From a virus (taxonomy: Duplodnaviria; Heunggongvirae; Uroviricota; Caudoviricetes): DNA of 64,000 bases. The translations under genes were made by a program, and so were the position numbers. The stretch is from IMG/VR virus record IMGVR_UViG_3300013105_000004, positions 13,973 through 77,972 of that record; one strand, 5' to 3'. How positions within the stretch are numbered: the first letter of the stretch is position 1; every line of letters begins with the position of its first letter. The notes under the pieces were generated by a model. The model made no database searches. It was not told the origin of the DNA and saw only the letters and a program-made list of their open reading frames with translations. Shown here piece after piece: positions 1-64,000 of this stretch.

Positions 1-96
1 GTGGAACGCTTCGAGGTCGCCTAAAAGCGCCGCAGGCGGGCCGCAAAAAATTTTTATGTGCCGGGAGTCCCGGCTTTTCAACCAAAGGAGAAGAAA

Positions 97-636
97 ATGA
101 GTGAAATTAACATGACCGCAATCGCGTACGCTTCCGGCTTCATGGTTGCCGCGCACGCGGGCCAGAAACGGAAATACACGGGCGAGGACTACGCCGTGCA
201 CCCGAAGCGTGTATGCGAGATTCTAGACGCTCACGGACACCGTGACATGGACGTGCTGGTTGCGGCACTACTGCACGATACGGTCGAGGACACGCACATC
301 ACGCAGGAACAGATCATCGAGTATTTCGGCAACGACGTGGCCGTCCTCGTGGGCTGGTTGACGAAAACGGAGTGGGATGCTCCAGCGCCGCCTCGTGCAG
401 AGCGCAAAGCGTTTGAAATCTCTCGCCTGAAGGAAGCCCCGGCCATCGTTAAGACGATCAAGCTGGCGGACCGATACGACAACCTGCCGTCCGTCATCGA
501 GCACGACCCGAAATTCGCTCCCGTCATCGTTGCGGAGACGCGTGAGCTGCTGGACGGAGCCCTCGTCGGCGGTTGCCCGGTATTGTGGGGTAAGCTGGAC
601 GAGATTGTCCGCAAATTTCAGCAACAAAAGGCTTGA
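97..636 (+). CDS. HD-domain (p)ppGpp/alarmone hydrolase-like protein (RelA/SpoT HD, small alarmone hydrolase type)
   Basis: HD motif region ...VHPKRV...LLHDTVEDT... typical of RelA/SpoT/Mesh1 hydrolase domain; RBS AAGGAGAAG 6 nt upstream of ATG at 97 (ORF track starts earlier at 58). Confidence 0.75.
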   Translation: MSEINMTAIAYASGFMVAAHAGQKRKYTGEDYAVHPKRVCEILDAHGHRDMDVLVAALLHDTVEDTHITQEQIIEYFGNDVAVLVGWLTKTEWDAPAPPRAERKAFEISRLKEAPAIVKTIKLADRYDNLPSVIEHDPKFAPVIVAETRELLDGALVGGCPVLWGKLDEIVRKFQQQKA

Positions 637-691
637 CGGAACGCGTAAGTAGCACTACAATCCTCTCTACCAACTAACCAAGGAGAACAGA

Positions 692-1096
692 ATGAACACG
701 ATGCAACAAGAATTCGACGCAGTTGTCGCCCACCTGTACGCGCAAGGTCGCCCCGCGATTGACAGGAGCAATCCAGAGACGGTCGCCTGCTTCTACCGCC
801 AGCCGAACTCCACAAATAAATGTGCAGTAGGTTGCCGTATCCCTGACGCGGTGTACACGCCCGAGATGGACAAATCCACGGACGAAGGCGGCACCAGCGT
901 CAGTAGTCTTATCAAACGCTTTGGTGATGTATTGCCGCCTGAAATCAAGGAATACGAAGAAATGTTCAGCAACTTGCAAGTTGTCCACGATAGCTGCTTG
1001 CAGAACAGTGACGGGACGTTCAATATCTCGCGCTTGAACGAAGAGCTGAGCAGAGTTGCACTCCGTTTCGACCTGACCTTCACCGTACCGCAATAA
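692..1096 (+). CDS. hypothetical protein (134 aa)
   Basis: ORF with conserved leader CCAACTAACCAAGGAGAACAGAATG. Confidence 0.6.
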   Translation: MNTMQQEFDAVVAHLYAQGRPAIDRSNPETVACFYRQPNSTNKCAVGCRIPDAVYTPEMDKSTDEGGTSVSSLIKRFGDVLPPEIKEYEEMFSNLQVVHDSCLQNSDGTFNISRLNEELSRVALRFDLTFTVPQ

Positions 1097-1106
1097 GGAG
1101 AGCAAA

Positions 1107-2315
1107 ATGCAAGAACGTACCACTGCCAAAATGGTCATCAACGAAGAGGGCGCACGCCCGATCAAAATCTGGACGAAGGATGTCGAGCCGGAAGCGCTGA
1201 CGCAGCTCAAGAACCTGTCCCGCCTGCCGTTCATCGCCAAAGAAGGCGTGGCATGCATGCCGGATGTCCACGCGGGCATCGGTTCGACGGTCGGCACGGT
1301 CATTGCGACGGACAAAGCTGTCATCCCGGCTGCTGTCGGCGTCGATATCGGTTGCGGCATGGTCGCTACCCGCCTGTCCCTGAAGGCACACCAGCTTCCG
1401 GACTCGCTGGCACGCATCCGCAGCGAAATCGAACGTGTCGTCCCGATGGGCACTGGCGGCGAACACAAAGATTACCAACGTGGTAACACTGCCCTGTTCG
1501 GCAAGATGCCTGAGAGTGTTTCCGCTGTGTTTGGCGGAGACGGTTTGAAAGCTATCGTCAAGGGAGGCAAGCAGATCGGCACGCTCGGCTCCGGCAACCA
1601 CTTCATCGAAATCTGTATCGACCAGAATGACGATGTATGGGTCATGCTGCACTCCGGCTCCCGTGGTATCGGCAACATGATCGGTACGTATTACATCAAC
1701 AAGGGAAAGGAGCTGATGAACCAGTTCCACATTACCCTACCGGATGGCGATCTGGCCTACCTGCCGGAAGGGACCGACCTGTTCGAAGACTACGTGGCTG
1801 CTGTCCAGTGGGCACAGGACTATGCGATGGAAAACCGCAAGGCGATGCTGCAAGCCGTGCTGGACGTGCTTCGCAAGGAGATTCCGGTAACGTTCGGCAT
1901 CACAGAAGAGGCGATCAACTGCCACCACAACTACGTTACGAAGGAGAACCACTTTGGGAAGAATCTCTGGATTACCCGAAAGGGAGCCATTAAAGCGGGG
2001 AAAGACGATCTGGGCATCATTCCCGGAAGCATGGGCCAGCGTTCTTATATTGTGCGAGGCCGGGGAAACAAGGAATCGTATTGTTCGTGCTCTCACGGAG
2101 CGGGGCGTAAGATGTCTCGAAGCGCCGCCCGAAAGAAGTTCACCCTCGCTGACCTTGCCGCTCAGACCGCAGGAGTGGAATGCCGAAAGGACGACGCCGT
2201 ACTGGACGAGATTCCGGGCTCGTACAAGGACATCGACGTGGTGATGGACAACCAGAAGTCCCTCGTGGAAGTGGTGCACGTCCTGAAGCAAGTGATGTGC
2301 TGCAAGGGAGCGTAA
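1107..2315 (+). CDS. rtcB: RtcB family RNA 3'-phosphate/5'-OH ligase
   Basis: 402 aa; motifs MPDVHAG, GSGNHFIE, CSHGAGR match RtcB active-site signatures; RBS AAGGAGAGCAAAATG. Confidence 0.9.
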   Translation: MQERTTAKMVINEEGARPIKIWTKDVEPEALTQLKNLSRLPFIAKEGVACMPDVHAGIGSTVGTVIATDKAVIPAAVGVDIGCGMVATRLSLKAHQLPDSLARIRSEIERVVPMGTGGEHKDYQRGNTALFGKMPESVSAVFGGDGLKAIVKGGKQIGTLGSGNHFIEICIDQNDDVWVMLHSGSRGIGNMIGTYYINKGKELMNQFHITLPDGDLAYLPEGTDLFEDYVAAVQWAQDYAMENRKAMLQAVLDVLRKEIPVTFGITEEAINCHHNYVTKENHFGKNLWITRKGAIKAGKDDLGIIPGSMGQRSYIVRGRGNKESYCSCSHGAGRKMSRSAARKKFTLADLAAQTAGVECRKDDAVLDEIPGSYKDIDVVMDNQKSLVEVVHVLKQVMCCKGA

Positions 2316-2316
2316 C

Positions 2317-2559
2317 GTGGATGTCGATGAGCTGAAAATCAGGCAGCGAGAGGCCGATGAGTTCTGCGTAGCGCACCTTATGGAGTGTTGCCGGGAACTC
2401 GTGGAGTGGTCAAGAACTGGCATACTCTGCGAAGGTAAGGTGCGTAAGCTGGCTACCATGTTTGCACATTGCTCGGACAGTGAGATGACGCAGTTGCGCA
2501 TCGCTGAACGTACCGTCCAGATGGCAGCGGTTGAACTCGTAGGCTTGAGAGGGATTTGA
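2317..2559 (+). CDS. hypothetical protein (80 aa, GTG start)
   Basis: ORF immediately after rtcB stop; RBS AAGGGAGCG upstream of GTG. Confidence 0.45.
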   Translation: MDVDELKIRQREADEFCVAHLMECCRELVEWSRTGILCEGKVRKLATMFAHCSDSEMTQLRIAERTVQMAAVELVGLRGI

Positions 2560-2768
2560 TGCGACTGCTACTGGCCCTGCTGGTAGTGTTGCTTACGGGC
2601 TGTGGCGGAGGGAATGTTCCTCCGTCCGCCTGCCACTACGAGCCTGTCAACATACAAGAGCTGCGCAGGGAATGTCACCCGGTCGGGAACGACCCTTGCG
2701 CTTACGTAACAATGGACGAATACACGTACAAGGCGGCGAACGTCGTGTGCGAAGGAGAAAAGAAATGA
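2559..2768 (+). CDS. small lipoprotein (signal peptide + lipobox LTGC)
   Basis: N-terminus MRLLLALLVVLLTGCGGG = type II signal peptide; RBS GAGAGGGA. Confidence 0.6.
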   Translation: MRLLLALLVVLLTGCGGGNVPPSACHYEPVNIQELRRECHPVGNDPCAYVTMDEYTYKAANVVCEGEKK

Positions 2769-2956
2769 ATGTGAAATTGGCTGCGAAGGCCGTAACATAT
2801 ACGGTAGCGTTGATGGTAGCGGTTGCTATCTGCATGCTGCTGATGTTTTGGACGAAAGGTTTGTTCGCAATCCTGTTCGTTTTCGGTTTCGTGACGTGGT
2901 TCATGTACGTAACGCTGGAACGGCGTGAACGCATGAAAAAGCGGAGGTTGTCATGA
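2765..2956 (+). CDS. small membrane protein (2 TM)
   Basis: internal ATG with RBS GAAGGAGAAAAGAAATG; hydrophobic segments. Confidence 0.55.
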   Translation: MNVKLAAKAVTYTVALMVAVAICMLLMFWTKGLFAILFVFGFVTWFMYVTLERRERMKKRRLS

Positions 2957-3036
2957 TCGGCGTCGTATTCGCGTTCCTGCTGGGTTGCGTACTCGGCTTC
3001 AGCCTCGGCGGACTGTTCGAAGCGGGGAAGAAATGA
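2953..3036 (+). CDS. putative 27-aa hydrophobic peptide
   Basis: ATGA-overlap with previous gene, RBS GCGGAGG; MIGVVFAFLLGCVLGFSLGGLFEAGKK. Confidence 0.3.
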   Translation: MIGVVFAFLLGCVLGFSLGGLFEAGKK

Positions 3037-3206
3037 ACGCTGTCAACCACGGCGGTTGGAACGTAGAGTGGCTTACCAAGGACGGGCGTGGATGGATTCA
3101 GTTCGCTGGTCCGTACGAAGATAAGCGGGAAGCGAAGCGTGTCTGCGATGCATGGAAAATTACCAGCCCGAAGATTGAGTTCCGGGTGTACGAAGAGTTG
3201 ACATAA
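3033..3206 (+). CDS. hypothetical protein (57 aa)
   Basis: in-frame ATG within ORF 2985..3206, translationally coupled. Confidence 0.45.
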   Translation: MNAVNHGGWNVEWLTKDGRGWIQFAGPYEDKREAKRVCDAWKITSPKIEFRVYEELT

Positions 3207-3217
3207 AGGAGAATTAG

Positions 3218-3451
3218 ATGAACAAACTGAAAGAAATCGCAACCGTAGCATTGGGGCTCATCCTGATGAATGACTTCACCCGCTTCCTGTTCACGGGACT
3301 GGCTGCAATCGCTGCTTTCGCTCTGCTGGTGTTCCTCGTCATGACGTTCAAGGTAGTAGCGTTCCTCTTCTTCTGGGGTATGGCGCTGGCGTTGGGCGCA
3401 GCAGTGGCGATGGCCGTGGGCTACATGGTCTGGGCCATGATCGAATCATGA
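3218..3451 (+). CDS. membrane protein (77 aa, 2-3 TM)
   Basis: RBS AAGGAGAATTAGATG; strongly hydrophobic. Confidence 0.6.
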   Translation: MNKLKEIATVALGLILMNDFTRFLFTGLAAIAAFALLVFLVMTFKVVAFLFFWGMALALGAAVAMAVGYMVWAMIES

Positions 3452-3615
3452 ACGGGCTACCCTACAAGGACACGTTCGCTGCGAAGGGTAGCGAACTCTT
3501 CCGTGCACTGACGGAAGGCCCGGAGAAAGACCGGGCGAAGGCAGCTAAGGCTGTTTACGATGCAACCACGGAACGTATGTACGCTCTGCTGAAACCAAAG
3601 GAGAAGGTATCATGA
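3448..3615 (+). CDS. hypothetical protein (55 aa)
   Basis: ATGA overlap with previous and next genes; not in ORF track (<60 aa). Confidence 0.35.
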   Translation: MNGLPYKDTFAAKGSELFRALTEGPEKDRAKAAKAVYDATTERMYALLKPKEKVS

Positions 3616-3938
3616 CAAACTACAAATTCGAGGTAGGACAGCGAGTCCAGATTCACGGACTGCCTGATTTCTCCGCCGACTGCATCTACAACGGCATGGA
3701 AGGTACGATTGTATCGCTCCCCGGTTTCAACCCTATTGCGAAGAAAGCGTATGCCGTCCTCATCGACGGCCGTGGCATCGAGCTTGCTATCGATACGTAC
3801 CTCCGACTCGCTCCGCCGCAGGACCGTAAAGACCTTGACAAGAAAACGTCGTGGGCAGAGTTCGATGCGACCACTGGCTACCGTTCCATCCGGTTCCGTC
3901 GTTCCAATCCGGGCGTGTCCGGGGACACGGATTATTGA
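3612..3938 (+). CDS. hypothetical protein (108 aa)
   Basis: RBS AAGGAGAAGGTATCATG. Confidence 0.55.
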   Translation: MTNYKFEVGQRVQIHGLPDFSADCIYNGMEGTIVSLPGFNPIAKKAYAVLIDGRGIELAIDTYLRLAPPQDRKDLDKKTSWAEFDATTGYRSIRFRRSNPGVSGDTDY

Positions 3939-3941
3939 CGT

Positions 3942-4142
3942 ATGGCCCAAACCAAGGAGAAATACGAATACGAGGCTCACACCTTCGACCTCCGGGTCGG
4001 AGGGAAGCAATGGTGTACTGGCTGTGGACTCGTCGGCCTGAACAACCCGTTCACCGACTGGGCCGTACGTATGGGTTGCAACCATCGGCTCCATCCCTCG
4101 TACGATAACAAACGCTACGAGCTTACCAAACTTTTCGATTGA
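3942..4142 (+). CDS. hypothetical Cys-containing small protein (CxxC)
   Basis: RBS CCAAGGAGAAATACG... ; CTGCG motif. Confidence 0.5.
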   Translation: MAQTKEKYEYEAHTFDLRVGGKQWCTGCGLVGLNNPFTDWAVRMGCNHRLHPSYDNKRYELTKLFD

Positions 4143-4339
4143 AAGGAAAACATGCTAGCTTCCCTATTGGCTCGCCTCCGCGAGCTTTTCAGGAACGACA
4201 GGATGCCGCCTACCGGCATGGCTCCCGCTTGAGTCCGCTCAAAACGTTCCGGCCCAATGGGCATAACATTCCTCTTGCCCGTCTCCATCCGGGTGTTCCA
4301 TCCGGGGCTCACGCCGACCTCGTACCGATGGAACCTTTC

Positions 4340-4366
4340 GCCCCGCCTCGTGTGGGGCTTTTTATT
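4340..4366 (+). terminator. Rho-independent terminator (GCCCC-loop-GGGGC + TTTTTATT)
   Basis: GC hairpin followed by T-run ~200 nt downstream of last + strand early gene. Confidence 0.6.
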
Positions 4367-4382
4367 GCCCGAAACAATCGTA

Positions 4383-4412
4383 ACTCCTTGATTTTACTAA
4401 AAAAATTTTTAG
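4383..4412. other. AT-rich tract (ttttactaaaaaaatttttagaaat)
   Basis: sharp local AT enrichment adjacent to palindrome array; possible DNA unwinding element. Confidence 0.35.
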
Positions 4413-4659
4413 AAATACGGCCTCTTCCGCAACGTCCATCGCCAATGGCGAAAATTTATCACGCCAATACGGCAACTTTTTCAAGCTTTCTCCTATGAAA
4501 CACGTTCTCGAAGATATGCTCGAAAAGGGTAAAAACCTCGGAGGGCGAGGGGATGGCTTAACCCGTCGCCGGGGGCGTGTTTTGGGGTCTGGAACGCACC
4601 AGAAATATCACAGAGGGGCCGTCAGGGGTCGGACAGGGGAAATGCCATCGGCACAGAGA

Positions 4660-5605
4660 ACGGCGCTATGGCCCCTCTAAACGCGTCTATGGGCCTGTGT
4701 ATAAAACCTAGAGGAACGTCTGGTCTGTGGACATCCGCCATACCAATGTGGACAACTTTCTAGGCCATTGGCCCGTGCATGCGCCTACGGCTTGCGTACA
4801 GGCCCGTAGAGGGCCGAACGATGTCCCGTTGATGTCCGCACTAGGGCACGATCTGTAAACGCCTCATAGCTCGTTTAAACGATTATAGTTCTGGCCTATG
4901 GCCTAGTGCCAGTCGATAGGGTTTGGCTGGGGCCAATGGCCCATGTATGCAATTTCCGTGCCAAGAAAGAGCGTTTCAATGTGCCGGGGCTAAACAACCC
5001 CGCCGCCCGTCTGTCATTGGATACACATATGAGCATGTCTAGTGCCATAGGCACAGGTTATTATGTACCTGCCCTATGGGCATGGCGTATGCCATAACCT
5101 ATGGCTATGTGCTATTAATTCGCCGTAGGCGATAGTATTTCTGTATGAGGGGATGATATAGGGATGATGAATAGATAGGACTAGGGCCAATGGCCTAGCC
5201 GTATAAGGGGCCAATGGCCCATGTTTGACCCCGTTCAAGGGGTCAAGGGGAGGGAAGAGGGACGAGGGGCCATAGGCCCATGAGATATGTTCTGTGCCTA
5301 TGGCACTAGAGTATGTTGATAACCGTTGCGAATAACAGCCCTGTATGTACGAATGAATAGAGGCGTTTAGAGGCGTTTAAACGGGCTCGCCTATGCCAGC
5401 GTACCAGCGTGATAGCGTTCGTTGAATGTAGGCCCGTTCTGATGCGTCCTAGGGCCATTGGCCCATGTAGCGCTACGTACCATATGCGGATGGGCCTTGC
5501 AGACAGGGCTGTATGAGGGGTCAAGTACCAGTACGTGAGTCATCAAGTATTGACTAAAAGAAATGGCCCGGTACAGCTTACGCCGTCCGGGCCTTTGGCC
5601 TATTC
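4660..5605. repeat. array of ~12 GGCC-(A/T)3-GGCC palindromic sites (e.g. GGGGCCAATGGCCCATG x2 identical 17-mers at 4928 and 5207)
   Basis: copies at ~4760, 4814, 4896, 4930, 5056, 5091, 5190, 5207, 5265, 5298, 5450, 5590; both orientations. Confidence 0.7.
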
Positions 5606-5974
5606 GCCTATTTCCAGTTCCACCAAATCCGGGATGTTCACCCAAAGCATGCCGGAACGATCGTTATCGTAAATCCGCATACCTGCATTAGTAGCATCAA
5701 TGAGCATAACGTTAGAAGCGTGGACGGTGTAATCCTGGCCGTTCTGGTGCGTGTACGTGTATTCGGCCGTGACGGGGGCTGCATCCTCACGCGTAATCGT
5801 GATGTCCGTAATTTCCGATAAAAGCGGACCATGCACGATATTATCGTTAGCCGTGAATACGATTCGCTTTCCGCCAGCCGGGTACGGCGTTAGATGAATC
5901 TTTTCAACGTTGCTTACTTTGACGCTGAAAAGGAGCCCGGTATAGCGGCATTTAAAGCCGTAGTCGATTTTCAT
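5600..5974 (-). CDS. hypothetical protein (124 aa)
   Basis: ATG at 5974 with RBS AAAGGAAA; ORF track uses upstream TTG. Confidence 0.55.
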   Translation of the reverse strand: MKIDYGFKCRYTGLLFSVKVSNVEKIHLTPYPAGGKRIVFTANDNIVHGPLLSEITDITITREDAAPVTAEYTYTHQNGQDYTVHASNVMLIDATNAGMRIYDNDRSGMLWVNIPDLVELEIGE

Positions 5975-5985
5975 TTGATTTCCTT

Positions 5986-6588
5986 TCAAATCGTGATTTG
6001 AGTAATGATGTCTTTAATGCACATTGCCATAAATTCAGCTTCGGACAGAATAAGCGTTTTGACGTCTTCCGCATCCCGTTCACGGAAATACGGTGCATCT
6101 TTGTAATTGACGCTAACGCGCACGGTAATGGTTTTCTCTTTCTCTTCCCAGTATGAGCCCGGATAACCAGACGCATACATTTGGATTTGGATTAGTGCAC
6201 CGTCTGAGAACCAATCATTTTCGTATTCATACCATGCATCAAGTAATTCATCGTCCGTCTGAAAGTCAAAATCAGACGGCAACTCCTTATCAGACTTGAA
6301 CGCGTTAAAACAATCTTTGGATTGCTCATTAACGAAGTCTGTCTGTTTCTCCGTGATGTGGAAGGACGAATCCAAATTAGACATAACAAGCAATGAGACG
6401 CTAAATCCACCGTCTTGACGCGGCATCCATCCGCTAACGTAATTGCCTTCAATCTCGGACAATTGAACATCGCCGTATGCCTCACAACGATGTGTGACGA
6501 CATCGGAAAACGATAATTGAATGTTCGTTGCGAGAACATGCAATTTATCCTGTACCAGTGCAGGAACAGACGATTTAAAGTTTTTCAT
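5986..6588 (-). CDS. hypothetical protein (200 aa)
   Basis: start MKNFKSS at 6588; upstream part of track ORF overlaps next gene and is discounted. Confidence 0.55.
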   Translation of the reverse strand: MKNFKSSVPALVQDKLHVLATNIQLSFSDVVTHRCEAYGDVQLSEIEGNYVSGWMPRQDGGFSVSLLVMSNLDSSFHITEKQTDFVNEQSKDCFNAFKSDKELPSDFDFQTDDELLDAWYEYENDWFSDGALIQIQMYASGYPGSYWEEKEKTITVRVSVNYKDAPYFRERDAEDVKTLILSEAEFMAMCIKDIITQITI

Positions 6589-6589
6589 G

Positions 6590-6916
6590 TTATTCGCCTT
6601 TCTTTGATAACAACATGGTTGCGGCAAACTTGATTGCCGTATCTTCCGGGTTCCATTCGTAATGCGGTTTGGAGATTTGCCCGGAGATGCTACGCGATTG
6701 CGAGTAATACAGTTGTTCCGTGTCGGCGTCCAAAACTTCAGCGTACGTTGCCCCGTATTTGTTGATTTGGAGATTGCGCACGACGTTAAGGCCCGCTTCA
6801 AACAGGTTAGAGCCATGCGTCACTTTCACGATTTCATTACGGAACACGTAACGGGTTTTCAGGCGCAACGGCGCATCTTTGGTTTTGCCGTTGTTCATTA
6901 CGATTTTGCTAGTCAT
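6590..6916 (-). CDS. hypothetical protein (108 aa)
   Basis: RBS AAGAGGAAATAACATG. Confidence 0.55.
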   Translation of the reverse strand: MTSKIVMNNGKTKDAPLRLKTRYVFRNEIVKVTHGSNLFEAGLNVVRNLQINKYGATYAEVLDADTEQLYYSQSRSISGQISKPHYEWNPEDTAIKFAATMLLSKKGE

Positions 6917-6932
6917 GTTATTTCCTCTTGGT

Positions 6933-7193
6933 TCAATTGATTACTTGGTATGAAATGAGATTGCATTCGGTATCGCCTTTGATACCGGCAATCTTCGTTT
7001 TTGTATTGATGCAAAACGTCCTAGTCATCGTGTACAGCTTATCGCCCACGATACGCGACGGAATCGCTTTGCTAACCGTTTTGCCATTAGGCCGGATGAT
7101 TTCAATATCGGCCAATGCGTTAATCTTGCGAGCGTTGCCGCTACGCATGCGAGTTTGTTTCATGTTCGGTCCTACGTTAAGAGAATCTGACAT
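6933..7193 (-). CDS. hypothetical protein (86 aa)
   Basis: ORF; start overlaps conserved hairpin, true start may be internal M. Confidence 0.4.
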   Translation of the reverse strand: MSDSLNVGPNMKQTRMRSGNARKINALADIEIIRPNGKTVSKAIPSRIVGDKLYTMTRTFCINTKTKIAGIKGDTECNLISYQVIN

Positions 7194-7226
7194 AGCGCAC
7201 GATGCATGCGCTATAGCTGATTAGCT

Positions 7227-7535
7227 CTAGTCCTCATCAAATCCGAAATTGCGCTTTTCTTCGTCCGTCATCAGGTCAGGACAAAGCGCCCACAAATCAC
7301 CATCTTGATGCAACGTCCAACGCCTGCCGTCCTTTTCGTAATAGGCGTTGTTTAGTACAGTTTCCCATGCTTCCCAGTAAAATTCCGTTTCCGGGCCGTT
7401 TGCGAGAATACCTCTATCGTCCATCGACACATGCCAGTCAACAGCGTTAAATGCTTCTACGAAGTTTTGCGGAATGTAAATGCCTCGTGCCGAATCAAGC
7501 AAAAGAGAAACGGCCGGAATTGGTGCGATGTTCAT
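7227..7535 (-). CDS. hypothetical protein (102 aa)
   Basis: ORF in early operon. Confidence 0.5.
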   Translation of the reverse strand: MNIAPIPAVSLLLDSARGIYIPQNFVEAFNAVDWHVSMDDRGILANGPETEFYWEAWETVLNNAYYEKDGRRWTLHQDGDLWALCPDLMTDEEKRNFGFDED

Positions 7536-7582
7536 TTCGATTTACCTTTCATTGGTGAAATTGTCGCTCATTTGAATTCCCC

Positions 7583-8197
7583 TTAGATAGTATTGCCGTC
7601 GATGTCGAATTCATATTCATTAGCGACAATCATTTCTTCGATTGCCTCATCCGACATTTGATAATCGTATTCATCATTCAGGCGTTTATAAATCCAATCG
7701 GCAAAGTCTCGCAACGCTTGTGTAACGTCATCCTCTACCGATTCGATATTGCGGTAATCATCGCCGTTATACGATACGTCAACAGACATACAACCCGAAT
7801 GTTGATAATGCCCGCGTTGCTTCGTGGTTGCCGATAGGCGATAGAAGCAACGTTTCTGAATCGCTTGCAATTCCTTTGCGATACGCTGCAATTCAGTATC
7901 TTGAGGGGCGTACGCTTTGACAGCCTGATATGCCCCTTTAGCGTAGCTGTAGCGTCCCTCAAAACATGCCCCGTCACCTTGTGACGCGAACCCGCTAAAG
8001 TAAATCGACGGGGTATGTTTGCCTTTACGGTCCAATTCGATACCGATAAGCTTTGCCACGCTATCCGCATCAGAATAAACGTCGTCATACCAATCGCTAT
8101 CCGTGCACGTGTTCTCCCGCATCCAGTCGCGTGCTTTGGATTTGGCATCGTCGGACAGCTCGTCATACTTGAAAACGTCTTTAATGATTTGTCGCAT
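7583..8197 (-). CDS. hypothetical acidic protein (204 aa)
   Basis: RBS ACGAGGTATCAAAATG; adjacent to ArdA-like gene; function unknown. Confidence 0.55.
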   Translation of the reverse strand: MRQIIKDVFKYDELSDDAKSKARDWMRENTCTDSDWYDDVYSDADSVAKLIGIELDRKGKHTPSIYFSGFASQGDGACFEGRYSYAKGAYQAVKAYAPQDTELQRIAKELQAIQKRCFYRLSATTKQRGHYQHSGCMSVDVSYNGDDYRNIESVEDDVTQALRDFADWIYKRLNDEYDYQMSDEAIEEMIVANEYEFDIDGNTI

Positions 8198-8262
8198 TTT
8201 GATACCTCGTGTTAGTTAATCCGTAAATGCCCACGTTTGATAATGGGCATTGGCTGATTAGC

Positions 8263-8748
8263 TTATCGGTCGTAGAAATAATAACCGTCGTTTTCAAAGA
8301 ATCCGGACATTAGCAATTCTCTTGAGTAGTGTTCCCAGTCGATATAAGAAAACATAGGGTGATTATCATCAATCATTCCGGAATCAACTGCGTATTCCAT
8401 ACCGAAGTCACTAGGCGAATCATACTTACCACGAAACGCATCACGGGCCGTCTCGAAATCCGCATCACCACAGTTGCCGATATACGCCGCCCACATTTCC
8501 CGGTCTGATTCGTCCAATGCGGCAAGCTCGAAAACCTTTTCGTCAATCGATGATTCGGAAATCAAATCGTTTGGAATGTCTTCCCAATCTTGAAACATGA
8601 ATTCCGGATCGCTTTCCATCGCATGCAATTCCTTGCATGCATCGTAGAATTCGTCTCTATCGGCGTAATCTTCAATGTCCAGCCATGCACCGTAAAGATT
8701 GCCGCTATTGTATTTGCCGTACGTGCCGACATAAACGCGCATAGTCAT
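8263..8748 (-). CDS. ardA: ArdA-like anti-restriction protein
   Basis: N-terminus VYVGTYGKYNSGNLYGAWLD.. resembles ArdA VYIANLGKYNEGELVGAWF; acidic DNA-mimic-like composition. Confidence 0.65.
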   Translation of the reverse strand: MTMRVYVGTYGKYNSGNLYGAWLDIEDYADRDEFYDACKELHAMESDPEFMFQDWEDIPNDLISESSIDEKVFELAALDESDREMWAAYIGNCGDADFETARDAFRGKYDSPSDFGMEYAVDSGMIDDNHPMFSYIDWEHYSRELLMSGFFENDGYYFYDR

Positions 8749-8759
8749 TTCATTCCCCC

Positions 8760-9113
8760 TTATTCACCGTACGCCGATTCGATTTGATTGCCGCAATACT
8801 CGCAAATCAAGTCTTTATCTTCCCAATTGATATCACATACCATTTCACCGTTATGTAATAAGTCACGCGATACGCTTTTGTACTCTTTCCGTGCGCAATC
8901 CATGCAAATGCAATCGCCGTCTTTATTCACGAAGAAAAGCGGATAACCGCCCGGCCATGCATACTTACCGTTACGAATAGTTGCCCGTAGTTCCAGCGTG
9001 GTATGGATGCGTTTAAACGTGTAGCTGTATTTCGGGCGGACTACGTTTAACCCTGCTTTGTGCATTAAGTCACCGAACGATTCAAACACATTGCCAAATT
9101 GATCGTAGCCCAT
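8760..9113 (-). CDS. hypothetical Cys-rich protein (probable Zn-binding)
   Basis: CICMDC...CEYCGN motifs. Confidence 0.5.
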   Translation of the reverse strand: MGYDQFGNVFESFGDLMHKAGLNVVRPKYSYTFKRIHTTLELRATIRNGKYAWPGGYPLFFVNKDGDCICMDCARKEYKSVSRDLLHNGEMVCDINWEDKDLICEYCGNQIESAYGE

Positions 9114-9409
9114 TATTTCACCTTAATTTCAAACTCAAAATGAGTCACTTGTTTAATCGTGATGCCGTAACGCGTCAGGAACGCACCGTAGGCGCTTGCA
9201 AGCGTTTGCCATGCGTCCGCATCGTCCGACATCCCCAAAAGCTCTAGGCGCTTATCTATCGCTTTCTCGTACGTGTCCGCGATGTTATCCGGCGTGACGC
9301 CAAAATCCGTTTGTTGAAATTCGCCCATAACGCGAATGATGAAAGACGATTTGCCATGCTTTCGAAAATACATTCCGATTGGCGAACCGTCATTGTTTAA
9401 TAACTTCAT
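9113..9409 (-). CDS. hypothetical protein (98 aa)
   Basis: ORF, coupled to upstream gene. Confidence 0.5.
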   Translation of the reverse strand: MKLLNNDGSPIGMYFRKHGKSSFIIRVMGEFQQTDFGVTPDNIADTYEKAIDKRLELLGMSDDADAWQTLASAYGAFLTRYGITIKQVTHFEFEIKVK

Positions 9410-9473
9410 TGCGGCATGCCTCCTATAAAAGAATCCGACAATGCCGACATTATCGGCATTAGCTGATTAGCTC

Positions 9474-9817
9474 TTACATTTCCTCATACGTTTTTGCGGC
9501 CCATTCAATGAATGGCGTAATTCCCAAACCATGCAACCCGTAACCGATTGCATCGCCAGCATATTCCAGCACGTGATTTTCCGAGTGTCCTAGCATCTTG
9601 GAAATCAGCACGCCGGTAATTGCTACTGTTGCGCCTGTAATCAGGCGATGCCGTAACGAATGCTCCTTTCCGAACATGGAATTGCAAACGGGCCGAATAA
9701 CGTTGATACGTGCAGCCAGTTTCATTACGAACGGCGTACGCTCTTGCGCTTGCGGCATGACGGACAGTTTGTTTTTACGGCGAAGTGGCGAGGCGTTATG
9801 ACGAAGCATTTTATTAT
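9474..9817 (-). CDS. hypothetical membrane-associated protein
   Basis: start at internal M with RBS GGAAAGGAATAATAAAATG; hydrophobic helix. Confidence 0.5.
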
Positions 9818-9831
9818 TCCTTTCCGGGTTA

Positions 9832-10446
9832 TTAGATATTGAAAAACGATTTGATGTCGTGATGTTTCTTACGCGACGGTGCATGCATATACATAACTTG
9901 CGTATTGCCTACCATTGCATTTAATGCGCTAACCTTGAATTCGGTAACGATGAAATCATTATCGGCCAGCCACTTAATGATTTTGTCGTCGTGCAACCAC
10001 ATACGCGCTTGTTCCACGCTTGCGAAGCCATAACGCCATTTCTGCGCGTCTTCAGTCAATGGCGTGCCGTGAAACATCATCCAAAGCGGATCAGGGTTAA
10101 TCAATCCGCGTGCCGACAATTGCCGCGCTAATTTGGTATCAACAAACGGCGACGGGTGGAGACGTTTATTTTTGCTGTTGTCGTAAAACGGGCATTCCCC
10201 CAAACCCGGATACGGTTCGCAGTTATACATACCCTTTCCGTTATTCTTGTTTTCGATCCGGTAAACAGTAACGGATTCAATCGGCCCCATATTCAGCCCG
10301 TCGCCGTTCATAATGGCTTTTGCTTCGTCCAATTCCGGAGGTTCAAAGTTATTGAGCATGGCCGGAAAGCACAGAATTTCGCTATCGCCGTTGAAAAGGG
10401 AAATTACCGCACCGTCCTCATCGTGTTTCATTTTGATTTTCAGCAT
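9832..10446 (-). CDS. hypothetical protein (204 aa)
   Basis: ORF in early operon. Confidence 0.55.
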   Translation of the reverse strand: MLKIKMKHDEDGAVISLFNGDSEILCFPAMLNNFEPPELDEAKAIMNGDGLNMGPIESVTVYRIENKNNGKGMYNCEPYPGLGECPFYDNSKNKRLHPSPFVDTKLARQLSARGLINPDPLWMMFHGTPLTEDAQKWRYGFASVEQARMWLHDDKIIKWLADNDFIVTEFKVSALNAMVGNTQVMYMHAPSRKKHHDIKSFFNI

Positions 10447-10516
10447 TTTGTTATTCCTCTTGGTTGGATTAGAGTAAATCTACGTATGCCACGCATTAAC
10501 ACGGGCATACATTGAG

Positions 10517-11058
10517 TTACGCCATTTCCAAAACTTCGCAATCGTCCGATACAGGCATATTCAAACGTGCGATGTAACCGGGCAATTGCGTTGCAACCCA
10601 CGCCATTTGATCGTCGGGGAATTCGCCGTTATGGGACATCGCGTAAATGCTTTGGCCGATAGTGTCGGCGTACATCATCAATGCTTCAAGCGAATCATGC
10701 CCGAATTCCTCTTGAACTTCTTTCACGTGGATTGCACCGATTGCAATCTCTTCAGCCGTCGTAAATCCTTTGTTCAAGACGCAATGCAAAACGTCATGCC
10801 AGAAACGGAAAGCGTAATTTGCGCCGGGATTGTTATAAATCGTTTTGTCGCTTTGCCCGTTCCACACTGGCAAGGCCATACGGGACGATTTAGAGGCGTT
10901 CCACGCCGTTTTAAGCTCGTCATAGTCATTCGGTGCATTCGGTACATCGACGTAGCCAAAACCTACCTTAGCGGCCGCCTCGCGTGCTTTGACGATAACG
11001 AAGTTGGACAGGTTACGGCGTGCCGATTCGATATTGTTGATATGTGCGAAAGTCATTT
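10517..11058 (-). CDS. hypothetical protein (180 aa)
   Basis: start MTFAHINN at 11058; ORF track N-terminal extension overlaps hairpin element. Confidence 0.5.
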
Positions 11059-11148
11059 TGTTCCCTAGTTGTTTTTGATTGTCCGGATAAGAGAATCCGA
11101 CATAACGCACGGATGCGTTAGCATCCATACGCTATAGCTGATTAGCTC

Positions 11149-11409
11149 TTAATTGTGGGGTTTTTCCTTTTCAAGCTTTTCGCCGGTTCCACTGAAAATG
11201 TAATGGCTCCACCATTCGCCGTTCTGGTAACTCCACATTGCGCACGAGCGATAAACGATTTCCGGTAAACAGTGGGGCATATTGGCCGAACCAACAAACT
11301 TAACCACAGTACCGGCCCCGATGCTTTCAACCTGCGCTATTGCCTCTTCAGGTGTATCAAAATCTTGATACGTGGTTGCCGTCGATGCGTTGAATTTGAT
11401 GCTATGCAT
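11149..11409 (-). CDS. hypothetical protein (86 aa)
   Basis: ORF. Confidence 0.45.
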   Translation of the reverse strand: MHSIKFNASTATTYQDFDTPEEAIAQVESIGAGTVVKFVGSANMPHCLPEIVYRSCAMWSYQNGEWWSHYIFSGTGEKLEKEKPHN

Positions 11410-11410
11410 T

Positions 11411-11650
11411 TTAAATCCCCTTATATGCGATCAATTCGCCATTGAAGTTATAGACATGCGTAGCTCCGAACTTGCGAGCGTCATAGCATTTAAGCCATTC
11501 GATTGCGGCATTATAGGACCATGCCGAATGTACCGTTTTGAAATGAGAATTGCGGATAGTGTACGGTGCAAGGCAATTTGCGCTTTCCACGATAAACGAG
11601 ATAAGCGCTTTTTTGAATTTCTTCATTATTTCCCCTTGATTAAACATCAC
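11411..11650 (-). CDS. hypothetical protein (79 aa)
   Basis: ORF. Confidence 0.45.
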   Translation of the reverse strand: MMFNQGEIMKKFKKALISFIVESANCLAPYTIRNSHFKTVHSAWSYNAAIEWLKCYDARKFGATHVYNFNGELIAYKGI

Positions 11651-11687
11651 ACGACATAGCGCACATAATGCGCTATAGCTTGGAATG

Positions 11688-11828
11688 TTAAAGGCCCATA
11701 AACAACATCATGCAATCAAAGTAAATTGCCTCATCAAACGACGGAGGCAAGTTATCCATGTGTTGCATTTCCGCCGCCTGAAATTCCGGCGACATTTGCC
11801 AGATACTAATTTCCCAATTGATAAACAT
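11688..11828 (-). CDS. hypothetical small protein (46 aa)
   Basis: RBS AAAGGGTAAACGATG; not in ORF track. Confidence 0.3.
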   Translation of the reverse strand: MFINWEISIWQMSPEFQAAEMQHMDNLPPSFDEAIYFDCMMLFMGL

Positions 11829-11831
11829 CGT

Positions 11832-12041
11832 TTACCCTTTCACGGTTACGGGTTTGCACATTTCGCGTGCCGTGCCCAATGCATCGACATAATCCGGCGT
11901 GAAATAATCGGCCGGTTCGTAATGTTTGCCATGCTCGTGCAACTGGCAAACATATTCGGCCGTTTCGGCATCCTTGCGGATATAGACAGAACGGCCCGTT
12001 TTCGCGACATCCGGTAATTGGACAATTTGAACCAAGCGCAT
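11832..12041 (-). CDS. hypothetical protein (69 aa)
   Basis: ORF. Confidence 0.45.
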   Translation of the reverse strand: MRLVQIVQLPDVAKTGRSVYIRKDAETAEYVCQLHEHGKHYEPADYFTPDYVDALGTAREMCKPVTVKG

Positions 12042-12106
12042 TTTAGTACCTCCGTTTTAAACATCACATACAAAAGCGCTAACCCGTAGCGCTTTAATCT
12101 GAAATG

Positions 12107-12322
12107 TTAGAATTTTGTGGGCAATCCGATCAACCCCAATTCGTTCCATGCACGATTTGCCCGTTGCAAGTTGTTTTGCAAGTTCGGACCGTTTACAGCA
12201 ATCGACATTCCGTAATCTTTAGCGGCCGTTGCATATTCAGTAATCAGGGTTGCCAATTCTTTTTGCTGTTCCGGCGTCATTCCATTCATGATTGCGGAAC
12301 GCAAGTCTTTATGTGCTTTCAT
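12107..12322 (-). CDS. hypothetical protein (71 aa)
   Basis: ORF. Confidence 0.45.
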   Translation of the reverse strand: MKAHKDLRSAIMNGMTPEQQKELATLITEYATAAKDYGMSIAVNGPNLQNNLQRANRAWNELGLIGLPTKF

Positions 12323-12332
12323 TTAATTACCC

Positions 12333-12536
12333 TTAGATGATGAATTCTTTATGATCTTTCACGCCGAACAACCCCGCATATTCCATCAATGCGGCACGTT
12401 GCGCTTTGGTGCGAGATGCCCGAATCAATGCGGACAAGCCACGCGCCACGGTATCAGTCATGTCTCCGAACGCATGGTAGATCGCGAGACGTTCAATTTC
12501 TTTGACTTGCGATTTGTTCAAGACTTCGATTCCCAT
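12333..12536 (-). CDS. hypothetical protein (67 aa), first gene of leftward early operon
   Basis: ORF. Confidence 0.45.
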   Translation of the reverse strand: MGIEVLNKSQVKEIERLAIYHAFGDMTDTVARGLSALIRASRTKAQRAALMEYAGLFGVKDHKEFII

Positions 12537-13128
12537 TTTCTACTCCGTCAGGTGATAAATTCGGAATCGCTATTTCTAACGATTCCTAGTTTTATCAACT
12601 GTGCTAGCGAATCATCACGATTGGCTAGTGTGATGCGGATCAACGGCACGCTTCCCAGCGTTCCTACCCGCCCAAGGGTACGCTTCCCAGCGTTCCCCGT
12701 GATTATGCCTAGTGCGTCCTCTTGAACGGCTATGACATCATTGTCTTACTGATGAATTGTTATAGAGCAGACTTATCGGCGCCCCCGCATTTGCTTTGTC
12801 CCGTGCTATCCATCTAGAGGCATCCGCCACTTCGCACGGGGTTAGCTCCTATGGCTTTGCCCCATCTCACTAGTAGCGTTCTGTACTAGTGAGACTCCAT
12901 TCTAAGGGCTGATTTAGGGATGCGCAATCCCTTTTCGAAAATAATTTGTAACAGGGATTCGGGCCAGTCCGTGAGCCCAAAAGGAAAAGGCGCGCACGTG
13001 CATGCACAGGCGTACGCGCACGCGTAGCAAGAACCGTGCCAAGGCCGATTTTCGGATACTGTGTTTTTATACAGTAAAACGCCGTAGAGACGTTTTTCGG
13101 GCATGGTTGATATGGCGGGCTAGGTCAC

Positions 13129-13918
13129 TGTGGATAACTCAATGGCGCCCCCTTAAAACGCGTTTAAACGCTATGCCATTGTGGATAACTTTTGCCCAAA
13201 ATCATGCGTTTTCGGGGTTGAGCATGTAAATCAGCCTGTTTATTTCTGTGAAATTTACATGAAAACCGCGTCACAATGGACGAGTTATCCACAGGCGATT
13301 CCGTGTTTTCCCTTTAAAATCAACAACTTGAGTCTTATACAAGAGCACATTTCAGTCTTATATAAGACATAGGACTACTCTTGTATAAGAGTGCTATGTA
13401 GGAAACATTTCGTTCTATCGTAGCAACATGGCACAGGTATTGCATAGGCAAGTAGCGTGCCAGTTAGCACTACTTACCACACTACGCCGGGACGGCGAAC
13501 TAAGGGACGCGGCGTCACATTCCGGTATGGCTCGTGCGCTGATACAGTGGGCATTCTGGTATGCGTGCCAGATGTAAGAAGCGTTACTTATGGGCAATGT
13601 AGCCCATCGGCCGACTATTGCCGAAAGGAAAAGTATTGCTAGGTTGCTAACACTACGTACGCCGGACGGCATCGCGTACTTTGCTATCGATTCCACCCTA
13701 GCGATAGGATTCGTTGTTTGCTATCGGTTCCTAGCAGTCGGTAGAAGATAGCGCTTTCCTATCGGCTGGCGTTATATGATAGGCGTTAGGCTATCGCCTG
13801 TGGATAACCTGCCGTCAGAGCAACATTGTGACCGAACGACCGTGCTATTTGACAAGTTGTCCACAGAACGGTCGTGCTTTTCCGTGGTTGTCCACAGGTT
13901 ATCCACATTTTATCCACA
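13129..13918. promoter_or_regulatory. DnaA-box cluster: perfect TTATCCACA at 13129-13137(-), 13180-13188(-), 13285-13293(+), 13799-13807(-), 13899-13907(+), 13910-13918(+); TTGTCCACA at 13857-13865 and 13888-13896
   Basis: six exact matches to the 9-mer DnaA box consensus plus two 8/9 matches within 800 bp of non-coding DNA. Confidence 0.7.
13333..13395. repeat. nested palindromes: CTTATACAAGAG inverted repeat pair flanking perfect palindrome GTCTTATATAAGAC
   Basis: read directly from sequence. Confidence 0.6.
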
Positions 13919-14000
13919 AAAAGTGCTTTTGAGCAACTTTCCACCGTTTCGGCCTGTTTCTGAGGGCGGATTGGCGGGTTTTCTCTTTAAGAAGAGACTC

Positions 14001-14080
14001 AAAAATTCCCCATCCCCTGTAGAAATTCTGACTTTTGAATTCCATATCGGATTTCGAAAACTATTCCACAAACGAAAACG
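14001..14080. repeat. ~80-bp direct repeat copy A (CCCCATCCCCT..TAGAAAT..TTTTGA.TTCCATAT.GGATTTCGAAAA..ACGAAAA)
   Basis: ~80% identical to copy at 16841-16920. Confidence 0.7.
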
Positions 14081-14131
14081 CCCCAGCAAGGGCCGGGGCG
14101 CGTTTTGGCGGGAAATTTTACGCGGGGCGCG

Positions 14132-14728
14132 TCACACTACGGTCGAGCTGTCAAAACCGCTCAGGAGCGCGTTAAAGCCGTCCAGATCGTCTTCGCTGTA
14201 TGACCAGTCGGCCAGTGCTTCGGACCCGTCGTCAGCGTTCCCGAGGACGAACAGCATGTAGTGCGGCCGGAACCCTTCCTTCTTCACCCACACGTACGAG
14301 GTATCGAGGTTGAAGATCAGTTCCATCGCATCCTTGACTGTGGTAGCCTTCGTGCGTTCCTCGCCGTCGTACACGTTGTCGATAGTGAACCCTGCCTCCA
14401 ACACTTTCGTCAGGAGGGCATAAACAACCCGGCGTTCGTTCTTGGCACGGATGTGCATGGGACGATCTTGCCACAGGCGTTTGTCGATATCGAGGGCTGG
14501 ATAGCCGTGGTACACAACGCTGGTATCTACACCCTTGCAATCAAGCAGATAGCGAATGAACGCTGCTTCGAGCTTTGCCAACGTGTCGTCGTTTCGTACC
14601 GGGATTCCTTCCGTCCTCGCACGGAACGCCAGATCGTCCAACGCTTGCGAGATAATCATGCGCTCGCCTTGCGTCAACAGGTCGTCACGTTTCGCGAGCA
14701 TTTCGCGTTCACTAGCTGTCATGGGCAT
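14132..14728 (-). CDS. hypothetical protein (198 aa)
   Basis: leader CACCAACTAAGGAGGACTGAAATGCCCATG. Confidence 0.6.
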   Translation of the reverse strand: MPMTASEREMLAKRDDLLTQGERMIISQALDDLAFRARTEGIPVRNDDTLAKLEAAFIRYLLDCKGVDTSVVYHGYPALDIDKRLWQDRPMHIRAKNERRVVYALLTKVLEAGFTIDNVYDGEERTKATTVKDAMELIFNLDTSYVWVKKEGFRPHYMLFVLGNADDGSEALADWSYSEDDLDGFNALLSGFDSSTVV

Positions 14729-14762
14729 TTCAGTCCTCCTTAGTTGGTGAAATTACATCGTA

Positions 14763-14795
14763 CTACAAAAAATAAAGGCCCGCAATAGCGGGCCT
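14763..14795 (-). terminator. Rho-independent terminator (AGGCCCGC-loop-GCGGGCCT + TTATTTTTTG on - strand)
   Basis: hairpin plus T-run downstream of 14818..14979. Confidence 0.6.
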
Positions 14796-14817
14796 ATACA
14801 CTGGTAGCACTACTTAC

Positions 14818-14979
14818 TGAAACGCGTTGAAGAATTCCGACTGTTCCCGCTTATCGTTCTCGCGGGTCCACTGCTTACCGCGTTTCTGCGCCTGCTTCGG
14901 TTCCTGCTGTTCGCCACGCGGCGGACGCTGGTTGGAGTTCTTGCGGGTGATGCGTTCGAAATTGAAGTTGCCTTGCATG
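14818..14979 (-). CDS. small basic protein (54 aa, Arg/Lys/Gln-rich)
   Basis: leader CAACCAACTAGGGAGCAAGACCATG; not in ORF track. Confidence 0.4.
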
Positions 14980-15288
14980 GTCTTGCTCCCTAGTTGGTTG
15001 TGACGCCGTGCGTCGTTAAGTAGTGCTACGTATGATAGTGGCCGATGAAAAACCCGTCAAGGGTTTTGTGCAGAAATCAGCCGGGGAAGAATTTGTTGCG
15101 AGGACGCCACACGGACAGGCCGAGGGTGACATTGAGGCGATACCATGCCGGGGTTGGCTGGTTGACGACGCGCCAGATGGCGGGAATGTCGAGAAGAGTT
15201 TTCATATCACGTCGTAGGGGACAGGAGTTGATGGAAATCAAACGATATCACATCATCCTGTCCCGCACAACGGCTAACCCGTGCGGGT

Positions 15289-16140
15289 TTATTTCTTCTT
15301 AGCTGGTGCGGGCGAGCGTTGGAACTGGCCTTTCGCCCCTCGCGTGGACTTCGTAGCTGGAGCCGGGTCAGCTTTCGGTTGCTCTGCCGGAGCTTGTGCA
15401 GCCGGTTTTGTCTCCGTGTCGTGCAACGCCTGTGCAGCCTGTGCGAGCGGATCGGAGAACCCCGTCACCTGTGCCAGCATTTCCTTGCGTTTGCGCAACT
15501 CTTCTTGCGACTCGCGTTCGATCTGCTGTTCGAACTCCGCCGTCAGTTCCTTGCACGCCTGTTTCGTTGCCTCGTAATCCGTGGTAGCGTTCTGGATCGT
15601 GGCCGTCAGTTGTGCCATGTGTGCGTTCAGTTCCTTGATGCGGCGGAACATGGCAGCGCTAGGAGGTTCGTTAGGATCGACAGGAGCGGGCGTAGGAGCC
15701 GTCGAAGCAGGCAGTGCAGCCGGAACCTCGCCAGCCTTCGGCAAATCGCCTGTAGGGCCGCTAGGAGCGTTCTGTGCGTCGATGGGCTTGGCAGTACTCT
15801 TACGTTGCGTGGCCGGGGGTTGCTTGTCTTCGTTCACAACACTAGCCGGAGCCGTTGCAGCAGCCAGTACGTTAGGAAGCGGACGCGACGTACGCGGCAT
15901 ACGGTGCGTGATGCGGATCACCTGATCTTGCTTGCCCGTCGCTTGCTTGAAGCGTTCCATCAGGACGCGCTCGTCGTCAGCGGACAGGGGCGAGGTCATC
16001 TTGTAGTAGTCCAGCGGCATGAACTCCGGTTTGCCGGTGCCCCTCCACACTTGAATCTTGTTACCGTTGATCGAATCGCGCAGGAAGACGACCGGAGCTT
16101 GTTGTGCGGGGTCGAAGCGGCAGAGGATGTCGGTAGCCAT
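15289..16140 (-). CDS. hypothetical protein with Pro/Ala-rich linker and C-terminal coiled coil (283 aa)
   Basis: start MATDILCRF with RBS AAGGAAC; antisense ORF 15319..16170 discounted. Confidence 0.6.
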   Translation of the reverse strand: MATDILCRFDPAQQAPVVFLRDSINGNKIQVWRGTGKPEFMPLDYYKMTSPLSADDERVLMERFKQATGKQDQVIRITHRMPRTSRPLPNVLAAATAPASVVNEDKQPPATQRKSTAKPIDAQNAPSGPTGDLPKAGEVPAALPASTAPTPAPVDPNEPPSAAMFRRIKELNAHMAQLTATIQNATTDYEATKQACKELTAEFEQQIERESQEELRKRKEMLAQVTGFSDPLAQAAQALHDTETKPAAQAPAEQPKADPAPATKSTRGAKGQFQRSPAPAKKK

Positions 16141-16840
16141 GATGTAGTTCCTTATAAGGGTTTGCCCTGAAGGGCTTGGTGAACACAAGGTTTAACTGTT
16201 GCTTGCGTCCGTTGTTGCAGTGGACAGATCGAAGTTTATACCTAGTGAGGAAGATTGCAAGGGGTGAAATCAATCGTACAGCCAGTTTTTGATAAAAATA
16301 TGATAACAACGTTGTGACGATACAACAGAACACAAAAATAAAGTTTGGTTCACACCCACGTAACACTTCCTTCGTCCTATCTGTCCTACGTCGCGTAGGT
16401 TCGCTCCTACAAATCAACGAGTTACGTAAGAAACGAGGTAGCACTACTTGCATATCGATATGACAGGAGCATTACATATTTACTATCTTTGTTACGTAAA
16501 GATGGATATGCGTACAGTATTTTCAATCGTGCGGCATGCAGGACGCCACGGTTTCGTGTAAAGTGAGAAGTGGGTGGAAGATTACCTGTACTCAGAAACA
16601 CGGATTTTCTGCTTAAAAGTTGTTCAAAAAGCTAGGAAATTTAAGGTTTCCTAGCTGCTGCATTGTCTAAACGGAGGAAAACTAGCGAATACGTAGTGAA
16701 AAGACAACATTGCTTATAACATTTCTTATGAGAAACATCATAGGGGAGGGAGTTGCTTTACCTAAACATTTGATGTATTGGTAGCAACTCCTATGTAGTT
16801 GTTGATGTCAGTAGAGCTACCTATATATAAGAAAGAAGTA

Positions 16841-16920
16841 AAATTTTCCCCATCCCCTACAGAAATCGGGTATTTTGATTTCCATATTGGATTTCGAAAA
16901 TCGTCCGGAGACGAAAATAA
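16841..16920. repeat. ~80-bp direct repeat copy B
   Basis: matches 14001-14080. Confidence 0.7.
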
Positions 16921-16963
16921 GTAGCACTACCTACTTGACACCGGAAAAAATTTCACGGAAAAT
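16921..16963 (+). promoter_or_regulatory. promoter-like: GTAGCACTAC motif + TTGACA (16935-16940), 17-nt spacer, weak -10 GAAAAT
   Basis: architecture shared with other + strand promoters. Confidence 0.45.
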
Positions 16964-16996
16964 GCGAACCACACCAACCAACCGAAGGAGAGAACA

Positions 16997-17314
16997 ATGT
17001 TTGACAAGGCCCAACTGCAACAACAGATCGACATCCTCAAGGAAGTGAAGGAACTGCGCCAAGCGCAAAGCAACGATTCGCCGTACGTTTGCGACAACAT
17101 CAACTGCCAACTGGAGTACAACACCACGGACGCTGGAGTGGCGATCTGCGATGACATCAGCAAGTACATCGATAATCATTTTGGCGTCCAGAACTGGCTC
17201 AGCGACAAGAACGGCAAGCACTACGACAACTACGACCCGATTGTCGAAGCTGCACGGATCGAAATGATCGATACCCTCATCGCACGTTACAATGCACAAC
17301 TGGAGGCTGCATAA
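16997..17314 (+). CDS. hypothetical protein (105 aa)
   Basis: leader CAACCAACCGAAGGAGAGAACAATG. Confidence 0.6.
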   Translation: MFDKAQLQQQIDILKEVKELRQAQSNDSPYVCDNINCQLEYNTTDAGVAICDDISKYIDNHFGVQNWLSDKNGKHYDNYDPIVEAARIEMIDTLIARYNAQLEAA

Positions 17315-17658
17315 TGTCCAATACGTACACCAAAGCGCAGCTCATTCGCATTTGCGAGAAGGCTAAGGAAATTTTGTGGAATGGTAAAGGGCCATTCGCC
17401 CCGCACCGGAAGGAAGAGTATGTGTGCTTCGCGCTGACCAAAGCTACATGCTCCCTGCACGGGCGGTCCTGTTCCCGTCCGTATGAGCTGACGGAGCTTG
17501 TGAAACGTCACATCCATAACAACGTTTACCTGACGTGCTTCCTCCTCAGGAAGTTCGGGGATCATAAGGTAAACCTTATGACGAGCGAACAAATTCAGGC
17601 ATGGCGCTTCCTGATGCTGGACAACATGATTAAAATTCTCAAGGAGAAATCGACGTGA
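17314..17658 (+). CDS. hypothetical protein (114 aa)
   Basis: ATGA-coupled ORF. Confidence 0.55.
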   Translation: MSNTYTKAQLIRICEKAKEILWNGKGPFAPHRKEEYVCFALTKATCSLHGRSCSRPYELTELVKRHIHNNVYLTCFLLRKFGDHKVNLMTSEQIQAWRFLMLDNMIKILKEKST

Positions 17659-19025
17659 ACAATACGTACACCATCGTCAAGAGCCTGCAAACGGCTCAGG
17701 GCAACATTGCCAAGCAAGCGATCCTCGACGCCAACAAGGGCAACGAGAACTTCAAGGCGTACATGAAGGCAGTGTATGACGTAGGTATCAACTACTACCA
17801 ATCGAAGCTGCCGAAGCTGACGCCCGGATTCGGTGTTGCAGAGTTCGGTGAGGCAGATATGCGCTTCATGGAGCATCTGTCGAATCGCGTGTACACCGGG
17901 ACGGAAGCTGTCAACCGCCTGAAAGGCCATGCGTCAGCGCTGAACCCGGAAGGGCAAGAGCTGCTGGGCCTGATGCTGAAGCGCTCCATCGGGGCATCCG
18001 TAGGTGATACGATGGTACTGAAGACGTGGCCCGACCTGTACTTCCTGCCTCCGTACCAGCGTTGCTCGCTGCTGGACGCGAAGGCTCGTGAACGGTTCGG
18101 CAAGCTGAAGCGCTTCTACGTCCAGACCAAGGCAGACGGTTCGTTCGCGTACGTCGTGAAGCGTCTCGACGGCTCCGTGGATGTCATTACGCGGCAGGGG
18201 TCGAAGTATCCGCAGTGGTTCGCTGAAAAGCTCACCTACGGCATGAAGCCGGGAACCGTGTTGGTCGGTGAGTTGCTGGTCAACGAACACTGCTACGTGG
18301 ACGGCAAGGAGGCAGAAATCGGGCTGGAACGTAAAGAAGCCAACGGCCTGCTGAACTCAGCCCTGAAAGACGGCGAAAAATTCGATCTGACGAAGTCTGT
18401 TCGCATGGAAGCGTGGGATTTACTGACCGAGGAAGAATTCGTCGCTGGCAAATCGAACCGTGACTACGACACTCGCCTCCGTTCGTTGATCTACGAAGTA
18501 ACCAAACTGTCGCGTGGACAGATTACGATGATCCAGACGGACGAAGTTGGTTCGTTGGAGGAAGCGTTCGCTATCTACCAGAAGCGTTTGCAGGAAGGGT
18601 TGGAAGGCTGTATCATCAAAGACCCTGCCTCGCTGTGGAAGGACGGAACGAGCAAAGACATGGTGAAGCTGAAGATCAAGTTCCAAGTGGAGATGCGCTG
18701 TACTGGCGTCTACGAGGGTGAAGGTAAGGCTGCTGGCATGTTGGGCGGTATTTACATCCAATCGGAAGACGGTGCTATCGAGTGTGCGTGTGGCTCCGGC
18801 TTCACGGATGCGGATCGTAAGCATTACTGGGCGTTCAAGGAGAACATCATCGACTTCGTTGTTACCGTGGAAGCGAACGATATCACGCAGTCGCGGGACG
18901 ACCGGAAGAAGCCTTCGCTATCGCTTCCGATCTTCATCGAAGTACGGCTGGACAAGATGCACGCTCACGCTGATACGGCGGACCGCATCTACGCACAGCT
19001 CGAAGCAGCGAAGCAAGGAGGTTGA
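17655..19025 (+). CDS. ATP-dependent DNA ligase
   Basis: nucleotidyltransferase motifs I KADG, III LVGELLV, IV EGCIIK, V MVKLKIK, VI LPIFIEVRLDK. Confidence 0.8.
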   Translation: MNNTYTIVKSLQTAQGNIAKQAILDANKGNENFKAYMKAVYDVGINYYQSKLPKLTPGFGVAEFGEADMRFMEHLSNRVYTGTEAVNRLKGHASALNPEGQELLGLMLKRSIGASVGDTMVLKTWPDLYFLPPYQRCSLLDAKARERFGKLKRFYVQTKADGSFAYVVKRLDGSVDVITRQGSKYPQWFAEKLTYGMKPGTVLVGELLVNEHCYVDGKEAEIGLERKEANGLLNSALKDGEKFDLTKSVRMEAWDLLTEEEFVAGKSNRDYDTRLRSLIYEVTKLSRGQITMIQTDEVGSLEEAFAIYQKRLQEGLEGCIIKDPASLWKDGTSKDMVKLKIKFQVEMRCTGVYEGEGKAAGMLGGIYIQSEDGAIECACGSGFTDADRKHYWAFKENIIDFVVTVEANDITQSRDDRKKPSLSLPIFIEVRLDKMHAHADTADRIYAQLEAAKQGG

Positions 19026-19026
19026 C

Positions 19027-19416
19027 ATGCAGGCGATAAAAGCAAACCTCTCGATTACGAGGGACAGTAACGACAAGATGAACATTCGTGTTCAGGATGA
19101 AGCGAGCCGTGCTACATTTCTCGAAATACCCATCGAGCCGCATGATTTGATGATGGCGTTGACCGGCCTCGCCTACATCGACGTGAACGCTGTGGTGAAT
19201 GAGCTGGACATCGTGGGGAAGCAGAAGATCACGGAGAAGCGGTCAATCGAATGCCCTCTGTCCGGGTACAGCAAGAAGGAAGAGCTGGTGAAGTGGCTGG
19301 AGGGACATGGCAAAGAGGAAGGCTGGGAGGTCCACAGCTACCTCGGATCGCAAGGTAGTGTTGTCAACCGAGATGGCAAGACTGTCCTGAACTACAGCGT
19401 GTACCGCTACGAATAA
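19027..19416 (+). CDS. hypothetical protein (129 aa)
   Basis: RBS CAAGGAGGTTGACATG; track ORF 18718..19416 N-terminal part overlaps ligase and is discounted. Confidence 0.5.
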   Translation: MQAIKANLSITRDSNDKMNIRVQDEASRATFLEIPIEPHDLMMALTGLAYIDVNAVVNELDIVGKQKITEKRSIECPLSGYSKKEELVKWLEGHGKEEGWEVHSYLGSQGSVVNRDGKTVLNYSVYRYE

Positions 19417-19429
19417 TTCGTAGTGCTAC

Positions 19430-19458
19430 TTGACAAATTGAACCGTAGGAAGTAATAT
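19430..19458 (+). promoter_or_regulatory. sigma70-like promoter TTGACA-17-TAATAT preceded by GTAGTGCTAC
   Basis: read from sequence. Confidence 0.6.
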
Positions 19459-19492
19459 AGCGCTTCCTACCAAACAACCAAGGAGAAGAACA

Positions 19493-20650
19493 ATGGCTGA
19501 ACGTAAACTAGCGACCATTCGCCGTATCAAACAAATCCTGCCCATCGCTGGTGCAGACAAGATCGAAACCGCTCTGGTCGATGGCTGGCAAGTCGTCGTG
19601 AAGAAGGGCGAATTCACCGAAGGCCAACTGGCCGTCTACTTCGAAATCGACTCGTGGGTGCCGAACACCATCGCACCGTTCCTGACGAAAGAAGGCTACG
19701 ATCCGAAGGAATTCAACGGTGTGAAGGGCGAGCGCCTGAAGACGATCAAGCTGCGCAAAACGCTGTCGCAAGGTCTGCTGCTGCCTCTAAGCGTGGTCCC
19801 GCATTATGAGCAAATCCCGGCTGAAAGCCGTGGCATGGACGTAACTGAAGCGCTGGGCGTCCAGAAATGGGAAGCGCCGGAAGAGAAGGCTACCAACAAC
19901 GGCCCGACCGCTTCGAAGACTCGCTCGTTCCCGTACTTCATCCGCAAGACGGATCAGGAGCGTGCTCAGAACTACGGTCACATGATCGAAGCCAACCTCG
20001 ACACGAAGTTCGAAGCAACCGTGAAGAAGGATGGCTCCAGTCTGACGGTATTCCGCGTCGTTCCGGGTAGCGAATACTACGAAGACGCGAAAGCTCTGGT
20101 GCAAGGCAAGCAATCGCTGTTCACTCGCATCAAGAACTTCGTGCTGCGCAAGAAGGCTGAACCAGTGTACGGCCTGTGCTCGCGTAACGTCCTGCTGCCG
20201 TTGGAAGGTAACAGCAATTTCCATATCGCTGCCAAGCCTCTCATCGAGAAGCTGAAGAACGACGTGTCGATTGCCCTCGAAGGCTCCATCGCCCTGCAAG
20301 GCGAGCTGGTTGCTCCGGACATCCAAGGCAACTACGAGAAGGTGAAGGACGTGGAATTCCACCTGTTCGACATCTTCCAGATCGACCGGCAAGAGTACTT
20401 CCTCCCGCTGGAGCGCATTGTGTTCGCTGACATCTACGGTATCAACCACGCTACCATCGTGGACCGTGGAACGCTGCGCAACATCCTGCAACTGAAGGAA
20501 GGCGAAGATGTCGTGCAAAAGCTCTTGACGTACGCGTCGGGCGAAGGCGATAATCCGGGTGTGATGCGTGAAGGCGTTGTGTTCAAAGCGGCCGACAAGG
20601 ACTTCAGCTTCAAGGTCATTTCGAACGAATACCTTCTGCACAAGGGTTAA
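19493..20650 (+). CDS. ATP-dependent RNA ligase-like (Rnl2/PF09414-type) nucleotidyltransferase
   Basis: N-terminus KLATIRRI..PI.GADKIE...VDGWQVVVKKGEF; motifs KKDGSS, QGELV, EGVVFK, FKVIS. Confidence 0.55.
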   Translation: MAERKLATIRRIKQILPIAGADKIETALVDGWQVVVKKGEFTEGQLAVYFEIDSWVPNTIAPFLTKEGYDPKEFNGVKGERLKTIKLRKTLSQGLLLPLSVVPHYEQIPAESRGMDVTEALGVQKWEAPEEKATNNGPTASKTRSFPYFIRKTDQERAQNYGHMIEANLDTKFEATVKKDGSSLTVFRVVPGSEYYEDAKALVQGKQSLFTRIKNFVLRKKAEPVYGLCSRNVLLPLEGNSNFHIAAKPLIEKLKNDVSIALEGSIALQGELVAPDIQGNYEKVKDVEFHLFDIFQIDRQEYFLPLERIVFADIYGINHATIVDRGTLRNILQLKEGEDVVQKLLTYASGEGDNPGVMREGVVFKAADKDFSFKVISNEYLLHKG

Positions 20651-20651
20651 T

Positions 20652-21119
20652 ATGCGACGGTTGCTTAGTGTGGTAGTGCTATGTACATCATTGGTCACGA
20701 ACACGCTGGCAACCCCGCCGCACATCCCGGTGGCGAAAGCCATCACACGAGAGGACATCTGCATGGCATGGGTCATCAATGACGAAGCCCGTGGTGAACC
20801 GCTACGGGGCCAGCGTGCCGTGTACGATGTCGTCAAGCACAGGATGGAAATACGTAAGCTTACAGCTTGCGAGGTAGTGAAGGAACCTTACCAGTTCTCT
20901 GGCTACCATCGCGGCATGAGGTTGACAGCGACCGAAGAGATGTTGCAACGCTTGTCGAAAGTGCGTAGAATAGCACCTGTAGCTGGTAACGCTACGTACT
21001 TTCATAGCAACAAAGTACACCCATCTTGGGCGTCCAAGATGAAACGAATTCTAACCATCGGAAAGCATGCTTTTTTCGAATTAAAGGAGGAACGTGGGCA
21101 CACGAGAGCTAAAAAGTGA
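20652..21119 (+). CDS. secreted SleB-like cell-wall hydrolase
   Basis: signal peptide; NDEARGEPLRGQRAVYDVVKHR ... QFSGYH resembles Hydrolase_2/SleB domain. Confidence 0.6.
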   Translation: MRRLLSVVVLCTSLVTNTLATPPHIPVAKAITREDICMAWVINDEARGEPLRGQRAVYDVVKHRMEIRKLTACEVVKEPYQFSGYHRGMRLTATEEMLQRLSKVRRIAPVAGNATYFHSNKVHPSWASKMKRILTIGKHAFFELKEERGHTRAKK

Positions 21120-21693
21120 GGACTTTAATACGATCCTCTACTATGATGAAGCCAGCAAGTCCTGCCTTAGATGGTCAGTTGATCGACCATTTGGCAACGG
21201 AATGTTTAATGCCCGTGCTGGGGATGATGCTGGGAATTACGACGAGGGAGCAGGGTATTACAAACTGACGCTAAATGGTATTACCTATCAAGCTCACAGG
21301 ATCGTCTATTGCCTGCTGAACGGTAGTGTGCCTGCTGACGCTAAGGTAGACCACGAAGACGGCAACGGAGCTAACAACAGAGGTAGCAATCTTCGTATTG
21401 TTACTACCGCAGTGAATTGCCGGAACTCGAAAGCGAGGCGTAACAACTCGTCAGGCATTCATGGCGTAGGGCGATATACACCGAAAGCGGGAAGCCCATA
21501 CTGGATAGCTCAGTGGCTAGACCTCGAAGGTAAGCACAAAAGTAAAACGTTCTCAATATCAAAATACGGCGAAGGTGAGGCAAAACGCCTCGCCATCGAT
21601 TCTAGAACAAAAGCCATAGCGCAACTCAATTCAGAAGGCGCTGGCTATACAGAAAGGCATGGCACATGCTTAAAGCACGACTCATCGCAGTAA
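21094..21693 (+). CDS. HNH homing endonuclease with AP2-type DNA-binding domain
   Basis: HRIVYCLLNG...VDHEDGNGANNRGSNLR (HNH) + SGIHGVGRY..YWIAQW (AP2); GTG start with RBS AAGGAGG. Confidence 0.7.
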   Translation: MGTRELKSEDFNTILYYDEASKSCLRWSVDRPFGNGMFNARAGDDAGNYDEGAGYYKLTLNGITYQAHRIVYCLLNGSVPADAKVDHEDGNGANNRGSNLRIVTTAVNCRNSKARRNNSSGIHGVGRYTPKAGSPYWIAQWLDLEGKHKSKTFSISKYGEGEAKRLAIDSRTKAIAQLNSEGAGYTERHGTCLKHDSSQ

Positions 21694-22328
21694 CACAACC
21701 AGTTGTCGAAGGTATCGACTCGGCCGCAGAGCTTATTGCGTTCTGCGCAAGGGTAAGTAACCCTTCCAATCAGTTCAACATGGATACGGCAGAGAAGCTA
21801 CTGAACTACCTGAAGCGTCACAAGCACTGGTCGCCGTTCGAAATGGCAAATGCCGTGGTAGAAGTCGAATGTACTCGTGACATCGCCCGACAACTGCTTC
21901 GTCACCGTTCGTTCGCGTTCCAAGAGTTCAGCCAACGCTACGCGGATGTGACAGCTTTGCAGAACGCTTTCTGCTTACGTGATCTGCGCATGCAGGACAC
22001 GCAGAACCGGCAGAACAGCGTATTCGTGGATAACGTCGAGCTGGAAGCAGAATGGAAGCGCCGCCAGCAAGTAGTTATCGATCTGGCGCTGGATACATAC
22101 AAATGGGCGCTGGAGCAAGGCATCGCAAAAGAGGTTGCCCGTGCTCCGCTTCCGGAAGGTAATACCATGAGTCGGGCGTACGTCAATGGTACAATTCGCT
22201 CGTGGATTCACTACCTTGAAGTTCGTATGGAAGAAGGGGTGACCCAGTACGAACACGTCCTGCTTGCCCGGTTGATCGCTGAACAAGTGAACGCTGTGTT
22301 CAAGGTAGCTGATGTCCCGACTACGTAA
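21666..22328 (+). CDS. thyX: flavin-dependent thymidylate synthase ThyX
   Basis: ThyX signature RHRSFAFQEFS (RHRx7S); ~220 aa. Confidence 0.8.
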   Translation: MLKARLIAVTQPVVEGIDSAAELIAFCARVSNPSNQFNMDTAEKLLNYLKRHKHWSPFEMANAVVEVECTRDIARQLLRHRSFAFQEFSQRYADVTALQNAFCLRDLRMQDTQNRQNSVFVDNVELEAEWKRRQQVVIDLALDTYKWALEQGIAKEVARAPLPEGNTMSRAYVNGTIRSWIHYLEVRMEEGVTQYEHVLLARLIAEQVNAVFKVADVPTT

Positions 22329-22337
22329 GAGGTAAGC

Positions 22338-24101
22338 ATGGAAAACAAATGGGGCATCGACCTGTCGTATCCCCATAATTGCCAGTGTCCTCGCTGTGCC
22401 CGGAACGGTCGGGATACGGCGAAGGACAATTTGCAAGTTTATGGCGAGGGCAAAGGGGCGTACTGTCACGCGTGTGAGTTCACCATCCTCAGTGACGAAG
22501 AAAGAGAAGCACGCGGCATTGATGATGAAGATGAAAGCGAGGACGAAGTGAGTACGAAAGAACCATTAACTAAGGAAGAGAATGAACAGATCAAGACATA
22601 CACCGGCATCAAGTCGAAGGGCTGGCGTGGCATCAAGGACGACACCAACAAGTTCTTCGGCGTCCGCTACACCTACGACGAAGAGACTGGTGAACCGGAC
22701 GCACAGTACGTCCCTACCACAATCGGCGGAAAGCTTGTCGGATACAAGGTGCGACAGTTCCCTAAAGACTTCAGCGGTCCCGTTGGAGTTGTTGGCAAGG
22801 ACTGCGACCTCGTGGGGCAATTCCGGTTCCCCAATGGTGGCCGTGTAGTCGTCATCGTCGGCGGCGAGGTAGACCAACTGTCGGCCTACCAAATGCTGGC
22901 GGAGTACCAAGAGTCGAAAGGCTACGATGCTGTCCCGGTCGTGTCCCCAACTGTAGGTGAAGGTGGTAGCGTCAAGCAGATTCAGGCGCAGTACGAATGG
23001 TTCAACAAGTTCGACCGCATCATCATCGGTTTGGATAACGACGAAGCGGGCGAGAAGGCCATGCACAAGTACGCGAAGGTACTGCCGAAGGGTAAAGTGT
23101 ACGTCGCCAAGTGGTCCCGTAAAGACCCGAACGCGATGTTGCAGGCAGGGCTGGAGAAGGAGTTCGTCAACAACTACTTCAAGGCCAAGCCGTACACGCC
23201 TGACGGTATCGTGGGATCGAGCGGGCTGGGCGATAAGATTCGTGAAGCTGCCGGGATGAAGAAGATTCCGCTGCCTCCGTTCATGCACAAGCTGCAAAAG
23301 ATGATGGCCGGGGGCTTCCCGCTCAAGACGATCATCAACCTCGGCTCCGCATCCGGCACCGGCAAGTCCACCATCGTTGACGAGATGACGTACTACTGGA
23401 TTTTCAACAGTCCGTACAAGGTAGGTATCGTTACGCTCGAAAGCGACAGCGGACAGTACGGTACGAAGATTCTGAGCCGACACGTCGGACGGAAGATCGA
23501 CCTGATCGAAGACGAGACGGACAAGCTGGCATACCTCGACTCCGACTACGTTCGGGAGAAGGAAAAAGAGCTGTACTTCATGCCAGATGGTACGGACCGC
23601 TTCTATCTTATCGAGGACCGTGACGGTGGCCTTGAATCGATGAAGGCGAAGATCGAAGAGCTGATTATCGCTTGCGGTTGCCAACTCATCATTCTGGACC
23701 CGTTGCAGGACATTTTGGACGGTATGACGAACGAAGAGCAAGCTGTCTTCCTGAAATGGATGAAGGGCATGCTCAAGTCGCACGACGTAACGTTCATCAA
23801 CGTCAACCACGTCCGTAAGAGCGGTGGCGGACAGAAGGCCAACTCGACTGGTGCAGACCTGTTCGAAGAGGACATGCAAGGTAGTTCGTCCATCTTCAAG
23901 TCGGGCGCTTGCAACCTGTTGTTCACTCGCAACAAGGAAGCAGAGGATGAGATTGAAAGAAATACTACCCGGATGAAGGCCAGCAAAATCCGTTGGACTG
24001 GTAAAACAGGTGTTGCAGGGGAATACTACTACTCAAACGAAACCCACACTATGTGGGACAAGGATGATTGGCTTTCGAAGAACGGTACAAAAGAGTTTTG
24101 A
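22338..24101 (+). CDS. primase-helicase (T7 gp4-like: Zn-ribbon + TOPRIM + DnaB-like helicase)
   Basis: CQCPRC...CHAC zinc ribbon, TOPRIM DNDEAG, Walker A GSASGTGKST. Confidence 0.85.
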   Translation: MENKWGIDLSYPHNCQCPRCARNGRDTAKDNLQVYGEGKGAYCHACEFTILSDEEREARGIDDEDESEDEVSTKEPLTKEENEQIKTYTGIKSKGWRGIKDDTNKFFGVRYTYDEETGEPDAQYVPTTIGGKLVGYKVRQFPKDFSGPVGVVGKDCDLVGQFRFPNGGRVVVIVGGEVDQLSAYQMLAEYQESKGYDAVPVVSPTVGEGGSVKQIQAQYEWFNKFDRIIIGLDNDEAGEKAMHKYAKVLPKGKVYVAKWSRKDPNAMLQAGLEKEFVNNYFKAKPYTPDGIVGSSGLGDKIREAAGMKKIPLPPFMHKLQKMMAGGFPLKTIINLGSASGTGKSTIVDEMTYYWIFNSPYKVGIVTLESDSGQYGTKILSRHVGRKIDLIEDETDKLAYLDSDYVREKEKELYFMPDGTDRFYLIEDRDGGLESMKAKIEELIIACGCQLIILDPLQDILDGMTNEEQAVFLKWMKGMLKSHDVTFINVNHVRKSGGGQKANSTGADLFEEDMQGSSSIFKSGACNLLFTRNKEAEDEIERNTTRMKASKIRWTGKTGVAGEYYYSNETHTMWDKDDWLSKNGTKEF

Positions 24102-24126
24102 CAAACGAACGTACGTAGTGTAAGCT
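24098..24126 (+). promoter_or_regulatory. promoter TTGACA-17-TAAGCT
   Basis: read from sequence. Confidence 0.5.
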
Positions 24127-24171
24127 ACGTACTTTCTAACCAAGCCCGTTAGGGCAAACCAAGGAGAAATT

Positions 24172-25242
24172 ATGAGCAAAGCAACCAACCCAATCACGTC
24201 GAAATTCAAATGCTCGTTCATCCGTGTGGCGAACGTCTCCGAGTACGTTGCAGCGCAAAAGCTGATGTACAAGCTGGGCTTCCGGAAGGCTCGTGGCGGT
24301 GATCGTGAAGTGGACAACTCGGACGACATCCGGTTCATCTACGTCAACCTCTACAACCAGATGTTCCTGTATCCGTCGGTGGCGAAGGGCAACAAGTGGC
24401 GGGAGACGACGTTCGAAGAACTGAGCAAGGCCGTCGCGGCGTACTCCGCCGCTCGTAAAGAAGAAAACAAGGCTTCCAAGAAACGCCGTGCTCTGCGCAA
24501 GTGGGATGCCACGGCTACCAAGAAGACGCACGACGGTTGCCCGGTCGATCCGGAAGTTATCGTCGCCATCAAGATGCGTGACGGTGAGGTCTGGACGGAA
24601 CGCGCAGGCAACGTCTACTGGGGTGAAACCGGCAATGGTACGATTGTCAGCTACAAGGTGCTGGGCTATCCGAAGCCCAAACGCGAGTCGAAAATCGTCA
24701 CGCAGGAAGAGATGGTGGATGCACTGGCTGACAGCATCGGCAAACCACTGGCAATCCCAGTGTCCGCCATGTCGTCCGGTGAAAAATTCATGCATATGTG
24801 TGCGGAAATCGACGCAGGCACTCCGGGCACGAACCCGAAGAAGCAGTACGGTGTTCAGTCTGTCCCGCTGAATATGTGGAGCCCGCTGGCATCCGCGTAC
24901 GGTGCACTCGGCCTGTACAACGGCTCGCTGAAGTACGGCAAGGCCAACTTCGCCAACACTCCGGTGGAAGCGTCGATCTACATCGCTGCTGCAATGCGTC
25001 ACTTGCTGGCGTGGGCATGCGGACAGGAAGACGATCCGGCTGACGGTGTGCCGAATCTGGGTGGCGTGCTGGCGAACGTGGCAATCCTGCTGGAAGCTCG
25101 TGCTGCTGGTATGCTGATCGATGACCGGCTCCGTATGTCGGGCTACCTGAAGGAGCTGGACATGCTGAAGGCGAAGGTGAAAGCCCTCAACGAGCTGCAT
25201 GCGGGCAAGACACCGAAGCATTACACGCTGGATCAGGAATGA
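24172..25242 (+). CDS. hypothetical protein (356 aa)
   Basis: leader CTAACCAAGCC..CAAACCAAGGAGAAATTATG. Confidence 0.6.
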   Translation: MSKATNPITSKFKCSFIRVANVSEYVAAQKLMYKLGFRKARGGDREVDNSDDIRFIYVNLYNQMFLYPSVAKGNKWRETTFEELSKAVAAYSAARKEENKASKKRRALRKWDATATKKTHDGCPVDPEVIVAIKMRDGEVWTERAGNVYWGETGNGTIVSYKVLGYPKPKRESKIVTQEEMVDALADSIGKPLAIPVSAMSSGEKFMHMCAEIDAGTPGTNPKKQYGVQSVPLNMWSPLASAYGALGLYNGSLKYGKANFANTPVEASIYIAAAMRHLLAWACGQEDDPADGVPNLGGVLANVAILLEARAAGMLIDDRLRMSGYLKELDMLKAKVKALNELHAGKTPKHYTLDQE

Positions 25243-25496
25243 TTTACTTCCTAGCGTTTCTTACTAGCTTCTTGAACATTGGGCTGCGGTCGTTTCAGCA
25301 GCTCAACGTGATTCACAAGAAGTACTGGTGGATTCTGCCAACGAGCATGGTGATGGCTGTATGTGAGGCTATCATCCTGCTAAACGTGGTCCACAACGGA
25401 ATGGGGTTGGTTGTTCTGGCAATCGGCCTCGGCGGCGGGCTTGGTAGCATTACGTCTACCTTCCTGCATAGCAAACTACACAAGGAGAAGAAATGA
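25239..25496 (+). CDS. membrane protein (85 aa)
   Basis: hydrophobic, ATGA-coupled. Confidence 0.55.
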   Translation: MIYFLAFLTSFLNIGLRSFQQLNVIHKKYWWILPTSMVMAVCEAIILLNVVHNGMGLVVLAIGLGGGLGSITSTFLHSKLHKEKK

Positions 25497-25810
25497 CTTT
25501 CAAAGCAGGCGATAAAATCCGTTGCATTAACGGGATCGGCGCAGCACGAGGCATCGAAGAGGGCAACATCTACGAAGTGGAAAGTGATTATGGTTGTCTC
25601 CAGATCGTAGGGCACTACTGCCCAATTGGACACTGGCGTCCGCGTTTTGAGCTGGTAAAACCGGAAGCTCCGGTACTGGTACGCACCAAGGATCAGGTAC
25701 AAGCTGACCGTACGAAGGAACTGCTGGACGGCATCGTGGCTACACATACGGCAGGTCAAGAGGTTCCTCGTGAGTGGATCGAAGAGCTGTACTACAGCGC
25801 CGCACGATAA
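25493..25810 (+). CDS. hypothetical protein (105 aa)
   Basis: RBS AAGGAGAAGAAATG. Confidence 0.55.
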   Translation: MTFKAGDKIRCINGIGAARGIEEGNIYEVESDYGCLQIVGHYCPIGHWRPRFELVKPEAPVLVRTKDQVQADRTKELLDGIVATHTAGQEVPREWIEELYYSAAR

Positions 25811-25822
25811 GGCGGCAACACT

Positions 25823-25936
25823 ATGCTCCTGGCAATCGTCATTCTGTTCGCACTCATGCTCGTGCTGGCGGAGGATGCGCTGTTGTTCCTGCTCATCTTC
25901 TTACTGATCTGGCTCGTTGGCGACAACGGCTGCTGA
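25823..25936 (+). CDS. putative 37-aa hydrophobic peptide
   Basis: MLLAIVILFALMLVLAEDALLFLLIFLLIWLVGDNGC; followed by terminator. Confidence 0.3.
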   Translation: MLLAIVILFALMLVLAEDALLFLLIFLLIWLVGDNGC

Positions 25937-25943
25937 CAACGAA

Positions 25944-25988
25944 CCGCCCTCCGGGCGGGTCTGCCACCTTCGGGTGGCTTTTCTTTTT
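25944..25988 (+). terminator. tandem-hairpin Rho-independent terminator (CCGCCCTCCGGGCGG; CCACCTTCGGGTGG + CTTTTCTTTTT)
   Basis: read from sequence. Confidence 0.7.
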
Positions 25989-25996
25989 GTGAGAGC

Positions 25997-26025
25997 TTGC
26001 CTTTGTAGCGCTACCTACGTATAAT
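25997..26025 (+). promoter_or_regulatory. promoter TTGCCT-17-TATAAT
   Basis: read from sequence. Confidence 0.55.
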
Positions 26026-26050
26026 GGCCGAATTCGACAACGGAGTATCT

Positions 26051-26554
26051 ATGAAACCGCTTAAAGCTAAAATTACCAAGACCGCTTACGGCCAGTACCG
26101 TCCCAGCCTCAGCAACAAATCCCAGTATGAGTATGACAAACCTGAAGACGCAGCAGACTGGCTTGAGTACATGGTTGCGAATGGCTGTATTTTGAACCAC
26201 TACTCTGACGTAAAACCTTCCGGTACGCTGCCTGTCGGGCGTGAACTGGAGCGTTGTGAACGGGACTTGAAGCGCGGTATTGAACTCAAACTCAACCACC
26301 CGGCAAGAGGAAAGACCCCGGAGCAGTACAGAGAAGAGTGCAGGGCGGAAAGGGCGAAGGCCCGGATTCGTGCTATCGAGGCGGAAGAACGGGAGGCAAG
26401 GGTAGAGGCTTCAGGGTGGAACGACACGAGTGAGATATTGAAAGTGTTACTCGGGTACAATGATAGCAATCCCTACTCTCTGGAAAAGTTTAATGAAGAC
26501 TTCCAACGCTTGAAGGAAAAACGCGAACGAATTGCGTCTGGGACGCTTGCGTAA
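26051..26554 (+). CDS. hypothetical protein (167 aa)
   Basis: ATG with RBS ACGGAG; track ORF start 26024 lies inside the -10 element. Confidence 0.5.
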   Translation: MKPLKAKITKTAYGQYRPSLSNKSQYEYDKPEDAADWLEYMVANGCILNHYSDVKPSGTLPVGRELERCERDLKRGIELKLNHPARGKTPEQYREECRAERAKARIRAIEAEEREARVEASGWNDTSEILKVLLGYNDSNPYSLEKFNEDFQRLKEKRERIASGTLA

Positions 26555-26606
26555 GGAATGCTACTTGTGTAGAATAGCCTACTAACCAATCACCAACGGA
26601 GAACAC

Positions 26607-28238
26607 ATGAAACCAACCACTCAACAACAAGCCTGCATCGTCGCTGTGCAGACGTACGACATCGTGAAGATCGAAGCAGGCGCAGGCTCCGGCAAGACCT
26701 CGACTCTGGAACAGATTTCGAAGTCGGTCATCCAGTCCTCGATCTACCTCGCCTTCAACAAGGTGACTGCTACCGAAGCAACCGTACGCTTCCCGAACCA
26801 CGTGGCGTGCAAGACCACTCACAGCCTTGCCTACGCTAAGTTCGGCCGTGGCCTGCAAGACAAACTGTCCCGTCCGAAGGGTGGCTACGTCAACGTCGCC
26901 TTCACCGGCACGGAAATCGCCCGCTTCTACAAGATCGGCTGCATCATGGACATGGAGCTGGGAACGCTCGCTATCACGGAAAACGCTGTCGGCCTGTTCG
27001 TGCGTCAGACCGTGGAACGCTTCGAGCAATCCGCTGACATGGAGATTACCGCGAACCATCTGCCGCGTTTCGACATGGACAAGGCCATCAAGGCTGACCC
27101 ATCGTCGGCGGACTACGTGCTGCGTCTCGCGAAGCGTCTGTGGCAAGATCGTATCGAACCGGGTAGCCCTGTGCTGGCAACGCACGATACGTACCTGAAG
27201 CTGTTCCAACTGTCCAAGCCGCGTCTGCCGTACAACATCGTCTATCTGGACGAGGCGCAGGATAGCACTCCTTGCGTACTGGACATCGTGATGACGCAAG
27301 CATCGAAGGGTTCGAAGATCATCCTCGTGGGCGACCGTCGCCAAGCGATCTACGGCTGGCGTGGTGCGATCAATGCCATGACCCGCATCGACGGCCATAG
27401 CGAATACCTGACGAAGAGCTTCCGCTTCGGTCAAGGCGTGGCTGATGTGGCTACGGCTGTTCTGCAAGGCCAGATGAAGCTGACGGGCCGTGACGACATG
27501 CCCTCGATTATCGGTCGTGGTGTGGTGGACCGTACGAAGCCATATATGTACCTGTTCCGTACGAACTCCGGCTTGCTGTACACGGCTGTGGCTGCAATCG
27601 CGAAGGGCGAGAACATCCGTCTGGAAATCGACGTGAAAGACTTCCTCCGCCTGCTGGAATCGGCATATGCCCTGTCGAAGAACGACATGCGTAACGTGAA
27701 GCACGAGAACATCCTGCCGTACCCGACGTGGAAGGAGTACAAGGAAGAGGCGGAGAAGATGACTGGCGAGATGAAGCGCATCGTCAACATCATCGAAGGC
27801 GGTGATTACTTCCGCTTCGTACGTACGTTGGAAGGGTTTCATAACCCGGCGAATGCACCAATCGTGTACACTACGGCTCACAAGGCCAAGGGACGCGAAC
27901 ACGATCAGGTGTTGCTGGCTGACGACTTCCCAAGCCACTACGACGGCGGCGAGTGGGTCGGTCTGCCGGAGATGGAACAGAACCTTCTGTACGTTGCAAC
28001 TACAAGGGCAATGAGGGTACTTGAGATAAATGACCCGGTAGCGGAGGCTATCGACTACTACGCGGATGGCCCTGAGCATCTGGATTCCGGGGAACTGCCG
28101 AGCCTGATGCCCGACGTGAAGCTGCGTGGCGAGCATGCAGTGGACGCAATGTACGCAGAGATGGGCCTGAACGATATGCCGCCTAACCTCCGGAGGGAAC
28201 TTCGGGACATGCGACGTGATTACGACTGGCAAGAATGA
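26607..28238 (+). CDS. SF1 UvrD/PcrA-like DNA helicase
   Basis: motif I GAGSGKTS, II VYLDEAQD, III GDRRQAIYGWRGA. Confidence 0.8.
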   Translation: MKPTTQQQACIVAVQTYDIVKIEAGAGSGKTSTLEQISKSVIQSSIYLAFNKVTATEATVRFPNHVACKTTHSLAYAKFGRGLQDKLSRPKGGYVNVAFTGTEIARFYKIGCIMDMELGTLAITENAVGLFVRQTVERFEQSADMEITANHLPRFDMDKAIKADPSSADYVLRLAKRLWQDRIEPGSPVLATHDTYLKLFQLSKPRLPYNIVYLDEAQDSTPCVLDIVMTQASKGSKIILVGDRRQAIYGWRGAINAMTRIDGHSEYLTKSFRFGQGVADVATAVLQGQMKLTGRDDMPSIIGRGVVDRTKPYMYLFRTNSGLLYTAVAAIAKGENIRLEIDVKDFLRLLESAYALSKNDMRNVKHENILPYPTWKEYKEEAEKMTGEMKRIVNIIEGGDYFRFVRTLEGFHNPANAPIVYTTAHKAKGREHDQVLLADDFPSHYDGGEWVGLPEMEQNLLYVATTRAMRVLEINDPVAEAIDYYADGPEHLDSGELPSLMPDVKLRGEHAVDAMYAEMGLNDMPPNLRRELRDMRRDYDWQE

Positions 28239-28330
28239 TGGGCAGACCCACGAAGAGTGGGTTTCTGCTAGAATTGCAGACGGCTACACCGTAGCAGAGA
28301 TAGAAACACTACCATTTTAAGGAGAGAAAC

Positions 28331-28525
28331 ATGGCAAAGAAATACATGCTGGTACGTAAAAGTAAGGAGGGCAACTGGAAGCCGTGCGGTTTGTACAGCA
28401 GCCGCGACGAAGCCGAAATCGGGGAGACGAGCGAGGACAAAGCCCTCGTTGACAGGGATCGCAATATGATGGCCCGCAAGTTCCCGGAACAGACATACGC
28501 AGTGCTGGAAATCACGGAGGAATAA
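28331..28525 (+). CDS. hypothetical protein (64 aa)
   Basis: RBS AAGGAGAGAAACATG. Confidence 0.5.
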   Translation: MAKKYMLVRKSKEGNWKPCGLYSSRDEAEIGETSEDKALVDRDRNMMARKFPEQTYAVLEITEE

Positions 28526-28526
28526 C

Positions 28527-31043
28527 ATGGGCATCGCCGCAATCTGGGACTTGGAAGCGAAGAACCTGCTCAATTCCGAGTCCATCGATTACACGGCTTC
28601 CCCTTACCGACTACGCGACCCGGAGTTCATGCACTGTGCCGGGTTCGTAGCACGCGATACTGAAGACGAATGGTTGTTCGACCCCGATGCTGTCAGGCGG
28701 GGCGAGCACGCGGAATTCATTATGGAAGAGGTTGACGAGATGATCGGTCACAATACGATCAGCTACGACCACTTGCTGATGAAGCTGCACGATGGTATGA
28801 ACTACTCCATCGGCTGTAAAGCGCTGGACATTCCGGACCGTATCTCGTACAAAGGGAAGACGAAAGACATCATCATTACCGACACGCTCGTCATGTCGAA
28901 GACGCTCAACCCTGATCGTCCTCAGCATAGTATCGAGTACTTCGGTAGCATTCTGGGACTGGAGAAGATCAACTGGAGGGCGAAGGCTGTCGAGCTGGGC
29001 CTATGCGCTGCTGACTCTCCGAAGGGAACGGAATTCCGCGTGTGGCACCCTGAGATGGGCGTCTACATGATGCGAGACTGCCACGTCAACAAGCGGGTGT
29101 ACCGTTGGCTGATGCGTGAGTGGGGCGAGTGGGGCTGGAACGATGCGTACGAGCTGGAGAAAGCTGTTGCCGAAATCATCACGCGACAGGAACACCGGGG
29201 CTTCAAGTTCAATCGTGACAAGGCAGTAGAGAACGTTCGCTTCCTCGACGCGAAGATGGAAGAGTTACGGGCAACCGTGGAACCGCTCATCCCTCCGAAG
29301 CCGCTGACGAAGGGTAAGCTGGCGGATGTCACCCCGACGAAGAAGCAGTTCAAACAGAGCGGGGAACCTGTCAGCCATATGTTCAACTTCGCCAAGAAAC
29401 ACGGCGGATCGTTGTACGAGGAATCGGGCGACTGGATTCTGGACGTGTTCGGGAAGAAGCACAAGCTGCCGATCCCGAGCGAGCCGCTGTTCACGACGGA
29501 GCCTGCAAGGCTGGACGATACGTTGCACATCAAGCAATGGCTGGTCGAGCTGGGCTGGAATCCTACGCAGTACAAGGAACGCGACCTGACGGTTGACAGC
29601 AAGAAGAAGAAGATCACGAAGGAAAAATTCGTGGAAGCGGTAACGAAGTGGGTGGACCAGACGTTCGATAGCCCGTTCAAAGCGGACAGGCTGGAAGAGC
29701 TGGAATACTCGCCTCGTGTCAGCAAAGACTTCGTACTGAAGAAGCTGTTGTCGCACGACCACATCAAGCGTCCGCTGAAGGTTTATACGAACCCCACGCT
29801 GACAATCGGTATGGAGAAGGAAATCGACCCGGAGCTGTTGAAGCTGTCGGAGAAGTTTGCGTATGCCAAGGAGATTTCGCACTACCTGACGTACAAGCAT
29901 CGACGGAACAGTATCTTGGGTGGCGGTATCGACCCGGACGACGACGAGGACATCCAGAAGGGTTGGATGTCGGTGGACCGTTTGGACGTTGATGGACGAA
30001 TCCCAACGCCTGCTGACACGTGCGGGGCCGCTACGAGTCGTTTCAAACACAGGCTGGTATGTAACGTTCCGCGTGTAACGTCGATGTACGGGTCCGAGAT
30101 GCGGGAGTTGTTCGGCGTTGACGAATACTTCTACCAGATGGGCTACGACTTCGATTCCCTTGAAGCAAAGGTGGAAGCGCACTATACTTACCGTTATCCG
30201 GGCGGACCTGAGTACGGCGTGTCGTTGACGGCTGAAAAGCCGAACGATTGCCACTCGGTTCTGGCTGCGAAGATCACGGACATTCTGGGACGTAAGTTCC
30301 CTCGTTCGACGGCAAAGAACGTGAAGTACGGTTGCTCGTACAACGCGCAGATTCCACGTATCGCAAAGACCGTGGGCTGCTCGATTGAGGAAGCTACCAT
30401 CATCTTCAACACGTTCTGGGAGCAAGCGTTCCCGCTGAAGCAGTTGAAAGAGGCGATGCAATCGTACTGGGAGTCCACCGGACAGAAGAAATTCTTGCTG
30501 GGTATTGACGGCAGGAAACTTCCTATCCGGGCGAAGGGTAACGTAATTAACACTGCGTTCCAATCGTGCGGCGTTATCTGCGCAAAGCGGGCAATGGTGC
30601 TGCATGACCGTTACCTGAAGGAAGAAGGGCTGTCCATCGACTTCTTCACGGACGACTGGAAGGCCAAACTGGAAGAGAAGGACCAGTTCGCACAGCAGCT
30701 CATCGCTTACCACGACGAGGCGCAGTGTGAGGTCACGAAATCCAGTGTGACGTTCAAGCTGTTCAAGTTCGATGGTCCGATGGAAGTGGAAAACGAGAAG
30801 GGCGAGATGGAGCTTACCGAATCCGCCGCTGCCGCTAAAAAGGCTTGTAAGGCTTTTAAAGAGGCGCAGACGGACAAGGTATGGTCTGATATCGGCCACA
30901 CCGATAAATGCTTCTACGTGGCCTATAATCGAGCCGGAGAGCTTGCTGCGAAGGCCGTGACGGACGCTGGTAAGTATTACAAGCTGAAAGTGGAGCTGAC
31001 GGCTGGCTACATGATCGGTACAAACTGGGCAACTTGCCACTAA
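28527..31043 (+). CDS. family A DNA polymerase
   Basis: motif B RSTAKNVKYGCSYN (R..AK..NFG..YG), motif C YHDE; 838 aa. Confidence 0.85.
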   Translation: MGIAAIWDLEAKNLLNSESIDYTASPYRLRDPEFMHCAGFVARDTEDEWLFDPDAVRRGEHAEFIMEEVDEMIGHNTISYDHLLMKLHDGMNYSIGCKALDIPDRISYKGKTKDIIITDTLVMSKTLNPDRPQHSIEYFGSILGLEKINWRAKAVELGLCAADSPKGTEFRVWHPEMGVYMMRDCHVNKRVYRWLMREWGEWGWNDAYELEKAVAEIITRQEHRGFKFNRDKAVENVRFLDAKMEELRATVEPLIPPKPLTKGKLADVTPTKKQFKQSGEPVSHMFNFAKKHGGSLYEESGDWILDVFGKKHKLPIPSEPLFTTEPARLDDTLHIKQWLVELGWNPTQYKERDLTVDSKKKKITKEKFVEAVTKWVDQTFDSPFKADRLEELEYSPRVSKDFVLKKLLSHDHIKRPLKVYTNPTLTIGMEKEIDPELLKLSEKFAYAKEISHYLTYKHRRNSILGGGIDPDDDEDIQKGWMSVDRLDVDGRIPTPADTCGAATSRFKHRLVCNVPRVTSMYGSEMRELFGVDEYFYQMGYDFDSLEAKVEAHYTYRYPGGPEYGVSLTAEKPNDCHSVLAAKITDILGRKFPRSTAKNVKYGCSYNAQIPRIAKTVGCSIEEATIIFNTFWEQAFPLKQLKEAMQSYWESTGQKKFLLGIDGRKLPIRAKGNVINTAFQSCGVICAKRAMVLHDRYLKEEGLSIDFFTDDWKAKLEEKDQFAQQLIAYHDEAQCEVTKSSVTFKLFKFDGPMEVENEKGEMELTESAAAAKKACKAFKEAQTDKVWSDIGHTDKCFYVAYNRAGELAAKAVTDAGKYYKLKVELTAGYMIGTNWATCH

Positions 31044-31062
31044 TTGAAAAGGAGTAGTTGAA

Positions 31063-31209
31063 ATGTTTTTGAATGACGAGTATTATGAAGGCAAGCGTGC
31101 GTACCGTGAAGGTTACGGTCACGACGAGAATCCGTATCAGGAGGGGACCACAGAGTTCAACGACTGGACTGACGGATGGGAAGACGCTGAAGGCGAATCA
31201 TCGATGTAA
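31063..31209 (+). CDS. small acidic protein (48 aa)
   Basis: RBS AAAGGAGTAGTTGAAATG. Confidence 0.35.
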   Translation: MFLNDEYYEGKRAYREGYGHDENPYQEGTTEFNDWTDGWEDAEGESSM

Positions 31210-31217
31210 AATAGTTG

Positions 31218-31246
31218 TTGACAGGTAGGGTAAGTAGCGTTACTAT
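31218..31246 (+). promoter_or_regulatory. promoter TTGACA-17-TACTAT
   Basis: read from sequence. Confidence 0.6.
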
Positions 31247-31278
31247 CTTACCTGTCGCAACCAACCAAACAGGAGAAA

Positions 31279-31569
31279 ATGATGGGTCAAGCAAAACAAC
31301 GTGGCACGCTGGAACAACGTGTCGAAGCAGCTCGTTCGAAGTGGAACGACGGTATCGAAGTGCAGAAGAAGGAGCTGGAAGCGCTGGATGCACTGGAACA
31401 GCGCCAACTCGACGCCCTCGGCCGCTTCGTCAACACGCAAGTGCTGCCGCAGATGGAACGCCAGTACGGTGCGCTGATGCGTGCGGATTTCTCGCTGATC
31501 GACATGCCGATTGCAGCGAAGGCACGCGCCGACGAGTTCACGAAAGCTCTGGAAAAATCGGCAAAATAA
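31279..31569 (+). CDS. hypothetical protein (96 aa)
   Basis: leader GCAACCAACCAAACAGGAGAAAATGATG. Confidence 0.55.
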   Translation: MMGQAKQRGTLEQRVEAARSKWNDGIEVQKKELEALDALEQRQLDALGRFVNTQVLPQMERQYGALMRADFSLIDMPIAAKARADEFTKALEKSAK

Positions 31570-31572
31570 CGC

Positions 31573-31602
31573 TTGACGGCGTAAGCAGCAACGAAGTAAG
31601 AT
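31573..31602 (+). promoter_or_regulatory. promoter TTGACG-18-TAAGAT
   Basis: read from sequence. Confidence 0.55.
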
Positions 31603-31636
31603 AGCACTATCAACCAACCAAACAAGGAGAAACACA

Positions 31637-32428
31637 ATGAAGAAGATTTTCGCAATGATCGCAATCGCACTGGCATTCACCGGCTGCACCCGTATCGACA
31701 CTGGCGAAGTCGGCCTCCGCAAGAACTGGAACAAGGTCATCGAGACGGCGGAACTGCCCGCTGGTTCGGTCAACCAGACCCTCGTGGGCGAAGTGCTGAC
31801 CTTCCCTGTACGTGAAATCAACGCGGAAGTGAAAGACCTGCGGCCGCAGACGGTCGAGAGCGTCACGATGGACGACTTCGATCTGACCGTCGTGTACAAC
31901 ATCAACCCGGCGAGCGTTTCGGACCTGTACATCAACAAGGCCAAATCGTTCAACGGCGTGAACAGCAATGGCGAAGTGCTGCTGATGGAAAACTACATCC
32001 AGACCATCGCGAAGAACGCGGTGATGAAGGTGATCCCGAAGTACGAAGCACTGAAGATCAACATCCAACGACAACAAGTCGAAGCGGATATCGTCGCCAT
32101 CATCAAGGAAGAACTGGCGAAGGAAAAGCTGGATACGTCGATCATCGTGTCGCAAGTGCTGGTACGTAACGCGGTCCCGCCGTCTGCCATCACGCAGTCC
32201 GCGAACAACCTCGTCCGTGCACAGAACGAGCTGAAGCAGTCGGCAATCGAAGTCCAGAAGGCCGAACAGGAATCGAAGCGTATCGCAGCACTGAACGCGA
32301 ATGCCGGTGCAGTGAACTACATGCAAGCCCAAGCGCAGATGAAGATCGCTGAAGGCATCGCTGCTGGCAAGGTGCACACGATTGTCGTCCCGTACGACTT
32401 CAAGGGTATGGTCAACGTCTCTAAGTAA
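31637..32428 (+). CDS. SPFH/band-7 (prohibitin-like) lipoprotein
   Basis: lipobox ALAFTGC; SPFH-like region; leader CAACCAACCAAACAAGGAGAAACACAATG. Confidence 0.65.
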   Translation: MKKIFAMIAIALAFTGCTRIDTGEVGLRKNWNKVIETAELPAGSVNQTLVGEVLTFPVREINAEVKDLRPQTVESVTMDDFDLTVVYNINPASVSDLYINKAKSFNGVNSNGEVLLMENYIQTIAKNAVMKVIPKYEALKINIQRQQVEADIVAIIKEELAKEKLDTSIIVSQVLVRNAVPPSAITQSANNLVRAQNELKQSAIEVQKAEQESKRIAALNANAGAVNYMQAQAQMKIAEGIAAGKVHTIVVPYDFKGMVNVSK

Positions 32429-32454
32429 TACAACCAACCAAACAAGGAGAGAAC

Positions 32455-32670
32455 ATGAAAAAGTTTATCACTGGTATCATTCTGTCGCTGGCAACCGTCG
32501 CAGCTCTGGCAATGCCCCGTTCCTCGTACTCGTCGGGTAGCGGTAGCGACTGGGGCAGTTCTTCGAGTTCGTCGTCCAGCAGCGATTGGGGTTCATCCTC
32601 ATCGTCCAGCTCCTACGACAGCGGCAGTTCGTCGTACGACAGCGGTTCCAGCAGCTCATCGTGGGACTGA
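32455..32670 (+). CDS. secreted Ser-rich low-complexity peptide (signal peptide + S/G/D/W/Y repeats)
   Basis: MKKFITGIILSLATVAALA signal; SSSSDWGSSSS.. repeats; conserved leader CAACCAACCAAACAAGGAGAGAACATG. Confidence 0.55.
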   Translation: MKKFITGIILSLATVAALAMPRSSYSSGSGSDWGSSSSSSSSSDWGSSSSSSSYDSGSSSYDSGSSSSSWD

Positions 32671-32708
32671 GAAGGAAGAAAGCGTCGTCCAAGGACTACC
32701 AAGCCCTT

Positions 32709-33017
32709 GTGACGGCGGCAAGTGAAGTAGTGCTACGTACCCGGAACGCATCTTATTCGAACCGGAATAAATCTGGACAAGAGGAATTTGTTCTGGTAGA
32801 GTTCTCCAACACGGCGAGCTTCAGCAGAGGATTCCCGAAAGGATACGTAGTAGAGCGTGGTAGCACTACCAACGTACACAAAATAAATGCTGTGAAACTG
32901 CTTGACTGGCTGCACGAAAACGGATATAGTGCTTACGGTGCTAGACAGCTAGTGCAACAAACCACGGACTTCGAGCGATTGGAAGCGTCCATCGAGCGAA
33001 TGTTCACAACCAACTAA
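32709..33017 (+). CDS. hypothetical protein (GTG start uncertain)
   Basis: C-terminal ~100 codons of track ORF 32586..33017; N-terminal part is out-of-frame read of Ser-repeat gene. Confidence 0.3.
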   Translation: MTAASEVVLRTRNASYSNRNKSGQEEFVLVEFSNTASFSRGFPKGYVVERGSTTNVHKINAVKLLDWLHENGYSAYGARQLVQQTTDFERLEASIERMFTTN

Positions 33018-33030
33018 AAGGAGAAACAAC

Positions 33031-33462
33031 ATGACCCGTCAATTCATCGTAGGCCAACTCGCCGCAACCCGCTTCGCTGAATACGCAGCCCGCCTTCAAG
33101 CTGGCGAAGAGCTGAAGCCGGAAGATGTCGTCAGCCTGATCGGCCGCATCACTGCCATCGACGGCGAGGCAGTCACCATCAAAGCAGCAAACGGCGAAGT
33201 CGGCACGTTCAACGCATCGACTCTGGTGGATGTCGTCCACTTCGATGTCACCAAGCGCATGAACGGTAACGTGGGTGATAGTGGCTCGGTCTTCGCTATC
33301 GACCATCCGCTGCTCCCGCCGAACGAGTACGTCACGACCTCGGAAATCAAGTACATCCTCGCTGACGGCAAGTTCGAAACCCGCAACACGCTGTACGTCC
33401 CGAACCTCGTGGACATCTTCGGTGTCGTCCTGCCGTCGCCGTACCTGATCGGCCTTGCGTAA
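33031..33462 (+). CDS. hypothetical protein (143 aa)
   Basis: RBS AAAGGAGAAACAACATG. Confidence 0.55.
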   Translation: MTRQFIVGQLAATRFAEYAARLQAGEELKPEDVVSLIGRITAIDGEAVTIKAANGEVGTFNASTLVDVVHFDVTKRMNGNVGDSGSVFAIDHPLLPPNEYVTTSEIKYILADGKFETRNTLYVPNLVDIFGVVLPSPYLIGLA

Positions 33463-33465
33463 CTC

Positions 33466-33494
33466 TTGACAAGTAACGCTACGTAGTGTAAGAT
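33466..33494 (+). promoter_or_regulatory. promoter TTGACA-17-TAAGAT
   Basis: read from sequence. Confidence 0.6.
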
Positions 33495-33556
33495 AGCGGT
33501 TCTGGAGCAAACCACTCTGGACCGCAACCAACCAATCAAACTTAGGAGAGAAAATT

Positions 33557-34165
33557 ATGGAAATGTCCCTGCACCGCATCATCGCTGAAATCAAAGCAAC
33601 CGAGCAAAAGCTGTCCCAGATCACCAACGGTTCGTTCGTCTTCACCGTACCGGCCGACTCCGATGCTGATACGCTGGAAGCCAAGCGCCTGTCCCAGGCG
33701 AACTTCGACGGCATCCAAGCTCTGCTGAAGAAGCTGGCGGTACTGAAAGCGGAACGCAACAAAGCGAACGCTACCACGAAGGTGAAGATCGGCGGCACCG
33801 AGATGACGATTGACGAAGCGCTGGCACGTAAGGCTGCTAACGTCTACCGTCTGACCTTCCTGAACACCCTGCGTGCTCAGATGAACAACGGCAAGGCCCG
33901 CGTCGATCAGGTTCAAACTCAGATCGAAGCGAAGATCGCCCAACAAGTTGCCGCTGCTTCCGGTGGTACGAAGAAGGCCAGCGACGACGAAATCAAGGTC
34001 TTCCGCCAACTGGCTGAACGCAACACGAAGATCGCTGTCGTCACGTTCGACGGCCTGAAAGACCAGATCGACGCCATCGCGAAAGAGCTGGAACAGTTCG
34101 CTACCGAAGTGGATTACGTCCTGTCGGAAGCCAACGCGATGACCAAAGTGGACGTGACGCTGTAA
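33557..34165 (+). CDS. hypothetical coiled-coil protein (202 aa)
   Basis: leader GCAACCAACCAATCAAACTTAGGAGAGAAAATTATG. Confidence 0.6.
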   Translation: MEMSLHRIIAEIKATEQKLSQITNGSFVFTVPADSDADTLEAKRLSQANFDGIQALLKKLAVLKAERNKANATTKVKIGGTEMTIDEALARKAANVYRLTFLNTLRAQMNNGKARVDQVQTQIEAKIAQQVAAASGGTKKASDDEIKVFRQLAERNTKIAVVTFDGLKDQIDAIAKELEQFATEVDYVLSEANAMTKVDVTL

Positions 34166-34305
34166 TGGCCCGCTGGGAGTTTGTAACGGACAATACGAGC
34201 CGTTTGAAAGTACCCGATGGGTGGCTCGTACGGACGATAGCTGGTATCCGTAACAACGTAGCAATGACATTTGTGCCCGATGTTGGGCACACGTGGGAGC
34301 TGTAA
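34165..34305 (+). CDS. putative small protein (46 aa)
   Basis: TAATG overlap; weak. Confidence 0.25.
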   Translation: MARWEFVTDNTSRLKVPDGWLVRTIAGIRNNVAMTFVPDVGHTWEL

Positions 34306-34709
34306 AGCAGCTTGGGGCTTATCCCCATTTAGTAGCAGATGTACGTAGCAAAACAAGAATCTATCCCGTCATGTGGCCCTAGGACGGAAACTAGGGGCCA
34401 ACCAATCGCTAATGGATATAGCTCATAAATGTCTGTCGGGAGTCGCCGGAGTGCGGCAACCGACACCAAGTTGAAGCTGAAAGTTTGACTCTAAAAGCTG
34501 AAAGGTTAGGCTGGTGACTGTGAACCCGTGTTGTCGCACGGCCAGCGTCAAAGTTCAAGACGTAAAAGATTGAGCCCTAGGAATGGGCTTGGAGCTAAAT
34601 GCTTGTTCAATCTTCCACAAAAGTTTTGATAGCCAAGGATGGAGCTTTATGTTTGATAGGAAGGTGCTACGTAGCGTCTGCTACTAAATGGCGATAACGT
34701 CATTACCGT

Positions 34710-34785
34710 GGGTCGTTAGCTCAGTGGATAGAGCACGGGACTTCTACTCCTGCTGTCGTAGGTTTGAATCCTACACGACCTACCA
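34710..34785 (+). tRNA. tRNA-Arg (anticodon UCU)
   Basis: cloverleaf: acceptor GGGTCGT/ACGACCT, D-arm GCTC-AGTGGATA-GAGC, anticodon stem CGGGA/TCCTG loop CTTCTAC, T-arm GTAGG-TTTGAAT-CCTAC, encoded CCA. Confidence 0.85.
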
Positions 34786-34811
34786 ACAACCGCAACCAAA
34801 AGGAGAGAAAT

Positions 34812-34970
34812 ATGCAACGCAAAGACTTCATGACCGCCGCTCAATCCCGTGCCATTGGCAACGCCCCGCGTACCCACGAGAACTGCATCCGCCTGCTGAA
34901 AGCTGCTGGCCTGCATCCGGTGGCTCGTCCGGGCAAGACGGCGAAGGACGCGGCCCGTAAGGCACGCTAA
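34812..34970 (+). CDS. small basic protein (52 aa)
   Basis: leader CAACCGCAACCAAAAGGAGAGAAATATG. Confidence 0.45.
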   Translation: MQRKDFMTAAQSRAIGNAPRTHENCIRLLKAAGLHPVARPGKTAKDAARKAR

Positions 34971-35063
34971 AGTTTCGAGAGACGAAATGCCGTCAGTGTC
35001 TATAAACAAAACGGCGATTGCGTATGACCGAAAGGCTACGAACTTACATAAAGGAAATTTAGA

Positions 35064-36041
35064 ATGGCATTCAAACCAAAGAAAAGCGGTGGCGGCAACG
35101 GTGGCGACTTCACTCCGCGTAACTTCCCGACTCCGTTCAACGGTAGCGAAAAAGGCGTAACGCAAGTTCGTCCGGCCCGCGTCTCGCTGATCGTTGATCT
35201 GGGCGAGCAAAACCGTAAGGACATCTACGAACTGAACGGCAAGCTGGTCCCGGAAGGTACGGACGGTGCCGAAACCAAGACGCAGAAACCCGCTGACCAA
35301 GTGGCTGTCTTCGTTGACCTCGTGTCGAACATCGTGGACTACGGTGGCGAAGTCGGTAAGCAACCCTACCGCCATATGCTGAACAAGGGCTTCAAGGGCG
35401 AAATCGAAGGTATCAACTTCGGTCAAGTTCCTCCGAAGGATGCGAACGGCAAACTGCTGGAAGGCAAGCCGTGGACGTTCCACCCGCAGAACATGCTCAC
35501 CAAGCTGGCGAAAGCTACCGGCCTGAACGAGCTGGGCGTCGGTGACAACACTGACATCGAACAACTGCTGGATCAAGCCCTGAACATCACGCTGGAAGTG
35601 AAGGAAACGAACAGCGGCAAGAAGGACAAGGACGGCAACGATATCGTCTACAAGAACGTGAACACCAAGGGCCTGTCTCCGCTGGCCCCAGTCGATACGG
35701 GCGAAGTGGATGACGACGGCAATCCGGTCGAAGCACTGCCTACGGTTCGTCCGCTGAAGAATCCGGCCCTGTGCATCACGTTCGACAACGCCACGAAGGA
35801 AGACATCAAGTGGATTCGTCGTGACCTCATCAAGAAAATCAAACTGGCGAACAACTACGCTGGTTCGAACATGCAGAAAGCTATCGAAGCCTACGAGGCT
35901 GAGACTGGCACTGCATCCAACGATGACGGCGATGACGCTCCGGCTGACAAGCCAGCAGCGAAACCGAAAGCTGCTCCGGCCAAGCCGAAGAAGCCTGTTG
36001 CTCCGAATTTCTCGGACATGGACGACGACATCCCGTTCTGA
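35064..36041 (+). CDS. ssb: single-stranded DNA-binding protein
   Basis: C-terminal acidic tail DMDDDIPF (canonical SSB tip); Gly-rich N-term. Confidence 0.75.
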   Translation: MAFKPKKSGGGNGGDFTPRNFPTPFNGSEKGVTQVRPARVSLIVDLGEQNRKDIYELNGKLVPEGTDGAETKTQKPADQVAVFVDLVSNIVDYGGEVGKQPYRHMLNKGFKGEIEGINFGQVPPKDANGKLLEGKPWTFHPQNMLTKLAKATGLNELGVGDNTDIEQLLDQALNITLEVKETNSGKKDKDGNDIVYKNVNTKGLSPLAPVDTGEVDDDGNPVEALPTVRPLKNPALCITFDNATKEDIKWIRRDLIKKIKLANNYAGSNMQKAIEAYEAETGTASNDDGDDAPADKPAAKPKAAPAKPKKPVAPNFSDMDDDIPF

Positions 36042-36110
36042 TGTAAGGAACGTTAGCTAACACGCCCGCTACTCGAAAGGGTAGTGGGCGTTTTCCTTTA
36101 GGAGAACGTA

Positions 36111-36296
36111 ATGCGGATTAAACTGCAAAACAAGAAGGAGTGGCACGCGTCGTTCGTATTATTCCCTCGAATCATTAATAACACTTTCGTGTGGCTGGAG
36201 TGCATTTACCGAAGAGAAGTGTTTAAAGAGTGGGGTTGGTACGAAGGCGGCTACGTCTGGGAATACAGACTGGAGGATGTACATGGAACTACCTAA
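36111..36296 (+). CDS. hypothetical protein (61 aa)
   Basis: ORF. Confidence 0.35.
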   Translation: MRIKLQNKKEWHASFVLFPRIINNTFVWLECIYRREVFKEWGWYEGGYVWEYRLEDVHGTT

Positions 36297-37272
36297 ACTT
36301 GTATGCATCGACGGTGATATCCTTGCGTACCGAGCATCAGCAGCGAACGAGAAACGCTTCGTGAAATGTATCCACAAGGAGACAGCGGACGAGGTAGAAT
36401 TCGACACGCTGACCAAGTTCCGAGAGTGGGCAGGGGACACGGTAGACGCATACGACGTGACGCCGGGACAGAAGGCAGGACCGTTGCAGAACGCCTTCCA
36501 CATCCTGAATCACATGATCGACAACATCGTGAAAGCTTGCAAGGCAAAGAGCTATCACATCGTCGTTAGCGGAGACAACAACTTCCGCCTCGACCTTCCG
36601 TTGCCGACACGGTACAAGGATTCCCGCAAAGACACAGCGAAACCGTTGCAGCTTCAAGACTGCAAGAACTACCTCATCAACTCGCATGCCGCTGAAATCA
36701 GCGATGGCGTGGAAGCGGACGATGTGCTCGTTGCTTACATGACCGCTGGACATACGCAAGCGTCGATTGATAAGGATGCCAACCACGGACCGGGGCATCT
36801 TTACAACTGGGACAACATGACGGAACCGGAGTACATCAGCGGGTACGGTGAACTGATCGAGATTGTGAAAGAGACCGCCCGTAAAACGGCCGCTGGCAAG
36901 CCGATCTTCACCCGTGACATCAAAGGGAAGGGCCGTGTGTGGCTGTACTTCCAAATGGTGTTCGGTGATCCTGTGGATGCGTACAAGCCCTGCGAACTCG
37001 CCAAGGTGAAGTTCGGGGAGATTGGAGCGTACGAACTGTTGCGTCACTGCAAAACGGATAAAGAAGCGCTGGAAGCTGTCGCCAAGCAATACAAGATTTG
37101 GTATCCTGAACCTATTACGTATCGTGCGTGGGACGGTTCGCTACAAGAGAACAAATCGTGGCTGGACATCTGGCAACTCTACGCCGACTGCGCATTCATG
37201 CGTCGTTGGGACGGAGACAGGTTCGACGTGCGAAAGGTGCTGAAGAAAGCGGGGATCGAATATGAAGGATAA
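36277..37272 (+). CDS. 5'-3' exonuclease / flap endonuclease (FEN, T7 gp6-like)
   Basis: LVCIDGDILAYRA PIN-like N-terminus; acidic metal-binding residues. Confidence 0.7.
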   Translation: MYMELPKLVCIDGDILAYRASAANEKRFVKCIHKETADEVEFDTLTKFREWAGDTVDAYDVTPGQKAGPLQNAFHILNHMIDNIVKACKAKSYHIVVSGDNNFRLDLPLPTRYKDSRKDTAKPLQLQDCKNYLINSHAAEISDGVEADDVLVAYMTAGHTQASIDKDANHGPGHLYNWDNMTEPEYISGYGELIEIVKETARKTAAGKPIFTRDIKGKGRVWLYFQMVFGDPVDAYKPCELAKVKFGEIGAYELLRHCKTDKEALEAVAKQYKIWYPEPITYRAWDGSLQENKSWLDIWQLYADCAFMRRWDGDRFDVRKVLKKAGIEYEG

Positions 37273-37459
37273 CGTTCTGGAGCTGACGAAGGAACAGTTT
37301 GAAGCGTTCCTCGACCTTCCCGCTGTAAAGGCTACGTACACGTACTATATGTACAAGACCGATCCGAAGCATCTGGCGGACGTACCTCGCTCACTGCTGG
37401 GTCGTCGCTGGTTGAAGTTCGCTGGTATTTACTACGTCGTGGGAGAATCGGATGGCTAA
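37262..37459 (+). CDS. hypothetical protein (65 aa)
   Basis: ORF. Confidence 0.4.
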   Translation: MKDNVLELTKEQFEAFLDLPAVKATYTYYMYKTDPKHLADVPRSLLGRRWLKFAGIYYVVGESDG

Positions 37460-38006
37460 GAAGGACGCCCCGAAGACCCGGTGTGGCGGGACGATGACGG
37501 AGAGTCAGTTTCTTGCATGGGTGCGCTCGGCACTCCGTTCTAAGAGCCTCCGGTGGCCCCCGAGGAACGAGGCATTGGAGCTTGCTAGACGCCCTTACAA
37601 GGGGCCAAATAAGCTTCAGAAGTGGGAGTACTCCTGTTCGATCTGTAAGCAGTGGTACAAGGCTAAGGAGGTTTGCGTAGACCACTATCCGAAGCCGGCT
37701 GGCAGCATCCTTTCAGTGGAAGACATCGGAGCGTTCGTGAACAACCTGTACTGCGAAGTTGACAACCTTCGCGTGCTTTGTGTTCCATGCCACGAGATTC
37801 ATACACTGGCAGACAAAGAGGGGGTTAGTTTCGAGGAAGCGAGAGCCATGAAAAAAGTGATCGAGATTACGAAACAACCAGTAAAGAAAGTACTTGAGTT
37901 TCTTACGCAACATGGGTACAATAACCGCTCTGATGTAAGTAACGCTACCAAGCGTAAGGAGCTTGTCACCAAAATTTTGAAGGAGCAACATGAGCAACAC
38001 AATTGA
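37452..38006 (+). CDS. HNH-family nuclease
   Basis: CSIC...CVDHYP...LCVPCH. Confidence 0.6.
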   Translation: MAKKDAPKTRCGGTMTESQFLAWVRSALRSKSLRWPPRNEALELARRPYKGPNKLQKWEYSCSICKQWYKAKEVCVDHYPKPAGSILSVEDIGAFVNNLYCEVDNLRVLCVPCHEIHTLADKEGVSFEEARAMKKVIEITKQPVKKVLEFLTQHGYNNRSDVSNATKRKELVTKILKEQHEQHN

Positions 38007-38829
38007 CTGGACCGTACTGGCCGTGAAGTTGGACGAGGCGGGGTCGAGCTGGCGAGAAATCGCAGAGATGTTGAAGAAGCCGAAGAGCACTGTCAGTGAC
38101 TTCCTCCGTGGCTACCACGCACAGAAGAAGATCGCGGCAGGTAACGATGGCTACGACAACAGCCGTATCCTGTTCATCTCGGACCAGCACATCCCGTACC
38201 ATCACGAAGGCATGTTCGAATTTCTGGAGATGCTGAAGAAGAAGTACGACCCAACGCGTGTTGTTAATCTCGGAGACGAGCTGGACAAGCATGCGATGAG
38301 CTACCACGACTCGGACCCTGATCTTCCTAGCGCTGGTGATGAATTGGAGCGTTCGCTTCCGTACATCAAGCAACTGGAAGCGATGTTCCCAGTCATGGAT
38401 TTGGTGGAATCTAACCACGGATCGATGCACTTGCGTAAAGCGAAGACCCACGGGTTTTCGAAGCGCTACATGCGTACCTACAACGAAATCCTCGAAGTGG
38501 GTGACGGATGGAAGTGGCACAACGATCTGACGTTGGACATGAGCGAATGGAACGTCCCTGACGTTTATGTTCACCACGGGAAGACGAAACGTGCTATCAT
38601 GACGAGCAAGGCGATGAGCATGAGCCACGTGTGCGGACACTACCACGAATCGTTCGGTGTTGAGTACTGGGCGAATCCGAAAGGTCTGTACTTCGGCATG
38701 AACGCTGGTTGCCTGATCGATGACAAGAAGCTGGCATTCAGTTACAACAAGATTTTCCCGCACCGTCCCATCATCGGGACCGGGCTGATTATCGAAGGTG
38801 TGCCGGTCATGGAAGCAATGAAACTGTAA
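37990..38829 (+). CDS. HTH-fused calcineurin-like metallophosphoesterase
   Basis: N-terminal SWREIAEMLKKPKSTVSDFLR (HTH); FISDQH, GDELD, NHG metallophosphatase motifs. Confidence 0.65.
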   Translation: MSNTIDWTVLAVKLDEAGSSWREIAEMLKKPKSTVSDFLRGYHAQKKIAAGNDGYDNSRILFISDQHIPYHHEGMFEFLEMLKKKYDPTRVVNLGDELDKHAMSYHDSDPDLPSAGDELERSLPYIKQLEAMFPVMDLVESNHGSMHLRKAKTHGFSKRYMRTYNEILEVGDGWKWHNDLTLDMSEWNVPDVYVHHGKTKRAIMTSKAMSMSHVCGHYHESFGVEYWANPKGLYFGMNAGCLIDDKKLAFSYNKIFPHRPIIGTGLIIEGVPVMEAMKL

Positions 38830-38866
38830 CGCTACGTAAGTAGCACTACCAACCAAGGAGAATGAA

Positions 38867-39100
38867 ATGATTTTTGACGTACGTAATGATGGTGCTGGCG
38901 AAGTTGATGAAGTGGTGTTTGCAGACGGCAAAGCTGCTGACGGTAGCTACCAAGCCCATCGCATCGAGCCGCACACTAAAGGTCGCGATGTGAAGGTGTT
39001 CGATGGTTCCGGCGACTATGTGTACGTGAACTCGGAAGATCACGCACGCGACCTCATCAAAGCCCTGAACAAAGCAATTGAACTGGGCTGGCTGAAATGA
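38867..39100 (+). CDS. hypothetical protein (77 aa)
   Basis: leader ACCAACCAAGGAGAATGAAATG. Confidence 0.5.
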   Translation: MIFDVRNDGAGEVDEVVFADGKAADGSYQAHRIEPHTKGRDVKVFDGSGDYVYVNSEDHARDLIKALNKAIELGWLK

Positions 39101-39375
39101 CCACGCTGACCTTTCTGGAAGTTCCGATTGCGAACACCGGACTGGTCCTAGTGCTCCTTTCTAACGGGACGCTTCTACTGGAGCGCTCCCCGTTCTTCGA
39201 GCCGATGTTCGACCAACAACTGGACGGCGTGTCGGGTGCGTTCGACACGAAGGGTTTCAGTCTGCTCGACACGGAAGGGAAGTGGACGGACTACGACTAC
39301 GGTGTAGCGTACGAATACAAACAATTGCCCGCCCTGAAGGCGTGGCTGATTCAACAGAAATTGCAACTTAACTAA
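39097..39375 (+). CDS. hypothetical protein (92 aa)
   Basis: ATGA-coupled. Confidence 0.45.
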   Translation: MTTLTFLEVPIANTGLVLVLLSNGTLLLERSPFFEPMFDQQLDGVSGAFDTKGFSLLDTEGKWTDYDYGVAYEYKQLPALKAWLIQQKLQLN

Positions 39376-39385
39376 GGAGAAATAT

Positions 39386-39802
39386 ATGTCTATCGCAGAA
39401 AACTTCAACGAACTGGTTTACGAGTGCCACGAGGCTTCCTACAACGCTGGCTGGTGGAACCACAGCAAGAGCGGTCTGGACCTGAAGCGTGTTATTCTGG
39501 CCCCGCAAACGCCGCTGGAAGAACTGCTGGGTGGTGCTGTGGTAGCACAAAAGCTTTGCCTGACCCACAGCGAAATCAGCGAAGCGATGGAAGGCCATCG
39601 TAAGGGTCTGATGGACGACAAGCTACCGCACCGTCCGATGATCGAAGTCGAACTGGCTGACGCCATCATCCGGGCCTGTGATCTGGCTGGTGCAATGGGC
39701 CTCGACCTCGGCGGAGCAATCGCAGAGAAGCTTGCCTTCAACGCTGTTCGCCCTGACCACAAGAAAGAAGCCCGCGAAGCTGCTGGCGGTAAGACCTACT
39801 AA
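39386..39802 (+). CDS. MazG-like nucleotide pyrophosphohydrolase
   Basis: CLTHSEISEAMEGHRK / ELADAIIRACDLA match MazG EExxE-type helix motifs. Confidence 0.7.
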   Translation: MSIAENFNELVYECHEASYNAGWWNHSKSGLDLKRVILAPQTPLEELLGGAVVAQKLCLTHSEISEAMEGHRKGLMDDKLPHRPMIEVELADAIIRACDLAGAMGLDLGGAIAEKLAFNAVRPDHKKEAREAAGGKTY

Positions 39803-39811
39803 GGAGGCAAC

Positions 39812-40366
39812 ATGAAAACGATTAGCGTCACTGACCTGAAGCGCATCCCGGAGCTGTCACATTTGCGCATGATCGATTTCATCGATCCGAAGAATGACGC
39901 TCTGATCGCTCCTTACCTGAAAGTGTTGGGTTTCGATCTGGATTATCCAGTTGAATATCTGGCACGACAGCATCGCAATCTGGCTGGCGAAGTTGTCATC
40001 GCGTACATGATCTGCGGCGAAGTGGATATCAATTCCAGCTTCCTTACCAGCTCGTTCGCTACGGCAGAGGATCGCATCATCGCTGCTGGCTACAAGGACA
40101 TGAGCCTCGCCAACGAGATGTCCCGTTCGCTTTCGACAAGCCGCGAGTACAGCGGTGTTGCAGAAGCGTTCCCGGCAGAGTTGAGCAACCCGGACGAAGC
40201 TGCTATCATGGAACAGATAGTAGTGCTACAAAACCTGATTGACCAAGTACGGCCGAACATGAGACGCGAGGACGGGAGCCTGAAAACCATCACCGAGTAT
40301 CATGCTCCACCTGTTGAGCCGGTGAAAAAGGAGCGCAGGAAGCGTCCTGTCAAGATTGCAACGTAA
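39812..40366 (+). CDS. hypothetical protein (184 aa)
   Basis: RBS AAGGAGGCAACATG. Confidence 0.55.
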   Translation: MKTISVTDLKRIPELSHLRMIDFIDPKNDALIAPYLKVLGFDLDYPVEYLARQHRNLAGEVVIAYMICGEVDINSSFLTSSFATAEDRIIAAGYKDMSLANEMSRSLSTSREYSGVAEAFPAELSNPDEAAIMEQIVVLQNLIDQVRPNMRREDGSLKTITEYHAPPVEPVKKERRKRPVKIAT

Positions 40367-40384
40367 CACTACGTATGCTATAAT
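40356..40384 (+). promoter_or_regulatory. promoter TTGCAA-17-TATAAT
   Basis: read from sequence. Confidence 0.5.
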
Positions 40385-40444
40385 ATTCGCCTACACGGAG
40401 GCTTCGGCCTCCGTTTTCATTCAACTAACAAAAGGAAATAGAAA

Positions 40445-42307
40445 TTGGATATCTCCCAGAAAATTCTCAGTGACGTAGTGGTCTTTAACAAATATGCGAA
40501 GTACATGCCCGAAGCAGGACGCCGGGAGACGTGGGAAGAAATTTGCGACCGTAACGCAGAGATGCACATGAAGCAGTACCCGCACATGGCTTTCGAAATC
40601 GCTGACGCATTCGAGAACTACGTCAAGCCGAAGAAAGTGCTGCCGTCGATGCGTTCGATGCAGTTCGGTGGCAAGCCTATCGAGATGAACAACACTCGAA
40701 TGTTCAACTGCTGCTGCCTACCTATCGACAGCCTGCATGCGTTCTCCGAGACGATGTTCTTGCTGTTGGGCGGTAGCGGCGTTGGCTACAGCGTCCAGAA
40801 GCATCACGTCGATCAACTGCCAGTGGTGCAGGGGCCGAAGGCCAAGCGTCGTCGTTTCGTCGTCGGTGACAGCATCGAAGGCTGGGCTGATGCAGTGAAG
40901 GTTGTGGTCCGTGCCTATTTCGAAGGCCGTGCTGATCCGGACATGGACTACGGCGACATCCGTGACAAGGGCGCTCCGCTGATTACGGCTGGAGGTAAGG
41001 CTCCGGGTCCGGAACCGCTGCGTATCTGTATCGAGCAAATCCGCCACGTTCTGAACGGTGCTATCGGCCGTAAGCTGACGCCGCTGGAATGCCACGATAT
41101 CGAATGCCACATCGCTGACGCTGTGCTGTCCGGTGGTATCCGTCGTGCTGCAATGATCGCGTTCTTCAGCCCGGACGATCTGGACATGATTACGTGCAAG
41201 AGCGGCCCGTGGTGGGAACTGAATCCGCAGCGTGGTCGTGCTAACAACTCGGTGGTACTGCTGCGTGGCACGATTGACGAGGCTACGTTCAAGGCTATCT
41301 GGAAGCGTGTCGAGGATTCGAATGCTGGCGAACCGGGCGTGTACTGGACGAATGACCGTGACATCCTGAGCAATCCGTGCGTCGAGGCAACGTTGCGTAT
41401 GTACTCGTTCTGTAACCTGACGACCATCAACGGCGATGACGTTGAAACGCAGGAAGAGCTGAACCAACGTGCCCGTATCGCTACCTTCATCGGTACGTTG
41501 CAGGCTGGCTACACGAACTTCCATTACCTCCGTCCGATGTGGCGTGAAGTGACGGAAGATGATGCCCTGATCGGTGTTTCGTGCACTGGTACGGGGTCGG
41601 GCAAAGCTCTACCGCTGAACTGGGAAGAAGCAGCCCGTGAAGTCGTTGCAGAGAACGCACGTGTGGCTGCACTGATCGGCATCAACACTGCCGCTCGTAC
41701 GTCGCTGATGAAGCCGGAAGGTACTGCGTCTATCGTCGTTGGCTCGTCGTCGGGCGTCCACGCATGGCACAATGACTACTACATCCGGCGTATGCGTGTG
41801 GGTAAGAACGAAGCGCTGTATGCGTACATGGTGAAGAACTTCCCGCTGCTGGTTGAGGACTGTAAGTTCAAGCCTCATCTGGAAGCTGTGATGTCCTTCC
41901 CGCAGAAAGCCCCGGAAGGATCGATCCTGCGTACGGAAAGCTTCATGGACCTGCTGGAGCGTGTGCGTCGCTTCAATCAGGAATGGATCAAGCCGGGACA
42001 CAACCGTGGCGTGCAACGTCACAACATCTCGTGCACGATCAGCCTGAAAGCTGACGAGTGGGATGCATGCGGACAGTGGATGTGGGACCACAGGGACGAA
42101 TACAACGGTATCAGCGTCCTTCCGTATGATGGTGGCACCTACGTTCAGGCTCCGTTCGAAGACTGCACCAAGGACATGTATGACGGTCTGATGGCCTACA
42201 TCGAAGCACAGGGTTCGTTCGATCTGACACAGGTGAACGAAGAAGAAGACAACACGGCACACACGATGGAAGCTGCGTGTGCTGGCGGAGCATGCGAGGT
42301 TAAATAA
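40445..42307 (+). CDS. ribonucleotide reductase, probably class II (monomeric, NrdJ-like); TTG start
   Basis: finger-loop SNPCVEA (N-x-C-x-E), C-terminal Cys pair CAGGAC; no NrdB partner in window. Confidence 0.6.
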   Translation: MDISQKILSDVVVFNKYAKYMPEAGRRETWEEICDRNAEMHMKQYPHMAFEIADAFENYVKPKKVLPSMRSMQFGGKPIEMNNTRMFNCCCLPIDSLHAFSETMFLLLGGSGVGYSVQKHHVDQLPVVQGPKAKRRRFVVGDSIEGWADAVKVVVRAYFEGRADPDMDYGDIRDKGAPLITAGGKAPGPEPLRICIEQIRHVLNGAIGRKLTPLECHDIECHIADAVLSGGIRRAAMIAFFSPDDLDMITCKSGPWWELNPQRGRANNSVVLLRGTIDEATFKAIWKRVEDSNAGEPGVYWTNDRDILSNPCVEATLRMYSFCNLTTINGDDVETQEELNQRARIATFIGTLQAGYTNFHYLRPMWREVTEDDALIGVSCTGTGSGKALPLNWEEAAREVVAENARVAALIGINTAARTSLMKPEGTASIVVGSSSGVHAWHNDYYIRRMRVGKNEALYAYMVKNFPLLVEDCKFKPHLEAVMSFPQKAPEGSILRTESFMDLLERVRRFNQEWIKPGHNRGVQRHNISCTISLKADEWDACGQWMWDHRDEYNGISVLPYDGGTYVQAPFEDCTKDMYDGLMAYIEAQGSFDLTQVNEEEDNTAHTMEAACAGGACEVK

Positions 42308-42912
42308 TGTCTATATACATAGTCGGGTTCTCAGGCTATGTGGATGATGTCAAAGTCGGTCGCACTACTGACTTTGGCAGAAGGATTTCGGACCACATCT
42401 ACGACCACGGAAAACTGGACTACGTAGATGTGTACGAATCTACCACTGCCGATGACAAGGTTGTAGAGAGGCACATCCTCGACACGTTCAGGGTGAGGCC
42501 GAGTGAGATGCCGTTCCGTAAGCAACAAAGGGCGGGCTGGACAGAGTTTGTCAGCAAGGATAAGATCGGCGGTATCGAAAACTACCTACTAGAGCAAGGG
42601 TACGTAAAACGGGAGGACTGCTCTGTTAGCGACTTCGATCATGTCCCTGTTGGGAATCAGTTTAAGGCGAGGCTTAGCAAACTGGAGAGCGCCGTCACGG
42701 TGCTAACAATTGTAGACGGAATTATTCTCACATGCTTGATGGCTGGTAAAAGAATACCTAACACAATCGAGGAGTTTGACAACATTGCCAATGAGGCAGG
42801 ACTTGAAGGAGCTGGATGCTTTGACGAGTTTGACCTAGAGGCTGCTAAGCTGTTCGGTAGCCGCTACCCTCTGGGTGTTTTGCAACCATCAGGGGAGATG
42901 TACCTTGATTGA
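42307..42912 (+). CDS. GIY-YIG family endonuclease (homing-endonuclease-like)
   Basis: IYIVGFSGYVDDVKVGRTTDFGRRISDH resembles GIY..YIG..R..H core; located directly after RNR. Confidence 0.55.
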   Translation: MSIYIVGFSGYVDDVKVGRTTDFGRRISDHIYDHGKLDYVDVYESTTADDKVVERHILDTFRVRPSEMPFRKQQRAGWTEFVSKDKIGGIENYLLEQGYVKREDCSVSDFDHVPVGNQFKARLSKLESAVTVLTIVDGIILTCLMAGKRIPNTIEEFDNIANEAGLEGAGCFDEFDLEAAKLFGSRYPLGVLQPSGEMYLD

Positions 42913-43055
42913 ATGGAACGATAGCTTCCCGCCACTCAACCTATACAACCATCCCAGTCATGGGGTTGTCGATGTATGGTCAGAGGCGGTGAAGCTCGGG
43001 TGCATCCACGTACCCGATCATATTAAACGAGCAATTTTATACGGAGTAGATAACA

Positions 43056-43316
43056 ATGGAACAGAACCACTTGACGGTGTTTTCTAGCAAAGGTTGTGCA
43101 GGATGTAACGCTGTCATCCAGCACTTCGAGCGACTGAACATCCGACACAAGGTAGTGAAGATTGACGAGGACGGGCAAGGCATGCATGCGTTTCGTACGC
43201 TGGGCCATCGCACGGTCCCTCAGATTTACAACGAGAACATCGAACTGCTAGGTAGCTCGCTGATGGATATCCTGAAGCTGCCGACTGGCACGTTGGATTT
43301 CTACAAAGCAGCTTGA
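43056..43316 (+). CDS. NrdH/glutaredoxin-like redoxin
   Basis: CAGC redox motif, TVPQI, thioredoxin-fold length. Confidence 0.65.
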   Translation: MEQNHLTVFSSKGCAGCNAVIQHFERLNIRHKVVKIDEDGQGMHAFRTLGHRTVPQIYNENIELLGSSLMDILKLPTGTLDFYKAA

Positions 43317-43341
43317 CAGCTACGGAAGGTTACGTTACGAT
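43313..43341 (+). promoter_or_regulatory. promoter TTGACA-17-TACGAT
   Basis: read from sequence. Confidence 0.55.
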
Positions 43342-43374
43342 GTAGCCTTACTTACCAACCAAAGGAGAACTGGA

Positions 43375-43782
43375 ATGCAAAAACAACCAAAGATCGGTGC
43401 ACGTTTCATTTACGCTGATGTCAGCACTGTTACGGACTGCACCGTAGGCAAGATTTATACTATCGAACGCTACCACCCGAAATCCGGCAACGCACAGTTC
43501 CGAGACGATGTTGGCGACTGGAACAGCGGTGCTGCACCGTCCGGGCGAGGCCGTCCGACCTTCCTCGTAGGCGATTACGTGCCTCTGAAGGATATCCAAG
43601 GCATGTCCGTGATCGAAGGTGATACCATTGCTTACGCATTCGCTGGTGCACAGAGCCGTCATCTCGCTCTGTTCGAAGTCCAGCAGATCAACGGTCCTGT
43701 GGCCCTGTGCCGTGCCAAATCGGACGGTGCTGTCATCAACCTCGGCGTGTTCGAAGAGCGTGCCATCAAAATCAATTCGTAA
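43375..43782 (+). CDS. hypothetical protein (135 aa)
   Basis: leader ACCAACCAAAGGAGAACTGGAATG. Confidence 0.55.
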   Translation: MQKQPKIGARFIYADVSTVTDCTVGKIYTIERYHPKSGNAQFRDDVGDWNSGAAPSGRGRPTFLVGDYVPLKDIQGMSVIEGDTIAYAFAGAQSRHLALFEVQQINGPVALCRAKSDGAVINLGVFEERAIKINS

Positions 43783-43851
43783 CACTACTTGACAGGCTGG
43801 GTGGAATGGGATTACCATTCTATCTGGCCTTTTATTTTATCGGAGATAGAA

Positions 43852-44037
43852 ATGAACCAATGTGACGGATGCAGGGCTGGTCACGAAGTAGTGACCAAAT
43901 ACGGGTCGAAGGCCCATGTGAACGAGCGTGGCTACATGTATATGTCGTGCCAATCGCATCGCTACGTACAAGAAGAGACGCCAGAGCAACGTGCCAAGCG
44001 TGAGCTGGGCTTCCCGATTGAAGGAGTGGAGCCATGA
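43852..44037 (+). CDS. small Cys-rich protein (61 aa)
   Basis: RBS GGAGATAGAAATG; CDGC...C motif. Confidence 0.4.
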   Translation: MNQCDGCRAGHEVVTKYGSKAHVNERGYMYMSCQSHRYVQEETPEQRAKRELGFPIEGVEP

Positions 44038-44228
44038 GCGCACATCAATTGGTTCACGATTTTGACGAAGCCGCTCAGTGGTGGGGCTGGGAACGCGACC
44101 ATGGCACGGGCACCTTTGTAACGCGAGCTATGGAGGGTTACAACGCGTCGAAGGAAGCACTCACAAGCTATGTGTTGGACATGGAAGCGACGCTGGCAAT
44201 GATCGAAATGCATAAGGACAAGGTATGA
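44034..44228 (+). CDS. hypothetical protein (64 aa)
   Basis: ATGA-coupled. Confidence 0.4.
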   Translation: MSAHQLVHDFDEAAQWWGWERDHGTGTFVTRAMEGYNASKEALTSYVLDMEATLAMIEMHKDKV

Positions 44229-44512
44229 ACATCGGACTCGACTACGACGACACGTTCACTCGTGACCCTATCGGCTGGGCAGAGTTCGTCAAGTTCTTCA
44301 CGGAGCGCGGCCACAAGGTCTACATTGTGACGTGGCGGGACGAGGAAGAAGCCAAGGAAGTGCACATGGCTATGCAGTACTGGAAAGTCGAGTGTGAAGG
44401 CATATACGCTACGGACAGGAAGAATAAGGAACGCTTCATGTACGGCAAGGGTATTCGCATCGACGTAATGATTGATGACATGCCCCACGCGTGGGTACGA
44501 GATATGACGTGA
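44225..44512 (+). CDS. small HAD-like protein (DxD motif LDYDDT)
   Basis: motif only; 95 aa. Confidence 0.4.
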   Translation: MNIGLDYDDTFTRDPIGWAEFVKFFTERGHKVYIVTWRDEEEAKEVHMAMQYWKVECEGIYATDRKNKERFMYGKGIRIDVMIDDMPHAWVRDMT

Positions 44513-44614
44513 ACGCTACATACCAGTCAGACGGAGAGCTAGTCGCTATCACCATTGAAGGATTGTCGGACGAGGGTTTGACATTCCATATTTTCTACAT
44601 CAAGGAGCAAAAAC

Positions 44615-45100
44615 ATGAAGCTAGTAATCGCGGGCTCTCGGAGCATCCGGGACTACAACGTCACCCGACAGGCGATAATTGAATCCGGCCTCTGGGCCAA
44701 GTATGGAAAGAAGATTCACGTCATCTCTGGCGAAGCTGAAGGCCCGGACAAACACGGGGAGCTGTTCGCAGAGAAGGCCGGTCTGAAGCTGACGAAGAAG
44801 CCCGCTGACTGGGGCAACGTCAAAGCACGTGGGGCAGTGGTACGTCACAACAGCCGTGGGCCGTACAACGCTCTGGCGGGGCACTGGCGTAACGAAGAGA
44901 TGGCACAGATGGCCGATGCAGCTCTCATTGTGTGGGACGGACGTAGCACTGGCTCGCTCGATATGCTGCACCGTATGATCGCTCTGGACAAGCCTGCGTA
45001 CCTGTTCCCGCTGCGTATCGATGCGGATGCGCTCGACCGTCTTCAAGATAAGTGCGAAATTATTTTCCCGAATAGCTTGACGGCACGTAAGAGCCTGTAG
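44615..45100 (+). CDS. SLOG-fold (DprA/LOG-like Rossmann) domain protein
   Basis: LVIAGSRSI...HVISGEAEGPD...IVWDGRSTGS pattern typical of SLOG/DUF2493-type proteins. Confidence 0.55.
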   Translation: MKLVIAGSRSIRDYNVTRQAIIESGLWAKYGKKIHVISGEAEGPDKHGELFAEKAGLKLTKKPADWGNVKARGAVVRHNSRGPYNALAGHWRNEEMAQMADAALIVWDGRSTGSLDMLHRMIALDKPAYLFPLRIDADALDRLQDKCEIIFPNSLTARKSL

Positions 45101-45143
45101 ATAATACTACCTATCGCAACCAACCAACAATTAGGAGGAAGGA

Positions 45144-45551
45144 ATGGCTACTACGGTTTATCGCATTGAAAAGGACGGGATCGGCATGTACGGAAGCGGC
45201 GGATGCCGGGAAGAGTACGGCTACGATTCGTTCCGTCATCCGAACCCAGACGACGATGCGAAACTCCGGAAGGCCACGGATGAACGGAAGGGGCAGGACG
45301 GTAAGCTGTACTTCGATTACTCCCCTTTCCACTTCGGATTCATCAGTATCGAACAGCTCCGGGCGTGGGTGTACGCTGACGACTGGCTGCGCAGTCTGCA
45401 CGACTCGGGACACGTACTGGCTATCTGCCGCTCCGACGACGTTCTGGTCGGCTACTCGCAAGCGATTTTCAAGCGCCCGGAGAAGTATTTGAAGGTAAGT
45501 ATCAAGGACTACTTCAACTTGAAGGATGAAGAGGACGAAGAAAGTGCTTGA
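45144..45551 (+). CDS. hypothetical protein (135 aa)
   Basis: leader CGCAACCAACCAACAATTAGGAGGAAGGAATG. Confidence 0.55.
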   Translation: MATTVYRIEKDGIGMYGSGGCREEYGYDSFRHPNPDDDAKLRKATDERKGQDGKLYFDYSPFHFGFISIEQLRAWVYADDWLRSLHDSGHVLAICRSDDVLVGYSQAIFKRPEKYLKVSIKDYFNLKDEEDEESA

Positions 45552-45708
45552 CCCAGACGAAGTGTATGAGCTACGATGTGAAGCTCGTAGCAAGCAACGT
45601 ATTGAACGCTGCCAATGCGATGTAGACTGGGGCACATGCCTCGGACCAACCAACTGCCCGTACTCGGGCTATGAACAAGGAGAAGAAAATGAGCCGCAAT
45701 CAACGTGA
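45526..45708 (+). CDS. hypothetical Cys-containing small protein
   Basis: ORF overlapping neighbours; start uncertain. Confidence 0.3.
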   Translation: MKRTKKVLDPDEVYELRCEARSKQRIERCQCDVDWGTCLGPTNCPYSGYEQGEENEPQST

Positions 45709-45892
45709 AGGTAAATTCATTCCGGGCTGGTGCCTGAACCCGAACATGGTGCTCCGTAACGGTGTGTACCGTGCTGGCGTCCGTGCTGGTAAGTACGCCA
45801 ACGTGAAGGGCGTACGCAACGCTTTCGATGGCTACGCTACCATCCCCGGCCTGAGCTTCATCCGCTCGATCCGTATGGAGGCTTACGTATGA
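45689..45892 (+). CDS. hypothetical protein (67 aa)
   Basis: RBS ACAAGGAGAAGAAAATG. Confidence 0.5.
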   Translation: MSRNQREGKFIPGWCLNPNMVLRNGVYRAGVRAGKYANVKGVRNAFDGYATIPGLSFIRSIRMEAYV

Positions 45893-46704
45893 GCCTGCGC
45901 ATCGTGCACCGTATCGATACGGGCTTCACCAAGACGACGTTTCCGGGCGGCGAATCCTGCATCCGCGTAGCGGACAATCTGGACGCTGACGAAATCATCG
46001 TCGGTCTGGACTTCGAATCGAACGTCGATCTGTTCGATCTGGCCCTGCTCGTGGATGCTCTGCGTCGGCAATATCCCGGCACTCCGCTGCGATTGTTTAT
46101 GCCGTACGTACCGTACGCTCGTCAAGACCGCGTGTGCAACGAGGGCGAGAGCCTGTCGATCAAAGTCGTGGCAGACTTCATCAATTCGCTGAAGTTCGAA
46201 CGCGTCTGCATCTTCGACCCGCACTCGGATGTCACGACTGCCCTGCTGGATAACGTGGACGTGTACTCTCAAGAGTTTGCTGCAAAACCTCTTGCCCGTG
46301 CCACGGACCCTAGTAACACTATCATCGTTGCTCCGGACGCCGGGGCTTCGAAGAAGGCAAGCAAGTTTGCCAAGGAAGGAGGGTTCGCTGGCCTAATCCA
46401 AGCGGAAAAGGTTCGTGATCTGCTGACCGGCAAGATTCTGGAAACGCGTGTCCCGGACATCCTCGCCGGGAACATGGACCTGCTGATCGTGGACGACATC
46501 TGCGACGGTGGCCGTACGTTCACGGAACTGGCGAAAGTGCTGCGCTCGAAGACGACCGGCAAGATTCTGTTGTACGTAACGCACGGTATCTTCAGTGCTG
46601 GCCCGGAAGTGTTTGACGGACTGATCGATAAGGTGTACACTGCTAATCCTGTCGGTGCTACTGGCAGGTACGCAGTGTCATCTTGTAAAGTAGTCAAACT
46701 GTAA
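45889..46704 (+). CDS. ribose-phosphate pyrophosphokinase (Prs)-like enzyme; candidate ADP-ribose pyrophosphate synthetase (Adps) of an NAD+ reconstitution pathway
   Basis: PRPP-binding loop LIVDDICDGGRT; MPYVPYARQDR matches Prs motif; shorter (271 aa) than canonical Prs. Confidence 0.7.
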   Translation: MSLRIVHRIDTGFTKTTFPGGESCIRVADNLDADEIIVGLDFESNVDLFDLALLVDALRRQYPGTPLRLFMPYVPYARQDRVCNEGESLSIKVVADFINSLKFERVCIFDPHSDVTTALLDNVDVYSQEFAAKPLARATDPSNTIIVAPDAGASKKASKFAKEGGFAGLIQAEKVRDLLTGKILETRVPDILAGNMDLLIVDDICDGGRTFTELAKVLRSKTTGKILLYVTHGIFSAGPEVFDGLIDKVYTANPVGATGRYAVSSCKVVKL

Positions 46705-46737
46705 TCGTAAGCACCGCTACCAATTAAGGAGAAACAA

Positions 46738-46950
46738 ATGGCAAAGAAACTGAAAGAAGGTGATAAAATTGTCTTCCACAACAGCAAGTCGAACCACAAC
46801 GACCCCGACGTAATCGATCTGACGTTCGGGAAGATTTACGAAGTGCACGAAGCCGTCAACGGCGAGGTCTACGTCTTGGATGACGTTGGCGATATCAATT
46901 ACGCTTGCGACCCGACGGGCTCCGGTAAGTGGACTAAGATCGTAGACTAA
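46738..46950 (+). CDS. hypothetical protein (70 aa)
   Basis: RBS TTAAGGAGAAACAAATG. Confidence 0.5.
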   Translation: MAKKLKEGDKIVFHNSKSNHNDPDVIDLTFGKIYEVHEAVNGEVYVLDDVGDINYACDPTGSGKWTKIVD

Positions 46951-46972
46951 CCAATCAACCAAGGAGAAAACA

Positions 46973-48598
46973 ATGAAAATCAAACCGCACCTGATCCTCG
47001 ACTCGTACAAGCTGGGCCACATCGACCAGTATCCGGAAGGCACGCAATACGTGTACTCCAACCTGACGGCTCGTTCGGCTGGTCACGCCAAGATGGGCAA
47101 GCTGTACGACAACAAGGTGGTGTTCGTCGGCCTGCAAGGCTTCGTGAAAGAGTTCCTGATCGAAGCATGGAACGAACACTTCTTCAAGCGCCCGAAGGAC
47201 GAAGTGATCGCTGAATACAAACGTCGCTGCGACAACTTCCTCGGCCCGGATGCCGTTCGTACGGACCACATCGCTGCTCTGCATGACCTCGGCTACCTGC
47301 CGATCATCATCAAGGCTCTGCCGGAAGGTTCGCGTGTGGACATAAAGGTTCCGTTCCTGACGATCCGTAACACCCTGCCGCAATTCTTCTGGCTGACGAA
47401 CTATCTGGAAACGGTGTTGTCGGACGAGATGTGGCAACAAATCACGGTAGCGACCATTACGTACGAATACCGTCGCATCCTGAACAAATTCGTGGACCTC
47501 ACCGGCTCCGACATCGGCTTTGCCGATTGGCAGATTCACGATTTCTCGATGCGTGGTATGGTCGGCTGGCACGGTGCAGCCAAGGGCGGCGCTGCTCACC
47601 TGTTCATCTCGCGTGGTACGGATACGCTTCCTGCTATCGATTATCTGGAAGAGTACTACAACGCCGACGTGACGAAGGAACTGGTGGCGGGTTCGGTCCC
47701 GGCTACCGAACACAGCGTCATGTGCATGGGTGGCAAGGATGATGAAATCGGTACGTTCCGCCGTCTCATCAAGGACGTGTACCCTTCGGGCATCGTCTCC
47801 ATCGTGTCGGATACGTGGGACTTCTGGCAAGTGATTACGGAGTACGCCAACACGCTGAAGGATGATATCCTGAACCGTACCCCGAACGCTCTGGGTCAAG
47901 CGAAAGTGGTGTTCCGTCCAGACTCCGGTGATCCCGTCAAGATCGTCGCTGGTCTGCGTGCAATCGAGTTGAACGAAGTGAGCGAAGACAACTTCTTCCG
48001 GTATGATGTCGTTATCAAAGACGGCAAGTACTACGAGTTCGAAGCGGCCTTCTGCGGCGATCTGTGCGAGTGCATGCTGGATATCGAACTCGGCCGTGAA
48101 GTGCCCGAGCACGAAGTCAAGGGTGCTGTCGAATGCCTCTGGGACATCTTCGGCGGCGACGTGACGGCGAAGGGCTACAAGACGTTGAATCAGCGCGTGG
48201 GCCTGATCTACGGCGATTCGATCACGCTGAAGCGTGCAGAAGAAATCCTGCAACGCCTGATGGACAAAGGCTTCAGCGCTGGTAACATCGTGTTCGGTGT
48301 TGGTAGCTTTACGTACCAGTACATCACTCGTGATACGTTCGGCATGGCTGTCAAGGCTACGTGGGGCGTCGTGAATGGCAAGGCTCTGAACATTCAGAAA
48401 GACCCGAAGACCGGCGACGGTATGAAGAAGTCGGCAACGGGCCTGCTGCGTGTCGAGAAGGAAGGCGACAAGTTTGTGCTGTATGACAAGCAATCGATTC
48501 ACGACGAAATGCTGGGCGAGCTGGAAACCCTCTTCGTTGACGGCCAGTTGCTGCGCGATGAAACGTTCGCTACCATCGTAGAACGTCTCAAGCAGTAA
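46973..48598 (+). CDS. nicotinamide phosphoribosyltransferase (NAMPT/NadV)-like enzyme; candidate Namat
   Basis: N-terminus LILDSYKLGH..; 541 aa NAPRTase-family length; leader AACCAATCAACCAAGGAGAAAACAATG. Confidence 0.75.
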   Translation: MKIKPHLILDSYKLGHIDQYPEGTQYVYSNLTARSAGHAKMGKLYDNKVVFVGLQGFVKEFLIEAWNEHFFKRPKDEVIAEYKRRCDNFLGPDAVRTDHIAALHDLGYLPIIIKALPEGSRVDIKVPFLTIRNTLPQFFWLTNYLETVLSDEMWQQITVATITYEYRRILNKFVDLTGSDIGFADWQIHDFSMRGMVGWHGAAKGGAAHLFISRGTDTLPAIDYLEEYYNADVTKELVAGSVPATEHSVMCMGGKDDEIGTFRRLIKDVYPSGIVSIVSDTWDFWQVITEYANTLKDDILNRTPNALGQAKVVFRPDSGDPVKIVAGLRAIELNEVSEDNFFRYDVVIKDGKYYEFEAAFCGDLCECMLDIELGREVPEHEVKGAVECLWDIFGGDVTAKGYKTLNQRVGLIYGDSITLKRAEEILQRLMDKGFSAGNIVFGVGSFTYQYITRDTFGMAVKATWGVVNGKALNIQKDPKTGDGMKKSATGLLRVEKEGDKFVLYDKQSIHDEMLGELETLFVDGQLLRDETFATIVERLKQ

Positions 48599-48610
48599 GA
48601 AAGAAGCGTT

Positions 48611-48868
48611 ATGGCACTAGACATCTTCGGAAATACTCTGTATACTGGTGATGTTGTCGTGTTCGCAGAAGAGGGTTGGGGCGGAGAGCCCTCCCTCGCT
48701 GTCTTCGAAGTGGAAGAAGTAGTCGATACCAACGTCGTCAGCGCTAGAGCAATGAACGACTACGCAATCGGGGAACTCTTCTACCTTCAGGACACGGACA
48801 AGCGTTGCTCGCTGATCCGCAATGTGTTCAAGACAGCAGCACTAAACCGTAGTACCACTATCAACTAA
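48611..48868 (+). CDS. hypothetical protein (85 aa)
   Basis: ORF. Confidence 0.45.
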   Translation: MALDIFGNTLYTGDVVVFAEEGWGGEPSLAVFEVEEVVDTNVVSARAMNDYAIGELFYLQDTDKRCSLIRNVFKTAALNRSTTIN

Positions 48869-48885
48869 CTAAGGAGAAATACACT

Positions 48886-50265
48886 ATGAAACAATCGAAA
48901 AACTACATCGGCTTCGTCAACGATCACTCGGGCTCGATGGCTGGTAAGCGTGCTGAAGCAGCAATCCTCGACTACAACGCCAACATCACGGCGATCAAGG
49001 ATGCAGCGAACGCTGAACTGCTCGACACCGTTGTTTCCGTCGTCGGCCTCGGTATCGGTAACTCCCCGCTCGGCGGTTACGCCAACGGCACGGAGCGTCA
49101 GGTGGTCATCTCGAATCCGCACGTCCTGAAGCCTGTCGCTGACTGGCCGACTCCGGGCAACACGCCGCTGTACGACGGCGTGGGCGATATGATCGAACTG
49201 CTCGAATCGCTGCCGGATGCGAAGGACTCGCACGTTTCGTTCCTCGTGATGACCACGACGGATGGCGAAGAGAATGGCTCCCGTCGTTACAGCGCTGGCT
49301 CGCTGCGTCAGAAGATCGAACAACTGCAACGTACCGGCCGCTGGACCTTCGTGTTCCGTATTCCGAAGGGCTACCGCAGCTACGTCAGCAACCTCGGCGT
49401 CCCGGCTGGTAACATCGTGGAATGGGAAACCACTGCTGAAGGTATGGCGAAAGCTACGGCTGCTACCACGCAAGCAATGCACAGCTTCTACACGGCTCGT
49501 TCGGCAGGCAAGTCCAGCTCGACCGTCTTCTACGCTGATGCAACCGCTGTCGATACGTCGAAGCTGGTGGACATCTCGAAGCGTACGTCGCTGTACGTGG
49601 TGGAAGCTCACGAGAACGGCAAGCAGATTCGTGACTTCATCCTGTCCCGTCGCACTCGCTACCTGAAAGGTGCAGCGTTCTACCAGCTCACCAAGACGGA
49701 AGCTCGTGTTGGCCCGAACAAGATGCTGGCTGTCCGTGACCGTAACACTGGCGTCGTGTACGCTGGTAAGGAAGCCCGTACGATGCTGGGCCTGTCGTCG
49801 GTGGACAACATCCGCCTGCACCCCGGCAACCACGGCAACTACGACCTGTTCATCCAGTCGGAATCGGTGAACCGGAAGCTGGTGGCTGGTACTGGCGTGC
49901 TGTACTGGGAAGAAATCGGCGTGCCGTTCACCCAAGAAGAAATCGACCGCTTCACGGGTAACGCTCCGGCTGCTCCTGCAAAACCGGCTGTCGTGCAACT
50001 GCCTGCTGTTCCGGTGACGAACAAGCCGACGCCTTCGCCGCTGAAGCCTACGCCGAAGGTAACGTTGCCAGCTCCGGGCACGCCTCCGAAGGCTCTGCCT
50101 GCTGTGAATGGCCGTGTGCGTTACCACGAGCCGACGCTGGACGCTCTGTTCTACTCGACGCGTGATATCGCTCGTGAAGTGGCTCACTCGATGCCGGGTA
50201 AGAAGCAGTACGATGCTGGCCCTACCGCTCCGTACGGTCGTCGTTTCTTCGTCGCAGCAGCGTAA
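48886..50265 (+). CDS. von Willebrand factor A (vWA) domain protein with Pro-rich C-terminal region
   Basis: MIDAS motif DHSGSM; ...TTDGEENG. Confidence 0.7.
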   Translation: MKQSKNYIGFVNDHSGSMAGKRAEAAILDYNANITAIKDAANAELLDTVVSVVGLGIGNSPLGGYANGTERQVVISNPHVLKPVADWPTPGNTPLYDGVGDMIELLESLPDAKDSHVSFLVMTTTDGEENGSRRYSAGSLRQKIEQLQRTGRWTFVFRIPKGYRSYVSNLGVPAGNIVEWETTAEGMAKATAATTQAMHSFYTARSAGKSSSTVFYADATAVDTSKLVDISKRTSLYVVEAHENGKQIRDFILSRRTRYLKGAAFYQLTKTEARVGPNKMLAVRDRNTGVVYAGKEARTMLGLSSVDNIRLHPGNHGNYDLFIQSESVNRKLVAGTGVLYWEEIGVPFTQEEIDRFTGNAPAAPAKPAVVQLPAVPVTNKPTPSPLKPTPKVTLPAPGTPPKALPAVNGRVRYHEPTLDALFYSTRDIAREVAHSMPGKKQYDAGPTAPYGRRFFVAAA

Positions 50266-50272
50266 CTAGCGC

Positions 50273-50301
50273 TTGACAGGGTAGATAGGAAGTACTACAA
50301 T
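50273..50301 (+). promoter_or_regulatory. promoter TTGACA-17-TACAAT
   Basis: read from sequence. Confidence 0.6.
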
Positions 50302-50371
50302 GCTTCCTGTCTACTGAAACTTGCAATCCGTCCTAGCATATGTTATACTACTACCTTTAAGGAGGTAGTAG

Positions 50372-50941
50372 ATGAACGAGATTTTTGAGTACGATGAAAC
50401 AAGCCCTTCGGGGATGAGATGGAAGGTCGATAGATATACAGGCCACTCCAAGACACGAAAGCACATATCCGCTGGGGACGTAGCCGGACACTGGAGCAAG
50501 GCAGGTTACTGGACCGTTAACGTCAACAACAAAGCCTACTATGTACATCGTGTTATCATGGAACTGCATGGTTACGACATAGAAGGCCTTGAGGTTGACC
50601 ATCGTGACAAGAACAGATCGAATAACAAGCTAAGTAATCTTCGTGTCGTACCTAGAGTGCTTAACTCCCGGAACATAACGATGAGGGATGATAATTCGAG
50701 TGGGGTGACTGGTGTTGTATGGCAAGAATCAAAGTACAGCACAGTAGCTACTGCTTGCTGGCAAGAAGCTGGACGACAGAGCCGGAAGAGTTTTTCAGTC
50801 GGCAAGTACGGGCTGCTAGGGGCATTTGCCAAGGCGGTCCAGTTTAGAAAAGAAACCATCCAGAGGCTAAACACCGAAGGATACGACTACACGGAAGGAC
50901 ACGGAAATGGCGCTACGGATCGAGAGCGGGGACTTGTTTAA
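50372..50941 (+). CDS. HNH homing endonuclease with AP2 domain (paralog of 21094..21693)
   Basis: HRVIMELHGY..VDHRDKNRSNNKLSNLR + SGVTGVVWQ..ATACWQ. Confidence 0.7.
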   Translation: MNEIFEYDETSPSGMRWKVDRYTGHSKTRKHISAGDVAGHWSKAGYWTVNVNNKAYYVHRVIMELHGYDIEGLEVDHRDKNRSNNKLSNLRVVPRVLNSRNITMRDDNSSGVTGVVWQESKYSTVATACWQEAGRQSRKSFSVGKYGLLGAFAKAVQFRKETIQRLNTEGYDYTEGHGNGATDRERGLV

Positions 50942-51365
50942 CGAAGCAATGGGCAAGAGGGTCATCATCGCGCACGGATGTAATAAGCAGGGGAAAATGG
51001 CTTCGGGATTTGCCGGAGTCGTCAAAAAGCTCTACCCATTCTGTTACTCTGCCTACATGCAGGAACATAATGACTTCGGGCTGGTAGGCGGGGATGTAGT
51101 TTTTGCTACGTCTAAAGATAGCAAGGTAGTGGTAGCTAACGCTATTACGCAAGAATTTTATGGACGGGACGGTAAAAAGTATGTAGACTACGACTGGGTT
51201 GTGGATTCTATGACCAAAGTTGCAGACTACTCCAAGAAGCACAATATCCCGATCTACCTCCCGATGATCGGTGGCGGTCTGGGTGGTGGTGACGTGAAGC
51301 GCCTCACGGCTATCTTCCAAGCTGTCTTCTTTGATGTGGACGCTACGCTGTACGTGCAAGAATGA
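50907..51365 (+). CDS. macrodomain protein, TARG1/OARD1-like (ADP-ribose binding/glycohydrolase)
   Basis: IIAHGCNKQGKMASGFAGVVKKLYP resembles TARG1 [22 protein letters not shown]; C-terminal LPMIGGGLGGG. Confidence 0.65.
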   Translation: MALRIESGDLFNEAMGKRVIIAHGCNKQGKMASGFAGVVKKLYPFCYSAYMQEHNDFGLVGGDVVFATSKDSKVVVANAITQEFYGRDGKKYVDYDWVVDSMTKVADYSKKHNIPIYLPMIGGGLGGGDVKRLTAIFQAVFFDVDATLYVQE

Positions 51366-51467
51366 AGCGCTTCTTCGGTTGGTTGAAGAAGCTGCTCCTT
51401 GAGGATAAGCCGCATCCGAAAGGTGATGAAATGTTCCGTGGCAAAACTATTGAATAGGAGAAATAAA

Positions 51468-51644
51468 ATGGCATACGTAATCACGATGTTCGCTCTGTAC
51501 GCCGTAATGGTTGGCGGCTGGATCGCCAATCTGGTGAAACTTATCGGGATGATCGGTCACACCGACCTTCTGACCCTGCTGCCGGTGCTGCGTATCGTCG
51601 GCCTGTTCGTTGCACCGCTGGGTTCCGTACTCGGCTTCATGTAA
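51468..51644 (+). CDS. small membrane protein (58 aa)
   Basis: RBS ATAGGAGAAATAAAATG; hydrophobic. Confidence 0.45.
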   Translation: MAYVITMFALYAVMVGGWIANLVKLIGMIGHTDLLTLLPVLRIVGLFVAPLGSVLGFM

Positions 51645-51693
51645 TACAACGGCTACGTAAGTAGCCATACATACCAACTTAAAGGAGAATCAA

Positions 51694-51975
51694 ATGTTCG
51701 TTTACCAATACCAATACATCCGTTCCAAATTCCTGAGCATCCCGCTCGTCCGCCGTGTCTTCAAGATCAAGGACGAAGTTCGCAAGGTCGATAACGTCCT
51801 GACGGCATTCAACGCTGCCGTGGCTGATCTGGAAAAGGTGGCCGTGCAACACGCTGGCCTCGCCGTGGCACACACCCGTGAAATTGAAGCACGTACCGCT
51901 GCCAAGCTGGCTGCTGAAGCCGAGGCGGCCAAAGCTACCAACATCGCTGCTAAGATGAAGGCGGTGTTCCAATGA
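51694..51975 (+). CDS. hypothetical protein (93 aa)
   Basis: RBS AAAGGAGAATCAAATG. Confidence 0.5.
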   Translation: MFVYQYQYIRSKFLSIPLVRRVFKIKDEVRKVDNVLTAFNAAVADLEKVAVQHAGLAVAHTREIEARTAAKLAAEAEAAKATNIAAKMKAVFQ

Positions 51976-52199
51976 AGATCGACGCTGGTACGCCGGTGTT
52001 CGTCCCTGTGACGATTACCATCCAATCGCAGGAAGAGTTGCAGCTTTTCGCAGCCTTCTTCGGGGAAGGGGCTGGGTGCGTCGGTGACGCGTACGGTCTT
52101 CCGGAGGACTTCATGTACGATACCTACAAGGAGTTGAAGGATGTACTCGACGCCCGTGGAATCCCGTACGTAAGAAAACTCGACGTAACAACCAAGTAA
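51972..52199 (+). CDS. hypothetical protein (75 aa)
   Basis: ATGA-coupled. Confidence 0.45.
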   Translation: MKIDAGTPVFVPVTITIQSQEELQLFAAFFGEGAGCVGDAYGLPEDFMYDTYKELKDVLDARGIPYVRKLDVTTK

Positions 52200-52209
52200 G
52201 GAGCACTAC

Positions 52210-52638
52210 ATGACTACGAAGCAACAAGCCCTGATCGAATACAGCCGTGAAATCGGTCCCCGTGTTCGCGACATCATCAACAAGAAGCAGATTATCAAGG
52301 ACTTCATCACGACCGATCAACGTGCCGTCGAGATGGCAGAAGAGGCCAAAGCCGCTACCGAAGCTGCCAAGGCTGAGCTGAAGAAGTACGTCGAAACGGA
52401 GAACGCCGAACTACTCGAAGAAATCAAGGAGCTGGAGAAGGAACTGGGCCTCGCCATCAAGGCTGCTGCACGTTCCACCAAGGGCACCGACCACGAGTTC
52501 AAGGCCGGGGAACTGAAGCCCTACTTCGTCGCTCGTAACAAGCCGTTCGAACAAGGCAAGCCGTCGCCGGTCAAGAAGGTGATCGTCAAGGGCGACACGT
52601 TCGAAGTCCTCGAAGCCATCCTCGGCAAAGACGACTGA
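52210..52638 (+). CDS. hypothetical protein (142 aa)
   Basis: RBS AAGGAGCACTACATG. Confidence 0.55.
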   Translation: MTTKQQALIEYSREIGPRVRDIINKKQIIKDFITTDQRAVEMAEEAKAATEAAKAELKKYVETENAELLEEIKELEKELGLAIKAAARSTKGTDHEFKAGELKPYFVARNKPFEQGKPSPVKKVIVKGDTFEVLEAILGKDD

Positions 52639-52640
52639 CA

Positions 52641-52678
52641 ATAAAAAAGGAGGGAGGACCATTACAGTCCTTCCCTCC
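52641..52678 (-). terminator. terminator hairpin at convergent junction (GGAGGGAGGAC..GTCCTTCCCTCC; T-run on - strand), possibly bidirectional
   Basis: read from sequence. Confidence 0.6.
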
Positions 52679-52702
52679 AACACACCCTACCACGGATGAT
52701 CC

Positions 52703-53212
52703 TTACTCGTATTTACCAGACCTAAACGTGGACGGCTCTGATTCAAGGTAAGCTAAAGCCTTTTTCAGTCCCTCCACGTTATCTCCTAGCGATCCTATTC
52801 CTGTGTTGCAATTGGTACAGAGAATCCCTCTCACATATCCCGTGACATGGCAATGATCTACGTTAGCCGTTGTCCGCGTCAACTCCGTACTGCATACCTT
52901 ACACTTCCCGCCTTGACTTGCCAGCATTCCCTCTACGTCCGTAAGAGTCATTCCATACTTCGTCTGGTACGTATTGTCCGCCTGTTTCAAAGCGTCTCGC
53001 TTACGTTTGGCTCCATCTGACCTTCTAGCTTCGTAGTACTTGGCAGACTTTTCTGGATTATCTTTGCGGTACTTCGCAGAGTACACTTTCATCTGCTCTT
53101 TGTACTCTGGATGTGCTCGCCTAAACTCTCTTGCGTAACAGGATGAGCACATTCCTTTAGCGAAGTGCTTCTTCTCAGGGTGGCAAGTAGCTGCCTTTAC
53201 TGGCCTACTCAT
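52703..53212 (-). CDS. endonuclease VII-like Holliday junction resolvase (HNH-type)
   Basis: CKVC...VDHCHVTGYVRGILCTNCNTGIG matches T4 endo VII motif. Confidence 0.75.
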   Translation of the reverse strand: MSRPVKAATCHPEKKHFAKGMCSSCYAREFRRAHPEYKEQMKVYSAKYRKDNPEKSAKYYEARRSDGAKRKRDALKQADNTYQTKYGMTLTDVEGMLASQGGKCKVCSTELTRTTANVDHCHVTGYVRGILCTNCNTGIGSLGDNVEGLKKALAYLESEPSTFRSGKYE

Positions 53213-53757
53213 TTCTTTGCAGGCTCTACAGGGACGGACTGGGCAAGTAGGCGAGTCTTCTCAGAACTGCCTGAAGTGCTACCGAAGTAGTAGCTAATCA
53301 CGCCTGTCCATGCCGTACCCAGAGTACCTAACATGATATACAACACTTCCTTCGTACCAGCCGGTACAGTCCCGAACATCAAAGCTGCCAGCACCGAGAA
53401 GAAGCCAAGCGTAATCGCGTAGGCCAGAACCTTCGGCGTATTGTCTTTCACTTCCGTCTCACGCTTACGAGCTGAGTCGCGATCCGTCCCCGCCAACTCT
53501 TCCCGTTTGATACCTAGCGTTTCCATCTGCACTTGGTATTCCTGATCGGCTTTCTTCAGGGCCAGCAGTTGATCCGGTGTAGCGCCACTAATCGCTGCCA
53601 CAAGCGCTTCCTGCTTGTCGGAGGTAGTTCCGGTAGTCTTCACTCCGAAAACGCCTTCTAGGGCCGCTACAGCCCCTCCAGCAAGGGGTCCGCCAACAGC
53701 GGTAGCTAGCGTAGGAGCGATCTTCGCTAGAACGTTGCCTAAGTCTTTGAAATCCAT
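53209..53757 (-). CDS. holin-like membrane protein (C-terminal TM helices)
   Basis: position next to endolysin; 2 predicted TM segments. Confidence 0.45.
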   Translation of the reverse strand: MDFKDLGNVLAKIAPTLATAVGGPLAGGAVAALEGVFGVKTTGTTSDKQEALVAAISGATPDQLLALKKADQEYQVQMETLGIKREELAGTDRDSARKRETEVKDNTPKVLAYAITLGFFSVLAALMFGTVPAGTKEVLYIMLGTLGTAWTGVISYYFGSTSGSSEKTRLLAQSVPVEPAKK

Positions 53758-53767
53758 ACAATCTCCT

Positions 53768-54313
53768 TTATACTTTGAAGTGAACCCGGTTTGTGATCCA
53801 ACCTACGAGGAAGTCTTCCTGCACAGGATTGTTCTTCGCGATGGCGAGGTAGCGGGCTCCGCGATTGATAATTAGCGCCTTCAGTAACAGGTCTTCGCCC
53901 CGTTTAGCCAGAAGGGTAGCCAGTACATTCAACGTACCTGCACCTAGTACACCATCCTCTTTAATGTCAACGTAGTCTTTACCTTGACGGTTGAGTAGGT
54001 TAAGGCACTCTTGAAGGGCTACGGTTGCGGCACGTGGCCCCATATTAACGCCCATGTCTGCCAGCTCCGCCGCCACTTTACCGGACAGCATAGCCACACG
54101 GTCGAATTTCGGTTCAAGCCAATAACGGTTTAGGTAGATTTGCTTGGCCGTAGCACGGGGGAGGTCTTTCATAGGCCCGTAGTATCCATTGGCCTTAGCT
54201 GTCGTGACAGTGACGCCATACATCGTCTCGCCACCGGCATCATTTTTGTCATTCGTATAGCCGCCCTCGGCTACAAGAATGTCGTCAATAATCTTATCAA
54301 CGACATCATCCAT
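53768..54313 (-). CDS. endolysin: GH108 N-acetylmuramidase with C-terminal peptidoglycan-binding domain
   Basis: EGGYTNDKNDAGGETMYG = GH108 EGGY..D..D.GG.T signature. Confidence 0.8.
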   Translation of the reverse strand: MDDVVDKIIDDILVAEGGYTNDKNDAGGETMYGVTVTTAKANGYYGPMKDLPRATAKQIYLNRYWLEPKFDRVAMLSGKVAAELADMGVNMGPRAATVALQECLNLLNRQGKDYVDIKEDGVLGAGTLNVLATLLAKRGEDLLLKALIINRGARYLAIAKNNPVQEDFLVGWITNRVHFKV

Positions 54314-54338
54314 TTCATTTCTCCTTCTGCGTTTACGC

Positions 54339-54692
54339 TTATCGAGTTTCTTGTTTACGTACCATTTCGATCATCAGCTTGAGCTGTGCCAAAATGTTAG
54401 TTTCTGTGGAACGAATCTGGTCCGTCAGGCGGGCCGAGAGCTGTTCGATTTCCTTGTCATGCTTTGCTTCCAACTTGTTCACAAGTTTCTCCGTGTCGGC
54501 TTTCGCATCTGCGATTTCAGATTGAAGACGGCGTTCCATATCAGTCATACGTTCTGTATCTGCTTTTTCCTTGATGGCTTCTGCGTGGCCTTTTGATTCA
54601 TCTCGTAGGAGTTTCCATACCACGCCTACAAGCATGGTAATGAACGTGAAGAGTCCACCTGCGATCCAGAGGATTACGGTTTCGTTTGGCAT
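54339..54692 (-). CDS. i-spanin-like (or class III holin-like) protein: N-terminal TM + coiled coil
   Basis: topology read from sequence. Confidence 0.45.
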   Translation of the reverse strand: MPNETVILWIAGGLFTFITMLVGVVWKLLRDESKGHAEAIKEKADTERMTDMERRLQSEIADAKADTEKLVNKLEAKHDKEIEQLSARLTDQIRSTETNILAQLKLMIEMVRKQETR

Positions 54693-54703
54693 TTCGAATT
54701 TCC

Positions 54704-55162
54704 TTAAAAACTTGGCTTCAATGCCAGTAGAGTATTACCAGTGATGTGTCCGATGTTATCGAATACGTCCCGGCCTGCTTTTGCGAGAGTTGCAGCAGCC
54801 AATTCGAAGCAGAACCACGAATCATCTTCAGTCCAATCGCGATCAGGGGCGATAGCCAAACCGAAGGCTCCCTTGAAGTCGTACTTCTTCCCGACTTGCG
54901 AGCGAGCGAATTCCAGTCCAGCTTCCGCATCCTGCACTTCAAATTCAACCGTCTTGATAACGGTCGAACCTTTCAACGCCTCCGATACAAGGGCGCGGCG
55001 GCAACCGTGTGTCATGGAAGCTTCGATTAGGTAGTCACCGTCTTTTACAAGGCAGTGGGATGCTTCGGCATTCTTGAAACGGCTACGTGGTAGACAGAAG
55101 CGAATAAGCCATGAAGCCGGGTTCCACTTCCGTGTTGTAAAAACTACGGTGATTGTTTGCAT
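54704..55162 (-). CDS. hypothetical protein, possible papain-like Cys peptidase (ASHCLV...H)
   Basis: weak motif similarity only. Confidence 0.35.
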   Translation of the reverse strand: MQTITVVFTTRKWNPASWLIRFCLPRSRFKNAEASHCLVKDGDYLIEASMTHGCRRALVSEALKGSTVIKTVEFEVQDAEAGLEFARSQVGKKYDFKGAFGLAIAPDRDWTEDDSWFCFELAAATLAKAGRDVFDNIGHITGNTLLALKPSF

Positions 55163-55998
55163 TACACTTCCTCGATATCCAGTGTCGCACTGTTACGATT
55201 GAAGTACGGCGTGCTCATAACCGGAGAGGTAACAAGCTTTCCGTACAATTGATTCGCCTGTTCCAGCGTTACGTCCGAGTTATTCGGGTACATGCTGATG
55301 AAGACTGGACGTGCCATGCCGTTACCCCACAAGATGTTCCACATCTTTGCTTTGTCGCTGGCTGATGCCAACCACGGAAGGGAGAACGATTGCTTGCGGT
55401 ACTTCGTTCCAACATCTGTCAGTTGATCGCCGCCGTCGGTACGGTAATGTTTGCTCGTGTCGTTAACGGACATGGTTGCACTCCCTGCCTCTGGTCCAAC
55501 CTCTGGCTCCCAGTAGTCCCCGATCAGTAACCGAGATACTTCGATGTACCCTGCTGTGTTTGTCGTGTCTACGATGTCGATAACAACCTTGGCAACCTGT
55601 GCCGGATTACTGACCCACACTCGTCCGTACGTTCCTCCGCCGTAAGCAAAAGCGTTGACGCCTAGCGGTTGTCCCCATCCCCACAGCCCGAGGGCTGGTG
55701 CAGGGCAGGCGTAGACGGCTCCGGTATCGAACAGAGGCGTAGGGCTTGATGTAGTAGCGTATCCACGGACACGGACGGTGGCTTGAGAAGTCAGGTTGCA
55801 GAACGGCAGGATAACTGCTGCCACTACTTCTGCCGTCGTCCACGTCGCCGTGATTGTCGCTGATGTTGATGTGCTCCGCCAAACAGAACTTTTAATCGTT
55901 CCCTGCATATTTGCAGCTACCAGACTTCCCGCTGTTGAGGAAGCTGATAGCGTTGCACGGTCGGCTGCATTATCGTAAAGAATACGAATGTTTGCCAT
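55162..55998 (-). CDS. virion structural protein (tail-associated)
   Basis: Ser/Thr/Ala-rich beta-type composition, position in late operon. Confidence 0.5.
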   Translation of the reverse strand: MANIRILYDNAADRATLSASSTAGSLVAANMQGTIKSSVWRSTSTSATITATWTTAEVVAAVILPFCNLTSQATVRVRGYATTSSPTPLFDTGAVYACPAPALGLWGWGQPLGVNAFAYGGGTYGRVWVSNPAQVAKVVIDIVDTTNTAGYIEVSRLLIGDYWEPEVGPEAGSATMSVNDTSKHYRTDGGDQLTDVGTKYRKQSFSLPWLASASDKAKMWNILWGNGMARPVFISMYPNNSDVTLEQANQLYGKLVTSPVMSTPYFNRNSATLDIEEV

Positions 55999-56007
55999 TT
56001 GAGTTCC

Positions 56008-56217
56008 TTACCAGTCGAGGATACTTACGTAGTACTCGGCTTTATCTAGCTCGGCAAGCATCTCGTCTTTTTGATCTACGGTGTAAGCTTTGCGGAACGG
56101 GGTCGATGCAATGACCACTCCATCCTTTAGCACTTGGTCCAGCCATTGTGCATTGATTGCACTCTGCTCCGGTAGCACCGTTACTTGATTAAGAACGCGT
56201 TGTTCTGTGAATGCCAT
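56008..56217 (-). CDS. hypothetical protein (69 aa)
   Basis: ORF. Confidence 0.4.
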   Translation of the reverse strand: MAFTEQRVLNQVTVLPEQSAINAQWLDQVLKDGVVIASTPFRKAYTVDQKDEMLAELDKAEYYVSILDW

Positions 56218-56231
56218 AATTTTCCTTTCGA

Positions 56232-57332
56232 TTAAATGTCGTAGTGTCCGGAGAAGGCTACAAAGCCTGATGTGTCCATAGGGAGGCCGACTAGCGCCGT
56301 GTTGCTGCTCTGGTTGTATAGATAACCGTTAGACGACCCTACAGCCATGAAACATACAACACTGCTTCCTGTGTACGTCAGGCCATCCGTTACAATAGAA
56401 AGAACCGGGCGGTTTTGCACGGCACTGTTTGATACAAATGGCATCCCTCCGACGCACATGTTTCCTGTACCGCTGTGCGATGTCCACTGCACGGTCCCGG
56501 CAACAAATACACGGTTCCCGATACGTGTGTAGCGTCCAACTTGGATAGCATACCCTCCTGTACCATTTGTAGTCGTTCCGAGGATAACCGGAGTGAACGT
56601 TCCCTCTTCATACGCATCCAACGTGTTTGGGTCGGACAAAGACACAGCCGTCGATGGGAACGAGATACCTTTTGAAATTTGAAGGTCGCCGCCTCCGGAA
56701 GTAGCCGCTCCCTTTCCAATCAGAAGATTACCGCTGAAATCGATCCTAGCAGCTAATGTCCATGTAATTGCGGCGTCTGCCGCCCCGCTAGCGGCGACGT
56801 TCCACCCGTGACCACTTGAATCTTGCACGTAGAGCGTAGCTGGGCTAGCCGCCTTATACTTGTAGACCCCTCCGATGTAGTACCAGTTCTTTCCTTGATA
56901 AGAGTTGCCATTGAAGTTTGAAGCCATCCATGTTGTCCCCCCTACCTCTAAGAAGCTGAAATCTGTATATACGCCTTTTGGGATAGTCCCGATGCCAACG
57001 CTACCGTTTACATCAGTACGCATTGCTTCCTTCAGGCTAATCGTAGCGCCAGCGGTGCCGAACGGAGCGTAATACCAGACGTGTTGCCCAGATACTTGTC
57101 GATACAGTGACGCAGAATCGCCTGTCCCGTATTTATACGCCCCGCTGCCTGTGTTTACAACGTTAGCTCCAACGTTAATTTCGTTATCGTTGGTTGCCCC
57201 GAACACGCCGTTACCGGCGCGTCCGAGTTCGATAGGCATCATATTTACCCACCAATTATTACTTGGCGAAAGCCCGATAGCCAATGGCCCGGTCAATCCC
57301 AGCAAGTTTGTGTCTAGTGCTGTTTTAGACAT
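56232..57332 (-). CDS. tail fibre-like structural protein (Gly/Ser/Thr-rich)
   Basis: composition and context. Confidence 0.55.
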   Translation of the reverse strand: MSKTALDTNLLGLTGPLAIGLSPSNNWWVNMMPIELGRAGNGVFGATNDNEINVGANVVNTGSGAYKYGTGDSASLYRQVSGQHVWYYAPFGTAGATISLKEAMRTDVNGSVGIGTIPKGVYTDFSFLEVGGTTWMASNFNGNSYQGKNWYYIGGVYKYKAASPATLYVQDSSGHGWNVAASGAADAAITWTLAARIDFSGNLLIGKGAATSGGGDLQISKGISFPSTAVSLSDPNTLDAYEEGTFTPVILGTTTNGTGGYAIQVGRYTRIGNRVFVAGTVQWTSHSGTGNMCVGGMPFVSNSAVQNRPVLSIVTDGLTYTGSSVVCFMAVGSSNGYLYNQSSNTALVGLPMDTSGFVAFSGHYDI

Positions 57333-60174
57333 TCTTTACTCCCATTACACAGATATTATGGTTGAGCGGAATGCTCGAATTGAAGGTGATCGTGTAAGCG
57401 TACCCATCAAACGTCGCCACATAATCGTGACCGTCTGGACGCATCAACATTCCCTGTTGGTACACAGCACGTGGAACAATCCCGGCAGGAACGATAAAGC
57501 TACTTGATACCCCATCCCCTGTGAACCAGTAAGGCACTTGTGTCAGGTTTGAATTGCGGCAAGCATCTGCTACCATTTTCAATTCCGAACGCAACGTCAT
57601 AGCTGGCTGTCCGAATCGTGCTCCCGATGCTCCCGCTGTGATATGCGACCCAGCAGCAGCCGAGATGCTTGTGATACCAGCTACAGATGTAGCAGCGCTT
57701 TCGATACGTTGCAATCCCCGGAACGTAGAACGTCCCCAGCTAGTTCCGACATGCACGCTATCTGTGATATCGTCGTAGCCAACTGCCCCTACTGAGTTCT
57801 GCGTGCCATCGATAGTGCACTGAGCGCCTGCACGGAACAGTTGCAATTCATCACGGTAGATGTGACCGATCTGGTTCGCAGATGGAGCCGTAGCACAGAT
57901 TTTAATCATCGCCAAGCTTGCATTACACGGGTTGATTGTTCCGTTGTAGTAGCATGCGCCGATCTGAAGAACTGCCGACGTGTTGGTCAAATCCCCGACA
58001 GTTGTTGCTACAGTCGAACGCAGCACACCGTCGATGTACAGTTCCAACATAGCTCCACGACGCACCGCTGCCATGTGGACCCACTTGTTAATCGGGTGAG
58101 CGGTAGCCCATTGCGTTAGCGTGGTATTTGTACCATCACTACATGCAAACTGCGGGTATCCGCTGGCATTCGTGTACCAGTTCCAATAAGCCCCAGTCCC
58201 GTTTGACGTTCCTTGCTTGTTGGTGCGCTTAATCATGTCCTTACCGACCAGCGTTGCACCGGAGAAGAACCAGCCCATAACTACGAAGTCCCCCGTCATA
58301 TCAAGCTGGCTGTTGTAAGGCTGCTCTAAGTAGCTGGTAGACGTGAATCCAGAGTAGCCTACGAGTTGTGCTCCCGTGGCAACTGCCGTCTTTGTAATGC
58401 TACCATTAATGCCAAGCCCAACTGGGACCGGAGAACGATCCGCGTCTACCTGCTTACAGGACACGTTATCAATATCAAACAACTCTCCAGAAACCCAGTT
58501 ACTAGCCGACGAGAAGAATAGGTACATCGTTGTCGCCGTAGCCGTGAACTCTGCATACTTCCCGGTTGCTGGTGCGATCCCGATGGTGAAGTTGGTGGCA
58601 TCGACGTTACCCGGAGAGCCTGAGCCAACGTATAGGAAGACATTCTTCCCTGCTGTGTTAGTTACAACGTCCATAAGCACCCGGTAACGCTTGCCTACTA
58701 CACAAGCGACAGGGGTTGACATTCCTTGTCCCGGTCCTGATACCGTCAACCTCAAGGCTCCGTTGACGATGCTCATAGTCCCTCCGCTAGCTGTCCATCC
58801 AGTCGTACTTGTCATCGTACCGTTTGATACCAGCTCTGGAGCTGTAAGAGTCTCTGCCGTTGTATCAGACAGCCACGATGCCATAGCCAATCCCGGCATC
58901 CACCCGCTGTTGTATGAGTTTGAAATGTACGCTACCATCGACTGGGTACGATCTACGGGCGTGTGCTGGATAAGTGACAAGCCATTGTTCCCAGTTGCGA
59001 TTCCGTTCTTCAGCCCTTTGAACTTGGCCACGGATACGTACGGCGTATATGGATAACCATTCGCCACAGCAGGATCACCGTAGATATGCCAGTTGGATGT
59101 AAGGGATGCTGACGATGTTGGGTACTTTGCAGCATTCACTCCGACGTAGATTGCTAGACGGCGATTGTCCGTTCCGAAGTTTCGGATTAGACGCCCTTCA
59201 GATGTCCAGCCGACGTGCGATGCATTTACCGAAGCATTACCTGTTGCGGTGTCATGCGCCGATGTTCCATCTGCCTGAATCACTGTCACGCCGCCTGTCG
59301 TGGCAACTGCCAGAGTCGGCCCCGGAAGTCCCGTTGAAAGATCAATAGGGGCGTCAGGTTGAATTGTTACCGCAATGTGGTTCACGGCCACGCTAAGGAT
59401 TCGACCGTATGCCTCCGTCAGTCCAACAAGGTCATATCCAAGTGCAGCATTACGCTGTGCAATGGAGCCTCGTTGACGGTATAGTCCTCCAGTGTGCAGG
59501 AAGCCAGCATCAGCAATCATACTGAGGCGGCTGATACCGTATGCGCTAGTGCCTACAAAGATCGTTCCGTTTGCGGCACATACGGAACCGACCGTGCTTG
59601 AGGCTCCATACAGCAAGTTTGAAACGCCTTGCGTGAACACCATCCACATCGGCAGGGATTGCTGTGTTGCATCGTAGATTACGAGACGTGCAGCCTCAAC
59701 AACGATCAAGGCTACGGCAGGGAATTCACGAGTGTTCCCACGGTAGATGAAGTCGCTACGCTCCGTTCCAACTGTTCCAGCAAGCACTCGGAATGATCCG
59801 TCACCGCTGTAGAAGTAGTAATCTCCGATGACGCCGCCCGCTGCCAGTGCTGCAACAGTCCCGGCCTGAGTACCGAGCCACTTGCCCGGTTGTACCGTTT
59901 CGTTATACCAGCTAGTGTGAGCGCAGCGTTTCCGCCAAGCGCCTGCATCACTATCCTTGCTGGTGTCATACAGGAACGCGTCTACAACTGCGCCTGTGTG
60001 GAAAGCCTGAACAATCGCAAGCAATGATTCTCGCGAGTCTGCCGCTGCTTGTGCACTTGCTGCTGCTGCGTCGGCATACGCCTTCACGCTCGACGTGCTG
60101 GTCGTTACCAGATCATCCATCGCATTCAGTTGGACGATGTAGTCTTTCTGGCCGTAGTAGAACCGTGTTGACAT
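57325..60174 (-). CDS. large tail fibre/tail spike protein (949 aa)
   Basis: size, Gly/Thr/Ser-rich repeats, context. Confidence 0.6.
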   Translation of the reverse strand: MSTRFYYGQKDYIVQLNAMDDLVTTSTSSVKAYADAAAASAQAAADSRESLLAIVQAFHTGAVVDAFLYDTSKDSDAGAWRKRCAHTSWYNETVQPGKWLGTQAGTVAALAAGGVIGDYYFYSGDGSFRVLAGTVGTERSDFIYRGNTREFPAVALIVVEAARLVIYDATQQSLPMWMVFTQGVSNLLYGASSTVGSVCAANGTIFVGTSAYGISRLSMIADAGFLHTGGLYRQRGSIAQRNAALGYDLVGLTEAYGRILSVAVNHIAVTIQPDAPIDLSTGLPGPTLAVATTGGVTVIQADGTSAHDTATGNASVNASHVGWTSEGRLIRNFGTDNRRLAIYVGVNAAKYPTSSASLTSNWHIYGDPAVANGYPYTPYVSVAKFKGLKNGIATGNNGLSLIQHTPVDRTQSMVAYISNSYNSGWMPGLAMASWLSDTTAETLTAPELVSNGTMTSTTGWTASGGTMSIVNGALRLTVSGPGQGMSTPVACVVGKRYRVLMDVVTNTAGKNVFLYVGSGSPGNVDATNFTIGIAPATGKYAEFTATATTMYLFFSSASNWVSGELFDIDNVSCKQVDADRSPVPVGLGINGSITKTAVATGAQLVGYSGFTSTSYLEQPYNSQLDMTGDFVVMGWFFSGATLVGKDMIKRTNKQGTSNGTGAYWNWYTNASGYPQFACSDGTNTTLTQWATAHPINKWVHMAAVRRGAMLELYIDGVLRSTVATTVGDLTNTSAVLQIGACYYNGTINPCNASLAMIKICATAPSANQIGHIYRDELQLFRAGAQCTIDGTQNSVGAVGYDDITDSVHVGTSWGRSTFRGLQRIESAATSVAGITSISAAAGSHITAGASGARFGQPAMTLRSELKMVADACRNSNLTQVPYWFTGDGVSSSFIVPAGIVPRAVYQQGMLMRPDGHDYVATFDGYAYTITFNSSIPLNHNICVMGVKNV

Positions 60175-60220
60175 AAAAACCTTTCGTAGTGCTTCTTACT
60201 GTGTTATAATCATAGGTAGG

Positions 60221-60249
60221 ATTATAGCATCCATCCTCCTATACGTCAA
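60221..60249 (-). promoter_or_regulatory. promoter on - strand TTGACG-17-TATAAT
   Basis: read from reverse complement. Confidence 0.6.
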
Positions 60250-60275
60250 GAAAAAGAGCCTCCCGAGGGAGGCTC
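60249..60275 (-). terminator. Rho-independent terminator (GAGCCTCCC-TCG-GGGAGGCTC + TTTTTCTT on - strand)
   Basis: perfect 9-bp stem + T-run. Confidence 0.8.
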
Positions 60276-60285
60276 GTAGTGTTAC

Positions 60286-63200
60286 TTATCCACAATGGTA
60301 CGTGCACGCAATCATCTTAACCTCGTCCGGGGACGAGAATGTAACGCTTTCACGGGCCTTTGCTACTGTGTAATTTCTGAGAATATCATCGCCTTGGCGC
60401 ATCCCTTTACCCGGTGTGCTTGATGTCGTGATGTAGTCGCCCGCTTCAATATCCCCATTTTCACCGCAGACATTAACCTGCCCCTCTCCCAACGAGTTGA
60501 TAATCCCGCGTCTATACTTACTTGCGATTTCGTCAAAGTCATCACACGGCCTTCCTTCTAATTGTGGCCCTTCTAGCAGAAGGAAGGTTGAGTTGTCTAT
60601 CAAGGCCGCTGGAGGATTAATAGAGACAAGATCGATGGCCCTAACAAACACTCCAATCACATTCTTTTGACAAGGCACAGACGAAACGCCAATGGCTGCT
60701 ATCGTGTTGGATACATTCGAGCGCCTAACTACTTCAACGTCTACCATGATGTCTCCGATTTCCGGCTCTGATGAGTCTTTAAGCAGCAACCCGTCGTGGG
60801 AGCCGGTAAATGGGCCGTAGTTTGGACCGCTTCCTGTGGCGTAAAAGTCATACCCGTTGGAAGCTCCTACCACACCCTCCGCCCCGTACGTTCCGTTTGT
60901 GCATTTGAGCGCATCAGTCTGAGAGTATGCGTACCCCCTGATACTCGGAGTTCCGCCTTCGCTCCACGCCCTGACGGCGGGCACACTGGGATAGTCGGAA
61001 TTGTCAGCATCAACGTTACCAGCTTGAATATTGTCAATCCATACCAGTCCCCCGGCTTGAATCTCGACAGCCCTTCCTGAAGGGGTATGCCCGGTCCCAG
61101 CCTCGAATGTAACACCCTCCAACGTCCCAGCCGATACCTGCCCTGCATTGACAGTTCCTGCGTAGACTACGCCAGCAGCTAACGTTCCCGCTGTAATCTT
61201 GGAAGCGGCTAGATCGGAGATGTAAGTACTCCCAATTGCCCCAGAAGAAATCAGCCCGTTAATATTAGAAGCCGTGATCTGGCCTGCAACGTCCCATCCG
61301 AGTGTTGCACCCCTAGTTGCATTATCTTCCGGTTTACCTGTTCCTGAGATTGAACTCCAAACGTTTACGCTAGAAGCTGCCACTCCATTTACAGTTCCCG
61401 TTACGTTTCCAGCAAACGCTACGTTCGCACTTGGGCGGTAAGGGTTTTCAGCAGCCATAGAAGGCTTTACGAGTGTAGACTTAATAACCCCGGCAGAGTT
61501 GATATCTTTATCGACCGACCTGTAAGCCAGCACTCCGAACGTCGTGTATAAGTTAGCTGCAACACCGAACAAGATAAACGCCCGCTTATTAGCTGGAACA
61601 GTGTAAACTGTTTCAGCCGCTACAGACGTTCCGAACGTATACGCCGAACTAGATGCAGACTGGTAGACGTAGATTTGAAATCCGTCAATGTCCCCTTCAG
61701 TTCCAGCCCACGCCCATTCAAATGAGATGTCGGCCGATCCATCTGTCCGCAGCGTGTGATCCACTGCTGAACCGTCAGATAAGATAGTAGGGGCAGTAAT
61801 TGCCGCACCGTTGCGGTCGTTGGATGCATTGAAGTTCGTGGCTGCTGTTGCTACTGTGTCTGCTGCTACACCGGATACTAGGGTTCCAGATGGGGCTCCT
61901 ACGGTAGACGATGCGACCCACGCCCCGGCGATCTTCTGATACAGCGTGGAGTTGTCTGTAGCGTAGTAAAAGTCCCCATTACTTCCGGTCGGACGGGATA
62001 GCAGAATACCTTGCGTGGTCGCGTTAGCTGTCGCATTAAGTGCACCCGAGTACCCGAGCCCTGTTATAGTTACAGCTCCGCCACCCGCCCCGGACAGCGT
62101 TCCGTTGCTAGACAGCGAAATTGCCGAGTTGAGCGTGCCAGCAGCAGCGTACGCTGGGTTCAGCGATGTTCCGCTGGAAAGGATCGTGTTTCCACTTGAA
62201 TCCTTAATTGTGATCGCCTTCATCGTAGCGTTGCCGCTCGCGTCTACAGTGAAGTTTCCATTGGCACTGCTAATTGTCCCGGAGACATTCAGCGTTCCCG
62301 TGTTAGTTGTGATAGCCGACAAACTTCCGACCTTCAGGTTGCTAAGGTAAGGAACACTCCAGACAGTCGTATTTGAAATCGGGTTGTACAAACCGTTGGA
62401 CTGAAACACAGCCTGCCCTGCTGCTGCTGTTGGCACTGTCGTGGTCCACGCACGCGTCTCTCCCCATGTTCCCGTTGTAGGCAGTGTTGTTCCTGCTGTC
62501 GTAGCTGTCGCTGGAGTAAGGTTAAGACTGCTACCATCAATCAACGTGTATGCAATTGCTGCTGATCCACCATTCAAGGCCATGTAACCAATTGCGGATA
62601 CGGTTGCTGTAGTCCAGTCAATGCTGCTTGTCGTCGCACCTGTCGCGTCAAGCAACCCCACACTCGCTTCATACAACGTGTAACCAAGCGCTGGAGCGTC
62701 CGTTTTGTTTTTCGTCCAGCCGGTTGCAGGAACCGTGTTGTAAGTGCCTGTAGCCCACGTCCACGTTGCTGTACCAGTCGTTGTAGGGGCTGTGGCGGCC
62801 CATTGGTATGCTCGTGCTGTAGCCGTTTTCACGCCCGGTGCACCCGTAGCGCCTGTAGCCCCGTTCTGCGAGATTGCTGACATCGTGGCACCAGCCGTGT
62901 ACGTGATATCAAGCGTTTGCACGCCGGATGGTGAACTCACAGATTTTTGAGTCACCCACAACTGAATCCCCGGCGTCCCCGGATTGGTCGGTACAGAGAT
63001 GAACCAGTTGTCAGTCCCCACGTAAGAAGTGTTCGCCCCTGTGTTCCACGACAACGTAGAAGTCCCCGTTGGGAGCGCTGGTTGCGCCGTAGACCACTTG
63101 TAGAGGTAAGCCGTGGCATACTGTGCACCCGCTGGACCCGGTTGTCCAACGGCTCCGTCTTGCACCTTCGAGATTACCTGCGTTGCTGTATACGTTTGCC

Positions 63201-63522
63201 CTAGGTCTGTAATACTTGCTGTCAGAGTGAACGAATCAATCTGCATATTAGCAAACGTAAGTTCTGCACTATTGCCGTTTGTAGTCAGCGTTACTCCGCC
63301 TGCCCCGGTGGGGACGCCAGTAGAGAACGTTACCGTGCCACCGCCGATATTAACAGGGGTCGCACGGATATTGATCTTCAATGGCGTAGGGCTTCCATCT
63401 GTTCCTACGTGGAAGAATGGCGTATCAACTGCCAGCACGAGGTATTTATTCGCACGCGGATCGACAGAGCGTTGTGCTGCTTGAAGCATTACATCACGGT
63501 CGTTCTGAATTGTGACTGTCAT
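60286..63522 (-). CDS. very large tail fibre/tail spike protein (1078 aa)
   Basis: Thr/Gly/Ala/Ser-rich repetitive beta-structure composition; C-terminal globular domain with Cys. Confidence 0.6.
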   Translation of the reverse strand: MTVTIQNDRDVMLQAAQRSVDPRANKYLVLAVDTPFFHVGTDGSPTPLKINIRATPVNIGGGTVTFSTGVPTGAGGVTLTTNGNSAELTFANMQIDSFTLTASITDLGQTYTATQVISKVQDGAVGQPGPAGAQYATAYLYKWSTAQPALPTGTSTLSWNTGANTSYVGTDNWFISVPTNPGTPGIQLWVTQKSVSSPSGVQTLDITYTAGATMSAISQNGATGATGAPGVKTATARAYQWAATAPTTTGTATWTWATGTYNTVPATGWTKNKTDAPALGYTLYEASVGLLDATGATTSSIDWTTATVSAIGYMALNGGSAAIAYTLIDGSSLNLTPATATTAGTTLPTTGTWGETRAWTTTVPTAAAGQAVFQSNGLYNPISNTTVWSVPYLSNLKVGSLSAITTNTGTLNVSGTISSANGNFTVDASGNATMKAITIKDSSGNTILSSGTSLNPAYAAAGTLNSAISLSSNGTLSGAGGGAVTITGLGYSGALNATANATTQGILLSRPTGSNGDFYYATDNSTLYQKIAGAWVASSTVGAPSGTLVSGVAADTVATAATNFNASNDRNGAAITAPTILSDGSAVDHTLRTDGSADISFEWAWAGTEGDIDGFQIYVYQSASSSAYTFGTSVAAETVYTVPANKRAFILFGVAANLYTTFGVLAYRSVDKDINSAGVIKSTLVKPSMAAENPYRPSANVAFAGNVTGTVNGVAASSVNVWSSISGTGKPEDNATRGATLGWDVAGQITASNINGLISSGAIGSTYISDLAASKITAGTLAAGVVYAGTVNAGQVSAGTLEGVTFEAGTGHTPSGRAVEIQAGGLVWIDNIQAGNVDADNSDYPSVPAVRAWSEGGTPSIRGYAYSQTDALKCTNGTYGAEGVVGASNGYDFYATGSGPNYGPFTGSHDGLLLKDSSEPEIGDIMVDVEVVRRSNVSNTIAAIGVSSVPCQKNVIGVFVRAIDLVSINPPAALIDNSTFLLLEGPQLEGRPCDDFDEIASKYRRGIINSLGEGQVNVCGENGDIEAGDYITTSSTPGKGMRQGDDILRNYTVAKARESVTFSSPDEVKMIACTYHCG

Positions 63523-63531
63523 TCTTTATCC

Positions 63532-63990
63532 TTATACAAGAACCCCGACCGTAACGTGACCGTTCAACCAATTCGGAGTGAGTGATACCACGATACCTGT
63601 CTTACCGTTCTGTAGTCCGAATCGGCGGTTCGTGATTGTAATTGCGCTTCCCAGTTCCAGCGACGATAGCAAATCGGCAGTACCTTCAAATTCGAACACA
63701 GTGCGAGCTACCTTCCAGATGTCGAGCTGACGCTGGGCTTCAACTTGGGCATCGACACGACGCAACAGCATTGTGTCCTGTTGGACCGGAGCCGCGTTAA
63801 GTTTGTATGCTGCCTGAACTTCCGTAGACGTTGCCGTGGCCGTCAGCCACTCTTGCCCGAACAGACGCTTATGCTCGTCAGGGATATTCGTTAGAAGCCC
63901 TTCCTGAACCGTCCAGTTCTTGTTGAATCCGATTTTCACGGCCGACTTCACCAGCGGGCGGGACTTGATCTTCAGCGAGCGTTCCACCAT
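63532..63990 (-). CDS. structural protein (152 aa)
   Basis: ORF with start at 63990 near window edge. Confidence 0.45.
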   Translation of the reverse strand: MVERSLKIKSRPLVKSAVKIGFNKNWTVQEGLLTNIPDEHKRLFGQEWLTATATSTEVQAAYKLNAAPVQQDTMLLRRVDAQVEAQRQLDIWKVARTVFEFEGTADLLSSLELGSAITITNRRFGLQNGKTGIVVSLTPNWLNGHVTVGVLV

Positions 63991-64000
63991 TTGTTCCGGA

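Follow-up and report, generated by a model that had tools for sequence, protein, structure and literature searches.

An SPFH lipoprotein gene and a deletion-derived neighbour in the replication block of a phage with a probable Oxalobacteraceae host

Two ORFs of the same strand lie in the middle of the replication block of the window, by which we mean the whole 64,000-nt stretch of phage DNA that was analysed. Genes for a primase/helicase, a helicase and DNA polymerase A are found upstream of them, and exonuclease, HNH, metallophosphoesterase and RNR genes downstream, in agreement with the position assigned in the preliminary description of this DNA. That description also placed two genes at 31637-32670, and the ORFs indeed occupy exactly 31637-32428 (ORF1, 263 aa) and 32455-32670 (ORF2, 71 aa). 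Opposite-strand ORFs of 275 aa and 71 aa, which mirror ORF1 and ORF2, were discarded as shadows, all homology being on the plus strand. The features of the locus are as follows.

31573..31602, plus strand: site resembling a sigma-70 promoter (TTGACG-18 nt-TAAGAT), immediately ahead of ORF1, from a consensus scan
31602..31610, plus strand: TAGCACTAT, one copy of the TAGCACTAY motif, which begins on the final base of the -10-like hexamer and extends downstream (motif count)
31611..31630, plus strand: CA-rich leader with Shine-Dalgarno sequence, CAACCAACCAAACAAGGAGA, copy 1 (exact 20-nt match)
31637..32428, plus strand: ORF1, SPFH/Band-7 lipoprotein of 263 aa (Pfam, PHROG, AF2, Foldseek, dN/dS)
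31637..31687, plus strand: predicted lipoprotein signal peptide and lipobox (AFTG-C17), with Thr at +2 (sequence reading; conservation)
31691..32266, plus strand: SPFH (Band_7) domain, ORF1 aa 19-210 (Pfam envelope; AF2 strands and helices with pLDDT mostly 80-95)
32183..32425, plus strand: coiled-coil helix (aa 183-242) and conserved C-terminal motif (..VVPYDFKGMVNV) of ORF1 (AF2 helix; conservation)
32431..32450, plus strand: CA-rich leader with Shine-Dalgarno sequence, copy 2, located 2 nt past the ORF1 stop codon (exact 20-nt match)
32455..32670, plus strand: ORF2, probable remnant of 71 aa, a signal peptide (aa 1-19/21) fused to a Ser-rich disordered tail (alignments)
32518..32529, plus strand: deletion junction CGT TCC TCG TAC, matching the imperfect direct repeat of 12 nt found in long forms on either side of the ~870 nt that are missing here
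32661..33017, plus strand: conserved downstream ORF that may start at GTG 32661, in overlap with the ORF2 stop, or at GTG 32709 (ORF list, homologs)

Both ORFs were said to carry the strongest form of a conserved leader, and this proved correct: the exact 20-nt sequence occurs only twice in the window, once before each ORF start (0 expected from shuffles), while looser variants (CA-rich leader followed by AAGGAGA) precede about 12 other plus-strand genes. The TAGCACTAY motif is over-represented in the window (13 copies, for 0.44 expected), and the consensus scan returned seven promoter-like sites in the region, compared with 1.8+/-1.5 in shuffles. The module TTGAC(A/G)...TAA(G/C)AT-AGCACTAC is kept in four related loci (L038, L009, L006, and L095), ahead of either the SPFH gene or an inserted gene. 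At the level of sequence pattern, ORF1 is preceded by a conserved promoter-like module that is its own and by a strong ribosome-binding leader, and high expression of both ORFs is predicted. The ORF at 32661..33017 has homologs in L038 (101 aa) and L007; on the twin contig, the gene finder did not report it. An Rfam scan of the window detected only a tRNA, located elsewhere than this locus.

The description of ORF1 as an SPFH/band-7 lipoprotein is borne out by several lines of evidence. Its product matches Pfam Band_7/SPFH (PF01145) with 54.8 bits for a gathering score of 23.6 (E=1.6e-14), and the PHROG 200 'lipoprotein' profile over aa 3-239 (E=9.8e-32); of the 74 phage records that tblastn retrieved, 73 match over nearly the full length. 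In the AF2 model (mean pLDDT 81), a long coiled-coil helix (aa 183-242) comes after an SPFH alpha/beta domain. As PDB searches by sequence, with ORF1 as a single sequence and as a profile, returned nothing significant, a comparison of folds was needed, and Foldseek matched the model to prohibitin, HflK/C, erlin, stomatin, and QmcA (E from 2e-12 to 1e-7), flotillin being likewise among the PDB matches. Five residues of the C-terminal motif (P252, D254, F255, K256, and G257) are invariant in alignment A2, and the coiled-coil/C-terminal region is 70-74% identical to host chromosomal orthologs, versus 51% for the SPFH domain. By analogy with solved SPFH cages, we presume that the coiled coil and C-terminus form the oligomerisation and cap region, and their strong conservation suggests that ORF1 may assemble into a high-order ring or cage. 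ORF1 thus encodes a complete SPFH protein, with SPFH domain, long coiled-coil helix and conserved C-terminal motif, in which a lipoprotein signal stands where SPFH proteins usually have an N-terminal membrane helix.

This lipoprotein signal (MKKIFAMIAIALAFTG-C17) is the only hydrophobic segment of note, no TM-length segment being detected in ORF1. Cys17 is invariant in alignment A2, and a Cys follows a hydrophobic segment at this position in all 120 database relatives (120/120), with +2 never being Asp. The homologs from Kuttervirus (LLSG-C-G) and an Acinetobacter phage (MIG-C-S) are lipoproteins too. ORF2 starts with a signal sequence of n/h/c type (MKK-FITGIILSLATVAALA|MP), so that signal peptides are predicted on both products, as had been proposed; export of both and lipidation of ORF1 would follow. 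The lack of Asp at +2 would direct ORF1 to the outer membrane under the E. coli rule. Its membrane assignment is nevertheless uncertain, as the +2 rule is an E. coli one, and an outer-membrane anchor fits poorly because the adjacent partner found in other phages, a small alpha-helical 2-TM protein, would be inner-membrane.

Comparison with six relatives shows that ORF1 is under purifying selection at the codon level, with a dN/dS of 0.07-0.28, no indels and a constant length of 263 codons. A 100% match is located on a 90.9-kb contig, and many relatives are carried by phage contigs of ~90 kb; together with P22-like Pseudoduganella prophages, such contigs provide the closest relatives. In Pseudoduganella flava, a P22-like prophage carries one copy within its nin region. 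Chromosomal orthologs, 55-59% identical, occur in Oxalobacteraceae, for instance in Massilia sp. SR12, in non-phage contexts, beside GGDEF response-regulator, aminotransferase, lipase, and SBP genes, and phage and host clades are interleaved in a NJ tree. The family is common to host chromosomes, ~90-kb phages and temperate P22-like prophages, and moves between these two kinds of phage. A conserved bacterial operon partner was sought and rejected, as the most widely shared neighbour is present in at most 13 of the 80 genome loci and reflects genus-level synteny. The related Pseudomonas phage vB_PseuGesM_254 has an SPFH protein too, which was likewise discarded as a relative, sequence kinship being undetectable (E=0.62). 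The phage itself, with its PAK_P1/KPP10-like DNA polymerase, is ~90 kb long and probably hosted by an Oxalobacteraceae, e.g. Massilia or Pseudoduganella; as blastn of the region gave no match in the phage collection, it is not a described isolate.

ORF2, on the other hand, is not what it had been taken for, namely a purpose-built secreted Ser-repeat peptide. In relatives, this slot encodes a protein of 324-343 aa in which a signal peptide and a TPR-like domain are followed by a TM helix and, last, by a disordered Ser-rich tail. When ORF2 is aligned, as DNA and as protein, with the long forms of L009, L015, L095, and L177, a clean in-frame loss of ~870 nt becomes apparent, by which the signal peptide was fused to the tail. 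In L015 and L095, the two copies of the direct repeat read CGT CC(C/A) TCG GAC (left) and CGT TCC TCG TAC (right), 10 of their 12 positions being identical; the junction copy is of the right type in the window, versus the left type (RPSDI) in the 96% sister L038. These are the only two short forms, versus 52 long ones. As judged from these alignments, ORF2 is a deletion derivative of a TPR/TM/Ser-tail membrane-protein gene and not a dedicated peptide gene.

The parent family comprises phage membrane proteins labelled 'uncharacterized membrane protein YgcG' in IMG, with partial Pfam matches to TPR_19 and DUF2076. ORF2 shares with it the signal peptide (21 of 24 residues identical to L015) and a Ser-rich tail ending in SWD (tblastn, alignments), but lacks the TPR-like domain, the His-rich linker and the TM helix, ~270 residues altogether. 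As the TPR-like helical domain and the internal TM helix are both deleted in the window, ORF2 is a truncated derivative rather than an intact member of the family. In the AF2 model of the long form, these two elements are the confidently folded parts, and the tail has a pLDDT below 50; following the TM helix, the tail of the parent protein would be cytoplasmic rather than periplasmic. Past its predicted cleavage site, ORF2 is ~62% Ser, interspersed with DWG (twice), YDSG (twice) and a final SWD. Its product is most likely just an exported disordered tail, and ORF2 itself is probably a remnant in decay. Used alone as a query, ORF2 retrieved nothing from phage records or IMG/VR, and its origin was visible only via synteny, in loci fetched with ORF1. 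TRF found no tandem repeat in its DNA. The hypothesis of an obligate ORF1/ORF2 pair was rejected: the long form is adjacent to the SPFH gene in L009, L015, and L095, separated from it and in reverse order in L177, and without any SPFH gene nearby in L096 and L178, and most SPFH loci have no long form. A striking low-complexity "secreted peptide" can thus be the scar of an in-frame deletion, which calls for caution.

Taken as a whole, the locus is best explained by a functional accessory gene, ORF1, making a lipid-anchored SPFH envelope remodeller, next to a probable remnant, ORF2, an explanation whose chances we put at about even. The ORF1 product would be exported, lipidated at Cys17 and anchored in the periplasm-facing leaflet of a membrane. 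Through its coiled coil and C-terminus, it would oligomerise into a ring or dome like solved SPFH proteins, and this structure may wall off a membrane patch or sequester an envelope protein, so that the envelope of the infected cell would be remodelled in the replication phase. ORF1 might also assemble together with the SPFH lipoprotein of the host, or take its place. Its most likely effects would be the exclusion of a second infection, or the control of an envelope protein or of the lysis machinery. Superinfection exclusion in particular is possible, although nothing here specifically supports it. A bolder version would have phage SPFH lipoproteins form a periplasmic ring or cage, alone or mixed, via the unusually conserved coiled coil and C-terminus, with the 55-59%-identical host ortholog; by fencing off a component of the envelope, it would block superinfection or control lysis, the repeated trimming of the neighbour to 'signal peptide + Ser tail' being a product of selection. 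We regard this version as unlikely; if it were true, cage-forming phage SPFH lipoproteins would be a widespread, previously uncharacterised class of envelope-remodelling factor.

Along the lines of the preliminary description, both products would be dedicated envelope factors, strongly expressed early in infection, which act by blocking superinfection or by masking the receptor, and the Ser-repeat peptide would be a secreted, possibly O-glycosylated decoy. The export signals and strong leader shared by both ORFs would suit such a role, as would the promoter-like site that ORF1 has to itself in the replication block and the existence of two in-frame short forms of ORF2. Kuttervirus provides a circumstantial hint: a gene with the annotation 'superinfection exclusion' is found two genes away from its SPFH lipoprotein gene, and its spanins are at a distance of ~2.4 kb. 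The reading is nonetheless improbable, as ORF2 is the deletion scar of a membrane protein whose tail normally lies across a TM helix, and its short forms are limited to one shallow lineage. As for ORF1, it is unlike Llp, Cor, Imm, and Sp beyond its signal peptide, PADLOC-DB profiles matched neither it nor ORF2 nor the long form, and the prophage copy occupies the nin (lytic early) region instead of a lysogeny-expressed moron position.

ORF1 may otherwise act as an envelope stabiliser or lysis-timing regulator, its scaffold reinforcing membranes or keeping a small membrane protein, such as a hairpin resembling a holin, an antiholin or Imm, silent up to the late phase of infection. Such a hairpin could be the small 2-TM ORF that abuts the SPFH gene in 25 of 72 viral or metagenomic loci, in Kuttervirus (69 aa, start overlapping), where the spanins are upstream of the SPFH gene, and in a T4-like Acinetobacter phage (90 aa). 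However, most of the 25 loci come from one related clade and are not independent, the phage of the window has no 2-TM ORF beside ORF1, and its own lysis-like cluster is ~29 kb away (2556-3451). Pairing of bacterial SPFH proteins with NfeD membrane partners (e.g. QmcA-YbbJ, PDB 8z5g) and the ties of SPFH proteins to phage-shock or membrane-repair systems (PMC8581546) would fit a regulator of this kind, which on balance we consider doubtful.

It is very unlikely that ORF1 mimics HflK/HflC, capping or sequestering host FtsH from the periplasmic side and thereby stabilising phage or host FtsH substrates. HflK/C chains are among its best structural matches, but prohibitin, erlin and stomatin match equally well, and the TIGR01933 hflK match (E=3.4e-5) reaches 23.4 bits for a cut-off of 159.4. 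In addition, the N-terminal TM helix that in HflK/C lies in the inner membrane beside FtsH gives way in ORF1 to a predicted lipid anchor lacking Asp at +2, hosts have a separate chromosomal ortholog of the ORF1 lipoprotein family, and no protease gene is conserved next to it. The same idea was put forward for orf75 of Burkholderia phage CSP3 (PMC10269572).

Finally, we give little credence to ORF2 as a selected, neo-functional mini-protein (an exported disordered Ser/Trp/Asp tail instead of a decaying remnant): nothing disrupts its frame or start codon, its leader copy is exact and the terminal SWD is retained, its Ser codons are mixed in the absence of a DNA tandem repeat, and the 96% sister phage has a second in-frame short form with another junction (6 contigs), but under neutrality two in-frame outcomes would arise with a probability of ~1/9, which falls short of significance, the two junctions fall at one repeat hotspot, the tail is displaced from its native compartment, and translation could persist for coupling alone, as the downstream gene may overlap the ORF2 stop.

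The closest counterparts of ORF1 among phage isolates are the PHROG 200 lipoproteins of Kuttervirus (PhiSH19, rabagast gp068, and Sajous1 gp200) and T4-like Acinetobacter phages, which also have a lipobox at the N-terminus, an SPFH domain and a coiled coil, a similar length (~263-271 aa) and, like ORF1, genes located among early or replication genes. The C-terminal motif (..VP.(D/N)F..(L/M).NV.K) is found in the Acinetobacter homolog, but not in the Kuttervirus one. ORF1 differs from the proteins of these isolates in being only 25-33% identical to them, in belonging to a Burkholderiales-associated branch with host chromosomal orthologs, and in lacking the adjacent small 2-TM gene.

Among cellular systems, the SPFH domains of HflK/C are periplasmic, whereas that of QmcA is cytoplasmic. 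The E. coli FtsH modulator cage HflK/HflC, a top structural match, resembles ORF1 in combining a coiled coil with a periplasm-facing SPFH domain, as predicted for ORF1; it differs in its TM helix, where ORF1 would have a lipid anchor, and in its K/C gene pair, where ORF1 is a single gene with an NCBIfam hflK score far below cut-off. QmcA-YbbJ and other SPFH-NfeD operons often put an SPFH scaffold gene together with one for a small membrane protein, an arrangement also seen in other phage lineages of the ORF1 family, but the partners in those lineages are hairpins of 49-90 aa without an OB domain. No NfeD match was found by Pfam in the scanned window neighbours, nor among the precomputed Pfam labels of related loci.

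The superinfection-exclusion lipoproteins Llp of T5 and Cor of phi80/HK022 are small (less than 80 aa). Like ORF1, they are phage-encoded lipoproteins, and they act on the envelope, but ORF1 is unrelated to them in sequence and fold: the sole match to a known exclusion lipoprotein, Cor PHROG 1119 (E=0.027), covers only the signal peptide (aa 1-20).

Many phages, among them Kuttervirus, T4-like Acinetobacter phages, Schitoviridae, and cyanophages, already have a protein of the ORF1 kind in their annotation. That of Kuttervirus Sajous1 was seen at low level by mass spectrometry (PMC10892097), and the role of phage SPFH lipoproteins 'remains unclear' (PMC13239085); we found no functional study of them in the literature, the papers found leaving their role open or speculating on it. 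To this picture, the present locus adds a family that is shared with hosts, is strongly constrained, most of all in the presumed oligomerisation region, and has membrane-protein neighbours that vary by lineage. For these reasons, ORF1 is a reasonable candidate for a first functional test.

Two adjacent genes on the same strand lie exactly where the preliminary description had placed them:

31637-32428, plus strand: ORF1, SPFH/Band-7 lipoprotein gene (263 aa)
32455-32670, plus strand: ORF2, signal peptide plus Ser-rich tail (71 aa)
31573-31602: sigma-70-like site TTGACG-18-TAAGAT, upstream of ORF1

Their location in the replication block also holds, as primase/helicase, helicase and DNA polymerase A genes lie upstream and exonuclease, HNH, metallophosphoesterase and ribonucleotide reductase genes downstream.

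ORF1 encodes a host-like SPFH protein that is conserved and under selection and carries a lipoprotein signal, and the gene has a promoter-like module of its own. The protein matches Pfam Band_7/SPFH at 54.8 bits (curated threshold 23.6, E=1.6e-14) and the PHROG 200 'lipoprotein' family at E=1e-31. Its N-terminus reads MKKIFAMIAIALAFTG-C17-TRI. Cys17 does not vary across an alignment of 38 sequences, a Cys follows a short hydrophobic stretch at this position in 120/120 relatives listed, and the residue following this lipobox Cys is Asp in none of the 120. The AlphaFold2 model (mean pLDDT 81) comprises a beta-rich SPFH domain, then a single helix (residues 183-242). Sequence-only searches of the PDB returned nothing significant; Foldseek matched the model to prohibitin, HflK/C, erlin, stomatin and QmcA (E 2e-12 to 1e-7). 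Five positions are invariant among the C-terminal residues (..VVPYDFKGMVNV). ORF1 is a working gene, with identical length and a dN/dS of 0.07-0.28 against six relatives. Against host chromosomal orthologs, identity is 70-74% over the coiled coil and C-terminus but only 51% over the SPFH domain.

Of the cellular copies, the nearest to ORF1 belong to Pseudoduganella flava (73%) and to Massilia sp. CFBP 13721 (70%), and the host of the phage is therefore likely to belong to the Oxalobacteraceae. The P. flava copy lies within a P22-like prophage, flanked by replication genes and NinG, in the nin region, which is transcribed in lytic growth. In a chromosomal survey scanning one genome per species, the family is 55-59% identical in Massilia, Pseudoduganella, Duganella and Telluria, 50-55% in Comamonadaceae and relatives, and 49-55% in Bdellovibrionota. 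Oxalobacteraceae orthologs are flanked by ordinary chromosomal genes (response-regulator/PAS/GGDEF cyclase, aminotransferase, lipase, solute-binding protein), and no neighbour conserved across taxa was found in the genome loci compared. Homologs with 25-41% identity occur in 74 deposited phage genomes, chiefly Kuttervirus and Acinetobacter phages, with some cyanophages. In a neighbour-joining tree, bacterial sequences cluster by taxon with phage clades interleaved among them, which points to repeated exchange between phages and hosts. Pseudomonas phage vB_PseuGesM_254, whose DNA polymerase is related to that of the window, carries in its early region an SPFH gene of stomatin-like type that codes for 303 aa (L001:1202-2113, minus strand); the product has no detectable sequence similarity to ORF1 (E=0.62), suggesting that the two SPFH genes were acquired independently.

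A nucleotide search of the region against deposited phages gave no match. The DNA polymerase shares 47-50% identity with those of Aeromonas phages and PAK_P1/KPP10-like Pseudomonas phages, a 90,855-bp metagenomic contig carries a 100% identical ORF1, and many ORF1 relatives reside on contigs of about 90 kb. Other features of the window are the following:

2556-3451, plus strand: cluster resembling a lysis cassette, with a 69-aa o-spanin-like lipoprotein (MRLLLALLVVLLTGC...) and two small proteins with several TM helices each (63 and 77 aa)
31063-31209, plus strand: 48-aa ORF resembling ribosome modulation factor (Pfam RMF E=1.8e-5, 25.1 bits, slightly under the 27.9 cut-off)
33557-34165, plus strand: 202-aa protein matching PHROG 1491 'tail fiber protein' (E=3e-37) and, more weakly, scaffolding-protein and coiled-coil families
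34710-34785, plus strand: tRNA-Arg (anticodon TCT), the sole RNA family match within the window
46973-48598 and 40445-42307, plus strand: auxiliary metabolic genes, nicotinamide phosphoribosyltransferase (PHROG 448, E=5e-197) and ribonucleotide reductase

Relatives keep the RMF-like ORF in the same place, with the label 'RMF (weak)' in L038, L041 and L177, and it may encode a ribosome-hibernation-like factor. The 'tail fiber protein' label looks doubtful for a gene that sits in the replication block.

An exact copy of CAACCAACCAAACAAGGAGA precedes both start codons; these are the only two in 64 kb (0 in 100 shuffles), and about 12 other plus strand genes are preceded by looser variants of the CA-rich leader plus AAGGAGA. 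Export and high expression of both products, as the preliminary description proposed, we infer from sequence. The sigma-70-like site is followed by TAGCACTAT and then the leader, and this TTGACG-18-TAAGAT/TAGCACTAT/leader module is kept in four relatives upstream of the SPFH gene or of an inserted gene. The 9-mer TAGCACTAY occurs 13 times in the window versus 0.44 expected:

650, 13465, 14805, 16439, 16922, 31602, 32861, 38841: plus strand copies
40228, 32735, 20681, 19428, 15028: minus strand copies

It often stands between (G)TAAG and TTGAC(G/A) on its 5' side and a CA-rich leader and AAGGAGA on its 3' side, and it resembles a promoter or transcription-start module specific to the phage. Both it and the 31573-31602 module are patterns rather than proof, that is, putative promoter elements.

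The ORF2 product has a typical signal sequence (MKKFITGIILSLATVAALA|MP), then a stretch of about 62% Ser punctuated by DWG, YDSG and SWD; its Ser codons are mixed, and TRF found no DNA tandem repeat in the gene. Searched alone against phage records and IMG/VR, ORF2 found nothing. In three relatives (L009, L015 and L095, with SPFH identities to ORF1 of 91%, 78% and 57%), the gene directly 3' of the SPFH gene encodes a long form of 324-343 aa, which has nearly the same signal peptide and the same Ser-rich C-terminal tail (...GSWD). At the DNA level, ORF2 matches the long-form genes at both ends, and a single clean in-frame gap of roughly 870 nt separates the two matching parts. The segment deleted from ORF2 is bounded in L015 and L095 by an imperfect direct repeat (10/12 identical; left CGT CC(C/A) TCG GAC, right CGT TCC TCG TAC). 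Synteny, alignment gap and junction repeat therefore identify ORF2 as a deletion derivative of the long form; the novel secreted repeat peptide previously proposed is an ordinary deletion remnant. Long-form relatives in a huge protein database number 52, each of at least 293 aa, and the only two short forms there are the 71-aa one of the window and a 54-aa one in L038, a 96% sister phage. The window junction retains the right-type copy (…AMP-RSSY…) and that of L038 the left-type copy (…AMP-RPSDI-SS…); thus, either two separate resolutions occurred at one hotspot, or a single event was followed by divergence. The long form has weak TPR matches (TPR_19 E about 7e-5, slightly under the gathering score). 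Its AlphaFold2 model, with which hydropathy is consistent, confidently places a helical domain at residues 23-105 and a TM helix at 138-164; the remainder, including the Ser tail, is disordered (pLDDT below 50). If made, the ORF2 product would export a tail which, in the predicted topology of the parent protein, lies beyond the TM helix.

Two further observations concern the flanks of ORF2. Between the SPFH stop and the next gene's leader, L009 (1482-1517) and L038 (3117-3140) carry a short insert, TGCCCG(T/C)AAGGGTCA, that could form a CCC/GGG mini-hairpin; the window and L015 lack it. Downstream lies a conserved ORF (32661/32709-33017, plus strand; GTG start uncertain) with homologs in L038 and L007, which the gene finder left uncalled in the twin contig and which holds two opposed TAGCACTAC copies (32727-32735, minus strand; 32861-32869, plus strand).

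ORF1 and ORF2, or its long form, make up a unit only loosely. The long form adjoins the SPFH gene in L009, L015 and L095, lies upstream of it, four genes apart, in L177, and is missing from most SPFH loci; no SPFH gene was found within 4-5 kb flanks of the long form in a Burkholderia-associated 90-kb contig or a 168-kb contig. A small two-TM-helix ORF abuts the SPFH gene in 25/72 viral/metagenomic loci versus 4/73 genome loci, as well as in Kuttervirus rabagast, where it has 69 aa and its start overlaps, and in a T4-like Acinetobacter phage, where it has 90 aa. None adjoins ORF1 in the window. Those in the retrieved loci are:

L016-L036, L067-L092 (upstream of SPFH): two-TM ORFs of 49-90 aa next to the SPFH gene
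L179:2783-2992; L180:2720-2992; L015:3829-3978; L005:5819-6013: two-TM ORFs next to the SPFH gene, in the same size range

SPFH lipoprotein and two-TM ORF may form a conserved two-gene module in other phage lineages.

Judging from solved SPFH assemblies among the PDB matches, ORF1 would be lipid-anchored to a periplasm-facing leaflet and would form a ring or dome by oligomerising via its coiled coil and C-terminus, thereby enclosing a membrane patch or client protein. Any choice of client is speculative. The small two-TM ORFs adjacent in other lineages fit a small phage membrane protein, enclosed for lysis or entry control, and the 70-74% identity of the oligomerisation region to host orthologs is compatible with mixed assembly with the host's own SPFH lipoprotein. 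Superinfection exclusion, suggested in the preliminary description, would involve enclosing an entry or receptor component; its only hint is that the Kuttervirus homolog lies close to the spanins and to a gene carrying the annotation 'superinfection exclusion', but ORF1 does not match Cor or Llp, known exclusion lipoproteins, beyond the signal peptide. It matches no known defence protein. Enclosure of FtsH through HflK/C mimicry is weakened by the lack of a TM helix in ORF1 and by its hflK score, 23 bits where the cut-off is 159.

We found no functional study of phage SPFH lipoproteins in the literature, where mentions are annotation-level only: Burkholderia phage CSP3 has drawn an HflC-based speculation (PMC10269572), PhiSH19 appears in a table (PMC3220722), and low-level detection by mass spectrometry is given for Sajous1 (PMC10892097). 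ORF1 is a new member of the phage SPFH lipoproteins of PHROG 200, a known but functionally uncharacterised group. The most useful outcomes here are its host-like origin and how strongly its oligomerisation region is constrained.

Follow-up and report, generated by a model that had tools for sequence, protein, structure and literature searches.

The block described here lies at positions 44615 to 51365 of the window, the 64-kb (64,000-nucleotide) stretch of DNA that was analysed, which derives from an uncultured phage of ~90 kb. All genes that a preliminary description had listed in this block were found, all of them on the + strand, and the gene calls of the source contig confirm them (161, 135, 67, 271, 70, 541, 85, 459, 189, and 152 aa). 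The features are as follows.

44615..45100, + strand: YAcAr/DprA-like SLOG protein, an upstream neighbour (phrog_289; PF10686 sub-threshold)
45144..45892, + strand: three small ORFs between the SLOG and Adps genes, at 45144-45551 (T4 Y00F-like), 45526-45708, and 45671-45892 (homology, synteny)
45889..46704, + strand: putative Adps, ADP-ribose pyrophosphate synthetase of the Prs family, predicted first NARP1 enzyme (PHROG, Pfam, identity to SPbetaL1)
46738..46950, + strand: 70-aa ORF separating Adps from Namat (also among the source contig's gene calls)
46973..48598, + strand: putative Namat, nicotinamide ADP-ribose transferase of the Nampt family, predicted second NARP1 enzyme (PHROG, identity to SPbetaL1, SCH motif)
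48611..48868, + strand: o85, an 85-aa ORF directly upstream of the vWA gene (synteny)
48886..50265, + strand: vWA (MIDAS) protein that also comprises a beta-rich domain in its middle, a Pro-rich linker, and a small domain at the C-terminus; a neighbour of the predicted NARP1 genes
50273..50301, + strand: sigma-70-like promoter match lying between the vWA and HNH genes (11/12 consensus positions, a consensus match only)
50372..50941, + strand: HNH_3 and AP2 homing endonuclease, a mobile insertion (Pfam HNH_3 7e-13, AP2 9e-7)
50907..51365, + strand: Gln-type ALC1-like macrodomain, candidate Adpp (ADPR-1''-phosphate phosphatase; fold, residues, homology)

The GC content of the block is the same as that of its flanks, and the block represents ordinary conserved synteny of this phage lineage; "island" is only a positional term for it. 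Among 14 related loci in IMG/VR, 13 show the order Adps-Namat-(o85)-vWA-macrodomain, at identities down to 52/62/44/46%; this is shared synteny within a single lineage and does not constitute independent evidence.

The product of the Adps gene matches phrog_619 (5e-82) and the Pfam domains Pribosyltran_N and Pribosyl_synth, and is 32% identical over its full length to the characterised Adps of SPbetaL1, with K174 aligned in the column of that enzyme's catalytic K162. It passes only the generic Prs subfamily model and scores far below every NCBIfam Prs equivalog cut-off. The product of the Namat gene matches phrog_448 (5e-197), is 48% identical to SPbetaL1 Namat, and places R315 in the column of the catalytic R306. 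Its residues 444-454 read GSFTYQYITRD, the SCH selectivity-clamp motif, for which the SPbetaL1 equivalent is GSFTYQYNTRD. The motif fits the published Namat consensus, GSX-phi-X-phi-X-phi-TRD with X aromatic (PMC12774641), save at the third phi position, which is Ile rather than the usual Asn or Val; the protein also has an insertion of ~45 aa at residues 320-366. NARP1 is recognised by the Namat motif and catalytic residues (PMC12774641; bioRxiv 10.1101/2024.02.11.579819) and by a Prs-family Adps gene within 10 genes of a Nampt-family gene, the two usually being adjacent. Here, the two genes lie on the same strand with a single 70-aa ORF between them, and the pairing is retained in 13 of the 14 lineage loci. 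The motif, the catalytic Lys and Arg, and the pairing thus bear out the previously proposed Adps/Namat-like NAD+ reconstitution pair, and by sequence we regard the Prs/Nampt-like pair as NARP1 and as the secure core of the block.

The macrodomain, encoded 2.3 kb downstream of Namat on the same strand, is a single domain of 152 aa with the TARG1/DarG/Poa1p (ALC1-like) fold. It had been described as being of the TARG1/DarG type, which holds for the structural class and fails for the catalytic Lys/Asp: HMMER comparisons with 5m3i and 4j5r and a MAFFT alignment put Gln82 at the column of TARG1 K84, DarG K80, and AdfM K78, and Gly stands where TARG1 has Asp125 within its GCGLD loop, the loop here being GGGLGGGD. 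The protein reaches 17.4 bits with the NCBIfam DarG equivalog NF048014, whose cut-off is 250, and lacks the C-terminal DarT-binding domain. Q82, H23, and N26 match Gln85, His24, and Asn27 of SCO6735, assigning the macrodomain to the Gln-type subclass. In the SCO6735/BT1257 subclass the mobile loop is ~5 residues longer than in TARG1/DarG (PMC9411070), and the mobile loop here, QEFYGRDGKKYVDY, exceeds those of DarG and AdfM in length. In the PDB, it most closely matches BT1257 and SCO6735, and in a profile search with the macrodomain, Poa1p was outscored by DarG and TARG1.

Adpp converts ADPR-1''P into ADPR and so feeds NARP1 against aRES (bioRxiv 10.64898/2026.01.28.702374); such a macrodomain is found in 15% of NARP1 operons, and the enzyme of phage Gary turns ADPR-1P into ADPR. 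The macrodomain described here is homologous to the NARP1-associated Macro proteins with a Poa1p-like fold. It aligned over its full length to eight Adpp proteins of Table S1 with H23, N26, and Q82 invariant, and these residues are common to all 11 Adpp representatives examined. It is 34% identical to the Adpp of Rheinheimera phage Barba19A, whose gene order is Macro-Adps-Namat and whose Namat ranks with the nearest cultured relatives (50.6%). In sequence it is about equidistant from the one Adpp that has been assayed, that of Gary (24-25%), and from SCO6735 (26-29%). The operational definition of Adpp places the Macro-domain gene at most two genes from the NARP1 pair (Osterman et al. 2026); here it is the fourth gene after Namat, following o85, vWA, and HNH, and in HNH-less relatives it is the third. 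In an unsupported NJ tree the macrodomain groups with a large phage clade, mostly without a link to NARP1, and among 66 loci of this clade outside the lineage, a NARP1 pair lies within 10 kb in one and a lone Nampt/Prs-like gene in five. Taken together, we put the odds that the macrodomain is an Adpp-like feeder for NARP1, as homology and signature residues suggest, at roughly even.

Another reading is that the macrodomain is a nucleic-acid de-ADP-ribosylase like SCO6735 or AdfM, which would clear DarT2-type thymidine-ADPr from phage DNA independently of NARP1; reversal of DarT ADP-ribosylation had been the role first proposed for it. The best PDB matches, the shared Gln, His, and Asn, and the long mobile loop would all suit such an enzyme, as would the location of the majority of clade members away from NARP1. 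SCO6735 itself cleaves dT-ADPr DNA and rescues cells from DarT (PMC9411070), with Lys34 and Lys89 positioning the DNA and K34E nearly abolishing the DNA activity; these columns are Ser33 and Gly86 here, with R87, K90, and K91 nearby in the loop. AdfM of phiKZ is a known phage macrodomain acting against DarT2 of DarTG2 systems, but retains the Lys (PMC13309987) that is replaced here along with the TARG1 Asp, and the sole assayed Gln-type member from a phage is a phosphatase. With the low DarG score and the missing DarT-binding domain, these differences weaken DarT reversal rather than refute it, because the Gln-type SCO6735 does remove DarT marks from DNA (PMC9411070), and we consider this reading unlikely.

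A role in RNA repair or clean-up, acting on Tpt1-type Appr-1''p or removing ADPr from RNA, with the proximity to NARP1 due to chance, appears distinctly unlikely. It draws on the recurrent second neighbourhood of the clade, an RNA ligase or PNKP within 10 kb in 9 of the 66 non-lineage loci, which is the commonest recognisable neighbour (vWA-Macro-Metallophos-RNA ligase-PNKP in L061, RNA ligase-o193-Macro-vWA in L201, and Rnl1-MPE-Macro in L010), and on the prediction that jumbo-phage macrodomains take part in NAD-dependent RNA repair (PMC7824862). The window phage likewise encodes an RNA ligase (19493-20650), but this gene is 30 kb from the macrodomain. The chemistry could moreover equal that of Adpp, with the difference lying more in the physiological role, and the RNA ligase/PNKP setting could itself also yield ADPR-1''P through Tpt1-type RNA repair, in keeping with the Adpp reading.

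The remaining genes of the block were compared in the same loci and beyond. The SLOG protein matches phrog_289 (5e-20) and reaches 26.1 bits for Pfam YAcAr (PF10686), just under the cut-off of 28.2; many of its orthologues are annotated as PF10686/PF02481, and the best solved match of the family profile is DprA, over the full length at a marginal E of 0.011. Nine of the 14 lineage loci carry it upstream of Adps. Outside the lineage, none of 69 loci with SLOG homologues has NARP1, the macrodomain, or the vWA gene within 10 kb, and no SLOG fusion or neighbourhood link to NAD enzymes was found outside this phage lineage. Among the three small ORFs that follow, the only family match is that of ORF 45144-45551 to PF26820 (Phage_T4_Y00F) and phrog_1106, and none matched RyR; this ORF is missing in two lineage loci (L006 and L007), and the other two are 33-81% conserved across lineage loci. 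The 70-aa ORF, conserved (71%) only in L018-L020, retrieved no Pfam or RyR match; its paralogue is the ORF at 43375-43782, which it resembles in the N-terminal half (34% identity, E 3e-9). o85 yielded no family match and adjoins vWA in 12 lineage loci, with 36-100% conservation. The vWA protein has the vWA fold with the MIDAS DxSxS motif. Most of its homologues outside the lineage are located elsewhere, and NARP1 and the macrodomain are both missing from 19 of 34 vWA loci and also from Cr30 and Phabba.

The HNH-AP2 gene is present as described. It is a mobile insertion where vWA would otherwise adjoin the macrodomain gene; L005 and L017 carry it too, and L006 and L007 do not. It overlaps the start of the macrodomain gene by 35 nt and has a paralogue at 21124-21663.

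From gene order, one could propose that Adps-Namat-o85-vWA-Macro, possibly with the upstream YAcAr-SLOG, forms an extended NARP1 variant with an extra feeder or guard, which we would regard as improbable. For instance, the SLOG protein may serve as glycosidase or sponge towards a further product derived from NAD, or the MIDAS-vWA may bind a host NADase; L061, in which an Adps-like gene, vWA, and Macro stand together and Namat is absent, hints at a possible cooperation of the latter two proteins, vWA and Macro, with Adps.

Very improbable, in our assessment, is the broader proposal that everything from SLOG to the macrodomain forms one co-functional, multi-layer NAD/ADPR counter-defence island, with SLOG as sensor, sponge, or enzyme for signals derived from NAD and with vWA and the small ORFs as further inhibitors. 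The conserved gene order of the lineage, the adjacency of vWA and macrodomain that persists in the rearranged loci L061 and L201, the known recruitment of feeder genes (Adpp, RyDEP) by NARP1 loci, and the prediction that YAcAr-type SLOG domains handle NAD/ADPr derivatives in phages (PMC7824862) are compatible with it. The neighbourhood statistics (SLOG 0/69; vWA 19/34 without both) do not, however, support SLOG, vWA, and the small ORFs as further NAD/ADPR layers. In addition, L030 and L031 keep NARP1-vWA-Macro without SLOG, the SLOG match to DprA is marginal, neither a RyR-domain protein nor an aRad1 homologue was found, and the HNH and Y00F-like ORFs are variable insertions. From the preliminary interpretation, then, the NARP1 pair and the structural class of the macrodomain are retained, and the catalytic residues and the multi-layer island are not.

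Ordinary PRPP-dependent nicotinamide salvage (Prs plus NadV, NARP2-like) is scarcely credible as a substitute for NARP1: the Pfam, PHROG, and NCBIfam labels do read ribose-phosphate pyrophosphokinase and nicotinamide/nicotinate phosphoribosyltransferase, in vitro assays still show some PRPP activity of Namat (PMC12774641), and the nearest database match to Namat (55%) belongs to a bacterial prs-nadV-Nudix operon, but the Acinetobacter protein likewise carries the Namat motif, bacterial NARP1 homologues are documented, one query of the 64 kb window gave no significant NMNAT/Nudix match, and the Namat-specific SCH motif, the identity to a characterised Namat, and the sub-cut-off Prs equivalog scores all argue for NARP1.

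We therefore favour, with a probability of about 0.6, a functional unit consisting of a NARP1-type NAD+ reconstitution pathway and a macrodomain that is probably of the Adpp type, i.e., a loosely organised NARP1-AP. From the families and residues above we infer the enzymatic activities and the coupling of the macrodomain to NARP1 as follows. Once a host defence with NADase activity (Thoeris I, DSR, SIR2-HerA, or similar) has converted NAD+ to ADPR and nicotinamide, Adps would pyrophosphorylate ADPR to ADPR-PP, and Namat would combine ADPR-PP with nicotinamide to regenerate NAD+. ADPR-1''-phosphate would arise from RES-domain NAD+ phosphorylases such as aRES, and the macrodomain, most likely an Adpp-type phosphatase, would convert it to ADPR and feed NARP1. 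The genes for SLOG, vWA, and the small ORFs are neighbours by synteny, and HNH-AP2 is a selfish homing endonuclease insertion. The block is in this sense more probably a loosely arranged example of the known NARP1-AP than a multi-layer island.

A large family of uncultured phages of ~90 kb is thereby added to the known range of NARP1, and probably of NARP1-AP (metagenome homologues number >100 for the macrodomain and >600 for vWA). The block also shows that macrodomains travelling with NARP1 are under-counted when only those within two genes of it are considered. Gln-type ALC1-like macrodomains span both ADPR-1''P phosphatase (Adpp) and DNA-ADPr hydrolase (SCO6735), which sharpens the testable question of whether these activities can be separated or a single phage enzyme acts against aRES as well as against DarT. 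Beyond this question of macrodomain activity, the components are already known.

Compared with known systems, the SLOG protein shares the N-terminal IAGSR loop and the SGxAxGxD and AGxxRN motifs with YAcAr/DprA-type SLOG proteins (phrog_289, "GTP-binding domain"), its Pfam score falling just short of the cut-off. The NARP1 pair resembles those of Bacillus phage SPbetaL1 and E. coli phage Bas63 in its adjacent, co-oriented Prs-family and Nampt-family genes, and that of SPbetaL1 in its catalytic Lys and Arg and SCH adenine-clamp motif; it differs in the intervening 70-aa ORF and in a Namat with the ~45 aa insertion, a longer SCL loop, and Ile at the third phi position. The macrodomain is 19-23% identical to TARG1/OARD1, the DarG antitoxin, and AdfM (phiKZ gp104), from which it differs in the Lys-to-Gln82 and Asp125-to-Gly replacements, a mobile loop 4-5 residues longer, and the lack of a DarT-binding domain. 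SCO6735 (Streptomyces coelicolor) and BT1257 (26-29% identity) are bacterial housekeeping or antitoxin-like proteins, SCO6735 acting on dT-ADPr DNA and proteins, and the DNA-positioning Lys34 is Ser33 here. Yeast Poa1p, a eukaryotic ADP-ribose 1''-phosphate phosphatase that clears tRNA-splicing by-products, is 18-20% identical, with Ser at the Gln82 column and a large insertion. In contrast to the NARP1-AP (Adps-Adpp-Namat) of Vibrio phage Gary and Barba19A, the macrodomain here is neither inside nor directly beside the operon, following o85, vWA, and HNH, yet it has in common with their Adpp the Gln-type, Poa1p-like single domain of ~150 aa, H23, N26, Q82, and the GxGLxGG loop, and is encoded on the same strand close to NARP1.

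All of the ORFs that the preliminary description listed between 44615 and 51365 are present on the + strand, and the same ORFs are found in the stored gene calls of the contig from which the window comes (90,744 bp, Logan assembly of SRR7975608). The GC content of this block is indistinguishable from that of its flanks. A megablast search of 44000-52000 against GenBank phages returned no match, and the phage belongs to an uncultured family without a close GenBank or cultured relative. The genes of the block, and those that follow it, are:

44615-45100, + strand, SLOG protein (161 aa)
45144-45551, + strand, Y00F-like ORF (135 aa)
45526-45708, + strand, small ORF o60
45671-45892, + strand, small ORF o73
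45889-46704, + strand, Adps, a Prs-like protein (271 aa)
46738-46950, + strand, small ORF o70
46973-48598, + strand, Namat (541 aa)
48611-48868, + strand, small ORF o85
48886-50265, + strand, vWA protein
50372-50941, + strand, HNH-AP2 endonuclease
50907-51365, + strand, macrodomain protein (152 aa)
52703-54313, minus strand, convergent block: an Endonuclease VII-like gene (52703-53212), a 182-aa Gly/Ala-rich hydrophobic protein and a GH108/PG_binding_3 endolysin

The convergent minus-strand block starts directly after the + strand genes, which places the macrodomain gene close to where the + strand block, with its genes for replication and nucleotide metabolism, ends. Hits in a terminator scan were no more numerous than in shuffled sequence. 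A sigma-70-like promoter match (11/12 consensus positions) lies at 50273-50301, in the spacer 5' of the HNH-AP2 gene. This may be a promoter belonging to the endonuclease, from which the macrodomain gene could be transcribed as well.

The preliminary description's NAD+ reconstitution genes held up, as the Adps/Namat pair bears the signatures of NARP1, the NAD+-rebuilding pair, and its NARP1 identity is established at sequence level. Namat shares 48% identity with the biochemically characterised SPbetaL1 Namat, and its residues 444-454 (GSFTYQYITRD; GSFTYQYNTRD in SPbetaL1) fit the selectivity-clamp motif GSX-phi-X-phi-X-phi-TRD, which is Namat-specific and separates Namat from Nampt (PMC12774641). 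R315 falls in the column of catalytic R306. The window protein differs from SPbetaL1 Namat by an insertion of ~45 aa (residues ~320-366) and a longer beta1-beta2 (SCL) loop. Adps is 32% identical to SPbetaL1 Adps over its full length, with K174 in the column of catalytic K162; among the Prs models it passed just the generic subfamily one, and it scored far under all the equivalog cut-offs. Both proteins would accordingly be expected to have the enzymatic activities of their homologues. Of NARP2 and NARP3 components, a single NMNAT/Nudix query (the Acinetobacter gene with the annotation NMNAT/ADPR pyrophosphatase) had no significant match in the window, and the NARP3 genes (PnuC and NadR) were not seen among the annotated window ORFs. 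The best "phage" match to Namat (55%) comes from a bacterial Acinetobacter contig with prs-nadV-Nudix. This entry (GenBank CAKLQF020000015.1, "Acinetobacter phage MD-2021a") is a bacterial chromosomal contig that also carries an iron ABC transporter and AraC. Its NadV bears the Namat motif GSFTYNYLTRD, so the Acinetobacter prs-nadV operon may be a bacterial NARP1, in keeping with the homologues of NARP1 that have been reported from bacteria.

The 152-aa protein had no Pfam match at E 0.01. Pfam gave nothing usable for it or for the vWA protein even at E 10, and structure prediction was needed for both. The prediction for the former, which the preliminary description had proposed as a check, gave a macrodomain fold (pLDDT 93), and the protein matches phrog_335 (2e-34) and, in the PDB, BT1257/SCO6735 (1e-8). 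The proposed check for the TARG1/DarG-type catalytic Lys/Asp failed. When a family profile was aligned with HMMER to DarG (5m3i) and TARG1 (4j5r), Gln (Q82 in the window protein) stood at the position of the catalytic Lys and Gly/Ala at that of TARG1 Asp125; MAFFT alignments including phiKZ AdfM were in agreement. In AdfM, the only phage macrodomain demonstrated to act against DarT2, the Lys is retained (N23/K78; PMC13309987). With the NCBIfam DarG equivalog model, whose cut-off is 250 bits, the window protein scores 17.4. It has H23, N26, Q82 and a long "mobile loop" in common with two groups, SCO6735/BT1257 and the NARP1-adjacent Macro proteins. Judged by its catalytic residues, the protein is not a TARG1/DarG-type enzyme; it is a Gln-type, ALC1-like macrodomain. 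An NJ tree of 88 macrodomains, which is without support values, serves as a rough guide only. Whole-protein pI was discarded as a proxy for DNA binding, since AdfM acts on DNA and yet is acidic, and since the pI values of Adpp proteins span 4.6 to 9.1.

The order RNR-Grx-...-SLOG-o60-o73-Adps-(o70)-Namat-o85-vWA-Macro was found, with exceptions, in 3 and later 14 IMG/VR loci of the phage's own lineage, and persists down to 52/62/44/46% identity for Adps/Namat/vWA/Macro. SLOG is missing from two of these loci (L030 and L031). The HNH-AP2 gene, whose HNH_3 and AP2 domain match is clear, is missing from L006 and L007, and L005 has an additional HNH copy (2162-2707) between Namat and o85; it is therefore a mobile insertion, and selfish. 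The window has a second HNH-AP2 gene, a paralogue with 40% identity, at 21124-21663. Immediately 3' of the RNR-like gene, which is of the B12 type and has a TTG start (40445-42307), comes a T5orf172-domain ORF (42307-42912). Its absence from that position in L006 makes it a probable mobile endonuclease. Homing endonucleases are moving about in this lineage.

The inclusion of SLOG and vWA in a multi-layer island against NAD+/ADPR-based immunity was not borne out by their other neighbourhoods. Outside the lineage, none of 69 SLOG loci had NARP1, a macrodomain or vWA nearby, and vWA occurred with neither NARP1 nor a macrodomain in 19 of 34 loci, as well as in Cr30 and Phabba. The "SLOG-fold" reading itself is reasonable, though marginal for the window sequence: the protein matches phrog_289 (5e-20), many orthologues are annotated PF10686/PF02481 and the family profile gives a full-length alignment with DprA (E 0.011), while the window protein scores 26.1 bits against YAcAr (PF10686), just under the cut-off of 28.2. 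A sequence search of the PDB with the vWA protein gave only noise, and the DUF2828 proteins of a T4-like locus (L010) show no detectable relationship to it. The Y00F-like ORF 3' of SLOG (PF26820, Phage_T4_Y00F; phrog_1106) has a distant paralogue (28% identity) at 9835-10275 on the minus strand, and is variable, being missing in L006 and L007. A 135-aa ORF 3 kb upstream (43375-43782) has, in its N-terminal half, a paralogue of o70, the small ORF that separates Adps from Namat (34% identity, E 3e-9, with a GKIY...DDVGD motif in common); the shared part is a small repeated domain. The block is without a RyDEP or aRad1 homologue: no small ORF matched PF02026 (RyR), and aRad1a, used as a tblastn query on the window, had chance hits only (E > 3).

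Within 10 kb of the macrodomain at 66 loci outside the lineage, the NARP1 pair was found once, a lone Nampt- or Prs-like gene five times, vWA twice, RNA ligase/PNKP nine times and SLOG never. The macrodomain-NARP1 link here therefore rests on the synteny of one lineage together with the association of NARP1 and macrodomains that has been documented independently, and repeatedly, for other groups of phages. One locus (L061) reads PhoH-ClpP-Adps-like-o72-vWA-Macro-Metallophos_2-RNA ligase-o183-PNKP (Adps-like to PNKP, 7585-13680), with 50% identity for the Adps-like gene and no Namat in 17.8 kb. Such an arrangement is unusual, given that 97% of the genes in the Adps clade reportedly adjoin Namat. 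Other arrangements are RNA ligase-o193-Macro-vWA (L201) and, in the T4-like locus, Rnl1-MPE-Macro. The window has an ATP-dependent DNA ligase, an RNA ligase (phrog_968) and a metallophosphoesterase (17655-20650, 37990-38829) 6-30 kb upstream of the macrodomain; RNA-repair genes of this kind adjoin macrodomain homologues in other phages. ADPR-1''P is a plausible shared substrate for both recurrent contexts, as the aRES product and as a by-product of Tpt1-type RNA repair.

In the mechanism we propose, a host NADase cuts NAD+ to ADPR and nicotinamide, as is established elsewhere. Adps, by homology, would use ATP to convert ADPR to ADPR-PP, which Namat, given its signature motif, would join with nicotinamide to give NAD+. 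Where the host has a RES-type NAD+ phosphorylase, the macrodomain might dephosphorylate ADPR-1''P to ADPR and so refill the Adps step, a role to which we give roughly even odds (about 0.5).

Two characterised macrodomains bear on this role. SCO6735 uses Gln85 to hydrolyse ADPr linked to thymidine in DNA, and it rescues cells from DarT (PMC9411070); its DNA-positioning Lys34 is Ser33 in the window protein. Osterman et al. 2026 (bioRxiv 10.64898/2026.01.28.702374) found the NARP1-adjacent Macro proteins (Table S1), and reported that Adpp of Vibrio phage Gary converts ADPR-1''P to ADPR, which enables NARP1 to defeat aRES, a defence with a RES domain. The window macrodomain shares 24-25% identity with Gary Adpp; with that of Rheinheimera phage Barba19A the figure is 34% over 106 aa. 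The gene order in Barba19A is Macro-Adps-Namat, and its Namat (50.6%) ranks among the closest relatives in culture. Unlike the Adpp genes defined by two-gene adjacency in that study, the window macrodomain lies farther than this from the pair. The window locus appears to be a new, somewhat loosely arranged member of the NARP1/NARP1-AP systems.

Follow-up and report, generated by a model that had tools for sequence, protein, structure and literature searches.

The 64,000-nucleotide stretch of phage DNA analysed here (referred to as the window) belongs to an uncultured lytic phage with a genome of ~91 kb and very probably carries a NARP1 module for NAD+ reconstitution. Two linked genes on the plus strand would encode the enzymes of the module: a candidate Prs-family ADP-ribose pyrophosphokinase (Adps, 271 aa, positions 45889–46704) and a candidate NAMPT-family nicotinamide ADP-ribose transferase (Namat, 541 aa, positions 46973–48598). 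Both the enzyme activities and the counter-defence role are predicted from homology. Several bacterial defence systems (Thoeris type I, DSR1/2, SIR2-HerA and SEFIR) cleave NAD+ to ADP-ribose and nicotinamide, from which the NARP1 enzymes rebuild NAD+. Such modules have been described in the coliphage Bas63 and in SPbetaL1, a Bacillus phage (Osterman et al., bioRxiv 10.1101/2024.02.11.579819; Lan et al., NAR 2026, PMC12774641), and a bacterial NARP1 is known from Paenibacillus foliorum (PMC12774641).

Organisation of the locus

The original prediction had placed a pair of Prs-like and NAMPT-like genes at positions 45889–48598, with the second member two genes downstream of the first, and open reading frames (ORFs) with exactly these limits were found. 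A single 70-aa ORF (p70, 46738–46950, plus strand) lies between them, and the Namat candidate starts 268 nt past Adps on the same strand, as the second gene downstream (the linkage rule allows up to 10 genes). A Shine-Dalgarno sequence is present for all three ORFs, and an independent gene call, made on a publicly available assembly of this phage, returned the same genes. Promoters and terminators were scanned by consensus matches only, and the operon picture is tentative.

The same arrangement was found in a set of 83 viral loci collected via their Prs-like gene: in 79 of them a Namat-like gene is located 3' of the Adps-like gene on the same strand, while in the other four the contig edge is reached within ~2.3 kb downstream. 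The pairing of Prs-like and NAMPT-like genes is far beyond chance. The gap between Adps and Namat exceeds 200 nt in 23 of 72 viral loci.

The window pair has its Pfam architectures, gene order, strand, clades, catalytic residues and clamp-helix motif in common with the NARP1 modules of Bas63 and SPbetaL1. The Pfam families equal those reported for Bas63 genes 79–80, and both modules are located downstream of ribonucleotide reductase (RNR) and glutaredoxin genes. Unlike these two systems, the window displays p70 between Adps and Namat, and an insert of ~50 aa in Namat. No Pfam or PHROG match was obtained for p70. Its homologues were detected only in two related loci (L007 and L008), with a weak one in L010. 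Since it is missing from the close relatives L033 and L006, p70 is probably not a core part of the module.

The candidate ADP-ribose pyrophosphokinase

The 271-aa protein contains the domains PF13793 and PF14572 (Pfam) and matched phrog_619 in PHROGs (E 4.8e-82). It has in common with E. coli Prs, a housekeeping class I PRPP synthetase, the fold and the residues that bind ATP and ribose (the RQDR motif, the His, the DD pair, and Lys and Arg in the flexible loop). The catalytic residues are intact: K174 aligns with K162 of SPbetaL1 Adps, the mutation of which leads to loss of activity, and R176 with the flexible-loop Arg. The window protein differs from E. coli Prs in that it is ~18 residues shorter at the N-terminus and ~25 at the C-terminus, carries 12 diagnostic substitutions, and shows DDICDGGRT where the loop of Prs reads DDMIDTGGT; the loop LLIVDDICDGGRT occupies residues 198–210 of the 271-aa protein.

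The relationship of the protein to both families was analysed in a neighbour-joining tree (custom code) of 167 sequences. Here, an Adps clade of 94 sequences (window, SPbetaL1, Bas63, Bas61, pf16, 83 viral and 7 bacterial) was separated from a sample of 73 housekeeping Prs in 200 of 200 bootstraps. The window protein is found inside the Adps clade, in the part bounded by SPbetaL1 Adps and Bas63 Adps. At the 12 columns which discriminate between the two groups, it has the Adps-type residue throughout and the Prs-type residue at none. Its length had already been proposed to fit the Adps subfamily, which agrees with a median of 284 aa in the Adps clade against 318 aa in housekeeping Prs. Pairwise identity is 40% to Bas63 Adps and 32% to the purified SPbetaL1 Adps. 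As the latter value is close to the 29% identity to E. coli Prs, support for the clade placement comes from the tree and from the Bas63, Bas61 and pf16 sequences, which are intermediate. Taken from sequence, these data support the assignment of the 271-aa protein as an Adps rather than a housekeeping Prs.

An alternative reading is canonical salvage, where the pair would consist of an ordinary PRPP synthetase and an NMN-forming Nampt (NadV). The extra NMN made by the two would then be converted to NAD+ via host NadR or PncC-NadD/E, in a NARP2-like manner with a borrowed host adenylyltransferase. The database names agree with this reading: the 271-aa protein passes the broad subfamily model TIGR01251 (130.6 vs 113 bits) and the 541-aa protein the equivalog NF006629, named 'nicotinate phosphoribosyltransferase' (557 vs 405 bits). 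These names do not discriminate, however, because the validated Adps and Namat of SPbetaL1 are named and scored alike, and NCBIfam holds no model specific for Adps or Namat. In the comparison with housekeeping Prs models, the 271-aa protein remained far below every Prs equivalog cut-off of NCBIfam, the best being NF002095 with 120 vs 296 bits, and the others reaching 57–77 vs 438–536 bits. Its position outside the 73 Prs sequences and the lack of any Prs-type diagnostic residue also argue against a canonical PRPP synthetase.

The candidate nicotinamide ADP-ribose transferase

The 541-aa protein contains PF04095 and PF18127 (Pfam) and matched phrog_448 with an E-value of 4.7e-197 (PHROGs). It scored 510.7 bits against SPbetaL1 Namat (PDB 9w5x) and 204 bits against human NAMPT, a 2.5-fold difference. 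Its identity is 41% to the Namat of Bas63 and 48% to that of SPbetaL1. Among phage homologues the identities are bimodal, with 38–55% for the Namat type and 24–32% for the KVP40/T4-like type. A KVP40-like Nampt (R11Z) and the Nampt of CfP1 were split from the 85 other sequences, the window protein included, in 200 of 200 neighbour-joining bootstraps.

Residues shown to be essential in published work on Namat (R306, D215, F189 and the catalytic His) correspond to R315, D217, F191 and H247 of the window protein, in which the core residues D10, Y12, R194 and D317 are kept as well. The selectivity-clamp helix (SCH) motif was identified as GSFTYQYITRD, from G444 to D454, in agreement with the consensus published for Namat. 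Its F446 and Y450 correspond to F392 and Y396 in SPbetaL1. In the clamp loop (SCL), the third residue is typically Arg, Lys or Tyr, and otherwise the fourth residue stacks. The loop of the window clade, which is 5 aa longer in the window protein than in SPbetaL1, reads S-A-G-H, with Gly at the third position (Gly37) and a His (His38) conserved in the clade. From this alignment, His38 could supply the stacking. The insert of ~50 aa covers residues 328–381, and the homologues of Bas61 and pf16 have inserts at the same place.

The NARP2 pathway (Nampt and Nmnat, Vibrio phage KVP40) also involves a NAMPT-family enzyme and has the same goal of rebuilding NAD+. The window Namat shows 29–31% identity to KVP40-like and T4-like Nampt, which form a separate clade. 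NARP2-type proteins have GGGLLQ..RD at the helix motif, which is absent from the window protein. Moreover, the window has an Adps partner and no Nmnat: a Pfam scan of the window (64 of ~91 kb), which covered 65 ORFs with a length of 95 aa or more, revealed no NMNAT, CTP_transf_like, NadR or NUDIX family. A weak match of an Nmnat probe at positions 18426–18533 was discarded as noise, being located inside the DNA ligase gene. An Acinetobacter gene annotated as 'NMN adenylyltransferase/ADPR pyrophosphatase' was rejected as a probe, as Pfam shows it to be the regulator NrtR.

Canonical salvage also finds some agreement on the side of the second enzyme. In vitro, Namat enzymes can also convert PRPP to NMN, and the best tblastn match of the Namat gene is the chromosomal nadV of Acinetobacter, from a prs-nadV operon that has long been interpreted as PRPP-dependent salvage. 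In the phage collection searched, Acinetobacter NadV is likewise the nearest protein to the window Namat (55% identity). Bacterial prs-nadV-nrtR operons have been described in Acinetobacter and Shewanella (Rodionov et al. 2008, PMC2330246). In contrast to the window, where NrtR is missing, these operons are chromosomal and tied to NrtR, an ADP-ribose-responsive repressor. However, the Acinetobacter operon falls itself inside both NARP1 clades and has the clamp motif, as do the pairs of Paenibacillus and Cohnella, and bacterial operons of the Acinetobacter kind are derepressed by ADP-ribose. With an adenine clamp instead of the GGGLLQ-type helix seen in Nampt of the KVP40 type, and with the Nmnat gene absent from the window, canonical salvage is considered highly improbable, and the assignment of the 541-aa protein as a Namat rather than an NMN-forming Nampt is supported by its sequence features. 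The NARP1-like identity of the pair, as originally predicted, is thus upheld at the sequence level by both clades (200 of 200 bootstraps each), the 12 diagnostic residues, the clamp motif, the catalytic residues, the linkage and the lack of an Nmnat in the window.

The Macro protein

A Poa1p-like Macro gene, overlooked by the original prediction, is located 2.3 kb past Namat on the same strand (50907–51365, 152 aa). Its family profile matched BT1257 at 5.6e-19 and the yeast ADPR-1''-phosphate phosphatase Poa1p at 3.8e-10. Somewhat more probably than not, the protein acts as an ADPR-1''-phosphate phosphatase (Adpp). Other activities of Macro domains also exist.

In the NARP1-AP system, described for the Vibrio phage Gary (Osterman et al., bioRxiv 10.64898/2026.01.28.702374), an Adpp Macro phosphatase is encoded between Adps and Namat. 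The window resembles it by the presence of a Poa1p-like Macro gene near Adps and Namat on the same strand, a likeness drawn via the homologues of loci L014 and L048 and of phage PaP1. In L014 and L048 the Macro homologues are located between Adps and Namat, in PaP1 two genes past Namat, and 23 of the 83 viral loci have a member of the Macro family no more than 6 kb from Adps and on its strand. The arrangement in the window differs from NARP1-AP, as Macro is the fourth gene after Namat (the third in L007 and L008), beyond the two genes from Adps or Namat within which NARP1-AP is counted. The genes in between code for p85, an 85-aa protein (48611–48868), p459, a 459-aa protein with a von Willebrand factor A (vWA) domain (48886–50265), and an HNH-AP2 homing endonuclease (50372–50941; PF13392 and PF00847), all on the plus strand. 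The endonuclease gene is probably an insertion; it is missing at the same position in L007 and L008, and several paralogues occur in L006. Because Macro homologues sit inside other NARP1 operons, the window locus is probably an extended, spread-out variant of NARP1-AP.

Neighbouring genes

The gene for p85 is kept 3' of Namat in L006, L007/L008, L010 and L033. No family match was found for p70, p85 or p73 even at E-values up to 10, and they are not similar to the small ORFs at the corresponding places in PaP1. A RyR domain was not detected either. An AF2 model of p459 (pLDDT 81) gave Foldseek matches to vWA domains (E ~1e-7), and a MIDAS (D13-x-S15-x-S17) was recognised in this N-terminal domain. 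Among 624 homologues of p459 none has a Pfam domain, and in 8 related loci the gene is always located between Namat and Macro. No tie of p459 to NAD+ was found; the fold search gave the vWA domain only. A SLOG protein with a DprA/ShosA-like fold is also encoded nearby. As it occurs near NARP1 in just 7 of the 83 loci, it was dismissed as a general NARP1 partner.

The whole co-directional block (SLOG/DprA-fold, p73, Adps, p70, Namat, p85, p459 and Macro, with p70 being optional) could form a larger island of NAD+ and ADP-ribose counter-defence, which is regarded as unlikely. This reading rests on synteny kept within one phage lineage. If it were true, p85, the vWA protein and the ShosA-like SLOG protein would feed ADP-ribose-derived molecules into NARP1 or neutralise other defence proteins. 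RyDEP and Adpp are precedents for such feeding.

Proposed pathway and biological role

In the proposed pathway, Adps would form ADPR-PP from ADP-ribose by pyrophosphorylation at the 1'' position, at the expense of ATP. Namat would exchange the pyrophosphate of ADPR-PP for nicotinamide and thereby form NAD+ directly. The adenine of ADPR-PP would be gripped by an aromatic clamp made of F446 and Y450, probably together with H38 of the partner subunit. ADP-ribose would probably also be supplied by the Macro protein, from the ADPR-1''-phosphate that aRES defence produces.

The same chemistry might serve another purpose, such as the recycling of ADP-ribose released by phage or host NAD+ use (ADP-ribosylation, RNA repair) or the maintenance of high NAD+ for replication, immune escape not being the main role. 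The surroundings of the module would be in line with this, since it lies among genes for nucleotide metabolism and RNA repair (RNR, glutaredoxin, ThyX, RtcB and RNA ligase), the yeast Poa1p-type Macro enzyme is a phosphatase of a tRNA-splicing by-product, and homologous prs-nadV-nrtR operons occur in bacteria outside prophages. On the other hand, neither a Tpt1/KptA-type 2'-phosphotransferase nor an ADP-ribosyltransferase family was found in the 64-kb window, and the DNA ligase of the window is ATP-dependent according to Pfam and PHROG. Furthermore, NARP1 was counter-defensive in every phage tested so far, and its intermediates were seen only with an active defence system. A main role other than immune escape is judged very unlikely.

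As a NARP1 module, the window pair adds a further case to a known counter-defence and not a new one; among surveyed phage genomes, 859 (4.3%) were already reported to have NARP1. With the window, the occurrence of NARP1, and probably that of NARP1-AP too, is extended to ~91 kb phages of a lineage that is undescribed and known from metagenomes only. Megablast found no match to the region among 50,697 phage records, and protein identity of the lineage is below 60% to any phage record of the collection searched. On such distant sequence, three published criteria (membership in the Adps clade, the clamp motif of Namat and the gene linkage) concur, and so offer a means of correcting the routine mislabelling of these proteins as 'ribose-phosphate pyrophosphokinase' and 'nicotinate phosphoribosyltransferase'. 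Finally, the position of a probable helper Macro phosphatase several genes away suggests that counts based on a two-gene neighbourhood underestimate the occurrence of NARP1-AP.

The gene pair and the published NARP1 pathway

In the published definition of NARP1 (Osterman et al., bioRxiv 10.1101/2024.02.11.579819), the Prs-like Adps pyrophosphorylates ADP-ribose without making PRPP, and the NAMPT-like Namat converts ADPR-PP and nicotinamide to NAD+. Adps proteins form a well-supported clade distinct from Prs, and for 97% of the Adps genes a Namat gene is found at most 10 genes away. Nampt homologues without Adps form a separate clade and are paired with Nmnat (NARP2, as in Vibrio phage KVP40). 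The defences countered by the pathway are Thoeris type I, DSR1, DSR2, SIR2-HerA, SEFIR and Kongming, according to the cited NARP1 papers.

Three genes of the plus strand were considered here: the Adps candidate (45889-46704, 271 aa; Pfam Pribosyltran_N and Pribosyl_synth), the 70-aa ORF p70 (46738-46950) and the Namat candidate (46973-48598, 541 aa; Pfam NAPRTase and NAMPT_N). All three display a Shine-Dalgarno sequence 6-10 nt upstream of the ATG, and the identical genes were obtained when a public assembly of this phage (90,744 bp) was annotated independently. PHROG matches had E values of 4.8e-82 for the 271-aa protein, where LLIVDDICDGGRT corresponds to residues 198-210, and 4.7e-197 for the 541-aa protein. 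The same Pfam families were reported for genes 79 and 80 of coliphage Bas63, where NARP1 was discovered. The original prediction had described this gene pair, its coordinates, a PRPP-type loop and a NAMPT-like gene as second gene downstream; every detail was borne out by the ORF list, Pfam and PHROGs.

The first gene is Adps-like

Pairwise comparison (blastp) of the 271-aa protein gave 47% identity to the homologue of Pseudomonas phage pf16, 43% to that of Bas61, 40% to Bas63 Adps, 38% to an Acinetobacter Prs paralogue, 32% to Adps of Bacillus phage SPbetaL1 and 29% to E. coli Prs. The values at the far end (32% for an Adps against 29% for a Prs) are not decisive alone. Therefore, a tree of 167 sequences was built by neighbour-joining with our own code, including 83 IMG/VR viral homologues, reference proteins and 78 proteins of bacteria and archaea, for which one genome per species was scanned; the Prs sample was limited to the best 80 among the first 600 pattern matches. 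The smallest clade that unites SPbetaL1 Adps with Bas63 Adps comprises 94 sequences, among them the window protein, seven from bacteria and all of the viral ones, while all 73 remaining Prs, including that of E. coli, fall outside. All five bacterial loci with a Namat-like neighbour are within the clade. A comparison by phylogeny or HMM with housekeeping Prs had been proposed along with the prediction, and the split that places the window protein on the Adps side was recovered in 200 of 200 bootstraps. No NCBIfam Prs equivalog model came near its cut-off for the 271-aa protein, and the same was true for the validated SPbetaL1 Adps.

Twelve alignment columns were discriminating, with a residue shared by at least 75% of the Adps clade where at least 75% of Prs share a different one. 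At all 12, the residue of the window protein is that of the clade (among them Pro75, Gly86 and Val115 in place of Gly, Arg and Gln, respectively). The argument that 271 aa, against about 315 aa for a canonical Prs, fits Adps agrees with median lengths of 284 aa for clade members and 318 aa for Prs. K174 is the catalytic lysine of the flexible loop, equivalent to K162 of SPbetaL1 Adps, which is essential (Osterman et al., bioRxiv 10.1101/2024.02.11.579819), and the RQDR, His and Asp-Asp motifs are preserved. By sequence, the first gene is Adps-like.

The third gene carries the Namat clamp motif

A search of the 541-aa protein against all PDB sequences returned the SPbetaL1 Namat structures 9w5x and 9w5w as best matches (510.7 bits), compared to 204 bits for human NAMPT. 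Across 50,697 phage records the identities were bimodal, with 38-55% to proteins of phages that also have Adps-like genes and 24-32% to proteins of T4-like and KVP40-like phages. A second neighbour-joining tree, of 87 sequences and likewise made with our own code, places the window protein between SPbetaL1 and Bas63 Namat, and the Nampt of the KVP40-like phage R11Z and of CfP1 are split from all others, the window protein included, in 200 of 200 bootstraps.

The solved structure of SPbetaL1 Namat has defined an adenine 'selectivity clamp' in two parts: a helix motif GS-X-phi-X-phi-X-phi-TRD, where X is aromatic, and a variable loop giving one further stacking residue, typically Arg, Lys or Tyr at the third position, although the fourth can stack instead (Lan et al., PMC12774641). 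The corresponding helix of the window protein, G444-SFTYQYITRD-454, matches the consensus, and F446 and Y450 align with the adenine-stacking F392 and Y396 of SPbetaL1 Namat. The Namat-type motif was present in all 79 Adps-linked viral homologues, whereas two NARP2-type proteins carry GGGLLQQLDRD and GGGLLQEVTRD instead. The contacts to nicotinamide and ribose-phosphate are conserved (D10, Y12, F191, R194, D217, R315, D317), as are catalytic His247 and the diphosphate-site GD. The clamp loop, five residues longer than in SPbetaL1 and reading Ser-Ala-Gly-His in the clade of the window protein, is the sole feature without a literal match to the paper; His38, conserved among its relatives, could complete the clamp by stacking. 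Taken as a sequence, the third gene is Namat-like.

Aeromonas phage Assk has a Nampt homologue of intermediate identity (36%; L092:1492-3018), whose helix motif GSWGFLKNASRD is neither of the Namat nor of the KVP40 type. It stands apart in the tree from the two KVP40-type (NARP2) Nampt, with joint grouping in 4 of 200 bootstraps.

Gene linkage and bacterial prs-nadV operons

The 83 viral loci were retrieved via the Adps-like gene; in 79, this gene has a co-directional Namat-like gene downstream, and in the other four the contig ends within about 2.3 kb. When both genes are complete, the gap is at most 200 nt in 49 of 72 loci and longer in 23, so that the window spacer of 268 nt with its small ORF is not unusual.

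In a canonical salvage, Prs would make PRPP and Nampt would make NMN. When all 65 window ORFs of 95 aa or longer were scanned with Pfam, 23 families came up, and none of them was an NMN adenylyltransferase, NadR or Nudix family; host enzymes would therefore be needed for canonical salvage. The closest protein to the Namat candidate in the phage collection (55%) is encoded on contig 15 of 'Acinetobacter phage MD-2021a', which looks like bacterial chromosome, with plainly chromosomal genes and the order prsA_2, nadV, Nudix gene. The latter is labelled 'NMNAT/ADPR pyrophosphatase'; it is not an adenylyltransferase but the ADP-ribose-responsive repressor NrtR. Operons of prs-nadV-nrtR were described in 2008, when the dedicated Prs paralogue was found puzzling and ADP-ribose was seen to free NrtR from its operator (Rodionov et al., PMC2330246). 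The pairs of Acinetobacter (L003, L093, L104), Paenibacillus and Cohnella (L095, L096) fall within both the Adps and Namat clades and have the clamp motif, in agreement with published bacterial NARP1 (PMC12774641). The Acinetobacter match thus gives no support to canonical salvage.

An NrtR-like gene was also seen on a 138-kb viral contig (L017:5053-5745, minus strand), divergent from the Adps-Namat pair, a hint that a phage may regulate NARP1 in response to ADP-ribose.

The NARP1-like interpretation of the pair stands, with the genes, clades, clamp motif, intact active sites, linkage and absence of Nmnat in the window directly observed. If the activities are those of the family members, as we infer, the first enzyme would convert ADP-ribose and ATP to ADPR-PP, from which the second would form NAD+ with nicotinamide.

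A candidate Adpp and the neighbouring genes

The original prediction did not include a Poa1p-like Macro-domain protein of 152 aa encoded at 50907-51365 (plus strand), a candidate ADPR-1''-phosphate phosphatase (Adpp). The protein alone had no significant Pfam match. A profile built from it and nine homologues matched the Macro protein BT1257 (5.6e-19), the yeast ADP-ribose 1''-phosphate phosphatase Poa1p (3.8e-10) and also TARG1/OARD1. A Poa1p-like Adpp is present in 15% of NARP1 operons (NARP1-AP) and converts ADPR-1''-phosphate, a product of aRES defence, to ADP-ribose, restoring NARP1 function (2026 preprint, bioRxiv 10.64898/2026.01.28.702374). Of 83 viral loci, 23 encode a Macro homologue on the strand of Adps and at most 6 kb from it; in two of the comparison loci (L014, L048) the homologue stands between Adps and Namat, and in Pseudomonas phage PaP1 it is located two genes after Namat. 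The window gene is four genes after Namat, preceded by an 85-aa ORF (p85), a 459-aa protein (p459) and an HNH-AP2 homing endonuclease; compared to NARP1-AP, the locus has the parts without the compact layout. We lean towards regarding the window protein as Adpp, which would feed ADP-ribose from ADPR-1''-phosphate into NARP1.

The endonuclease gene (50372-50941, plus strand) overlaps the Macro start by 35 nt, is missing at the corresponding place in the related loci L007 and L008, and has four paralogues in L006. It resembles a mobile insertion that has split the block. In p459 (48886-50265, plus strand), an N-terminal vWA domain with the MIDAS D13-x-S15-x-S17 was recognized, the AF2 model (pLDDT 81) matching integrin and anthrax-receptor vWA domains in Foldseek (E about 1e-7). 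It is followed by a beta-rich middle, a Pro-rich disordered linker spanning about residues 360-394 and, at the C terminus, a small domain, with nothing further recognizable; none of 624 homologues has a Pfam domain. In related loci, p459 is always between Namat and the Macro gene. Upstream, a 161-aa protein of SLOG/DprA fold (44615-45100, plus strand; AF2 pLDDT 92) had as best structural match ShosA, the DprA-like component of the Shosta defence system (Foldseek E 1e-6, TM 0.66). Only 7 of the 83 loci have it alongside NARP1; its upstream position is conserved in this phage lineage only, and it has no detectable sequence similarity to the DprA-like gene near the NARP1 block of PaP1. For p70, p85 and p73, neither family matches nor detectable relatives outside the lineage were found. 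A role in NAD+ metabolism is not assignable to these three, p459 or the SLOG protein on present evidence.

Genomic surroundings

From about 44000 to 51400 all genes are on the plus strand with short gaps. Pattern matching gave a strong terminator-like hairpin (43794-43830) and a near-consensus promoter-like site (50273-50301) ahead of the HNH and Macro genes. The window covers a replication and nucleotide-metabolism region (primase-helicase, family A DNA polymerase, ATP-dependent DNA ligase, endonuclease VII; ribonucleotide reductase-like protein, ThyX), followed by lysis and large structural genes, and also encodes an ArdA antirestriction protein and a GH108 endolysin. In the public assembly, a glutaredoxin gene was also called in the region upstream of the NARP1 genes. 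A possible tRNA-repair set is encoded on the plus strand at 58-636 (HD-domain protein), 1107-2315 and 19493-20650 (RtcB and RNA ligase), and the window has one tRNA-Arg(tct) (34710-34785).

Contigs of about 90.7-90.9 kb encode the same protein, and relatives are found on many others of 88-93 kb; isolated phages gave no nucleotide match. Since NARP1 is already known from 859 phage genomes and its structure-function rules are published, the system is of a known kind. The locus is a further case of NARP1, in an undescribed phage lineage, and its only unusual trait is a probable NARP1-AP in a loose arrangement.
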